Source: Eledone cirrhosa (Eukaryota). From it: DNA of 64,000 nucleotides. Of this stretch, positions 1 to 64,000 are shown one piece after another. The position numbers and the translations under genes are program-made. The notes under the pieces are model-generated. The model made no database searches. It was not told the DNA's origin and saw nothing but the letters and a program-made list of their open reading frames with translations. Position 1 is the stretch's first letter; the number at the start of each line of letters is the position of its first letter. The DNA lies in contig CAXHJY010001391.1 of assembly GCA_964016885.1 (NCBI GenBank), forward strand, positions 1 to 64,000. The letters run 5' to 3'.

Positions 1-179
1 TCTAGTCTGCGTATATCCTCTGCACACAATGCCCAGGTCTCACTGCCATGCAGCATTGCTGTTCGTATGCAGGCATCGTACAACCTGCCTTTCATTTTTA
101 GTGAGAACCCTTTAGCAGCTAATAGTGGTATAAGCTCTCTGAACTTTTTCCAACCAGTTCTGACTCTAGCTACAGTACT
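1..179 (-). mobile_element. RTE-clade LINE fragment (family A), continues off the window
   Basis: Reverse complement of ~3523-3702. Confidence 0.9.
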
Positions 180-4440
<4,261 letters not shown>

Positions 4441-4535
4441 ATACATATGTATATATATATGTATATATATATATATATATGTATATGTATATATATATCT
4501 ATGTATATATATATGTATATATATATGTATATATG

Positions 4536-4566
<31 letters not shown>

Positions 4567-5230
4567 GTATATACGTGTGACGACAAGTGCAGAGAGATCT
4601 GCAGATATAAAGCAATGCCTGAGCCGTGAAGCTTTTATAGTGAGCAAAGGCACTGCACAAAGCCCTTCCCACTCTCTTATCCAAGATGATATTTACCAAA
4701 AAGAAGAACAAGTCAACATCATTGGATACCATCAGGGTTGCAGGTGTTATATCAGAGTTTTCCTTCTCCTAGAATTCTGCCTTGACAAAGGCTAAGGGGT
4801 CATCTCCCCAGGTGATTTTGGATGGCCATTGACTCTTAAGAGCTCCTTTGCCCTTTGACAGGTTTTGTTTTTAGTCCTGCAGGATGTCCAAAGTCACCCT
4901 CCTCACCAAGAAACCTTGGTGGGGTTGCCAGTTTAGTTGCCAACGACCCGACCATGAGACAATATATATATACATATATACATACATATCTATACATATA
5001 CATCAGTGGTGAAGGGTAACCTGGAAAGCAGGGCATGCAGTCCAATCGCCATGGCGGAAAGTGGGGCTGTGCAGCCTTACCCCCCCCCCCTCTCCCCCAA
5101 TGACCCTCCCTGTCAAAGTTATCTAGTAGTGTTATCTAGTGTGTGTGTGTGTGTGTTATATTTTTATGTGTCTACGATTTAGTAAGCAGTCAAAATTCTG
5201 CTTTCCTCAAACCTGTCGTGTGTGTGTGTG

Positions 5231-5264
<34 letters not shown>

Positions 5265-5266
<2 letters not shown>

Positions 5267-5330
5267 GAAAATATTGTGTACAGTGCTCAGGTGCACTACA
5301 ACTCATCAAAAGTGTATGTACAGTACATAG
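5265..5330 (-). mobile_element. CR1 3'-terminal stub
   Basis: Reverse complement matches the 3' end of the CR1 at ~62370-62412 (TTGTAGTGCACCTGA.CACTGTACACAATATTTTCATTA). Confidence 0.7.
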
Positions 5331-5792
5331 GGTAATGTACAAACGTCAGGGGAAAATATATATATATATATAAATATATATATACATTTATACATTAGCT
5401 CAGATGTTGCAATGAACTGTCTGTCACACAGAGAAAGTGTTGACCATATTAAAAATGGAAATTGCATGTTCAAATCTTAGCAGGCCAGTATGATAAAATC
5501 AAATCTGAAAGAGTATCATCAAAGAGATAAGCTACATCAAACGACCGATGAACTCGTTTGCATGTCGACGGGTTTGGTCGGCGATTGGAGGTGTCATGCA
5601 ACAACAAATTAGATAAAGATTTATGATACACAGACGCATGAATTATGTTGTAGAGTACAACGATAAAGTTATAGTCTACTGAATCGCAGCAGTATATAAC
5701 CGGTATTTATTTATCATATACGTGGGGATGGGGATGAAAAGCAAAATTTAACAAAGGGGGTATTTGAACCACCCAAAACAGTGATGTACTAA

Positions 5793-5834
<42 letters not shown>

Positions 5835-8109
5835 TATATATATATATATCATATATATAATATATATATCATCGATGTTAAGTGCCAACTCTATCGACCT
5901 AGATATGGGAAAACTCCACCGAGAAAGAATCAGGTGCTCACACGAATGAGTGTATGTATGTCATTATTGGTCAATTATGTTAAGTCGTTCCAGGTATGTC
6001 AAACTTCTAAATGTGGTCACAATAACATCTAGCATTGGCTTGGAAGAAGAGCGTAGTCTATTTAATAATTAACTATAGTACTTAATTAACTGGTACTTAT
6101 TTTATGGAATTCATACTCAGAATAAAAATAAGTCGGTCTTGGTAACTCAGGGCGTAGTGGGGTGAAACCAAGTATTACTAAAAGGCATTTAGATCAGAAC
6201 CCTTCCTGCACTCTGGCGGTTGACATGTGGTTAAAATTTTGGCAAAACGACAGGAAAAACATAGGAGAACACAACAAAGCACCCAACAGTTCAATATGGA
6301 TACCATGGCTTGGGAAATCAACAGAGAGAAGAAAAAAGTAGGCCACAAACAATCGGTTATTTTATATCACAACTATGTTATAGATATAACATCTACAAAA
6401 AGGTGAGGGTACATAAACGAGTGTTTAACATTAATAATGTAATCAATTTGTTAACTGTTAACATTGCAGAGCTGCTGATAAAACCGAATGAATGCATGCA
6501 TGCATGCATGCATACATGTGTGCGTGCGTGCATACATACATACATACATACATACATACATGCATGGTGCGCGTGTGTGTAGGATCTAATGGAATCAAAC
6601 TAGAGGTTTGAAAGACTTACATATGTAAAATATAGAGAAAATTGAACAAGGTAAACAAGAAAATCAGCTCAAATGTTAACATAAACACTCAGGTGACTGG
6701 ACATGATAGATTACATAGGCTTTGACAGAGCAAGGGAAAGATAGAAATTGAGTAAATCCTGTTTTTAATAGCATGTCTAAGCTTAGATATTATATCACGT
6801 TTAGCTCATATAAAGAATGTATGGATATGAATTTGTGTATGCCAATTCATATACACACCTTCAAATACGTTTGCTGTTAAATAGCTCCATGACAGTTGTA
6901 AGAGAAGCGAGAAAAATTACCCATCACCATAGATACGAGATAGAAATATATATAGTGCAGGTGCAAAGCTTTAATTCGATTTTTTAACTTGATTATTTTT
7001 TAATACTACAAAATTACCTGAAGTGGATCAGATTTTCCTATCAGTTTCATAAAATGATATTCAACTATAAAAATATACACGAGTACGATATTTTAAAGTG
7101 AGGGCGAAAAAATTAAACGTCAAATCAAAGTAGACCTCTCTCAGCATCTATCATTTGTTTTTATTTCATACATACACACCCACTTTAAACTGACACATCA
7201 AACAGCTTACAACAGGATTTTGCTTTATAATTTAAATTTAATTATTTTTGAACAGACTATACAAAGTAGTGTCGTGTCTGAGTGTGTGCAAGATCAGCTA
7301 TGCGTATTTAACAGGTTCATGGAAAAATCTATATGAGTGTATTGGCTAGCTGCAATTAAAGATAAATATTTAGCTATTTTTAATTTAGTTTATGATTATA
7401 CACAAGCTATTTAATGTGTGCAGGGGCTACGGGAGAAGTTGCCTACCATGATACAATCGAAAGAACACACTATCTGTTATATATAATACACGACACAATT
7501 GAAACACCGTTTAAAGAACCTCTTATGGCAGCGACTGTAGCTGGTCTCTCACTTTATACAATTATTGATTGCTTACATAGGTACAAGCCCTCATATTTGC
7601 AGATAAGACTGTGTGACATTCATGCCTTCCTCAAAGGCATTAACAATATAAGTGGTGTGAAATGGTTGTGATTAGGAAGTGAAGCCGATCTGTCAGAAGC
7701 TCACCACTACCCAGTGGCGATATTCACTTATCTTCCATTGTTGAACGTTCGCCACGTTATCATAGACGCCAATGCAATATATATGTAACAGCAACGACAT
7801 CTCACGCACACTACTGTTTGTATACAAAGTTGACACAAAATGAGGGAACGTTTGAGATAACAACAGATGTTGCTAAATGAACCTCTACTTTATGGCCACT
7901 CTATTTGTAATACGCATTGGCTTGAAAAGTAGTTTTTCAATTTAATGATATACAAGATCTTTCTTCGTCCTGTTTGCATATTAAAAGTATGTTGCAGGGA
8001 AATGTTTATGAACAAAGGGCCTAAATTATAAAAGAATCTGAGGAGAATTTCTTAATATTTTTTTTTATTTTGTATTATCAGTCAACGCCAAGCATCACCA
8101 TCAACGACA

Positions 8110-8560
8110 ATAATATTTTATTGGTAACTAGGACCCATGACTTTGGGGGACAGTAAGGAGTGAGATATAAAACTGAGTTTACATCGAGTAAAAAGAAAAG
8201 TATCGACAGATAAAATCAATAAGGAGGAGGACCAATCAAGGAGCCCTCACAGATCCAGGATTAACCTGACTAACACGGGTAAATACCTTCCCTCATCTGT
8301 AACTCCCCGGTCTACAAGCGCATGCTGAGTATACCCATTCAATCGGCCCATGCTCGTTACTTTTACCACATTTCAACAAATTAACTGGAAACAAGAGCAC
8401 TTTCGCCTCCTCTCCAAATGGAACTTGAAAAGTCGATGAGGGCTTAGCCGAAGGAAAAAGTGTCTGTCCTTAGTCCGTTCAGGCGTGTACATCACAAAAC
8501 CTTTCACCAGATCAACAGAGGTAAGCTGTCTGCCTCCTCGGCTAAAGAAAGACTACGCTA
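8110..8560 (-). mobile_element. Old degraded Tx1-like LINE 3' fragment
   Basis: 8400-8550 resembles 17010-17190 (GAACTTGAAAA...GCCGAAG..AAAGTGTCTGTC); it ends in TTTATTGG next to AATAAT. Confidence 0.55.
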
Positions 8561-9302
8561 CAGCAGTTAATTAGCATATAAGAGTAATTAATATACTCCC
8601 TGTGATTTGTTTTCAAACAAGAAACAAATGGCAAGGGAAAGAAAAGAATATGTGGGGTAAAGGTAAGTTAGGCTGGATATGTCTCACCTGAGAGTTGAAC
8701 GTCCACATCCAACGTCTGTCTGTACGTCGTCGTCTGGTAGAATCTCGTGACGTCACTGCAGCCTCGATCTTAACTTGACTTGCGAAGGTCAGCTTACCTA
8801 CCTTTCCTCCTTCCACCTATCAAACTCACTCGCTCTTCCTCGCCTTCTTTCACACACCCTCAGTCTTTACATTACTCCCTCTCCGTTTATAGTTATATTC
8901 GAACACGCTGGGAAAAGGCAGAGGAGGATGACGTGGAGGTAAAAAAAAAATAGCAGTATATGAACACCAAGAGGAGGTGACAGAGACGAACATTGCCGAA
9001 TGGTGCCGAATTAAAACGGATATAAGCAGATTACTTAGGACTGTCGTTCAAGAAAGAGATTTTACGATTGTGTTTATGTACACACACACGTGTATATATA
9101 TATATATAATAGATATTATATTTTTGTAATATATATTACATGTATAAATATATGCATGCATACATACACAGACGCATATATTTATGAGTGTGTGTGTGTA
9201 TATATATGTTTGTGTGTAATCTATATATAACATGTATATGTGTGTGTTCACGTCTGTCTTTTTATCTCCCATTACCAAGCGGTGTGACAAAAAAGATTGA
9301 TT

Positions 9303-10140
9303 AAATAATTGTTTCTACGTTTGGCACAAGACCAGCAATTATCCCAGTGCATTACCGGTGCTTTATTTTATTGACCCTGTAAGGATGAAAGGCAAAGTTA
9401 ACCTCGGCGGGATTTGAACTCAGACCATCAAGGGCTGTGGCTCTATGCTGCAAAGCATAACGTCCGACCCTCTACCAAATAATTGTTTCTACTTTTGGCA
9501 CAAGACCAGCAATTGTTCTAGTGCATTACTGGTACTTTATTTTATCGACCCCGTAAGGATGAAAGGCATAGTTAACCTCGGCGGGATTTGAACTTAGAAT
9601 GGCAAGGGCCGTAACTCTATGCGTCAAAGCTTGGCGTCCGATACTGCCAATCGATCCTCTACCAAATAATTGTTTCTACTTTTGGCACAAGGCCAGCAAT
9701 TGTCCCAGTGTATTACTGGTACTTTATTTTATCGACACCGTAAGGATGAAAGGCAAAGTTAACCTCGGCGGGATTTGAACTCAGACCATAAAGGGCCGTA
9801 ACTCTTTGCTGCAAAGCATGGCGTCCGACCCTCTACCGATACTGCCAATCGACCCTCTACCAAATAATTGTTTCTACTTTAGGCACAAGGCCAGCAATTA
9901 CCCAGTGCATTACTGGTACTTTATTTTATCGACCCCTACCAAATAATTGTTTTACTTTTGGCACAAGGCCAGCAATTACCCAGTACATGACTAGTACTTT
10001 ATTTTATCGACCCCGTAAGGATGAAAGGCAAAGTTAACCTCGGCGGGATTTGAACTCAGAATGGAAAGGGCCGTAACTCTATGCGTCAAAGCATGGCGTC
10101 CGACCCTCTACCGGTACTGCCAATCCACCGACCCCTACCA
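9303..10140 (-). mobile_element. Five head-to-tail copies of a ~190-bp tRNA-type SINE (family S1)
   Basis: Units start at AAATAATTGTTT(C)TAC near 9303, 9477, 9664, 9862 and 9941. The minus strand has a B-box GAGTTCAAATC, and complete units have an A-box TGGCAGTATCGG. Confidence 0.85.
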
Positions 10141-10319
10141 AATAATAAGGCGGTTTTAGAAAGTAAGCACCGCGGTCGATATGATCCACTAGATTATGGT
10201 GGTATCCCAGCATCGCCGCAGTCTAATGACGGAACCAGTAAGAGGATAAAAGAATAAGAATATATTGTTATACTTGGGAGGAAGTGGGGGCTCTGCCCCC
10301 ACAACCCTCTCAGGAATAA

Positions 10320-10520
10320 GTGGGCGTAATCGATAGAGCATCAAACAACATGCTTTGTGGTATATAGTTACGTCCCTTTGCGTTCGGAGTTCAAATCTCG
10401 CAGCTTTATCTTTCAACTTTGCGGGGTCGATAAAATAAAGTACCAGCACTGGGGATTTGATCTACTTTCCCCACCCACAAAATTGTTGGCTTTGTGTATA
10501 AATCAGAAACATTATCAGTC
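10320..10520 (+). mobile_element. S1-related SINE, opposite orientation
   Basis: GGAGTTCAAATC...GGGGTCGATAAAATAAAGTACCAG...AGAAACATTA. Confidence 0.7.
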
Positions 10521-10705
10521 AGGTAACTAATCCATTCATCACTTGGTTTAGCAACCAGATGGAATGAATGGAGAAACCAGAAGGACAGAGGACTAAAATA
10601 GTCATTGTTAAGGCCACAGAGCTTTGACAATTTAATAACCATTTGGTTGCTAAATCAATAGATGAATTCATTAGTCACCTGAATAATAATAATAATAATA
10701 ATAAT

Positions 10706-13700
10706 GCTTTCTTTATTAACCACAAGGGTTTACATAAAGTAGACATTAAGGACAGTACAGGACAATACAGGACGGTACAAATGGGCATTTCTGCGTGTAA
10801 AAAAAAACAGAGGATATAATTAAAAAAATAACAATGAAAAATTCCCCAATAGGGGGAAGACTTCCGAGGGACATTTGTGGAGAAAGCCCATTAAAAGGCC
10901 ACAGTGACCCTGACCACCAGGGCAAGTGCCCTCTCCCAGTTTTCCACCATTAATTTACAGACACATACTCAGAGTTGCTTCTCTCACCCATCTTTCAACA
11001 AAATGCTGGGAAAAGAGCACTTCCCTCTCTACCCTGATTTTCCTTTTCAAATGAAATTTGAAAAAGTTAATCAGGGCATCACCGAAGAGGTAAGTGCTCG
11101 TCTTCAGCCCTTTCAAACGTGTCCACCATACTATCTCTTTCGCCATGGCCACCAGACAGATAAAAACTGCCTGCCCTTCCCGGCTAAAGGAAGAGGGTGG
11201 GGAAATCCTCACGATGGACTCAGCTGATAGCTGGATCCGTCCTACACGTGACAGCAGGTGTTCGACACAAGTCAGCAATGCTCGGACACTGGACGAGTGC
11301 GTGCAGGATGGTTTCGTCGCCCTGCGTGCATCTCGGACATGCCCGGCTGACGGTACCTCCATGCCTGTAGAGTTTATCCCGAACTGGCAAAGCTCCTCGG
11401 TAGCACTGCCAGGCCAGGGATTTCTGGAAGTTGTCCATAGGCCCCGGCCTGAAAGTCCTTCCGAAGAGATGGGCTAGTTGATTTTCGTCGACGCCTAGAG
11501 TTTCTCCAAGTACGTCGTCGCTCTTTCCCTCCACTAATCCTCTATAGAACGCCAAGGTGGAGTTTCCACCGATCACATTGCCCGATTGGTCGAGGGCTGT
11601 GAGCGCCTGAAGACATTCCAGTCTCCAAGCGCTCCTTCTCGGTCATCGCTTGACCCAGGACTGCAGCTCCGTCAAGGAGACGAGCTGGGGAAAGACGTGT
11701 CTAGCAAACGGCGATCACACCTGATCACCGTCGAGGAAGAGGTGGAGATGTCGTAGCCTGAGCGCGTGTCTGCGCATCATCAGCCACGGCATGCCCAGCC
11801 CTCCACGTAGCGAGTGTTGACAGCAGATGGACCGCCTGACCATCGGAGCGCATTCCTTCCACAAAAAGCGAAAGAGCAAACGCTCCAGCGCAGTCAGGCG
11901 GGGCTTAGGACAAGGTACGACGATCAGGCGGTAGTAGATGACGGACGCGATGTACGCGTTAGCCACCTCCGCTCGACCTTTCAGGGATAGCTTCCTCTCC
12001 GCCCATTTCTGTGTGAGAGAAGCCACCCTACTCGTCACCTCGTCCCAGTTTTTCCGTCTCGAGGTCCGGACCGAACCAGACCCCTAGCAATTTAACCGGT
12101 CCGTCCGTCCAGCGTCCGACGACGCTGTTGGACGGCATCGACCTGCCTCTCCAGGTGCCGAGCTGCAGGCCCACTGACTTTTCCTGTTTGATCATTGCTC
12201 CTGTCACCGCTTCGTATTCTCTTAGTGTAGTGCCGATCGCCTCGATGTGTTTGGCGTTCGACACCACTACGGTGACATCGTCCGCATATGCTGACACGGA
12301 TCTTCCGCATCCTAGTTCGCGCGGGACCCCCCTCAACGTCTCCAGTTTGTGCAGTAATGGCTCGAGAGTCAATACGTACAAGAGGGACGAGAGGGGACAT
12401 CCTTGGCGGACCGAGCGCATGATGTTGAACGGTTCCGAAAGGTGACCGTTCACTCTCACCACAGAGCAGATGTCGCTGTGCATGGCAGCGATCCAGCCTC
12501 CGAAGACAGGCCCAAAGCCAGCCGCCCTCAGGACTGCCGCTAGGTAACGATGGTCGACCCTATCGAAAGCTTTCGACTGATCTAAATTGATCAAGGACCC
12601 ACCCGTGCCAGGTTACCTAGCTACCCTCTCTACGATGTATCGCATGAAGTGGAGGTTGTCGTGGATGGATCTGTCGGGAATGGCGCATGTCTGCGCCTCT
12701 CCCATCAGACCACCAACGACAAGCGCCTACCTCTTTGCTAGCACCTTGGCCAAAATCTTGAACTCTGTGTTTAGCAGAGTTATGGGCCTGAAATTTTCTG
12801 TGTTATCCCCCTTGTTCGGATCCTTTCTCAGCAGCGCCACAGCTCCTCGGCTCACAGAGCTGGGAATTCTCCCGTTCTGTTGCCAGTTGCAGTAGACGTC
12901 CGCCAAGAGGCCTCCGAACAAGTCTGGCATCTGTAAGTAAAGTTCATAGGGCAGACCATCCAAACCAGGCGATATACCCCTTGTGCAGCCACTCATTGCC
13001 TCCCGTACTTCAGCTGCTGTTATCGGCTTTTCGCAACACTCCGCCTCAGTGGCCGAGAGCCGCGGCAGTCCGTCGAGGTAGACACTAAAGTCCATCCCTC
13101 GATTCGGCCCGCCGCTGCCCCCGAACAGCTGGGCGAAGTGTCGCTGGAAAGCTTCACACATTTGCCCGGGATCGAGTAGCATGCGCCCGTCGTGGTCCAC
13201 CAAAGACCGGATCGTGGCTTTGTTGCCACGACGCGCCTCCGCCACTCGGGCCCATTGAACGGCTTTCGTCCCCTCGTGTCTGAGAGCACGCACCCTAGCT
13301 CTGACAACGCAGCCTTCGTGCTTTGCATTGAAGAATTGGTCAAGGGCCAATTTCGCCGCAAGTACGTCGGTCGCGATGCCTTTGCTAAGCGCCTCGTCTA
13401 ATTTTCTAACTAGTTCTCCTTCTGCTCTATTTTTCTCTATTGCTAAAGCCTTACTAAATCTAATGGACTCTATTCTAATCGCTCTTTTAAGAGCAAACCA
13501 CCACTTGTTGTTGACGATGGCCCCCGTCAACGCCCGCTTAACTAGTTCGCTAATCCGGTCTCTGTAGGCCTTGCGCGCTGGGAAGGACGCGTTTAGCTTC
13601 CAGTAGCTGGGTCCTCGTCTATGAAGCCTATCTAAGTCAAGCACACAGATCACGAATTTGTGGTCCGTGTAGCTGACTATCTTGAATTGTGGACAGCCTA

Positions 13701-16588
13701 TGCTAGACCTATCTATTTCCCTACAAAATACTCTATCTAGATATGATCTGGATGACCATATGCGATTTGTCCAAGTCCACATTGGCACATTCGGGAAATC
13801 CAATCTGTACCTGTCAGACAGTTCAAAACACCTGAGCAGGTTGGTGAGGCTCTTGCACCCTCCTCCCCTATCCGCTAATCCCACACAGTCCCAGCGTGCA
13901 TCTAAGATCCCATTCCAGTCGCCCACTAACACTAAAGAGCGGGACGTTCCAAGAAAGGTCTCCAGACGCCGGAAGAAATCAGGCCGCCCTGCTCCTGTCG
14001 GGGCATAGACGGCCTGATTTCTAGCCTGAAAGCATTGCCGTCACTGCTGGTCACGTCCAGCACCACCAACTTACCTTGGCGAGATCCAAACATCTCCAAA
14101 AAAGCACAGCAACTCCTCCCCCCGATCCAGGACGGCTGGGAGATGCGTACACATCGTAGCCGCCGAAGATCGGTGCGAAGGCCCGTGCTTCGGAGATTCT
14201 GGTCTCGCTGATGGCCACTACATCTATGTTTAGTGACCTGAGGTCGTTGAGCAGGTGGCCCTGCTTCCATGACGACCCCAAGCCACGCGCATTTATGCTG
14301 CCTATTCTGAGTGAGGTCATGTTGAAATGGAGTGGAAAAGATGGGAAAGACCACTTACCTTAATTCTCGTAGAGGAAGGATGGTTTCTCCATCCTTTTCA
14401 CTGCTTGTGGCCTCCTCCGGAAGGATGTCCTTATAAATCCTCCTGGAGAGTGCTTGTCGGAAGTCTCTGATGTCTTTGGGGAATTTTTGTTTTAGTGTCG
14501 TGTACGTTTTCTGTGTGATGCGAGTGACTTGTATGTGTGGAGGTGGTGTGAACTTTTGGGTTGTTGTGTAGTCTTTTTCTGTGATGCTGGTGTTGTGTTG
14601 GATGTAGTGTAATAATTGGTTGTTGTTCAAATTTAATGCTGTGTAGTGTGTATCGTTTTGGTTGTTTTGTTTTGTTTGCGTTTGTTGTGGGTTTGTTTCT
14701 GTTTCGCTTTTTGGTGACTTTTGTGGTGTTGGTGATGGTGGTGTTGGGGTTAATGATGGTGATGGTGTTGGTGTTTGTGGTGATGGGGTTGGTGATTCTG
14801 GTGTGGATGGTGGCATAGCTGTCCTAACTTTTTTGTTTGATAGTTTATTTGTTTACCTCTGTATTTTGTTTTTGGAGGGGGAGGAAAGAGGATTTTTTCT
14901 TTTTGGGTTTCTTTTTCTTTTTTTCTTTTTTTCTTTTTTTCTTTTTTTCTTTTTTTCTTTTTTTCTTTTTTTCTTTTTTCTTTTTTTCTTTTTTTCTTTT
15001 TTTCTTTTTTTCTTTTTTCCTGATGCCGTTTCCCACTCCTCGTCGTCACAATCTGTCTCCAGTTGCGATAGGTCGGGGAGTGGAAAATCCTCCACAGGCG
15101 TTGGTTTTGGTTGTGGGGTGGTGGATGGTGTAGGCGCTGGTGCTAGTTCTGGCGCGTTGGGTGGTGGTGATGTTGGTTTTGCTACTGTTGCTGGGGTTGT
15201 TGCTGTTATAGTTGCTTCTGTTGCTGCTGCTACAGTTGTTGCTGCCATTTCTGCTGCTGGTTGTGTTGATGGTTGAGTCACTGGGGTGGGTAAGAGATGT
15301 GGCCTCAACCTTTTAGCCTGAGGGCAGAAAGCCCTTAGGTGGGTTCCTTCACCACAAACGACACACCTAGGCCTTCTGCCCTTGACGATTACGGTGAGGT
15401 GGCTGCCGTCAGTGAGGTCTATTACCTCTGGGATCTCCTCAATGCTTTTTTGGTCCCCTTGGATCAGGAGCTCCATCCCAGATCCGGACCAGTTCTCCTG
15501 CTTTTCTTTCGCTATTTCGATTATCTTGGTGTTGGCTTCGATGCCGGCGAGGACGGCAGCAATTAGCCAGGGAATTTCGATGGCCGGTGGAACGTGGGTC
15601 ACCCTGATCTTCACGAGTCTCTGGCCACAATAGCTTGGGACGAGTGTGAAGTCGTCACTTCTTAATGGGGCCATGGAGTGTTCTCTGGCCTCCTGTAGTG
15701 TTTCAAAGAACACGTCCACGGTTCCATATTTCTGCCCACGTCTCATGTGGGTTTTTTTGCCCACACATGTCCCAAATTTTTTGGATTTGGGAGTCGGATG
15801 CCCGTTCCACTCGGCGCGATTTTATGTTGATCGTCCGATAAGACACGGTGCATAGGCGCCGATGCTCCATTTTATTATTGGGGGGGGGGGGGCTGACCCT
15901 GTACCCATCTTTCTTTACCATTTGTTTGGCTTCTTCTAATTCCTCCTGAGTTACCTGAAATGCTTCGCACTTTTTTGCTACTCTCGCAAAAGACAGGGTA
16001 GTTTTCTTAATTTCATTGTTGCTGTTGTTGTTATCGTTATTTTTGTTATTGTTAATTTTAGTTTCAGTTGTGGTGGTGGTGGTGGCGTCAGTGGTGTTAC
16101 GTGTGGAAGAGTTCATTTTGGTTGAATTCATTTCGATATCACGAGTTAATTTATTTTTTTATTTTGTTTCTGTTGTCGCTGTGGTGGTGGTGGGGGTGGC
16201 GGCTTTAACACCTGCAGTCATTGGTAATGGCGGGAAATGAATGTCTGCCTGAGACAAATTTAAAATATTGCTACTGCTTATATTTTTAGTGTTGGCAAAC
16301 GTAGTAATATTTACAATGGTGGTGTCGGTGTGAGGTGTTAGTTTGCGAGGAAGGTGTGACGCTGAGTCGTCCATGATTTTTCAAAAATAAATTTGTGTTT
16401 GATAATTATAAAAGTTAAAATTTTGGGCTCAAGGCCCCAATCTTTTTGGGTGTCCTTTTCAGATAACAATGTATGTGCACTTACATACAGTTAACAATAA
16501 AAATTTTCCATAAATGGAAATTTTAAACAACTGAAAATAACAAACCTTTGCGGAGCTCACGATGATACGATTTACTACGTAGGTCACC
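10706..16588 (-). mobile_element. Near full-length Tx1/L1-clade non-LTR retrotransposon (frameshifted)
   Basis: ORF1 remnants at 16374-14355 include a CCHC knuckle CVVCGEGTHLRAFC. ORF2 from 14320 has APE (SINARGL, ISETR, GDWN, YLDR, TDHK), RT (DQSKAFDRV, QGCPLS, YADD) and a C-terminal CPRC...ETILHALVQC. Bounded by (AAT)8 and (AAT)14. Confidence 0.95.
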
Positions 16589-16630
<42 letters not shown>

Positions 16631-16632
<2 letters not shown>

Positions 16633-19600
16633 TTTCTTTATTGGCCACAAGGGCTGACATCAAGAAAAACATTACAGACGGCACAGTACGGTACGATGTG
16701 GGTTTTGTGCGTGTAAATATTTTTATTATTTATATAAGAAAAGAAAAAAAAGGGACATAGAAACATATATATATATAAACAATAAAAATGAAAATTGAAA
16801 CAATGAAAAATTCCCCAATAGGGGGGAAACCTCCGAGGGTTACTCGTGGCGAAAACCACACAAAAGACCACGGCCACCCTGACCACCAGGGCAAGCGCCC
16901 TCTCTCAATTTTTCCATTTCTCAAACTACAGACGTATATTCAGAGTGGTCCCGTTCACTCGGACCATTCTCGCTACATTCACCCACCTTTCAACAAACTT
17001 GCTAGAAGGCAGCACTTGCCTCTCCACCCTGATTTTCCTCTTCAAGTGAAACTTGAAAAAGTTAATTAGGGATTCGCCGAAGAGGAAAGTGTCTGTCTTT
17101 AACCCTTTTAACCTTGGCCACTACACAATCTCTTTCGCCATGGCCACCAGGCAGATGAAAACCACCTGCCCTTCCTCCTCGAAGGAAGACGGCGAGACCA
17201 TCTGCACAATGGACTCAGTCGACAACCGGATCAGTCCTACACGCGACAGCAACTGTTCGACATAGCTCCACAAGTCAGCAATGCTCGAGCACTGAACGAG
17301 TGCGTGCACGACGGTTTCGTCGCTCTGCGCGCATCTCGAACAGGCTCGGCTGACGGCACTTCCGTGCCTGTAGAGCTTATCTCGAACTGGCAGCACTCCC
17401 CGGTAGCACTGCCAAGCCAGGGATTTTTGGAAGTTATCCATAGGCCCTGGGCTAAAAGTTCTCCGGAAGAGAGCAAACAGCTGATCTTCTTCGACGCCAA
17501 GGATCTCTCCGAGAATGTCGTCGCTCTTCCCCTCCACTAGTCCTCTATAGAATGCCGAGGTGGATGTTCCACCGATATTGGTGCCCAGCTGGCAGAGGGC
17601 AGTGAGCGCCTGGATACATTCCAGTTTCCAAGCGCTATCCCTCGGTCTTTTTCTGACCCAGGACTGCAGCTCCGTCAAGGAGACGAGCTGTGGGAAAACG
17701 TGCCTGGCGAACGGCGATCACACCTGTTCACCATCAAGGAAGCACCAGAGATGTCGCAGCCTCAGCGCATGTTTTCGCATCATCAGCCATGGCATTCCCA
17801 GTCCTCCACGCAACGGGTGTTGACAGCAGATGGATCGTCTGATCATGGGAGCGCGTCCCTTCCACAAAAAGCGGAAGAGGAGGCGCTCCATTTTGGTGAG
17901 AGTTGGGCTGGAGCAAGGGACGACGGTGAGGCGGTAGCAGATGACGGATGCGATGTACGCATTCGCCACCTCCGCCAGGCCTTTCAGTGACAGCTTCCTC
18001 TCGGCCCATTTCTGGGTGAGGGAGGCCACCCTGCTCGTCACTTCGTTCCAGTTTTTCCCCATCTGGAGGTCCGGTCCGAACCAGACCCCGAGCAATTTAA
18101 CCAGTCCGTCCAACGCCCCATGACGCTGTCGGATGGCATGGACTTGCCTCTCCAGGTGCCGAGCTGCAAGCCCACCGACTTTTCCTGGTTTATCTTTGCT
18201 CCTGTTACCGCTTCGTATTCCTTGAGAGCGGTGCCGAGCATCTGGACGTGTCTGGTGCTCGACACCACCACGGTGAAGTCATCAGCGTAAGCGGACTCGG
18301 ATTTCCCGCATCCTAGTTCGCGTGGGACGCCCCTCATCGCCCCCAGTTTGTGCAGTAACGGCTCGAGAGCCAATACGTACAAGAGGGACGAGAGGGGACA
18401 ACCCTGGCGGACTGAGCGCATGATGCTGAACGGCTGCGACAGGTGACCGTTCACCCTCACAACTGAGCAGATGTCGCTGTACATTGCTGCGATCCAACCC
18501 CTGAAAACGGGCCCGAAACCGGCTGCCTCGAGGACCGCCGCCAGGTACCGATGGTCGACCCTATCGAATGCTTTGGATTGATCCAAGTTGATCAGGGCCC
18601 CACCCGTGCCAGGTTCCTTAACCACCCTCTCTATGATGTATCGCATGAGGTGGAGGTTGTCGTGTATGGATCTGTCCGGAATGGCGCATGTCTGCGCCTC
18701 CCCCACCAGACCCTTGACGACAAGCGCCAACCTCGTTGCTAACACCTTGACCAAAATCTTGAACTCTGCGTTTAGCAGGGTTATGGGCCTGAAATTATCA
18801 ATAACATCCCCCTTATTCGGGTCTTTTCTCAGCAGCCCCACTGCTCCCCGGCTCACAAAACTGGGAATGCTCCCGTTCTGCTGCCAGTTGCAGTAGACGT
18901 CTGCCAAGAGGTCACTGAACAAGTCTGGCATAAATGCATAAAGCTCGTAGGGCAGACCATCCAAACTTGGCGATTTACCCCTCGTGCAGTTAGCCATCGC
19001 TTCCCGTATTTCACCGGTTGTTATTGGTTTTTTGCAACACTGTGCTGCGGTCGTCGAGAGCCGAGGCAGTCCGTCGAGGTATGCACTGAAGTCCATGCCC
19101 CGATCCGGGCCGCCCCCGAACAGTTCAGCAAAGTACTGCTGAAAAGCTTCACACATCCGCTCGGGTTCGAGCATCACGCACCCGTTTTGGTCAGACAAAG
19201 ACCGAATTGTGGCTTTGTTGCCACGTCGCGCCTCTGCCACCCGGGCCCATTGGACGGCTTTTGTCCCCTCGTGTTTCAGAGTACGCGCTCTAGCTCTGAC
19301 AACGCAGCCTTCGTGTTTTGCGTTGAAGAATTGGTCGAGTGCCAATCTCGCCGCAAGCACGTCGCTTGCGATGCCTGTCCTAAACGCCTCTTCTAGCTTT
19401 CTGACTAGCTTCCCTCTACTCTATTTTCCTCTATCACTACTCCTTTGCTAAACCTAATCGACTCTACTTTAATTGCCCTTTTCAGTGTGAACCACCACCT
19501 GTTGTTGACGACCGCTCCCGTCAATGCCCGCTTAACAAATACGCTAATCCGGTCTCTGTAGGCCTTGCGCGCCGGGAAAGACGCGTTCAGCTTCCAGTAA

Positions 19601-21060
19601 CCAGGCCCTTGTCTATGAAGTCGGTCTATGTCGATCTCACAGATCACAAATTTGTGGTTTGTGTAGTCGACTATTTTAAATTGTGGACAACTTATACTAG
19701 CCTTATCTAGTTCTCAGCAGAATACCCTATCGAGATACGATCTGGATGACCCGATGCGGTTTGTCCATGTCCACATTGACACATTCGGGTGATCCAGTCG
19801 ATACCTGTCAGACAGTTCAAAACCTCTGAGCAGGTTGGTGAGGCTCTTGCACCCTCCTCCCCTATCCACTAACCCCACACAATCCCAGCGTGCATCCAAG
19901 ATACCGTTCCAGTCGCCCACTAACACTAATGAGCGGGACGTTCCAAGAAAGGTCTCTAGATGTCTGAAGCAATCTGGCCGTCCTGCCCCTGTTGGGGCGT
20001 AGACGGCTACTAGCCTGAAAGCATTGCCTTCGCTACCGGTCACGTCCAGCACCACCGACTTACCTTCTGGGTCTAGGAAGATGGCCCGTATTGCGAGATC
20101 CAAGCCTCTCCGAAAAAGGACGGCAACCCCTCCCCCCGATCCTGGACGACTGGGAGATGCGTATACATCGTAGCCGCCGAAGATCAGTGCGAAGGCTTGT
20201 GCTTCGGAGATTCTGGTTTCACTGATGGCCACCACATCTATGTTTAGTGACCTGAGGTCGTTGAGCAGGTGACCCTGCTTCCAAGATGACCCCAGGCCAC
20301 GTGCATGTATACTGCCTATTCTGAGTACGGCCATGTTGGATGAGAAACGGGGCAAGTGAGAAAGGCTCACTTACCTTGATCGTGTGGTGAAGGGATAGTA
20401 GAACCGTCCCTTTGGCTGGTCATGGGTGTTTCCAAGAGGATGTCAGTGTATATCCTCTTGGTAACCGACCCTCTGAAGTCTCCAACTGCGTTGGGGAATT
20501 TTTGTTTTAAAGGTTTGTACTGTTCTATTGAGATTTCGATGATGCTTATGTTTGTCGGGAGAGTTCTTGGTGTTGGTGGGGTGTAGTAGTTTTTTTCTGT
20601 GATGTCTGTGTGCTGCTTTATATATTGTATGAGTTCTTTTTTTTGCCATGTTTATGGCTGTGTACTTTTTGGGGAGGAGGGGTGATTTTGTTGCTGCTTT
20701 CTTCTTGTTGCTGTTTGGTGTTTGTGTCTTGTTGTGTTTGGTTGTTGGTGTTTTTGGTGATGCTGCTGGTGGTGTGGTTGTTGTTGTCAGTGGTGCTTGT
20801 GGTGGTGATGGTGATGGTGTTGCTGCAAGTTTCCTTGCAGCCTTTACCCCTCTTTGTATGCCTTCGCTTTTGGAGGGTGAATCTAAGGGTTTTTTTCTTT
20901 TTTCTTTTTTGTGGCAGACCGTTTGCCACTTCACTCCCGCCTCAAACTCCATGTCGGATTCTGAGGCCTCTGGGAGGGGTATGTGCTCCACGGCTGTTGG
21001 TGGTGGTAGTGGAGCCCTCTTCGGCAATTTTGTTGCTGGTGTAGCTACTTCAAATGTAGC
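16631..21060 (-). mobile_element. Second Tx1/L1-clade element, 5'-truncated within ORF1
   Basis: APE at 20334-19400, RT at 19360-18038 (YADD), Zn finger CSRC...HALVQC; 3'UTR homologous to element 1. Confidence 0.95.
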
Positions 21061-21065
21061 TATTG

Positions 21066-21190
21066 GCTTTCTTTATTAACCACAAGGGTTTACACAAAGT
21101 AAAACATTAAGGACAATACAGGACGGTACAAATGGGCATTTCTGCGTGTAAAAAAAAACAACAGAGGATGTAACAAAAAAAGAAACAATG
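21066..21190 (-). mobile_element. 3'-terminal stub of a third Tx1 copy
   Basis: Near-identical to 10706-10835 (GCTTTCTTTATTAACCACAAGGGTTTAC...). Confidence 0.85.
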
Positions 21191-21265
21191 TGGTGTATAT
21201 TTTTATTCGCAGCATGACACTCCCAAAGCATAACAATATACGTTTCAACTCATGATTGCGAAACG

Positions 21266-21385
<120 letters not shown>

Positions 21386-21490
21386 CGGTGGTGATCGTGG
21401 TGGTAAGAAACTCTCAGGGGAGAATGACAGCAGAAGGTCGCCAGAGAAGAAACACCCACAAGCGAGTGTTTCGGCCTTATATATATATAT

Positions 21491-23146
<1,656 letters not shown>

Positions 23147-24201
23147 GAAATGGCTGTGTAGTTGCTATTTAAGGTAACTTAAAATGCAGTGGGAATACGA
23201 AGAAAGCAAGAACAGTGGGGGTCCTCATCAGTTGTCTACTGGATGTCTAGGATATTTCTACTCTTTAAAGACAAGATACCACTTCACCCCAGGGAGTCAA
23301 TAACTGGATAAGTTATTGGGAAAACGAAGGAAGGAAATCAAATGAGAAGAAAAGAGAAACAATAACAAAACAGCGAAAAAACCCACAAACCGAGCAATGT
23401 GCGAGCAACTATAGGTAGGAAATAGAAGAACACCATATTCGAAGATCGAGCCGCAGCCAAGCCGACGAATGCATTCAGAAGTGCAGCCAAGCACTCGACA
23501 AGGTATAAAACCTCAGAGTAATAATATACAGTTTAAAGGGCTTTGCAAATTAAAGATAGCGACCGGTAATTCAGCTGGTGGGTCCGTAGCAACGAAAGAA
23601 CTGACTCGCGAGAAAAATACATACATATATATATAACAAACCTGGACCACCACTTCAAAATTTTGCAATATCTCAGTTAGGTTTCTGTAAATCCGAAATC
23701 AACAAAATCCGCTTGCAGTGTATACAAGTTAAGTTTCTGGGAGATCGAACAGTGGATTTACTTTCTCAACAGGCTTCCGTTCTGACACCAGTCCGGTTGT
23801 GAGGGCACATGTTACTCCCAAGAGAGCTAACCCCGGTTTTTGGAGGTCAAATTCAAATTATGAGCAATGGAATAGGTTCCGTACACAAACTGAATTAAGC
23901 ACTCAACCAGACCGTTATTAAACAAACATAAATAATTAACCAATCAATAGAATTGTCTAATTAAATTAATCAATTAATCATTAAGTCTAGGAGATAGTAA
24001 TACAAATGGAAGTACAGCATATTCGAAGCTCGAGCCGCAGCCAAGCCGACGAATGCATTCAGAAGTGCAGCCAAGCAACGAAAGAACTGACTCGCGAGAA
24101 AAAATACATACATATATACATATATATATATATACTTTTTAAATGGAAGTTGCATTATTCTAAGGTATGTCAAAATTATTTATAAAACAGCTTATATATT
24201 G

Positions 24202-24267
24202 TATTTTGTCTGAGGAAGGCATACCATATTTTTAATATGATATCCCAGAAATATATATAACGAAATA
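24202..24267 (+). ncRNA. Predicted type I hammerhead ribozyme (minimal stem III)
   Basis: Stem I TATTTTGT/ACGAAATA; CTGAGGA at 24210-16; imperfect stem II capped by CATATT-ttt-AATATG; GAAA at 24248-51; T-ATAT-A with an ATA triplet; AATAAA at 24264-69. Confidence 0.6.
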
Positions 24268-24397
24268 AATATGGTTTTATAAATATAGTTTCCATTTGTT
24301 TAATATCGTAAACCTACTCCAAAAACTGTTGAGTGCTTTTATATCAGTTATAAAATATTTACTCGTTGTAACCCAACAATTTTTAATAAAACTTTTG

Positions 24398-24469
<72 letters not shown>

Positions 24470-24470
<1 letters not shown>

Positions 24471-24790
24471 CCTATCCTGGAAACGACATCCCACCTTGTC
24501 TAAAATCTATGGCAAACTCCCTCGAGCCTCTGCCCTTCTAAAATCCCGGAGAGCTCAATTTGCTGGCCACTGTCATCATGCCAGCAATGAAATCATATCC
24601 GCTCTCTTGCTCTGGAACCCTGACTCCAGCCTGACTAGGAGTAGGAAGCTGTCATTCCCTGACGTTATCTCTAGGGATACGGGAATCAGTAGACAGGACC
24701 TGGGGGCAGCGATGGGGGACAGGGAATTCTGGGGCATGAGAGTGAGATCCGTCATCTCGACAGTAGTCGACGAATGATGATGATGATGAT
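24470..24790 (+). mobile_element. RTE-type LINE 3' fragment (distinct family)
   Basis: RRAQFAGHC...LLLWNP thumb motif; TGA stop runs into (GAT)n; embedded in (TA)n. Confidence 0.75.
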
Positions 24791-24822
24791 ATATATATAT
24801 ATATATTCAATTTTATTATTAT

Positions 24823-24888
<66 letters not shown>

Positions 24889-24896
24889 GGAATAAC

Positions 24897-25830
24897 AAGT
24901 TATCGTTATAGGCAATTCACTTAGAGGTAGTCCAGTTAGTTAGAGTATTCCGTGTTGTGGATGGTATTAACGTATGGCTTAGTTTGACTCAACAAGACGC
25001 TTCCATAGTGATGCAGCGAGTTCGCGGTGATTTCTATGTAGGTTATACTTGGAGTAATAATAATTCAAGAAAGAAGAGTAACATGGTTGTCTGTACAATA
25101 AGGGCTTTATTCACAGTGCTGACAATTGTTTCTTTGATCTGGTAGGTCTAGAGCTCGCTAATCGCTTGATGTTGCGTCAATGGATCTCCAATACTTTGTT
25201 TATAACCAGTCAATTCATCAGAGCGTGCGGATGTGAGGATAATACGCAAGGCATGGCTTTTATAGTGGAGTGGTATTAGACCAGAACAATAAAATCAATA
25301 ACAAAATAACTAGATACTGAATCGTTAAAATAATAACATCAATATAAGTAAGAAATAGAGTATAATGATAAAACTAGCATGGTAAACGAACTGATATGAT
25401 ACAGATGTATGAAATTGACATGTGAAAACTACTATAGGGTACATTAGATGTAGTATTTGAGGGATGAAGAGATAACTAATAAAATGTACTTAGAGTCACA
25501 TTTTGGAATCTACACTTTAAGTGCAATTATGGGGGATCTAGATACAAGCGTGCTGTGGGTCTAAAAGCACACTAGCAATAAACCGGAGATTGATTTATGG
25601 TTTGACAGATAAGTATTTTCGTTGTATCAACTTAGTGAGATTGATAGAGTGAGTGTATAGAGATATATAGTTCTTAGGTGGTATTAAGTGAAATTGCAGA
25701 TTCAGTATTTTAGGGTTTAGGTGGCCTATTCTAAATGTTGGGATTGCTAGTTCGAATCATGGGGGTTTAGTTTTCACAACATCAATAACAAATAGCGTAT
25801 AATTAAGACAATAACATCAACAATAAAATA
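24897..25830 (-). mobile_element. Penelope-like element 3' remnant
   Basis: Minus-frame FRIGHLNPKILNLQF (~25690-25735) resembles the C-terminal FRLGTLxPxGLN motif of PLE GIY-YIG proteins. A hammerhead and AATAAA follow, and TA repeats flank the segment. Confidence 0.5.
25112..25229 (-). ncRNA. Predicted type I hammerhead ribozyme
   Basis: Minus strand: CGCACGCT-CTGATGA-(a)TTGACTGGT...ACCAGATCAA(a)-GAAAC-AATT-GTC-AGCACTGTG, then AATAAA. Stem III ACAATTGT is palindromic. Confidence 0.7.
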
Positions 25831-26080
25831 TGAACTATATATATATATTACAAACCTGGACCATCACTTCGAAATGTTGCAATATCTCAGTTAGGTTTCT
25901 GTAAATCCGAAATCAACAAAATCCGCTTGCAGTGTATGCAAGTTAAGTTTCTGGAAGATCGAACAGTGGATTTACTTTCTCAACGGGCTTTCGTTCTGAT
26001 ATATATATATATATATTCTGATATATATATATATCACATAAGAAACGGAGAATCAGTGGTGCGACGAATAAAATTTATTA

Positions 26081-26162
26081 GACATATTACAATCGTTTCT
26101 CGAGGCACGATCGATGTAGTGATCGAACCTGACTCTGAAATCGCAAGATCCTCAGATACGTC
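26081..26162 (-). ncRNA. Predicted type I hammerhead ribozyme (inverted copy with a 13-nt stem II deletion)
   Basis: The minus strand reads GACGTAT-CTGAGGA-...-GAAAC-GATT-GTA-ATATGTC, then T and AATAAA. It lacks GCTGTTCGCCAGA, so stem II is weakened. Confidence 0.55.
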
Positions 26163-26180
26163 ACGATTCTACGAAGCACG

Positions 26181-26277
26181 AGACGTATCTGAGGATCTTG
26201 CGATTTCAGAGTCAGGTTCGATCATTGCATCGATCGTGCCTCGAGCTGTTCGCCAGAGAAACGATTGTCATATGTCT
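26181..26277 (+). ncRNA. Predicted type I hammerhead ribozyme
   Basis: Stem I AGACGTAT/ATATGTCT; core CTGAGGA (26189-95); long stem II TCTTGCGA...TCGCCAGA; GAAA (26258-61); stem III AC-gatt-GT; GTC cleavage triplet (C26269). Confidence 0.75.
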
Positions 26278-26824
26278 ACTAAATTGTATTCGTCGCACCA
26301 CTGATTCTCCGTTTCTTATGTGATATTATACTCTGCTCTGTAAGAGCATCGAGTGCTCAAACGGCCTACCGCTTACGGACGCTTTAAGCATCCCACACCA
26401 ATTATATATATATATATTTAAAAAATAGAGGGGTGACACACGAGTTGTGATATATTAGTAAAAAGAAAAAGAAAATGCTGACAAATTTTTCCCAGTGAAA
26501 AATAGTTTAATTAGGAATAAGTATGAATTAGTAATAAGTATTAGTTTGTATTCAGTTTTAGTTTTAAGTTTTTACCGGTTGCGCATTTCTAATGCTTTTC
26601 AAAAATAATTTTGAGATAGAGCGCTCGTGATGTTTGCTCTAATCTGATCAGTTTTGGAAATTCTTTCTGTTTTATGTGAAAAAAATGGCTCCAGAGGTAT
26701 TAAGATTTGGTTGGTTGTTGAATGTCACGTGAATAAGCACTATAAATTTCGCGCCAATTCGTGTTGCAAAAATTCTTGTAGTCAAAACAATTTTAATTGG
26801 TCGGTAGAAGTCACGTGAATATTA

Positions 26825-26900
26825 AAATTGATTTTAGCGCGAACTGGTTTCGCGACAAACCTACATTTGGCGCGAAACCAGTTCGCGCTAAAATCAATTT
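26825..26900. repeat. 76-bp hairpin palindrome
   Basis: AAATTGATTTTAGCGCGAACTGGTTTCGCG ... CGCGAAACCAGTTCGCGCTAAAATCAATTT, with perfect 30-bp arms. Confidence 0.95.
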
Positions 26901-27668
26901 AAATTAAATTAAATTAAGGGTGTCATGTCAGAGAGACATGCGCCATATCCACTGTAGAATATGCTCCAAGATTCCAATGAATAGATCCGAGCATTTTATA
27001 TCAACTAGAAATTGATTGACATATATATATATATCTAAAATAAACATATGAAACAATCCCAGGATTGGCACATGTCTCTCTGACATGACACCCTTAATTT
27101 AATTTAATTTTGGATATATATATACGGCCCCTTAATTGTAGAACTAACTCAGTTGAAAGGACTCGGCTGCTATTTCTAGTTGTCGATAATCCTATTCACG
27201 CCACTGAGATGAACCTGGTACGATGTGTGTATTTTTGAGAAATGCAACACGTGCTACTGGCCATTCGCAGATTTGGATTTGCTGTGTAAACACAGATATT
27301 TAAGTCTTCTTCCTTGTTGAAAATCTGGATTTGGCTACTGTGGTTTACCGAAAGATTGATGGTGAAATATATTTCTTTAATGAAATATATACAAGGAAGA
27401 TTAATCCATTTATAAGGTATCTATTTTTAAAGTTCTAGTTAAACTTTAATTAGTTACCTACATAGCTATGTCTGCTTACACACTTTTACAAATTATTCCC
27501 TGTGATTGTTTCATATGTTTATTTTAGATATATATATATATATATATATGTCAATCAATTTCTAGTTGATATAAAATGCTCGGAGCTATTCATTGGAATC
27601 TTGGAGCATATTCTACAGTGGATATGGCGCATGTCTCTCTGACATGACACCCTTAATTTAATTTAATT
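26901..27668. repeat. Nested inverted repeats
   Basis: 26901-27058 is inverted at ~27504-27668; its first 40 bp are also inverted at 27071-27110. Confidence 0.9.
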
Positions 27669-27699
27669 TTGGATATATATATATATATAGTTGCATCAT

Positions 27700-28190
27700 C
27701 GTTCACTTAGATGAACGATGCCGCAGGCAAGGCATCGACTCAGTCCCCTGAGAAGTTTGCGCTTGCAGAAAGTAAGCGACTCCTTGAAAATTAAGCAAAT
27801 TGATCAAAGTGAGAGTTGAAGGTGTCGCTCGAACGCATATTGTCCCATACTCTCTGCTTCCGTCAATCCTCGTCGGTATCAGAAGCGGATAAACCCAGAT
27901 CTCTCCGCTGTAGTAAAGCTTCATCCATCTCCCTGGTGGAACTAATCCATGTAGGAAAGGAGAGGATGTCACCGACTAAAGGGGAGCAAACGTAGATGGA
28001 GGAAAGAAAGCAATGAAGCGGCAGTGAAGGGCATTTACGCAGACCGAGACCTCCAAAACGTTTGGGCAAGGCAACCTGGTCGCGGGACTCTGGAGAGAGT
28101 TTGTCATTGACCAAGCCCTTAAGTTCACTGAAGATTAAGTCGTCAAAACACAACACAGTGGCTGTAGCAAGATTTCGACAGGATATCCAG
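27700..28190 (-). mobile_element. CRE-like non-LTR retrotransposon fragment (post-RT region)
   Basis: QVALPKRFGGLGLRK...CFLSS motif. Confidence 0.6.
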
Positions 28191-28969
28191 CCAACCACTA
28201 CTGAAATCTTATTTATATGGAAATGAAAATGTTTTCTAACCTTTAACGGGTCGTTGGGTTTCTGAGTCCGTTTGACAGTGCCCACCCTATTCCAGTTTAA
28301 TGATTACATCAAGAAACTGGGCGTGCAAGAAGTGAAGAAAAATGGCTCAACTTGGAATTTAACCTGTCGCGGATTTAGCTTATCACCCACTCAATGGCAC
28401 TCACAAATAACAGTTATGATTCAACAATATTTTTTTAATCCTTAATAAACTAGGCAAGTGCGTGACATAGTGGATGGCGTGTCAGACTTGATCATAAGGT
28501 CATGACTCGATTCCTGGATATGGTAGCACATTGTGTTCTTCAACAAGATGTTTCATTTGAATTTGAAAAGCATCAGTACCAGCAGCAGCTGGATGGGTCT
28601 TTTCGTGATAAGGTTGAGGCTACTACCATTAAAACACATGAGATGCAACTTTGTAGGAATCAGCTAAACCTACAAAAGTAGCTGTAACGACTTTGAGGTC
28701 CTCTCCACATAATCAAATAAATAAATAAAACTTGCTTTTGTTTACCATAGATAGTTGAACAAAAAGCTCATAGTAGATCACATTATTACAGCTGATTTAT
28801 ATCAAATATGATTTTCTTAATTATTTGTTAAATAATTTTTTTTTAATAATAAACATTACTCCCACATTTAATTTTTCATACAAAACACCTCGCAATGATT
28901 AAATAATAGGAGTGTTAACCAACATAATATTTTATTCGCTGTTGTATAAAAAAAGATATAATAATACAA

Positions 28970-29440
28970 TCTTGGAACCATCTGGGTTGTCCAGAAGTGA
29001 CGGCCTTACCATGTGCCTCTGGTCGAGAGGCCTTGTCTGGGACATCACAGTTAATGACTCTTTTGCTTCTTCCCACATCCTGGATGCTGCGGTTAGGGCG
29101 AGAGCCACAGCTTCCGCAGCCGAGCGGAGCAAGACCCTCAAATACTGTTATCTGTCGGCCAACTACATTTTCCAACCTGTGGCGTTCGAGACGTTCGGGG
29201 GAGTCGGGCTGCTGACTGCGAGTTTCCTCTCTTCACTGGCAGCTCACCTAACAGAGGTAACTGGCGAATCTCGCGAGGGCACTTGGTTGTTCCAGCGCAT
29301 CAGCCTGGCCATCACCCGATGCAACGCTGCGAGTGTGCTGGCTTGCCTCAAAAAATCATTAGAGAGGTTTCCGAGTACTCCTCGCGGGGCTGCTGTCTTT
29401 TGCTCTGGTGGTGGCTCTGTTTCCACCCGTTCCTTTATAT
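28970..29440 (+). mobile_element. CRE-like retrotransposon restriction-like endonuclease fragment
   Basis: EPSGLSRSDG..LVWDITV..AERSKTLKY..FQPVAFETFG..LFQRISLAITRCNAA; the KRPDG segment appears deleted. Confidence 0.75.
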
Positions 29441-30131
29441 TTTCTTTAATATTGCAACATTAAAGGAATATATTATTCTAAAAAAATAGCAAACAATTTA
29501 TAATATTATTTATGTATATCTAAAACATATTTGTTATGTTCTTCTACTGTAAATTTATTTATATGGTTTGTATATATCATGTGTTTATATTTTCACTCCC
29601 ATTTGTAACGTTATTTAATATATAACTAATAAATAATACAATGCTTACAGGACGAAAGCACAAACAAATATAATATAAAGGAAAGGGAAAGGAAAAATAG
29701 AAAAAAAAAAAAAAAAAAGGAAAAGAAAGAGAAGAAAAAAAAAACACATACATCTGGGACCACATGCAACAAAAGGCAGGTGAAAAGGATTAAATAATTA
29801 GAAATGAAATCCAATGCAGTTAACGCCACATAACCATTATAAAATCTTAAGTTATTGAGTAGTTAATGATATAGTGTGTAAAGATAAACTTCAGTCAATG
29901 GCATAGCTTTCATGCCATGTTAAAACTCAATCGCATAGATATGAACAGTACATAATTTCACTTCCACCCTCTGCTATTTTATAACAATGTAAGAAATGAA
30001 CAATGTATAATTTTGAAATTTCCTCCAGTCTGAATTAAGAACTGATAACTTGAAGAAAAGAATTGTAAGGGTAGATAACTCTATTTCTTAGTCTACATAC
30101 GCACTAGAGGTCACATTTTATGTAAAGAAAT

Positions 30132-30173
30132 ATGTCCGCTACTAATTTATCCGATGAAACTCAACATCGTAAT
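30132..30173 (+). CDS. TIMM10B: TIMM10B (Tim9b/FXC1, small Tim chaperone) exon 1, MSATNLSDETQHRN
   Basis: ATG at 30132, 14 codons ending ..RN, followed by consensus donor GTGAGT at 30174. Phase 0 joins exon 2. RN|xKDFLL matches the TIMM10B N-terminus (RN-LRDFLL). Confidence 0.8.
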
Positions 30174-30761
30174 GTGAGTCTATATTTATTATTTATTGAT
30201 ATATCAATGCATTTTTGTATCCTAAAGAAAAGTGTTCATTACAATTATCAGAGAATATCGATTATTTGTTTTTATATATCGGTGTACTTGTACATTTTGT
30301 TTTTGGTTTACGTCTATCGGGACTCAAAACCTATTTCTGAAAATATGTTAACGATATTTAGGGTAGAAGAGAATCGTTGAGAAGAACAATTATTATTACC
30401 ATAAAATATCCCTCTTATAGATTATTCACTCTCGGATGAACAATCGTTTATATCCCACTGTATTTAATGTGTAAGTGAATTCATATGAAAATTTTAATTT
30501 TTTCATTCACTACAATTTAAAATTGATTAACACGAAGTAATTGTGTTACACGCCTAATTAAACGGTCAAACATCACAGACCCCTCTTTTATTATTTCATC
30601 ATTCTAATATTTAATGGAACAAACAACAGTGGTATCATTGACTGCCTTCGATTTATAATATATATATATATATATATACACACCAGGATTTTTTCATTCT
30701 GATGTATGAAAGCAAATTTGTTTGCTTTCAAGAAACCACTGTTGTTTATTACATAAATAAA

Positions 30762-30807
<46 letters not shown>

Positions 30808-30909
30808 TAGATCCTCTACTTTCACTAATATACCCACTCTGCATCGTACCATATATCGAGTACTTCTTTGATTTGTGGTCCCAGTACCGCAGACTATCAA
30901 TATATATAT

Positions 30910-32185
30910 ATGCAGGCGACTTTAAATGGGCATGTCAAGCAACTCTGCGATGGATTCGTGGTTATGAGTTAGGTGCTAGAAATGAGGAAAGTTTCAGGCT
31001 CCTGGAATTCTGCGACGCTAATGAGCTATATATATGTAACACGAACTTCAAAAAAAAGTAGACAACCACTTAATCACCTATAGATCAGGTGAGCACGCCA
31101 ACCAGATAGATTTATCCTTACGGGACAGTGACAGTTGTAAACACAAAGTCCCTGCCTGGTGAAGAATGCACCTCCCAACATAATCTAGTAGTTAGGGTTA
31201 GAAGAACTTGGTGACAGAGGACAGCCCGGAGGAGAAGAATATTGAAATTAAAGGACACATCAGCCAGTAATAAATTTAGAGGTATGTTGCGTGATGATGC
31301 TTACGGCAGTAAGACATGATATAGAGGAGCAGTGGGAGTTCCTGAAAGATAACCTACTGAATGTGACAAACGAAATCTGTGGTTGGAGTAGGTCTTTAGG
31401 TAGGAGAGTGACTTGGTGGAATAGTAAGGTAAATGAAACAATTAAGGCCAAAAGACAGGCATGGAAAGAATGGCAAAATGGGGGAAGTAGAGAAGTCTAC
31501 TAGAATGCTAAGAGAGAAGCTAGATGACAAGTATACTTTGCAAGAACAAAATCAGAAAATAAAAAATTTAAGAATGTTTTGCTGTGTGAGGACCAAAACC
31601 AGCGGTGTTCAGGATTGCAAGGCAGTGTGTCAGGAAAACTTGTGATGTTGATGGGGAGAAGTGTGTCCAAGATGATAATGTCATGCTTGCCCTCACTGAT
31701 GCTGAAAAGAAAGTAGCATAGAAGCGCCACTATGAAAGATTACTGAATGAGGAGAATGCATGGGAAGAAGGTAGTTTACCCCAAGTTGATCCAAAAGAGG
31801 GACCAGCTGTGCAAGTCGGCAGTAGTATAATAAGTAAGGATATGAAGACAGGCAAGGCAGCTGGACCTTTGGGGATAGTTACCAAGATGTTGAAAGCATC
31901 AGGAATGGTGAGTTACCCGATAGTCACCCATATTGTGAACCAAGTAATAGAAAATAGTGCCATACCCAATGAGTAGTGTAGCAGCATCATTGGTAACTGC
32001 TACAAGGGCAAAGTAGATGCTATAGCCAGAGAAAACTATAACGGCATTAAGTTGGTTCACCTGGTCATGAAGGTCACAGAAAGAGTTATAGCTCAGCTGA
32101 TTAGGGATTGAAATACAGTTTGAATTTGTGCCAGGTAAAAGTACCAAAGATGCCTTCTTCCTTGAGAGGGAACTGCAGGAGAAGT
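30910..32185 (+). mobile_element. Degraded RTE LINE, APE-to-RT part (TIMM10B intron 1)
   Basis: AGDF, RLLEFCDANEL.ICNTNFKK and TWWNSKV motifs, with many stops. Confidence 0.8.
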
Positions 32186-35100
32186 CTTCTTCGGCCACTT
32201 AATCCTGAGAGGGTTGTGGGGGCAGAGTCCTCAAACAGTGGGTCCTGTCAGAAGCAACCATCTCCAGCTGATCCGGTTGGATCCTCAAACGTAACCTGCC
32301 AATCTCATGGATGTTATCCAACCATCTTGCTCAGAGTCTGCCCCTCAGGTCTCCTGCCGGTTGGTTTTTGCCTGTACATTCTGTCCAGCGATTCTTTCCT
32401 GAGACATTCTAATCACATGCCCATAGTATTGGAGCTATGATCTCTCAATTCGGAGAAGTAGCGGCTCTACTTGTAGTGATTCTCTGGTCCCCGAGCTACA
32501 CACTCTATCAAGAAACGTTACTACAAAGACCCTTCAGAGGAACCCCATTTTGGTCACTTGTATTCGCGATCGTATTCTTTCAGTCATTACCCAAAATTAA
32601 TGACCATAGGTAAGGGTTGGCACAAATACCGAATTGAAGATAAGTGAGTTTGGCTTTTACATCTACATTCTTCTGATTACTGAATGTTGAAGCTGGCACA
32701 TTACTGCACCAGCTCTTACAATTTTTGCACTTAATTCAGCTTCCTGCCTTCCATCACTCATGAACAGAGCCATGAAATACTTGAACTTTTCTACCTGCTT
32801 CAGTGGACCTCCTTTATATGTAAAGTGAACTGCACAGGCTTCCTTAAGAGGATGAGCGTCTCAGTTTTTGCAGCCATGCAGCACTCGGCTTCAAACCCAT
32901 CGAGTGCAAGTCAGAGATCCCCTTCTGTTTAGTTAAATAACACTATGTCATCTGCAAATTCAAGCCAACTGATTTTATACCTACCAGTCATGATACCATT
33001 TCCAACCTGGCTGTGCATGTTAATCCTCTTCATGTAAATAATGAACAGAAATAGTGACAGTATGCACCTTTGACCCAATCCAACTCTGAACACAAATACT
33101 TGGGTATTCATATAGAGACATCAGGGCAGCAAGGAGATGACCATCGATCCCATACTCCTGCACAACCTTCCACAGCAGGTCTCGGGGAATGCGGCCATAG
33201 GCCTTTTCACGGTCGACGAAACAAGAATATACCTCTTGGTAATACTCCCACAATTTCTCAAAGACCTGGTTGGCTGTGCTGCGTCCAGGGCGAAAACCAC
33301 ACTGTTCATCAGTTAGCTTGGACTCAACAATCTCCCTGCCAGACACTTTAGCATAGACTTTACCGGATAGGCTTAACAAGGAGATCTCTCTGTAATTGGA
33401 ACAATCTTTCTTGTCTCGCTTTTTGAATATTGTAATTATCACTCCTGATTGCTATTGCTTAGGTGCCTTTCCCGAGATCTAGGCCACCCAGCACCCACGA
33501 GTCAACCATAGAATATCTATTTAAGGCTTTTAACATCTCAGGTTGGATTTCATCTTCCCCAGCAGCCTTGCCACATATAAGCTCTTTAACTGCTCTTGTG
33601 ACCTCAGCCTCTGAGTGACTGCTTGCGAGGATGCACCTCTTTGAAGAGAAAACCCCCAGACGTGGTTCTGATAGCAGGTGTGGAGGAAGACTTTATTACG
33701 AAGTCAGCAGATGGTTTGCCAGAATACTTTATTTGCTGATCTAAAGTTGGATTCCAGCTTAACCCCAAAATTCTCCAATTTCTTATCTTTGGATGCCTTT
33801 ACTGACCCTGCTGCAATTCTTTGTGCCTGCTTGTACCACAAATGCAAGGAGGAGGACGTATTTCCGAGCCAAGTTTTGTAGACCTCCCTCTTTGCTCACA
33901 TGACATCTCTGAACCTTTGATTGAACCAAGGGATCCTCTGGCCATCCAGCACCACACCAAGCTTCTTTCACCCATAGCATTTAACAGTAGAAGCAGAAAC
34001 TGCTAAGCTAAACAATCTCCACTCTGTCTCAATGTCCTCAGTTTGCTTAAGGAGTTCTCTGAATTTGGATGCAATAGTATTTGTATACCTGGTCCTAAGT
34101 CCTTTATCCACCAATGCTTCCCACTTTATCCTGTAGATTGCTCTGAACCTGCCAGCTTTGTGGGCTTCTTTGGCTTTAGATAGTCTCAAGTTGCAGATAA
34201 CTAGATGGTAATCAGTTGACAGCTCAACCCCTCTTAACATGAACATCCAGCACAAAATCAAAGATATCAGAAACAATAACAAAATCAATTATGATCTCTG
34301 TCCCTGATTCCTTTTATACCATGTATGTTGATAAATGTCTCTGTGCTGGAAGTGTCTGTTCATAATAAAGAGTCCATTACTAGAACAGAAGTCTAGTAAG
34401 GCCTCTCTATGGATGTCTCTGTGCTGGAAGAAGGTGTTCATAATAGTGAGTCCATTAGTAGAACAAAGTCTAATAAGGCCTCTCCATTTGTATTTAGATC
34501 AGGGTCATCGTTCCTTCCAATCACTTCTTTCCATGTCAGGTCATCAGTGCCAATATGTGCATTCAAGTCTCCCATTAGGATAAATGACTCAATCTTAACT
34601 ACACCTAATGCTGCAGTGACTTCATCAAGCAAGGACCTGTATTCGGACTCCTTGTTTGGTGCATAAACTTGCACCACCCACAGAGACCTATCTTTCAGCC
34701 AAAGCTTCAAAAAGCAAATCCTCTTTCCTAATGGGATCCACTCTATAATATTCTGACAACTGGGGGCTTGTGAGTATCCCTACTCCTGCCTGTGCAGTCA
34801 TTTCTGGTGCCACACCTGAATAGTGAAGTTTCCATCCTCTATCCAAATCTACCGTATCAGAGCCACAGAACTTTGTTGAGGAAACCCGCACTATATCCAG
34901 CTGGTAGCATCTTGCCTCCTCCTTACCTGTAAGGGTTGTGATGTTCCAGGTTCCAATTGTAGGGTTTCAGGATATGCAATCTTTGTGAGTCCATCCCATG
35001 TTAGGTCGCAGGCCCATCACCAGTTTTTGTGGCATGAAATGGAGACTGTAATATATTTTTCAAACAGGTTTCCCCCTACATAAGGCCTGAACATCTCTCT

Positions 35101-35415
35101 TGTTAATCCACATGAAGAACGATGTGGTAGGTTCTTTTTTGTTCCTCTCATCATATTGCACTTGCAGTTTCAGTACTTTGTCAAACCTTCAAAGGCTAGG
35201 CTTGTCATAGCTCCGTCACTGGGTTGTGAGTTTTTTCTTGGGAGCTACAGGTGTCATGCATTGTTCCATCTCCCCTAATAGTTTACTGGTTGGTCTAGGG
35301 TTGCTTATTCATCTGGCAGTTGCCCACTTATATCACAACTAACCATCATATCTGGAGGCTGTATTGCTATCTGTCACCTGCAACCCATTCTCAAGCAAAA
35401 CAGCTCTGCCAAGAA
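32186..35415 (-). mobile_element. Near full-length degraded RTE LINE (family B)
   Basis: VQVYAPN, MGDLNAHIG, STDYHLV, IFKK.DKKDCSNYR, QCGFRPGRS, FADD; the 5' end matches 55120-55260. Confidence 0.9.
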
Positions 35416-36823
35416 TTGCATGGAGTGTTATCAACGAAATAACTGGAAGAAAGAAATCCAACCAAGTTAAGATAAAAGCTGAGAGCCCAGAGGAAAGAGT
35501 AAAATTGTGGAAGGAACATTTTGCGTAGTTATTTGGACAACCTCCCTTGATAGTTGAAGGAGATATTGACAAGGTATTTAACCTACTGCCTATTGATGTT
35601 GATGATTTTATAATGCAGAAGTTGAAAGATGCAATCAAGTCGACACAAAACAACAAAGTTACAGAATGGGATAATATACCACCAGAAGTATGGAAACTAT
35701 GCATGAACAAAGAGCTGCTTGAAATCTGCCAAAAAACATTCAAAGATGTAACAGAAATATGGAGAAAAGGAGGAATAGTGCCTCTACCCAAGAAGGATGA
35801 CCTGGGATATACAGCTAATTACAGATGAATAACTTTGTCAGTAGTTGCAGCTAAAATCTACAACAGAATGCTACAAAATAAGACCACATCTAGATACAAA
35901 ACTCAAAATGGTTTCAGACAGAATAGATTGACTGTCTCATAAATATTGACACTGGGAAGGCTACTAGAAGGCGTCAGATCAAAGAACCTGAAAGCTGTAC
36001 TAACTTTCATTGACTTCAAAAAGGCTTTTGACTCCATCTATAGAGGAAAGCTTATGTCAATCCTAGTCGCATATGTGCGATAAATGTTACGGAAGCTCAA
36101 GTTCTCTCTCCTGATGGTGATACCGAGTTTTTTTAGATACTAGCAGGTGTCCTTCAAGGTGACACATTGGCACCATATCTTTTCATAATCGCTCAGGACT
36201 ATGCTGAGAGTAGCCATTGTTAATGAACAAGATTTCAGCTTTACATTGACTCAAAGGAGAAGTAAGTGAAACCCACCAACTGCTATATGTGATACAGATT
36301 TTGCTGATGACATAGCTCTTCTATCAAATACCATTGATCAGGTACATGAATTTCTTCGTAAAGTTTAATTCTGTCAGGAAAATTGTTCTACATATAAATG
36401 TCACCAAGACAGAGTACATGTAACTAAACAAAGAAGATGGAAATATTGTCACACTGGATGGCGGAATACTAAATTGAGTTGATGATTTTCTAGATTTGGG
36501 CAACTGGATGAGTTCATCAAAAAAGGACATTGATATTTGAATTTACAAAGTCTGGGCTGCAATGAACAAAATGAAAAGTATAAGGAAGTTAGATACAATT
36601 TGCAGGACAAGGCTGGAGGTAAGCAGGAGGTTATACACAATCTACTATTGTGGGAACCAACTCACAAGAAATACAGTAGAGGAAGACCTGCTCGAACCTT
36701 CATTGATCAACTCTCAGATGACACAAACCTCAATAGGGAGCAGTTGCCAGGAGAAATGTAAAATCATAAATTGTGGAGAGATTTTGTGAAGAAGGTTCAA
36801 CTGTGGTTGCAATGATGATGATG
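35416..36823 (+). mobile_element. Degraded RTE-type LINE (family C)
   Basis: IVPLPKK..NYR, DFKKAFDSI, GVLQGDTLAPYLF, FADD and GRPARTF motifs; (TGA)n tail. Confidence 0.8.
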
Positions 36824-37364
36824 AATAAGTCTTAAATTTATAACATCACCAGCTTTTTAACATTGTTAATATGTATAAGGCATGAAGTGATAGAAATAGT
36901 ATATTGCTAAGTTAAATGCCTTATAGTATTTCATTACATTCATGTCAAGTTTGCCTTTTATTCTTCATTGATTGATATTAAATATATACACCAATTCCTC
37001 CTCTTCTCAAGTATCTGGTTCCAAAATTGGAAATCATTATTTTTATCCCCTTCAGTTATGTTGCTTTCTTCAAAGTTGGTAAGAACAATTGAGTCCTTTG
37101 GGATAAGAAAACTCAACCAAATAATTTTTCATTATGAAGAAATAACTTTTTTTTTTACTCTTTCTCATCTTTCTTGCTTAATCGATTATACATTCTCTCA
37201 TTCATAGTTTCAAATATATATATATTTACAAGTTGAATATACCATATTTGTTATCCACTGTTCTTGTAATAGGTTATTTGTGAGTCACTTTTATTGCAAT
37301 TGAATTTTTTCATAATTTACATAAACTTTTAAATGTATTTAAATATTCATTATATATTTTAAAG

Positions 37365-37460
37365 GTAAAGGATTTCTTGTTACTGTATAACAAACTCACC
37401 GAGCAATGCTTTCAGAATTGTGTGTCAATGTTTTTTGAGAATAAAATCGAACATTTTGAG
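37365..37460 (+). CDS. TIMM10B: TIMM10B exon 2, VKDFLLLYNKLTEQCFQNCVSMFFENKIEHFE
   Basis: Acceptor ttttaaag and donor GAG|gtaag, 96 nt. The DFLxxYNxLTExCFxxC signature of the Tim9/Tim10B family gives the first CX3C. Confidence 0.9.
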
Positions 37461-38366
37461 GTAAGAACATTTGATCAAATGAATATTATTATTACTTCAT
37501 TTATAATTTCCTCACAGCTATTAAAAATTTAACATATTCTCATGATGACCTAAATAAAGCAAGCTGGTAGAACATCTAAGATCCATTTTGTTTCAAATTT
37601 TCTTTGGTGTCTATCTCATCCTTATCTTTTGCCAGTTTCCCATTATCTTTCTCAGTATATACTTTCATGTATTGTGCATTGCCATATTCGCAAATCCCTT
37701 TCTTTGGCATTGTCCTTGAAATCTTCATAGACAGTACTGAGGAATGGGATTTTTTTTTTTTTTTTTTTTTTTGATTTTTTTTATTTAGTAATATAACTTC
37801 CTTATTAAGTTGGTGTTTGGAACATAACTTAAAAAAATGTTCTTACATAAAATTATGATGTAAAGTTATTTGATAAATATAAACACTTTAAAATATCAGA
37901 TTCAATGAATGCAGCCATTTGTTACCCAGCAGCTATTTCACTAAGAATGCAGCATTTGTAATTTCAAACTATAGAATATCTTACTTGGTATTGGTTCCCA
38001 TTACCACTTTACTAACCTTAGATCTCTATAGTTTCACTTTTGATGAAATTGCTTTGTTGATTCATGTAATTAATTTATAATCAAGATAAATTGTTTAAAC
38101 ATCTATAACTTTGAATACAAGCATGTTATTATTGCAACCCAGCAAGAATCTATTAATGGAATTAGCTGTCAGGAATGTGTTATTTATGCAAATCAGCCTA
38201 TCTGATTTAATAAAGTTACTCAGTCACAAAGATATTCTAAATAAAGTCAAGGTGTTTACATTTTTATTATATTCAATGTAGGTTAATAAACTCTCTTAAT
38301 CTATTCTGTAGTAGAGTATATAATTGAAATAAAAAACACTGTTAATGCAGTTTTTATTCTTTGTAG

Positions 38367-38540
38367 GCTAGCTGCTTAGAAGCATGCACTGACCGCTATG
38401 TTGCATTTAACCAACGCCTAATGAAAGTTTTTATGGAGCACCAGAAATCAAGGCAAGATCAGAATGGTGGTGCACTGTCTCCAATCACAGCAGGAATAAG
38501 TCAAAATCCTTCACAAACCCAGCCTACTACGGAATCTTGA
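38367..38540 (+). CDS. TIMM10B: TIMM10B exon 3 (terminal), ASCLEACTDRYVAFNQRLMKVFMEHQ...PTTES*
   Basis: Acceptor ttctttgtag. Second CX3C lies 15 aa after the first, with an NxRLM motif and TGA at 38538-38540. Total 103 aa. Confidence 0.9.
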   Translation, partial: ASCLEACTDRYVAFNQRLMKVFMEHQKSRQDQNGGALSPITAGISQNPSQTQPTTES

Positions 38541-38829
38541 CATGCATTTTCCATGAAATGATACATATGTATAAAATTCTTTCATTTATTAGTATAAATT
38601 CTCATTTATTTCAAATATTGTCTTGTTTTTTCTGTGTAAAGTTGCATCTGAAACATCTTCAACCTAGCAAAAAAGAATATCTTATATTGAATGAGGTGAT
38701 AGTTTTCTCGAGAGCTAAAGGTGTCACCCCTAGTAGCTTACCATTGTTAGTCCAGTGTTGCTTATTCGTCCAACAGGTGCCTGCTTATATCACAACTAGC
38801 CCTCCTTATTAAACCTCTTCACTTAAGTC

Positions 38830-39840
38830 TATGCTAGATGTAGGGAGATTGTTGAGTCCAAGTTAACTGATGAATAGTGTGGTTTTTGATCCAGTTGCAG
38901 CACAGCTAATTAAATATTCAAACTGCAGATCTTTGAGAAATCATAAGAGTACTGCCAAGAGGTATATGTTTGCTTCATAGATCTCGAAAAGGCATACAAT
39001 CATGTTCCACAGGACCTACTGTGGACGGTTCTGCAGAAATATGGGATTGATGGACAGCTTCTTGTTGCCTTGATGTCTCTATACAAATACCATAGTATTT
39101 GTGTTCAAATAAATGGTGCTAAATCAAAACCATTCAATGTCAGAGTTGGATTCGGCCAAAAGTGCATACTGTCATCTCTCCTGCTCATAATCTTCATGAA
39201 CTGGATTAACATGCACAGCTGGGTTGGAAGGATTTACAGATGGCATGTTATTACTTAACTCATCAGCTGGAATGAAGGTCATCCCAGATATGCACTTGAT
39301 AGGTTTCACGCCATGTGCTACACGACTGGAATGAAAATTAGTGCTGTGAAGACTGAGACGCTCGTTCTCTCAAGGAAAGGAAACCTGCACAGTGCACTCT
39401 ACATGCGAGTGGAGACGTTCATGGGTGTCATGGAAGGCAGGGGGGGGGGGGGGGGGGGCTGAATTAATTGCAGGAATGTGCCAGCTTCAGCAATCAGAAG
39501 AAAGGAGGTAGGTGTAAAGGTCAAACTCACTATCTTCAATTCAGTATTCATGCCAACCCTATGGTCATGAATCTTGGGTAATGACTGAAAGAATTTGATC
39601 ACAACTACAAGCAGCCAAAATGGGGTTCCTCTGAAGGGTTTTTGGAGTATTGTTACCCAATAGTGTGTAGTTCAGAGAAGTGCTACAGGTAAAGCCACTA
39701 CTTCTCCAAATTGTGAGATCACAGCTCCAATACTATGGGTATGTGGTTAGAATGTCTCAGGAAAGAATTGTTGGATAAATTTTATGAGCAAAACCAACTG
39801 GCAGGAGACCCAAGAATAGACCTTAAACAAGCTGATTGGA
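38830..39840 (+). mobile_element. Degraded RTE family B, RT-3' fragment
   Basis: Homologous to 32300-33330 (DLEKAY, LSSLLLIIFM). Confidence 0.8.
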
Positions 39841-42211
39841 TAAGAAGATTGTACACTTCTGTAAAAAAAACCACCAAAATAACATGGTTTCCGAGCAGGC
39901 AACTTCTTGAGAAATTAAAAGTAAATAGTGATCTAGTTTTACTGATAACATTGTAAATGCTTTCAATACTAGGTGTTTAGATAAGATAGTATATAAAGTC
40001 ATTTGTAATTAATTAAACATTATGTATAAAATAATTTGGGGCATAAATCTTAATGGTGAAAAATAAATTCAATTTGAACTGAGATGGAAACTAAATAATT
40101 TAGAGATACTACCTATATGAAAAACAATAGTTTAAGTTAGAAATAGTTATAGAATGAGGAAAAATAAATTGTTGCTTTTTCATTCCTATGCCAAACCTTG
40201 TATAATTTTGTACATTTTCTTAAGTGATTCTTCCATCACTACTTTGGCAATTATATCGAAGGCAGCACTGATGAGGCCAAAATAAAACCGAAATATATCC
40301 ATTTGTCTCTAGTACTTACCATGAAAATGAAAATATTAGCCATTGACTAATACAATTTTTACCCCTCAACAAATGTTTCAAGGCCATTTTCTCTACTAAA
40401 GCAAAGGTTAGCCTTGTTGGCCCTATGGTTATATTTTTGGCAATACTTTATGGCTCGATGCCATTCCTGACACCAACCCTTTTAGTCATCTTTAATATCA
40501 GTGTACTGATTTAAACTTTTCTCCATTGAAGTATGAAAAAGCAAACATTCTTCAAATTATCACGAGTTACAGTTTAAGACCTGTTAGAGATAAATCTAAA
40601 AATCAATGATTTAAGTGCTTAACAGATCTATGTTGCTACATATAACAAATTGGCCAAATCATTAGTGGATCAAATACCTTACAGTATTTGCTCTAGCTCT
40701 CTGAATTCAAATCCCACCGAATTCAACTTTCCTTTCCTTTCAGTGGATTGGTGGAATAGTTAGAGTATCTGTTCTGCCTCTGTATATTCTGAGTTCAAAT
40801 TTTACCTCCTGTCAATGGGAAAATGGTGATACAACCATTAAAACACTCAAGAAACCTACCATAATATGCAACCTTATGGAAAGCTGGTTAAATCTATGCA
40901 GCAGAGATATATTACCTTAACTAAATAAGAAAAAAAAAAGATAAAACTATTCATATTTATGGAGCACTGACCAGTAATTTGTGCTAAGTGAAATTAGACC
41001 TTATTCATATCCTGTTAACCCTTTTGTTACCATATTTCAAATGAAAGACACTGCTTATGATTTTCATTTAATTTTTTTTATATAATAAAAAAAACTGGAG
41101 GGCGTCAGTAATATAACTAACTTTCTCATTATTGAGATGTTTAGAACATAACCTAAGAAATGTTTCATTAAAAAGTTATAAGAGGTTTAAATTTAAACAT
41201 GACTTGAAAACAAGTTTTTATCATAGAACCAAAAGTTATTCCATGTGTATTGGTATCAAAAAGGTTCAAAAGATCTGTTACAAATTCTTCTTGCTTCCTT
41301 TATTTTTTCCTGGCGAATGGAAAACATGAACAGAAGGCATCCCATCCAATGCTTTAACACCAGTACACCACATGAATAGGTGCTGTGTTTATCAACCTCC
41401 AAAAAGATAAGAGGCAAAGTTTATCTTGATGGCACAGAGTGCTGGAACAAATACAACAAAGCATTTAATCCAATGCTAATTTACCACCTATATACTCAAT
41501 GGAAACCTGATTACAAAATAAATTAAAAAACAACTTATGTAATTTATTCTTCATTACACTTGCATGAAATAAATAAAATACTGTTTATTTATGACATAAC
41601 ATAACAATATTATACAATCTAGTCTATAGTCAGTGTTAAACAACAATCTCACTAGTATGTTGCCTAGTAGGACATTTATTCACAGACATATACTAATCTT
41701 AAGAACAAAAAAAGAGATATAACAATATTTAGAATATTTACCATGAAAAATATGGTATCAGTTCAAAAACCATTTTGTAAAACACTGACTTCAAAATCTA
41801 TTTGCAAAGCTAAAACAATTAAATACTTAATGAATTTTTTATTTTTTTTATTTTTTGAAGAATATTATTTTTCTATTCCCCCTCCTCTCAAAATTAAATT
41901 CAATTTTCTGTTCATTTCTATATTTTTGTGATATTTTTATAGATTACTCTTTTTTTTCTTTTTTTTTTTTTTATTCCATTTTAAAATTAATTGGCAACAT
42001 TAACACGGCTTTTGAACTTCTAAACTCAAATAAATATATTCAGATAAGGCTTTATAAATCACAGTGTATGGAATTGAATAAATGTGGAGTCAACAAAGAG
42101 AAAAAAAACTGTATTATTAATATTCTTCAATAGAAATTTTAAGAACAAAATCTTTATTAATATTTTTTTTTACTTTTTAAATGTCTAATTGAGACTCTTA
42201 TCTAGAAACCC

Positions 42212-42466
42212 TCATCTTTTCTTGGAAGATGATTTGGATTTTATAGGTTTTTTGCCATCTGAAAATAAAGATGTAAAAAACTCAGACATGTCTGGCAAAC
42301 TCTGTTTAGCGTTAAGTGCGTTCATTTGAGTTTGGACCTCTCTTTGAGTGTCAGGATCGGCAGCATTCATCATCTTTGGCAGAACCATAATAATAAGTAG
42401 TGGTAAAACCATAGTCAAAACCATTGGGTTAAACAGGAAGTCTGTCATACGCCACTGTTCTCGCAT
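42212..42466 (-). CDS. EMC7: EMC7 exon 3 (TM segment and basic tail), [24 protein letters not shown]...KSSSKKR*
   Basis: Acceptor ttttgttag. DFLxNPMVxxMVLPLL, DPD and LPDxSE motifs of EMC7; TGA ends at 42212. Confidence 0.93.
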
Positions 42467-43458
42467 CTAACAAAAAGAAGAAAATATTCCAAACATTAAG
42501 ACAAGAGATAAAGTCATCATCATTATTATTTATTTTGACAAGACTAATTTTGTAGTGGGAAACGGTATATAGTCAATTAAATCATTTGTACTTATTTTAT
42601 TGACCCAAGTTGAATGAAGATGGATCGAACTAGCTAGAATGAGATATGCATAGAAGTTGCAGGAACTGAGTAGCATGCTAATAAGGAGGAGAATGTTGCT
42701 GAAAGGTGTATGCTGCACATGTGAAAAGTGCCATGATTTATAGGAGCAAGATATAAGCGAAGAACATAGAGCAGAGAAGGCTGTTAAGAACAGAAGTGAG
42801 AATGGTTTAGTGGACGGGCAGAATATTACTCAGAGAGAGAAAGACAAACAATGAATTTCATAGGTGAAAGCTATGAATTTCATTTCATTTCAGTAAGGGA
42901 GGAGTTGTATACACTGAAATACCAAGCATGTTGATTTCAGAAAAGAGTAAAGTAAGATAAATGTCTTCACTACAGAAAGAAGACAATCAAATACCTGATA
43001 ATAATTGGAGGAATTTAGAGAGAAATATAACCTCAGGAACATCTAATGCTTTAGGAATGAGTTTGATATACAGAAATGTTAAGGAAACCTATCATATAAT
43101 ATATACTAGTGGATAATGGCAATAGTGTTGAATGTATTTAATTTTTGAAGTCCAAGATTGGTATGTCATATACACAAAGATTATTTATATATATATATAC
43201 ATATACATATTATGAGCAAGACACAGTCACCCGATCCAACTTGCCTCAAATAGAACATCCCGTCTAACCCATGCTGGTGTGGAAAATGGACATTAAATGT
43301 TGATGATGATATATATATGGCAGTAGCACTAAGACAGTGTTAAGCATAACAGGAGTATATATGAAAGCATATACTATATGTTTATATATACTCAATTGGT
43401 ACTGAAATGGAAATAGAATTTCTGGTTGATGTTTTCTATTTGGTACATGCAAATGAGC

Positions 43459-43772
43459 ATCATCATCATCATCATCATTTTACGTCCACTTTTCCCTGCT
43501 TGCAAGGATGGGACGGGAACTGATTCTGGCTTGATTTCTACAGCTGGATGCCCTTCCTAACACCAACCTCATTTACAGTGAGTGCTGGGTGGTTTTTGTC
43601 ATGGCACCTACTTTGCAGTGGAATGATAGGGACTGGGGTCCCTATCATCTCATTTCTACAGCTGAGTAAACTGGAGCAATGTGAAATAAAGTGTCTTGCT
43701 CAAGGAAACAACACATCACCCGGTCTGAGAATTGAACTCACAACCTTTCGATTGCAAGGCTCTAACCACTAA
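43459..43772 (-). mobile_element. tRNA-derived SINE (family S2) with RTE-like tail
   Basis: Near-identical to 60392-60735; B-box GAGTTCAATTC and (GAT)n tail. Confidence 0.85.
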
Positions 43773-44004
43773 GCATCATCATGCAAAATCTATATAGGTT
43801 CTAGTCTATTTCCATGTAGCTACTGGTTGAGTGAATGTCACAGATGAGAGATTAATGAATTTCAAAACAGCTCTGTCTGATATTCTTGACTGCTAGTGAC
43901 ATTCTGTGAGGCGTTCACAGAGAAAAAGACAAGAATAATTGTTTTCGTAACAAAAAATATTTATTCTTTGATAGTGAGGTTCCCATATGTTTATTGTATA
44001 TAAA

Positions 44005-44577
44005 TCACGTGATGCGCATGAAAGACGACAGCTGTATAAAAAAGTGCAGGGCAATAAAAATAGACGGTAGCCACGGAGTAGGCAGACCCAGAAAAACCTG
44101 GGACAACTTGATAAGTTCCGACCACACACACTTACACCTCTCCAAGACAATGTCACTGGACCGAGAGCTTTGGCACTACACAGTAATAGAGAAGACTCGC
44201 CTTACCTAAGTACAAAGTGAAACCTACTACAGTCAGTAGGCACCTCTAACAAAATACACCCCCCGTCCCACTACCCCTTTCAATGTAAAGTTATGTTGGT
44301 ACCACAACATCCAGCCCGAAACAAATGAGGTCGTGTAGGTGTCACGACAAAAAAAACACACAGTCCACGCTGTAATGTGGCCGTGTAGGTAACACGGTAA
44401 AAACCTCCCAGTTTCACACTGTAAATCTGGTTGGTGTTGGAAGGGCATCCAGCTGTAGAAAACCCGCCAGACAGTCCTATGCGAGCAAGACAACCACTCT
44501 TGCCTCAAGTGGGAAAACCCCCGTCCAAACCCATGCAAGCGTGGAATATGGACGTTAAACGATGATGATGATGATGA
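44005..44577 (+). mobile_element. RTE family A 3' fragment (EMC7 intron 2)
   Basis: [16 protein letters not shown], plus 3'UTR and (GAT)n. Confidence 0.9.
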
Positions 44578-44939
44578 AACATATAGCATATGCTTTCATA
44601 TACAACCCTATATGACGAAGGACCGTGATGGGTGGAGAGATGCTGTGCTGAATAGGACCCGTCCAACCCTTGCAAGCAGGGAAAAGCGGACGTAAAATGA
44701 TGATGATGATATACAGAGGAATTTGTAGTTTACTTGAAGCATTGTGTATGGTATATAAAATTCGAAGTTTGAAAGTGTCTGCAGACACTGGATTAATCCC
44801 CTTTATTTTCCTCAGAAGAGATTTTAATCCCGAAATATCAAGACATAAATAAATTAAGGTAAAACACATAACATCTTATTTCACTCTTAATCCATTCATT
44901 TCACATTGTCGAGGCTTTCAAACTTCAAATTTTATATAT

Positions 44940-45782
44940 CATCACCATTTTACATCCGCTTTTCCCTGCTTGCAAGGGTGGGACAAGTCTTCTTCAGCAC
45001 AACATCTCTTCATTTGTCACGGTCCTTCGTCATTTCCTCAGTGAGCTTCAGCGATCTGAGGTCAGCTTTCACCACCTCCGCCCATGTTTTCCATGATCTT
45101 CCTTCTACCGGGATTTCTTGGCACTTCTTCACCCAGCCGTCATCTTCCTTGCGCATCACATGGCAGTCTTCTCCCCAGCACACTAGTTTATTCTTCTTAT
45201 ACACAGTTTCACTCTTAACTTGTCCATGATTGGTCGTTCACGCACATTGACATTGCACATCCATCAGAGCATGCTTGCTTCATTTCTCTCCAGGCTTCAC
45301 ATATCCTCCGCAGTTGCTGCTCATGTCTCACTACCATGCAGCATCGCGCATCTCACACAGGCACCATACAACCGACTTTTCGTTCATAGGGAGAAACCCT
45401 TCGTTGTCAACAGAAGAAACAGCTCCCTAACTTCTTCTATTTTGTCCTTATTCTAGATACTATGGCCTTGGAGCATCCTCCTCCCTTGCTAATCTGATCA
45501 CCTAGATATTGTAAGCTCTATAAATCCTACCTGCATTTGAAAAATATGCCTATCCCTGACACTTCTACTATCAATTTTTCTTGAACATCTACTACATATG
45601 AAGTTTTCCTTTCCTGTTAGTTTGCCTGCTATCCCACTACACCTCTTGTGTACCCAAGATCGGCATTGTGTACATTCTATAGAATTCATGCGAACTCCTT
45701 TTCTACATATCGAGCATGGCCATTTCCCTGATGGAATCAGAGTCTTGTCCTCTTTTCTACTTATCAACACTTTAGTCTTTGC
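44940..45782 (-). mobile_element. RTE fragment (family A relative with PHD-like finger)
   Basis: KTKVL...[22 protein letters not shown]; its 5' end abuts (TA)n. Confidence 0.85.
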
Positions 45783-46392
45783 TATATATATATATATATA
45801 CATACATATCATTTACGTCTGCTGTTCCACACTTGCATGTGTTGGACGGGTCTTTTTCAGCACAGCATTTCTCCACTTGTCATGTTCCTTCATCTCCTCT
45901 CTTTACCTTTATATAAATTATTCTTACCATCACTACACTCCCCCATTCTATCCAAGATCACCTTTACATAAATCGCAACACACCAGTCATACCTCCCTAA
46001 ATTTGTTCTCATCATCATTGTACTCTTACTCTAGCTGAGGTCACACAATTCCTATCTTACATCACACTGCTAAATCCCACCACAATTATCATACACCCAT
46101 GACATACTTTTGCACCCCTTCTCTACTTCACAATATAACATTTCCATGCAAAAAATAAATATATTCTCATTACTACTAGCTCTTTCAAAGTAGAAGTTAT
46201 CAGTTTTGTTCACAACAATAAAAAAAAAACAACAGGAAGCCTCTTCAAAATATACTTTTCACATCCTTTATATTGATGAGAAGATCTTTAACAAACTTTA
46301 TATTTCCATGCTGGCATATCCTGTGATAAACAGACAGAACACCAGAGTAACAAGACACACTATTTAACCTTAATAAAATGAATTTATACATA

Positions 46393-46426
<34 letters not shown>

Positions 46427-46427
46427 A

Positions 46428-47620
46428 TAAGGCGCCGGTCCCTTCCGGGAAATGGCCATGCTCAGTGTGTAGGAAAGGCGTAGGTAGAAACTCCATTTTA
46501 TGTCCCAAATGCAAAGGATGGGTGCATAAAAGATGTAGTGGGATCACAGGTAAGCTAACTAAGAACATAGATTTTACATGTGGCCGGTGCTCTGGTGCAA
46601 TAAGTAGCAGCAAGTGCCCACAAAATACTAGCTCTTTCAATTGCGCAGAGGATTCTATAGAAATAGTGGACAGCTTCCGTTACCTGGGTGACAAAATCAG
46701 CAGTGGGGGAGGGTGCTCTGAAAGTACAGTAGCTAGAGTCAGAACTGGATGGAAAAAGTTCAGAGAGCTTATACCACTATTAGCCGCTAAAGGGTTCTCC
46801 CTAAAAATGAAAGGCAGGTTGTATGATGCCTGCATACGAACAGCAATGTTGCATGGCAGTGAGACTTGGGCATTGTGTGCAGAGGATATATGCAGACTAG
46901 AGAGGAACGAAGCTTGCATGCTCCGCTGGAAGTGTAATAGTAATATACATGAACGGCAAAGCATAAACGAACTAAGGGAAAAATTAGAAATAAGAGGGAT
47001 CAGATGTTGTTTACTCGAGAGAAGGCTACGTTGGTATGGTCACGTGATGCGCATGAAGGACGATAGCTGTATAAAAAAGTGCAGGGCAATAAAGATAGAT
47101 GGTAGCCACGGAGTAGGCAGACCCAGAAAAACCTGGGACGACCTGATAAATTCCGACCTCACACACTTACACCTCTCCAAGACAATGTCACTGGACTGAG
47201 ATCTTTGGCGGTACTCAGTAATAGAGAAGACCCGCCTTACAAAGTAAAACCTACTACAGTCAGTAAGCATCTCTAACAAAATACACCCCCCGTCCCACCA
47301 CCCCCACCCCATCCACACCGCCCCTTTCAATGTAAAGTTATGTTGGTGCCACAACATCCAGGCCGAAACAAATGAGATTGTGTAGGTGTCACGACAAAAA
47401 AACACAGTCCACGCTGTAATGTGGCCGTGTAGGCAACACAGTAAAAACCTCCCAGCCCCACACTGTAAATGTGGTTGGTGTTAGGAAGGGCATCCAGCTG
47501 TAGAAAACCCGCCAGACAGTCCAATGCGAGCAAGGCAACCACTCTTGCCTCAAGTGGGAAAACTCCCGTCCAAACCCATGCAAGCGTGGAACATTGACGT
47601 TAAACGATGATGATGATGAT
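46428..47620 (+). mobile_element. RTE family A 5'-truncated copy (EMC7 intron 2)
   Basis: Highly similar to 3303-4440; the tail ends about 45 bp from the exon 2 donor. Confidence 0.92.
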
Positions 47621-47664
47621 ATATAATCAGTTTTGCATTTGAAAAGAATAAATAGCATACTCAC

Positions 47665-47958
47665 CTGAAAATAGTTAGCTTTCCCTCGTTCCCGGAATTC
47701 TAAAGGGTAGGCTATTGTCTTTAATGAAGCAGGCTGAAGGTTATTTACTTTACGAGCTCGCATTTTACCCTTTGAACTGATATCAACACGTGCTGGTTCA
47801 AATAAATATGCAGGATGGGTGATTTCTATGACATAAGAACCGGATGGTAGAGATCCAACTGTAAAAGTTCCATCAGTTCTTAAGAAGCCAGTAAATTCAC
47901 CTCCATCCACCAAAATTTTGATATGGGGCATCCAGTTTTTATCAGAATTAGATAGGAC
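47665..47958 (-). CDS. EMC7: EMC7 exon 2, VLSNSDKNWMPHIKILVDGGEFTGFLRTDGTF...PSGSYVIE...FEPARVDISSKGKMRARKVN...YPLEFRERGKANYFQ
   Basis: Acceptor tttcag, donor CAG|GTGAGT, 294 nt, phase 0. Carries the hallmark EMC7 motifs GFLxxDGxF, PSGSY and RVDIxSKGKMRAR. Confidence 0.95.
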
Positions 47959-48244
47959 CTGAAATTATAATACTAATTAAATATTTGTGACTAAATAGCT
48001 CCAACAAGTCGATACATACACATATATACATAAAATGCAATGTCACCTACTAACTGAATATGGAGGATATATGAATGCTTGAGAGATATAATTTTTATAA
48101 GTATTAAATTTAGGACACAATTATGCTTAATGACATTTACTGCTCAAGTCAAGTAGAATAACGTTTCAACTGTTTCAAGAGTTTTTTTTTAAATTAGGTA
48201 TTTTCCTCGACATCTACTGCACACAAATTAGTAAGATAGATGTG

Positions 48245-49565
48245 CCCTGGGAAAAGGCTTTGACAGAGTGCCTCAATCTATTATCTGGTGGCCCTTAAGG
48301 AAATTAGGTGCAGAAGAATGGGTTGTGAGAGCAGTGCAAGCCATGTACAGAGAATCTGTCAATGAAGTGAGAGTAGGAAGTTTAGTGAGGAATTCAAGGC
48401 ACAAGTAGGAGTCCATCAGGATTCGGTTCTTAGCCCACTGCTATTCATCATAGTTCTCCAGGTCATAATATAAGAGTTTAAGACTGGCCGTCCCCAGGAA
48501 GTTCTTTATGCAGATGATCTGGTCCTTATAGCTGAATTAGAGATTAAGTTCCGACAATGGAAACAGAACTTGGGATCAAAAGATCTGAGAGTAAACTTAG
48601 TGAAAACTAAAGTGCTAGTATGTAGGAAAGAAGATAGGGCCCTGATACCTTCAGGGAAGTGGTCCTGCTCAATATGTAGAAAAAGGGTAGACATAGACTC
48701 TATACATTGTACACAATATAAATCCGGAGTACACAAGAGATGTAGTGGGATAATAGGTAGACTAACAGGAAGGGAAGACTTTGTATGTAGATGCACAGGG
48801 GTAATTGAGGGAATGAGCGTCAATGATATAACCCTTTTTCAATCACAGGAAGGATCTATATAGACATGGTTGATTGCTTCTGCTACCTAGCAGCAGAGTA
48901 GGGTGCTCTGAAAGCTTAATAGCTAGAATAAAAATAGGATAGAAATTTAGAGAGTTACTCCCACCCAGTGTTGACAAAATAAGATTTCTTCCTGCATACA
49001 AAAGGACGACTATGATGCTTGTGTACAAAATGCGATGCTGTATGGTAGTGAAACATGAGTAGTGACTGCAGAGGACATGCGTAGACTGGAGAAAAATGAA
49101 GCAACTATGCTTCAATGGATGTGCAATGTAAATGTGAGAAAAAGGCAGAGCTTGGATGAAATGAGGGAGAAACTGAGTTTAAGAGGAATCAGAAGTGGTG
49201 TGCAAGAGAGAAGACTGCATTTGTACCGACATATGATATGCATGGATGATGATTGCTGAGTGACGAAGTGCCAGAAAATCTCAGTGGAGGGAAGCTGTAG
49301 TAGAAGTACACCAAGGAAAACTTGGACAAAGGTGGTAAGAGCTGATCTTAAATCGTTGAAACTCGCAGAGGAGATGACGAAGGAACGTGGCAAGTGGAGA
49401 GATGGTGTGCCTTTGTCATCTCCTCTGCAAGTTTCAGCGATTTAAGATCAGCTCTTACCACCTTTGCTCAAGTCTTCATGGCAAGTGGAGAGATGCTGTG
49501 CTGAAAAGGGCCTGTCCAACCCATGCAAGCATGGAAAACCAAAGATAAAAACAATGATGATGATG
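48245..49565 (+). mobile_element. Degraded RTE copy (EMC7 intron 1)
   Basis: EKAFDRVP, GVHQ.SVLSP, YADD, a PHD-like finger and a (GAT)n tail. Confidence 0.85.
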
Positions 49566-49646
49566 ACACACCAAAACAATACTTTTGACAAAAAGTATGA
49601 AATGTCAATCTTGTGGTCAATTCACCAAAATTTCTCTACTTTAGAG

Positions 49647-51849
49647 CAAAGGTTCTCAACGGGGGGCATATATCCTAAAAATGGAAAAATCCACAGTCAA
49701 CTGGGTCAAGGACACTTTGAGCACAGCCAGTTAGAATCTTATCTTTCCTTCACCGATAATATATTTCATGTCTGAAATTATTGACTCAACCGTAACACTA
49801 TGTAGATCTATTTTATTCCCTATTGTATAAATAATATTACAAATAAAAAACAAAGAAGTGGGTAGCATACACATCTAGGACCACATACAACACATAATCA
49901 GATAATACACACATCTAGGACCACATACAACACATAAGGAGGTAGCACACATATCTAGGACAACATATAACACACAGACAGGTAATACATACATCTAGGA
50001 CCACATACAATACATAAGCAGGTAATACAAACATCTAGGAACACATACAGCGCATAATTAGGTAATACAAACATCTAGGACCACATACAACACATAATCA
50101 GGTAATACATACATCTAGGACCACATACAACACATAAGGAGGTAATACACACATCTAGGAGCACATACAACACACAAGCAGTTAATACATACATCTAGGA
50201 CCACATACAACACACAAGCAGGTAATACATACATCTAGGACCACATACAACACACATTGTATCATGTGCTATGGACAACGCAAGAGCAATGGTCGGCCAA
50301 CGTAAGGGTTTTGTTACTCTTCTGAAGAGAGAAAATCCATCTGTATTTGCTGTTCATTGTGTCATTCATCGACAACACTTGGCTGCGAAGAAACTCAGCA
50401 AGCCGCTGAGCAAGTCCTTGCAGGTGGCCATTGATGTCATCAATTTTATCAAACGGCATTCCCTCAATGAACGAATTTTCCGGCAACTGTGCCAAGATAA
50501 TGACGAAGAATTCGTCAAGTTGCTCCTTTATACTGAAGTGAAGTGGCTTTCAAAGAGCAAGTGCCTTACTCACTTCTTTGAATTCTTCGACTCTTATTGA
50601 GTTTTTGCGAGGACGCAACACAGAACTGTACAAGCGTCATTTTGGCTTTGCAGGGGAAGAAGATCACCTTGCTTAAAGCAAGGAATGCTGTGAAAACATT
50701 CCTGGCCAAATTGAATGTCATCGAAAGGAATCTTTGTTGACGGGAATTCTATAATTTTCATATTGTCGCCAATGTTCAAAACATTGTAAGCGATGACCAA
50801 CTCCAAATTTATACCACTCACCTCCGTGCACTACAAGACAACATAAGAGAATGGTGTGTTGACCTTTTGCCGATGGATATCCCACTGTGGATAGCAGATC
50901 CCTTCATAGCTAACGTCGATGATTTGGACGTTAAATTTCAGGAAGAATTCATTGAACTTCAAGCAGATGACATGATCAAAATTAGATTTCCCAAAATAGG
51001 TGAACCTCTTTTTGGGGTGCAAGAGGAAATTCAGCATCGATTTCCACACTAACATGCAGAGGCTAAGAGATTTGCTCTGCCTTTTCCAAGCTCATACTTA
51101 GTCGAGAGGAGGTTTGGTGCTGTTTCCAGACTGCACATTAAGGCTCACAACCACTACAATGTAATTACACGTGGAGATCTCTGGCTACATCTTACGAAAA
51201 TTCAGCCTGACGTTAAAGAGTTAGCTAGACTCCATGAAGCTCAAGGGTCCCATTGAAATGAGGTCAAAGTAAGTTGATTTACCGAAAACTTGGATATGCT
51301 ATTGTTACAAAACAAACTAACAATTTTTTTATTTGTAGTTGCAGTCTGACTGGACTGAAAACCATCTACTACAATTCACTTACTCATTTGTTGTATATAT
51401 TTTACCATTTACTAATGAATATACCCTCCCGCGTGGTCATGAAAACCCTATTCCGTGGTCTCTAAGCTCACAAAGCAGAGGGGACATCAAGTTAGACATC
51501 AACATTTATTCTGTCCGTTTCATTAAAGGGAAAATTGGAAAGCTTTCTTCCAGATAAGAGCACTCTTGGGATAGACAGAGTTGCTCTTGTATAAATGTTC
51601 AAAATAGCTGGTAATGCCTGGTGGGAATATAACAAATTCAACTGGTCCTTATTCATAAAAAAGAACATTTTTAAAATTTATATATTTCCTTTCAAGGAAT
51701 GTATTTATACTCTCAGCTGCCTGCAATGGTATTTTTGGAATATTGTTAATCAATTTTTTTAGTAATCTACTGATATCAAAATCAGTAGTATATTGAAAAA
51801 TGGAAAAATAGGGTAGGGGCGTTTGGCCTAAATAGGTTGAGAACCTGTG
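49647..51849 (+). mobile_element. Internally deleted hAT (Charlie/Buster-type) DNA transposon
   Basis: TIRs CAAAGGTTCTCAAC / GTTGAGAACCTGTG and 8-bp TSD CTTTAGAG. Transposase remnant at 50260-51256 has DNARAM, HCVIHRQHLAAK, TEVKWLSK, LPFPSSYLVE and QGSH*. Confidence 0.92.
49861..50256. repeat. 40-bp minisatellite, 10 copies
   Basis: Consensus GGTAATACATACATCTAGGACCACATACAACACATAAGCA at an exact 40-nt period. Confidence 0.97.
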
Positions 51850-51857
51850 CTTTAGAG

Positions 51858-52194
51858 CAGGGGTTCTCAACCTTTTTTTCGCTGTGGACCACCAAAATAA
51901 TTAATTTTTCCTGTGGACCACCTAAACTTTTAAATCTTTTGTAATAGAACTGCTACTTATAAGCATCAGTAGATGGTTTTTTTCAATGAATTAGAAAATG
52001 CTATTATCATGTCGCAGTGCCTAAAAATCTACGCATATAAACAGCTGAAGTCGTACTTATGCAAAGAATAAGAACAGCGCTTTAAGTCAAATGCATGGAT
52101 CAAAAAAGAATTTGCTATTGAAAATTTTCTGTGGACCACCTGAATTTTCCCGTGGACCACTAGTGGTCCACATGGACCAGGTTGAGAACCCCTG
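51858..52194. mobile_element. 337-bp hAT MITE
   Basis: Perfect TIRs CAGGGGTTCTCAACC/GGTTGAGAACCCCTG, subterminal GTGGACCA repeats, TSD CTTTAGAG. Confidence 0.93.
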
Positions 52195-52509
52195 CTTTAG
52201 AGCATCAAATCATTACCAGAACAATATCTAACAAAAAATACTTATTGGTTATACTTTGGCAACATCAGATGGTTGCTGTAGAAGATAAAGGAGATGTGAT
52301 CATCTAGCTGTATGCAAGAATATGGTGCATATATGTATTTTTAAGTACGTTTATTTGTGCAAAATGCACTTAAAATGAAGGTGATCATATTTTTTTCTTT
52401 AACATCTATATGTATAACTTGACAATTCCAATTGCATGTGCCAAGTCAACTTTGGAATGCTAACTTGGTGGTTTGTTGTGTATTTTAATTGTTCGTGTAA
52501 AATTTTTCC

Positions 52510-52960
52510 CCTATCTTTTTCAATGAATCAACCTCTAACTCACGCAATGGTTTTTTTTTTTTGTTTTTTGTTTTTTCTAAAAATAGAGGGGGGCTCTCGG
52601 AGTTACAGATATCCTTCTGCCGCTTAAATTTATAGAAAAGCACCCATGAGCATTCGGCAAACCGATGGAGACAGTTAGGCGAAGATGATATTAGACCTTC
52701 CATTTTATCGTTACTTTTCAGCGGATTTGGAGATCAAATTCGTTTAAATCACGCGGAAAAAAAAATAGGGAGAAATTCACACCAAAGAAACCTTGGAAGA
52801 AAAAAAAACCAAAACAACTTTTCATCGAACCCCAGTGGGTGTTTTTCTATAAATTTAAACGGCAGAAGGATGCTTATCTATAACTCCGTAGGTTCCCCTT
52901 TCGTTTTCGGAAAAAGAAATCGTTTGAGAGTGAGATGGAGGTCAGGTTTGTTGAAACCTC
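52510..52960. repeat. Degenerate inverted repeat (possible old MITE)
   Basis: 52607-52647 (GGAGTTACAGATATCCTTCTGCCGCTTAAATTTATAGAAAAGCACCCA) is inverted at ~52836-52889. Confidence 0.6.
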
Positions 52961-53380
52961 ACGAAAAAATATAGAATTTTTTTTTTAATCCCACCAAAAA
53001 AAACTTCAAGGGTCCCCCTCTTACTCTATTCCGGTTTCAGGAAATAAAGTTGATTGCGAATATGTTGGAGGTCAGTTTCGTTGGAAACACGAACAAATCT
53101 AGGAAAATAAAATAATTTTTGAGCACCAGCGGATGCTTTTCTATAAATGTCGTTAATTTGTTTATTATTTACAAGTGTATTCAATTATAATAGTAATCTG
53201 GTAGACTTAAAATATCAGATAGATGTTATTTCGTAATTCCTGCGGACAGTATCACGAATACGTTACCGCCGAGGGATGATAGTGAGGGAGGTGAACTAAA
53301 GTGGATTTTAAGTAGAAAACACCGCAAGTCTCCGTATTATCTATGGTAATACGTAGAGAATAGTGTTGTATATAGTACAA

Positions 53381-53495
53381 AATTGTTTCTACTTTAGGCA
53401 CAAGGCCAGCAATTACCAGTGTATTACTGGTACTTTATTTTATCGACCCCGTCAGCTTGAAAGGCAAAGTTAACCTCGGCGGGATTTGAACTCAG
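53381..53495 (-). mobile_element. Truncated S1 SINE
   Basis: Matches the S1 unit from tail to B-box. Confidence 0.85.
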
Positions 53496-53798
53496 TACAT
53501 AATATAGTTTAGTTATGTCTATATAGTGTGGATAGGGTATTTAAAAAAAAAGAAAATAACGAAACTCATTTGGGGTTGGTTATAAAACATGTAAAATTAA
53601 ATGATTCTATCATCCGTGAATATATATTTTGTGTATGTGTATTCTGAAATTGAGGGAATGAGAGAAGTTTAGTATAGAAGAAATTCATTATATTGTAATA
53701 ACAGAAACATAAGTATTAAGGGAATTCGTAAATCGATCACCCATCTTAGCAGACAACGAGCATAGAAGGCATGAAATACTTATAAACTGTATCCCTAC

Positions 53799-53963
53799 CT
53801 CCACACGCCCATCAATTCTATGACCAACGTTATTCATGGGTTGAGGAGAAGCAACTGCAGCTTCTTCCAGGACTGATTCGGTTGCATTGCACAAACAAAT
53901 AGTGAATAATAATAATGACAAACACAATTCGAGAGAAATATTCATGACGGAGGACGCGGCCAT
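53799..53963 (-). CDS. EMC7: ER membrane protein complex subunit 7 exon 1 (signal-peptide-like N-terminus ...HRIDGRVE)
   Basis: ATG at 53963 in AACATGG context, hydrophobic signal segment, donor GAG|GTAGGG, 165 nt, phase 0. Confidence 0.85.
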
Positions 53964-54040
53964 GTTAGTGACGTCTAGGAACCGGAAACAGTTAAAATTG
54001 AAATCTCAAATGACGCAGCAGCCGATGTTACGTACATTTA
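53964..54040 (-). promoter_or_regulatory. Putative EMC7 5'UTR/core promoter
   Basis: Locally CpG-richer stretch directly upstream of the ATG, with a CRE-like GACGTCA, an ETS-like CCGGAA and a YY1-like AACATGGCCGC. Motif-level evidence only. Confidence 0.35.
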
Positions 54041-54774
54041 CACTCCTTTTTAATTTACTTGTCATATAATAAAGTATATTATATTCAATTTCTTCATGTG
54101 AAATATTATACTTGTAACTAGCTAGATCTCCTAATATATTTGTTAATAATCACATCTAAACTCAATGTAGGTGAAGATGTAATATAGTTTATGAAGGCAG
54201 AGGTATATTTAATAAAACGGACTAAGGGAAATAACTCAAGTGCGCCAATGGTATGGATTTAGATAAGTTTAATGGCAACGTATTGAATGATGTACATAAA
54301 AAAAAAAATCCCATAAAAATCTAGCAGTAATTGTTAGTCATTCTCATACAAAAGAGGGAAATAATTTCCAGAAATATTTCTTTAGCTTGTGGAATTCGCG
54401 ATGATCGCGGGAATCGATTTCTTGTCTTACTTAAGGATCAAGTGATGCTCATAAGGGTGCTTGGCTATTTCAGCGCCTTAGCCTCGCTATCATCTACGGT
54501 GATGCCATGAGCGTCTTGGTTTGCCTCAAACATATTTTAGAAGGCTACACCAGCATTCCCAGTTGCAGTGTGAATTTAATCTGTATTTCTCTTTCCGTTT
54601 ATTTTCGATGTTTTTTTATTTTTATTTATTTATTTATTTATTTTTTTGTAAGTAATAAACATGATATAATTTAATATACAGTTTACTTTGTGGGAAAACA
54701 CTGAACGGAGTAGGATGAAGTTTGTTTGGTTTATTGCAAAATAAAGTGAAGGGAAATAACTCAAGTAAGATAAT

Positions 54775-54962
54775 TGTTTCTACTTTAGGCACAAGGCCAG
54801 CAATTACTCAGTGCATTACGGGTACTTTATTTTATCGACCCCGTAAGGATGAAAGGCAAAGTCAACCTCGGCGGGATTTGAGCTCAGATCGTAAAGGGAC
54901 GTAACTATGCTGGAAAGCATGGCGTCAGACCCTCTACCGATACTGCCAATCCATCCACCCTT
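54775..54962 (-). mobile_element. Complete S1 SINE with 16-bp TSD
   Basis: TSD ACTCAAGTAAGATAAT at 54759-54774 and 54963-54978; A-box and B-box-like motifs on the minus strand. Confidence 0.92.
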
Positions 54963-55119
54963 ACTCAAGTAAGATAATGGCGTGAATTTAAATAAGTTAG
55001 CAGATAACGGTTGAATGGCGTACATTAAAATGTCTCATAAGAAAAAATTAGCTGTAACTTAGTGACTCTCATAGAAAAGTGGGAGGAGGGAGGGATAATT
55101 TTTTTATATGAATCAATTT

Positions 55120-57975
55120 CTTCTCGGCAGGGCTGTTCTTCAAGAGAATGTGTCACAAGTGGCAGATACCGATACAGCCACCAGATATGATGGTTAGTTG
55201 TGATATAAGCAGGTTCCTGTTGGATAAATAAGCAGCAGTAAACTTAGAGGGGAGATGGAGCAATGGGTGACACTGTTAACTCTTAAGAAAACTCTAACAA
55301 TCCAGTGATGTAGCTAGGGGGGAGATGAGTAAAGGCTACCTCTATAAAAGCTTAGTCTTTGCAGGTCTGAAAAATGAACCAAATTGGTGACTGGTGTGGA
55401 TGACACAACCAAAACACTGCAATATGGCTAGAAACAGAAAGGCATTCATACCACATCATCCTTCATGATAACAAGAGATGTGTTCAGGCTTTAGGTAGAA
55501 GGGCCTGTTCAAAAAATATGATTCAGTCTCCATCCAACAATGCAAGAACTAGCGATGGGCCTGTGACATGCCCTGGGAGGTATGGGATGGAAGCACAAAG
55601 GTGGAACAGACAGGAGAGGGGATACTAACAAGTCTCCAGCTGTCAGAATGTGTTATGGACAGAATCCCATTGGGAGGGAGGATTTGCCTCATAGGCTGAA
55701 AGAAAGGTCTGTGTGTGTGCTACAAGTTTATGCAACAAACAGAGGGCCCGAATACAGATCCTTCTTTGATGAAGTCACTGCAGTGCTAGATGAAGTTAAG
55801 ACTGTGTCATTTATCCTAATGGGAGACTTCAATGTACTTGTTGGCACTGATTACCAAACACACAAAGGAGTAATTGAAAGGAACAGTGATCACAATCTAA
55901 ATATGAATTAAAAGGACTTGTTAGACATCTGTTCTAGTAATAGACTCTCTCTTATGAATACCTTTTTCCAACATAAAGACACGTGGTTTATGGGGAATTA
56001 AGTACAGAGATCAATAATTGCTTTGTTATTATCTCTGATCGCTTTGATTCTGTGCTGCATATTTCTGTTAAGAGAGGGGCTGAGCTGTCAACTGATCACT
56101 ATCTAGTTATCAGCAATTGGAGATTACCTAAAGCTAAGAAAGCCCACAAAACTTGTAGATCCATCTCGACCTACAGGAGAAAGTGGGAAGCACTGGCAGA
56201 TAAGGAAGTCAAGAACAAGTTTGCAGATACTATTGCATCCAAATTCAGATAACTCCCTGAGCAAACTGAGGATGTTGAAAAGAAGTGGAGACAATTCAGC
56301 TCGGCAGTTTCTGCTTCAGTTATTAAATACTGCAGTCAAAAGTGGCTTGGTGTAGAGCCTGGTGGCAGGAGGACGCTTTGGTTCAATCAAGTAGTCAAAG
56401 ATGCCATCCTAGCAAAGAAGGAAGCTTACAACACTTGGCTTGGAAATCCTTCCTCTTTCTTGCATTTGTAACACAAGCAGGCACAAAAAGTCACAGCAGA
56501 GACAGTAAAAGCATACAAAATTAAGACATGAGGGGGACTTTGGAGTTAAGCTGGAATCTGACTTCAGATTAGTAAATAAAGGTGTTCCGGCAAACTATCC
56601 ACTGATGTCATAAGTCCTGTATAATGCCTGCTATCGGGAACACATCTGAGGTTCTCCTCTCTCCAGAGAGGTACATCCTCGTGAAGTGGAGAGAATACTT
56701 TGTTGATCTAAACCTAGTCACATCTGATGTACATGAGGTGCATATAACCTCTTGGAAGCTTGGGTCGCAAGAGCAATTAAAGAGCTAAAATGTGGCAAGG
56801 TCACTGGGGAAGATGAAATTCAACCCTAGATGTTAAAAGCCTTAAATAGAAAAGGTATTCTCTGGCTGACTCGTGTGTGCCAGGCACCTAAGCAATGCTA
56901 ATCGAAAGTAATAATCCTAATTTTCAAAAAGGGTGACAAGAGAGATTGCTCCAATTATAGAGGAATCGCATTGTTAAACTTCCCTGGTAGTCAAAACTAA
57001 GTGTCTGGCAAAGAGATGTAGGGACATTGTCAAGCTCAAGTTCACTGATGAACAGTGTAGTTTTCACTCTTGATGCAACACAGCCAACCGAATATTCACA
57101 GTGGCAGGTTTTTGAGAAATCATGAGATTATTGCCACGAGGTGTATGCTTATTTCATAGCCCTCGAAAAGGCATATGACCACATTCCACAGGGCCTGTTG
57201 TGGAAGGTTCTGCATCAGTATGGAACCAATGGACAGCTTCTTATTGCCCTGTGTTTCTATATGAATGCCTTAGTATTTGTGATCAGTTAAGTGGTGCTAT
57301 GTCGAAATCATCTAATGTGGGTGTCAAACTGCACCAAGAGTGCATACTGTCACCTCTCCTGTTCATAATCTTCATGAACTGGATTGACATGCACAGCCAG
57401 GTTGGAAGTGGCATCAAGACTGGCAAGTGTAAAAAAAGTTGGCTGGAATTTGCAGACAACATGGTACTATCATACTTAACTCATCAGGTGATCTCCGACA
57501 TGCACTTGATAGGCTTGCTGCCGAGTGCTGCATGGCAGGAATGAAAATCAGCACTGATTTTCCTTGTTTGGTGTCCTGTGAAATGTATTGAATGTTAACA
57601 GCTTAAAAGCACTTAGTATTTATGAGATGTCATGTCTTGGGCCATTATCTCCTAATGGAGTCATGGGTATACCATTGTTACACATTAAATTTGCAAAATA
57701 TCAGATAGATATTGCTTCATGGTTCTACGGACTAGGTTAGAACAAAGAGAGAGAGAGAGAGAGAATGGAGTCATAATACAAGAATCCTGGTAACAGAATA
57801 AGAAATAGCAACTATTCAATCTTTCAGCTGACATTCTAATAACTCAGCCAGTTGTAATTCTTAAAGTTATTTGAGACACAGGAAAGAATTGCTGGACAGA
57901 TTTTGTGGGCAAAACCAACAAGAGACCCAGAGCAAGATGGTTGGATTACATCCATGAGCTTGGCTGGTCATGCTG
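55120..57975 (+). mobile_element. Degraded RTE family B copy (5'UTR, APE, RT; 3' piece at ~57885-57975)
   Basis: LQVYA, MGDFN, STDHYLV, LSPLLFIIFM; collinear with the reverse complement of 32186-35415. Confidence 0.85.
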
Positions 57976-60391
57976 CAGCTGCCGAGGAGGAGGAGGAGGA
58001 GGAGAAAAGATTTTAATTTAAATCAGAACTGTTTAAAATAAGTGGTTTCGTTTCATGCAGCAGAGGTGGCTTTGGGTGAATTGGTATCAAAAGTGCTAGA
58101 GGGAACAATTATGTATTATATAGCATGAAGTTTATATTGTTAGACTAAATATTTCAGTTTCTGTTCCAGTTCTCAGCATTCTGAGTTCAAATCATGCCAA
58201 GATCAACTCTTTCACAATTTCACTTTTGTTTGATATTCCCAATGAGCAGGAGTTGGAGATTTCATGAATTTGTAAAGCAAATGCTTAAAGTGAAATACCT
58301 GCATGTGAACCACTCAACTAAACAATGAAAATAGCCCTTGTTCTTCTGCACAGCAGACTGAAGTAATGAGAGTCGGTTTAGGGATCCAACACAACACCAA
58401 TGCACTTTCAACTGAAACCTTCACTTCAATTATCCAACCATAATAATACATTTCTCTCTCACTGTGTGCATGTAGACATACATGCAGCTAAGTATTATGT
58501 ATGAGAATAACATTTGTCTAAATTTTGAGATGATACAAATATACAGTAACATGAGGTGATATAAATATACAGTAACATGAGTATATGTGTTCACGTGAAC
58601 CCTTTTGATACCAGCCGGCTCACAACTGGCTCTGGTTCTATGAAACAAAACCACTAAAGAAATCCTATTTAAATTAAAATCCTCAAAATAATTTTAAATA
58701 AGAACCATATATTAAGTTAATATCTTAGTAATGACATAATAAATAAATTTAGCAAATCCCCCAAAATTCTTCATTAATTAATTGAAACAGAGTGTATTTC
58801 ATTAGAGAAATTGTCATGAAAGGGTTAAAGTAGGGCAAATAAAAATAAGAGAATAATAAAATATAGATCAAAATTCAAAAGATAATTTGTATTCATTCAG
58901 GTACCATTAACAGGAAAGATAAACTCAGACTATTCAGTATAAATGTTTAATTAATGAAATTTAATTTTATGTATCATATTCTCACCAGCTACACATTTAA
59001 TATAATATACATTTCATTATTGTTAAACAGTATCATATTGAAAGCTTTATTGCTGAATAGTGAGATAGTATAATATAGAAAATGTACCCATCTCTTCCAC
59101 CTCTTTTGCTTTGCAGTCAACATAACACAGATTTCAGCTGCTTTTTTAAAGCGGCTAATTTGGAAAAGAAATATCACCTATAAGTCAATAAGAGATGTTT
59201 GAAGTAAACTTCAACTGAATAAGGAACATGTGTTTCATTAGTTTGGTGAAATTTTGGTATTACAATCATTTCATATGAAACTCCATTGTAAACATATTTT
59301 GAAGATGAATTTCAAAGATCTATAGCATACATACATAAACTTTTTTTTTCGTGAAGAGAAAATTGGAACAAAAATATTCCAGGTCTTAATGAAGCATCTA
59401 ACTTTGTTTAAAAAAATAAATAAATAACTAATGGAATTTTTAAAAAATGTTCACACACATTTTTCAGTAAGACATTTCTTACTGGAATTTTTTCTCCACA
59501 AAGGACAATAAGTACCTGATTAATCAGAAATTTGGTAAAAAAATTACCACTGGTGAAATTGGGCAAATATATCATTTCACAGACAGAAAAAAATATGAAG
59601 TTTCTGTTGAAACACTTTCTGATGATGTTTCCAAGATCAGAATATATGTTGATTTCTTTTTTTTTTTATTTTGCATTGGAAATGTATCTAAAGCCTTTAT
59701 TAAGCACACTGAAATCTGCGGCAAGGAATTTTAAAGGATTTCTATAGTACATTCAATTTAGATTTATAGAATTAAAAATTTATTATTTGTTGTTTTTTGG
59801 GGGAGTTTTTGCATTTTTTTTGATTTTTCACAGTAAAACAAAATCCTGAAATAGGATTTCATTTTCCAGTCTTTCATTTTATTCTGGATGAAATTTATTT
59901 GCATAGTTTAATAATTCAATAAACAGTTGTATAGTTGTATCAGGTGTTAAGATCTCTGTGATTGGCAAACAAAACAGTTTTTAAGATCTTCGATGAATTC
60001 AACATGTTGAGTATGTTATGTATCACTGTCAGAAATGGTTGCTCTATTCATTTTTTGTAATTGTTATTTTTTCCATTTTTATTTTTCCTCTCTCACATCA
60101 TATTATCTATTTATTTATTAATACATTTAGAGTACTTTCTTCAAGTATATTTTAATCTCTGTTATGAGTGTATCCTACTTTGTTGTTTTGCTGCCTATAT
60201 AGTACACCAAAAAAGGTAAATTTAATAGTAAATAATAATTCAGAATGTCTTTTCAGGAAGCTGGAGGATTTGTCAAGAAACAGAAGATTGAATTAGTCAA
60301 TTTAGCCGATGGTGTGAACAGTTTCAATGTGAAAGGACTACTGCAAAAGAGAAAAATATATTTAGAAAGCAATAACATATAGGAGTTAAAC

Positions 60392-60735
60392 ATCATCATC
60401 ATCATCATCATCATTTTACGTCCGCTTTTCCCTGCTTGCAAGGGTGGGACGGGAACTGATTCTGGCTTGATTTCTACAGCTGGATGCCCTTCCTAACACC
60501 AACCTCATTTACAGTGAGTGCTGGGTGGTTTTTGTCATGGCACCTACACGACCACTTTGCAGTGGAATGATAGGGACTGGGGTCCCTATCATCTCATTTC
60601 TACAGCTGAGTAAACTGGAGCAATGTGAAATAAAGTGTCTTGCTCAAGGAAACAACACATCACCCGGTCTGAGAATTGAACTCACAACCTTTCGATTGCA
60701 AGGCCAATGCTCTAACCATTAAGCCATGTGCCTCC
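60392..60735 (-). mobile_element. Full-length tRNA-derived SINE (family S2)
   Basis: Minus strand GGAGGCACATGGCTTAATGG (A-box)...GAGTTCAATTC (B-box), central TCCTTGAGCAAGACACTT, RTE-like GGAAGGGCATCCAGCTGTAG and a (GAT)n tail. Confidence 0.9.
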
Positions 60736-60954
60736 ATAAACAATGATGAGTTAATAACATACCATATATACTTATGCATAAATCAGTTTAAAACTAAGTG
60801 CAACTGTTCCCTTACAAATATACATTTTGTTAGCACTCTGAATATGGTTGGCTCACGTATACATTCAAACTATTTCTTATTGAGTGAGTAATTCAAGAGC
60901 AGACAGACAGAAAATATTTTTCTTCTCGGCTCGGTAACTATTATATATATATAC

Positions 60955-62418
60955 TGTCTACACAATGGTGCTACTCCGGATCAGTGGAAAACTGCCAGTG
61001 TCATTCCCCTGTTCAAAAAGGGCGACCGCACGTCACCTGTCAACTATCGTCCAGTCAGTCTTACTAGCTGTATTGCCAAACTGATGGAATCCTGTGTCAG
61101 AGAAACACTTTGGAACTTCTGGAGCTCTCACAGCCTCATCCAGCCCTCGCAATTTTGATTTATCCCTAACTCCAGCTGCTGTGATCAGCTTATCGAGTTC
61201 CTTGAAGACATTACCCGGATCACTGACAGCAGCTCATGGGTGGATGTTGTTTACCTTGACTTCTCTAAGGCTTTTAATTCTGTGCCACACAAAAGACTTA
61301 TGGCGAAACTCTCTGCAATGGGTGTGAGGGATGATCTTTTCGACTGGTTGAAACCTTCATTCTCAGCCGAAAAGAGGTAGTCACGGTTCTAGGACAGCAT
61401 TCTTCACGATATGAGATGTCATCTGGTGTACCACAGGGATCTGTTCTTGGTCCCCTTTTGTTTGTTGCATACATTAATGGCATAGATGCCAACATAAAGA
61501 ATGCCACAGTACTGAAATATGCAGATGACATCAAGCTGTACCTTGAAATCAAAAGGACAGATCGTGAAATCTACAACTCTTTCCTACAATCAAACCTGGA
61601 CACAATGCAGCAATGGATCACAGACTGGCAACTGAAGCTAGCTGTGGACAAGTGTACCAACCACCATGCATTTTGGGAGGAAAAATCCAGCGTCCACATA
61701 CTCCCTCCACAACACTGATATCAAGAAGTCCTCTTGTGAACGTGACCTGGGCATTACTGTCAGCAGCGATTTGCATTGTACAAAGCACATCTCTAAAATT
61801 GTCAAGAAGGCCGAGGGTGTCTTGGCATCACTCAACAAGACCTTTGTTAGCCGCTCTCCAGCCATCTATTTAAAGCTGTATACAGCTATGGTACGACCAC
61901 ACTTGGAATTCGCATCATCAGTCTGGAACCCCTATCTTGCTCAGAACATTGACCTCCTGGAAACTGTTCAGAGACGTGCAACCAAGCGCATACCCTCCAT
62001 CAGACACCTACCATACTCTGAACGCCTTGCTTCCCTGGGCATCGATTCATTGAAGCTCCGACGTCTGGCAATGGACTTGGTAAACACCCACAAAGTTATT
62101 AACCATTTCGCCAACAATAACCCTGAGCACCTTTTTGATCTCCATGTGTCTAACACACATGGACATGCCTACAAAGTCAGAAAACAGCACAGCTCCCATG
62201 ACTTTCGGAAACATTTTTTCATGCTATTGCTGAAGCATGGAACAAACTGCCTGCGTCAGTTGTTAGCTGCCGAGACACCTTTAAAACCCTCATGCTTCCC
62301 GAAATTCGCTAAAACTACACCTGATGTCCCCTTTCCATACACATGCACACATGTGTATATAGTTTTTGATGATTTGTAGTGCACCTGAACACTGTACACA
62401 ATATTTTCATTATTATTA
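60955..62418 (+). mobile_element. 5'-truncated CR1-clade LINE
   Basis: WKTASVIPLFKKGD..NYRPVSLTS, GVPQGSVLGPLLF, YADD, VRPHLEFASSVWNPY..VQRRATK; (ATT)n tail. Confidence 0.92.
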
Positions 62419-63750
62419 TCATCATCATCATCAACGTTTAACGTCCGTGTTCCACGCTTGCATGGGTTTGGACGGGGGTAGTCCCACTTGAGGCAAGAGT
62501 GGTTGTCTTGCTCGCATAGGACTGTCTGGCGGGTTTTCTACGGCTGGATGCCCTTCCAACACCAACCACATTTACAGTGTGAAACTGGGAGGTTTTTACC
62601 GTGTTACCTACACGGCCACATTACAGCGTGGACTGTGTGTTTTTTTTGTCGTGACACCTACACGACCTCATTTGTTTCGGGCTGGATGTTGTGGTACCAA
62701 CATAACTTTACATTGAAAGGGGTAGTGAAACGGGGGGTGTATTTTGTTAGAGATGCCTACTGGCTGTAGTAGGTTCTACTATGTATTTAGGTGAGGCGGG
62801 TCTTCTCTGTTACTGAGTACCGCCAAAGGTCTCGGTCCAGTGACATTGTCTTGGAGAGGTGTAAGTGTGTGAGGTCGGAGTTTATCAGCTCGTCCCAGGT
62901 TTTTCTAGGTCTGCCTATTCCGTGGCTACCGTCTATCTTTATTGCCCTGCACTTTGTTATACAGCTATCGACTTTCATGCGCATCACGTGTCCATACCAA
63001 CGTAGCCTTCTCTCGAGTAAACAACATCTGATCCCTCTTATTTCTAATTTTTACTTAGTTCGTTTATGCTTTGCCGTTCACGTATATTACTGTTACACAT
63101 CCAGCGGAGCATGCAAGCTTCGTTCCTCTCTAGTCTGCGTATATCCTCTGCACACAATGCCCAGGTCTCACTGCCATGCAACATTGCTGCTCGTATGCAG
63201 GCATCGTACAACCTGCCTTTCATTTTTAGGGAGAACCCTTTAGCAGCTAATAGTGGTATAAGCTCTCTGAACTTTTTCCAACCAGTTCTGACTCTAGCTA
63301 CTGTACTTTCAGAGCACCCTCCCCCACTGCTGATTTTATCACCCAGGTAACGGAAACTGTCCACTATTTCTATAGAACCCTCTGCGCAATTGAAAGAGCT
63401 AGTATTTTGTGGGCACTTGCTGCTACTTATTGCACCAGAGCACCGGCTACATGTAAAATCTATGTTCTTAGTTAGCTTACCTGTGATCCCACTACATCTT
63501 TTATGCACCCATACTTTGCATTTAGGACATAAAATGGAGTTTCTACCTACGCCTTTCCTACACACCGAGCACAACCATTTCCCAGAAGGGACCGCCGCCT
63601 TATTTTCTTTCCTACAAACTAGAACTTTAGTCTTAGCCAGGTTAATTTTAAGGCCTTTTGATTCTAGGCCGTGCTTCCATGTTTGGAATTTCTTCTCTAG
63701 CTCGGCCATTGATTCCGCTATGAGTGTCAGGTCGTCTGCGTATAGGAGTT
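62419..63750 (-). mobile_element. RTE family A copy, tail-to-tail with the CR1
   Basis: YADD through PHD-like finger, thumb and 3'UTR; its 5' end abuts (TA)n. Confidence 0.92.
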
Positions 63751-64000
63751 ATATATATATATATATATATATCATATACTATATCCATTTATCATAAGAA
63801 GCAACTAAAAAGGTTGACACCAGGAAGGGCATCTAGATGTAAAACATTGTCTCAATGTAAAATAGTGTCTGAATGATGAGTCTGAAGATTTTTATGGGGC
63901 CTGCAAGGTTAACCACTACTTTAGCAGAGAAAATGGCCTTAAAATGCTTGTTGTGTCATGTGTTGAATGTAGTTGTGTACAAGTCCCACCTAAATTTTAC

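Follow-up and report, generated by a model that had tools for sequence, protein, structure and literature searches.

Four predicted hammerhead ribozymes in three probable Penelope-like insertions of Eledone cirrhosa

Within about 2.1 kb of a 64,000-nucleotide stretch of Eledone cirrhosa DNA (contig CAXHJY010001391.1, positions 1 to 64,000; hereafter the window) lie what appear to be four hammerhead ribozymes, which raises the question of whether they form a working cluster that yields self-cleaved or circular RNAs or are the remains of mobile elements. We consider it quite probable that they are predicted hammerheads carried by three insertions, likely the 3' ends (pseudo-LTR, or pLTR, pieces) of three (TA)n-targeting families of Penelope-like elements (PLEs), and that the copies seen here are likely passive, partly decayed by-products.

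Four hammerhead cores in three insertions between TA runs

All four CUGANGA...GAAA-hexamer-UH cores that an earlier note had placed in this region are present, and its predicted cuts and 4-nt stem III loops (ATAT, AATT, GATT and GATT for HHR1 to HHR4) were confirmed (Table 1). In each motif the elements C3-U4-G5-A6-N7-G8-A9, G12-A13-A14, A15.1-U16.1 and H17 follow one another in type I order. A relaxed type I descriptor found five matches in the 64 kb, namely these four, each with a 4-nt loop III, and one at 28128 with a 7-nt loop. Block-wise dinucleotide shuffles (n = 60) gave 0.18 matches of any kind per window and 0.033 with a 4-nt loop, with a maximum of 1, figures that are somewhat generous because the descriptor was composed after the motifs were known. 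The number of type I motifs in the window is thus far above chance. Candidates at 28128 and 53841 did not exceed the shuffle rate and were set aside. A stricter descriptor with three stem II pairs directly at the core kept only HHR4, and one demanding an unbroken 6-bp stem I kept three of the four.

Table 1 Positions of the predicted hammerheads, their AATAAA signals and the insertions that hold them
Feature	Positions	Strand	Core	Triplet	Predicted cut after	Remarks
Insertion A	24135..24399	+				265-nt module with HHR1; 3' end 140 nt beyond predicted cut
HHR1	24202..24267	+	24210-24216	AUA	24259	
AATAAA of HHR1	24264-24269	+				overlaps stem I
Insertion B	24888..25835	-				948-nt module with HHR2, flanked by (TA)n
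AATAAA of HHR2	25111-25106	-				
HHR2	25112..25229	-	25221-25215	GUC	25121	
Insertion C (unit C)	26034..26402					head-to-head inverted unit with HHR3 and HHR4
Unit C, left arm	~26031-26165					plus 13 nt of sequence further upstream
AATAAA of HHR3	26079-26074	-				
HHR3	26080..26163	-	26155-26149	GUA	26088	left arm of C
Unit C, right arm	26179-26326					
HHR4	26181..26277	+	26189-26195		26269	right arm of C
Unit C, 3' extension (tail)	26327..26402	+				76 nt, right end only; fold z -2.1

Searches with the Rfam hammerhead models returned no match at the gathering score and none at E values up to 10 in five scans. The earlier note had named such a covariance-model search among the results that could refute it, and in this respect, with no model matching HHR1 to HHR4, the outcome went against it. 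From scans that had no control run, we infer that the long stem II is the reason for the missing match; letters found in related reads (see below) favour a conserved fold despite it. In one Rfam scan, matches to miRNA families were the product of the palindrome and the TA runs.

The motifs had been sorted into three types unrelated in sequence, and this held beyond the core: alignment scores for A against B and A against C fell inside the shuffled range, and B and C have one 17-nt core stretch in common, a score that 7 of 200 shuffles reached. What had been counted as four motifs are four cores but three independent events, HHR3 and HHR4 being the arms of one inverted repeat. They sit in three insertions (A, B and C), each with (TA)n at both boundaries, and the distance from predicted cut to module end ranges over 54-233 nt. 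In unit C it is 54 and 133 nt, and in B the long 3' end lies 233 nt past the predicted cut, with an alternative short end (25060) at 61 nt. Insertion B is likely a 5'-truncated PLE 3' end. In unit C, the segment 26324-26379 recurs, with high depth and with loose ends at 26324 and 26379, in subfamilies whose sequences diverge on either side of it; a twister as second ribozyme in this segment found no Rfam support.

The region is dense in TA runs, as 12 of the 30 in the window fall in 23000-27700, with other repeats lying between them as well. Finding as many as three insertions in a span of 2.1 kb has a P of ~0.003 under uniform placement and of ~0.018 under random choice of TA runs. The proposed hotspot thus finds partial support, but insertions piling up where TA runs are dense explain it better than a functional cluster does, and the locus itself is ordinary retroelement debris. 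Elsewhere in the window are fragments of LINE-type RT and AP-endonuclease, as well as an EMC7-like ORF at 47389-47964 that is 87% identical to its Octopus bimaculoides counterpart (next best 70%), which points to an octopod as the likely host.

Stems, self-complementary stem III and a polyadenylation signal behind the cut

Stems I, II and III can all form round the core in HHR1, HHR2 and HHR4, and HHR3 lacks the base of stem II. Stem I has 8 bp in HHR1 and HHR4 and 7 bp in HHR3, and is interrupted in HHR2. The stem II regions of HHR1 to HHR4 measure 31, 82, 49 and 62 nt, so the unusually long insertions reported earlier are indeed long, but they are imperfect hairpins rather than unstructured inserts. 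Their predicted folds were better than those of most shuffled sequences in HHR1 (z = -2.9, 3 of 300 shuffles as good), HHR4 (z = -2.4, 8 of 300) and HHR2 (z = -2.2, 9 of 300), the last reaching z = -3.9 with the read-majority base at 25182; for HHR3 the values were z = -0.9 and 56 of 300. The stem II of HHR3 equals that of HHR4 minus 13 nt that make up the 3' side of its base, and with this loss HHR3 is likely dead. Judging from the predicted folds, HHR4 is the best-formed copy of the four.

The G10.1-C11.1 pair, which is usual but not obligatory, occurs in none of the motifs. Position 11.1 is A in all four, the combination being A/A in HHR1 and HHR2 and U-A in HHR3 and HHR4. A11.1 is not universal, since one B subgroup among the reads (7 contigs) has U there. 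Pairs other than G-C at this place have already been published (PMC3088659, and part of PMC8557442 File S2).

Stem III consists of the palindromic TATATA in HHR1, the palindromic CAATTG in HHR2 and CGATTG in HHR4. The octamers from A15.1 to U16.1 can pair with themselves at all 8 positions in each of the four motifs, as perfect palindromes in HHR1 and HHR2 and with two G-U pairs in HHR3 and HHR4, which, as far as base-pairing models go, supports the earlier suggestion that the short stem III is suited to cleavage as a dimer. The monomer hammerhead fold makes up 5e-6 to 1e-4 of the predicted ensemble, and 0.004 in HHR4 with family letters; because nearest-neighbour models ignore the core and tertiary contacts, and no known ribozyme served as control, these low values would say only that stem III is weak.

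The reported AATAAA at or after stem I was found in three motifs, beginning 5, 10 and 9 nt past the cuts of HHR1, HHR2 and HHR3, respectively. HHR4 has ACTAAA here, which the family letter at 26279 turns into AATAAA. From a random position in the window, the probability of an AATAAA starting within 12 nt is 0.014, or ~3e-6 for three independent families, a figure computed post hoc. The 30 nt past the signal are mildly U-rich, within the top 13-18% of 142 AATAAA sites.

Copies in public reads and the origin of the insertions

To see how other copies of these families are built, we turned to four public sequencing runs mapped at 80% likeness onto 24890-26400, a stretch of ~1.5 kb that covers families B and C. 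In one of them (X1), 5810 contigs fell on this stretch. Depth peaked at 24890-25195 and 26063-26400, and in family B it dropped by one to two orders of magnitude towards the 5' side, in X1 from 25,000-139,000 at 24890-25195 to ~800-1,900 at 25451-25756. This gradient indicates 5' truncation of dispersed copies. Thousands of copies are a fair inference from the depth, which is not itself a copy number. Further copies of B stop at the (TA)n of position 24892 (31 contigs, and 312 and 477 reads) or at TA at 25060 (3 contigs of run X4), and one record of family C ends at TA at 26396. The final 640 nt of one 2606-nt X4 contig consist of B sequence.

The details of joints, loose ends and variant letters come from 15 of 48 joints, 24 of 1111 loose ends and 40 of 492 variant rows. 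Among the joints listed, those of family C link 26178 to eight points (26237, 26243, 26245, 26295, 26337, 26347, 26354 and 26358), so that this family repeatedly has inverted junctions, truncated to varying extents. They hold 4-16 letters in between, longer inserts being of a kind that would escape display, and this suggests that many C copies begin only slightly upstream of the hammerhead. Family B has two opposite-strand joints among those listed.

Several near-universal family letters improve the predicted folds. The letter at 25182 restores a stem II pair in HHR2, 26249 adds a G-U pair and 26163 completes stem I, while the letter at 26269 gives a GUA triplet, which stays within NUH. Among the 40 of 492 variant rows listed, the fold-improving letters are one-sided repairs and not two-sided covariation. 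Some relatives have broken cores, as in a loose-end group of run X7 at 25194 (278 reads) and, at 26098, in one contig of X1. At 25226, 25381, 25938 and 26391, RAD reads pile up next to near-GCATGC sites, which probably reflects restriction-site sampling rather than RNA ends; RAD letter frequencies near such sites are biased, for example at the stem I repair at 25225.

Together, the reads of B and C show a PLE-like insertion pattern, which bears out the earlier proposal of PLE-type termini in TA-rich DNA. Dispersed, 5'-truncated copies appear in the depth gradient of B and the variable truncation of C; an inverted 5'-truncated copy with a one-sided tail is found in unit C, and B has two 3' ends; and the hammerheads lie near the 3' end, as in a pLTR, with 54-233 nt from cut to end. 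PLEs have been described with an inverted 5'-truncated copy, a one-sided tail and a bias for (TA)n (in the parts of PMC8557442 drawn on here), and the sections of PMC4209133 used for comparison describe opposite-strand hammerhead pairs 100-700 bp apart, solo copies, palindromic stem III and low activity. Among PLE clades, Neptune, Hydra and Naiad have been reported to target (TA)n. We infer a PLE origin from the observed motifs, boundaries, inversion and copy pattern of B and C, and any assignment to a clade would likewise be an interpretation of them. No PLE RT or GIY-YIG domain was found by Pfam among 47 ORFs of the window or 24 read-through frames round the motifs, nor were the corresponding motifs found in a six-frame scan. 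For one of the three upstream B frames, phmmer found no match among 1.84 billion proteins. An ORF start after HHR2 was dropped as a candidate, having no homologue when one of the three downstream frames of B was compared with longer proteins (0 of 127 candidates). As to Naiad identity, no match appeared with the published cephalopod consensi among those compared; elements of this clade have an N-terminal GIY-YIG, CxC and DKA motifs and no canonical hammerhead, according to PMC8557442. Neither the family B nor the family C stem III motif occurs in the text of the PMC8557442 supplement, where line breaks can hide matches.

On this basis, an autonomous element elsewhere may have supplied an RT-endonuclease that nicks a TA run, upon which reverse transcription would start downstream of the hammerhead, ~54-61 nt or ~130-233 nt past the cut, and stop early. 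For B and C, the priming site would have been either a short one at 54-61 nt or a long one at 133 or 233 nt. In the system of PMC11167929, the tail is defined by two RT start sites that lie downstream of the hammerhead; the same source, in the parts consulted, also presents PLE hammerhead cleavage as protein-assisted and dispensable for insertion in vitro. In unit C, an inverted, more truncated second copy would also have been laid down, leaving the extension on one side. Each insertion would thus come to be flanked by TA, and the patch would go on gathering insertions. As part of the parent element, a single hammerhead would be a weak cutter, and dimer formation with another of its family through the self-complementary stem III, or assistance from a protein, would make it more efficient. 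A cut in the parent RNA would remove the downstream AATAAA, which could set cleavage against both polyadenylation and the read-through that reaches the priming sites.

The strongest alternative, though improbable in our judgement, is that A, B and C are dispersed monomers of non-LTR retrozymes, short non-coding units whose tandem masters elsewhere are transcribed, cut and circularised and whose copies PLE enzymes insert. The sizes would suit it: A, with 265 nt, falls inside the 170-400 nt monomer range, and so does C at ~240 nt if its family begins some 10-16 nt past 26178, a start suggested by the letters in the joints and by 59 loose ends of X1. A 2-bp stem III with a tetraloop is, moreover, the invertebrate retrozyme type (range and type both from the parts of PMC7229834 compared). 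Monomers often occur singly and retrozymes have their origin in pLTRs, according to the accessible part of a preprint (bioRxiv 10.64898/2026.07.22.740005), so the two readings are not fully exclusive. Yet no tandem repeat carrying a hammerhead occurs within the 64-kb window, no head-to-tail joint is among the 15 of 48 listed, B spans 950 nt or more here and forms the end of a 2606-nt contig, and the recurrent inverted junctions are a PLE signature.

A reading of unit C as a fold-back DNA transposon of MITE type, with hammerhead-like strings that are there by chance or non-functional, is very improbable. Such an element would explain a near-perfect palindrome flanked by TA, the missing Rfam match and the want of a canonical 10.1-11.1 pair; against it, the junction points vary between copies and one arm is extended, unlike fixed terminal inverted repeats, the motif frequency is far above that of shuffles, and the same architecture with AATAAA recurs in three unrelated families. 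Least credible of all is a functional cassette in which the two cores on each strand act together, HHR3 and HHR2 releasing a 967-nt minus-strand RNA (or HHR1 and HHR4 a 2010-nt plus-strand RNA) that is circularised, since the same-strand pairs belong to unrelated families, which should make stem I exchange in a dimer impossible, HHR3 lacks its stem II base, a read-through hairpin of unit C is favoured by a predicted ~100 kcal/mol and the DNA in between is a patchwork of other repeats.

Returning to the three insertions, the proposal that this locus itself produces self-cleaved or circular RNA found no backing. In the dimer model, two hammerheads exchange stem I strands, so a partner of the same family should be needed, and no family has two same-strand copies here; nor is there a hammerhead tandem, and the inverted unit would bury its ribozymes. 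For the unit C transcript, folding predictions give -250 to -254 kcal/mol for the long hairpin, versus -145 and -154 kcal/mol with either hammerhead formed. Given the missing same-strand partner, the damage to HHR3 and this predicted hairpin, activity at the locus is unlikely.

Significance and closest known systems

The association of PLEs with hammerheads is known; less usual are the very long stem II and the conserved AATAAA just past the predicted cut. A search of mostly open-access literature found no report of a conserved AATAAA behind PLE hammerheads, and this link with AATAAA may already be on record; beyond Craig et al. 2021, it found no report of octopus hammerheads, and on long stem II arms it listed only papers that look unrelated from their abstracts. 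In Octopus vulgaris, PLEs are abundant, with 31 recently active families, and the word 'ribozyme' does not occur in the part of that source available (PMC13282606). Counts based on Rfam overlook high-copy predicted hammerheads in the E. cirrhosa genome. The role of PLE hammerheads has been left open (in the sections of PMC8557442 cited here), and three unrelated families with a long structured stem II and AATAAA allow a simple test of a role in cleavage versus polyadenylation. A broader idea, which we hold to be doubtful, is that cephalopod (TA)n PLEs share an overlooked cassette, a long-arm A11.1 hammerhead with AAUAAA at once after it, present in thousands of copies and missed by Rfam and by short-spacer descriptors. 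Cleavage, gated by a protein-binding stem II arm or by dimer formation, would then switch between polyadenylated mRNA and read-through RNA for reverse transcription, and the cassette might account for part of the hammerheads reported missing in some PLE clades.

Outside the published elements, the family B pattern had no match in metagenome contigs. The family C pattern had four, all without the 5' core, stem I and TA runs and hence put down to chance. Among 120 of about 130 viral contig loci, 8 had a stem I of 4-5 bp, and blastn similarity did not go beyond chance.

The closest relatives are the pLTR hammerheads of EN+ PLEs (PMC4209133; PMC8557442 File S2), compared here with the available portions of both sources. 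They are alike in type I topology and a short self-complementary stem III, in placement (here 50-230 nt before the element 3' end), and in solo truncated copies, opposite-strand pairs and (TA)n targets. In the Hydra-clade table of File S2, as far as it was compared, positions 10.1/11.1 are often not G-C, many rows having U-U. The motifs described here differ from the published ones in having A11.1 in all four, in one-sided extensions of 76 and ~170 nt against the published 30-40 bp and in carrying no linked ORF. Stem II measures 62-82 nt in B and C, whereas the animal entries of File S2, counted by eye, do not exceed ~26 nt. No sequence match was found with the motif of Hydra-1_Obim or the Octopus Naiad 3' ends among those compared.

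Animal non-LTR retrozymes (PMC7229834; Li et al. 2026 preprint, both in the parts compared) resemble these insertions as non-coding units of 200-300 nt with type I hammerheads, a 2-bp stem III and a relation to PLEs, but they have tandem units and circular RNA, whereas here inverted junctions and no tandem were seen. The discontinuous hammerhead of mammalian Clec2 (PMC6765202, in part) likewise has a core split by a long insert and a cut upstream of the polyadenylation signal that removes it; it sits in the 3' UTR of a single host gene with an insert of several hundred nt, in contrast to the high-copy repeats with a structured 31-82 nt arm found here.

Judging from sequence, stem II arms of 62-82 nt would be a variant in an animal, and long stem II is known from the spike moss elements PLE-X1_sMoe and PLE-X1_sTam, whose entries in PMC8557442 File S2, as far as seen, carry the remark 'deviates from canonical structure'. 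The stem II of PLE-X1_sMoe measures ~54 nt, with an A before GAAA as in our motifs. PLE-X1 is, however, a plant element, endonuclease-less and rDNA-targeted, whereas the insertions described here are from an animal, TA-targeted and equipped with longer arms.

Unit D and its hammerhead-like core

The TA-dense patch that holds the hammerhead-bearing insertions also contains a further arrangement resembling Penelope-like elements (PLEs), unit D, whose sense copies end at (TA)n. An 84-nt palindrome (26821-26904) directly adjoins it. Within unit D we found a hammerhead-like core in addition to the four main ones, a U3-A8 variant with a TATA loop and a perfect stem I of 9 bp, a length of at least 9 bp being reached in 1 of 100 shuffles. 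No stem II was found at this core (z +0.9), and the core is possibly a decayed motif.

Features of unit D, the TA-dense patch and the rest of the window
Feature	Position	Strand
Unit D, PLE-like: inverted copy and two same-strand copies	26901-27689	
Unit D, inverted copy	26901-27063	
Unit D, short same-strand copy	27062-27124	
Unit D, long copy	27125-27683	
Fifth hammerhead-like core, inside unit D	27317	+
High-depth segment with small hairpins	26324-26379	+
TA-bounded repeat family without hammerhead	23622-23785 and 25836-25999; 23420-23493 and 24004-24077	
TA-bounded fragment terminating in (ATG)n	24470-24789	+
LINE with AP endonuclease, RT and zf-RVT, two copies	10830-14794, 16799-20825	-
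Repeat with RT then PHD finger, several copies	3301-4441, 21480-22901, 44005-47620, 62411-63750	
SINE-like repeat, 187 nt, tandem and dispersed copies	9303-10146, 53381-53502, 54770-54972	
EMC7 beta-sandwich domain, single open frame amid repeats	47389-47964	-
(TA)n array, 3.1 kb	180-3303	

A segment shared between subfamilies

The segment with high public-read depth is common to subfamilies that differ in both their upstream and downstream sequence. A search of Rfam returned no match to it; a role as a priming or protein-binding element is possible.

Other repeats and an EMC7-like frame

Elsewhere in the window, the two LINE copies are 80% identical to each other, and the EMC7-like frame, 87% to Octopus bimaculoides, is possibly a retrocopy. 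Among the remaining TA-bounded repeats, the family lacking a hammerhead is present as duplicates at 95% inside the TA-dense patch, and the fragment terminating in (ATG)n may resemble the 3' terminus of RTE-type LINEs.
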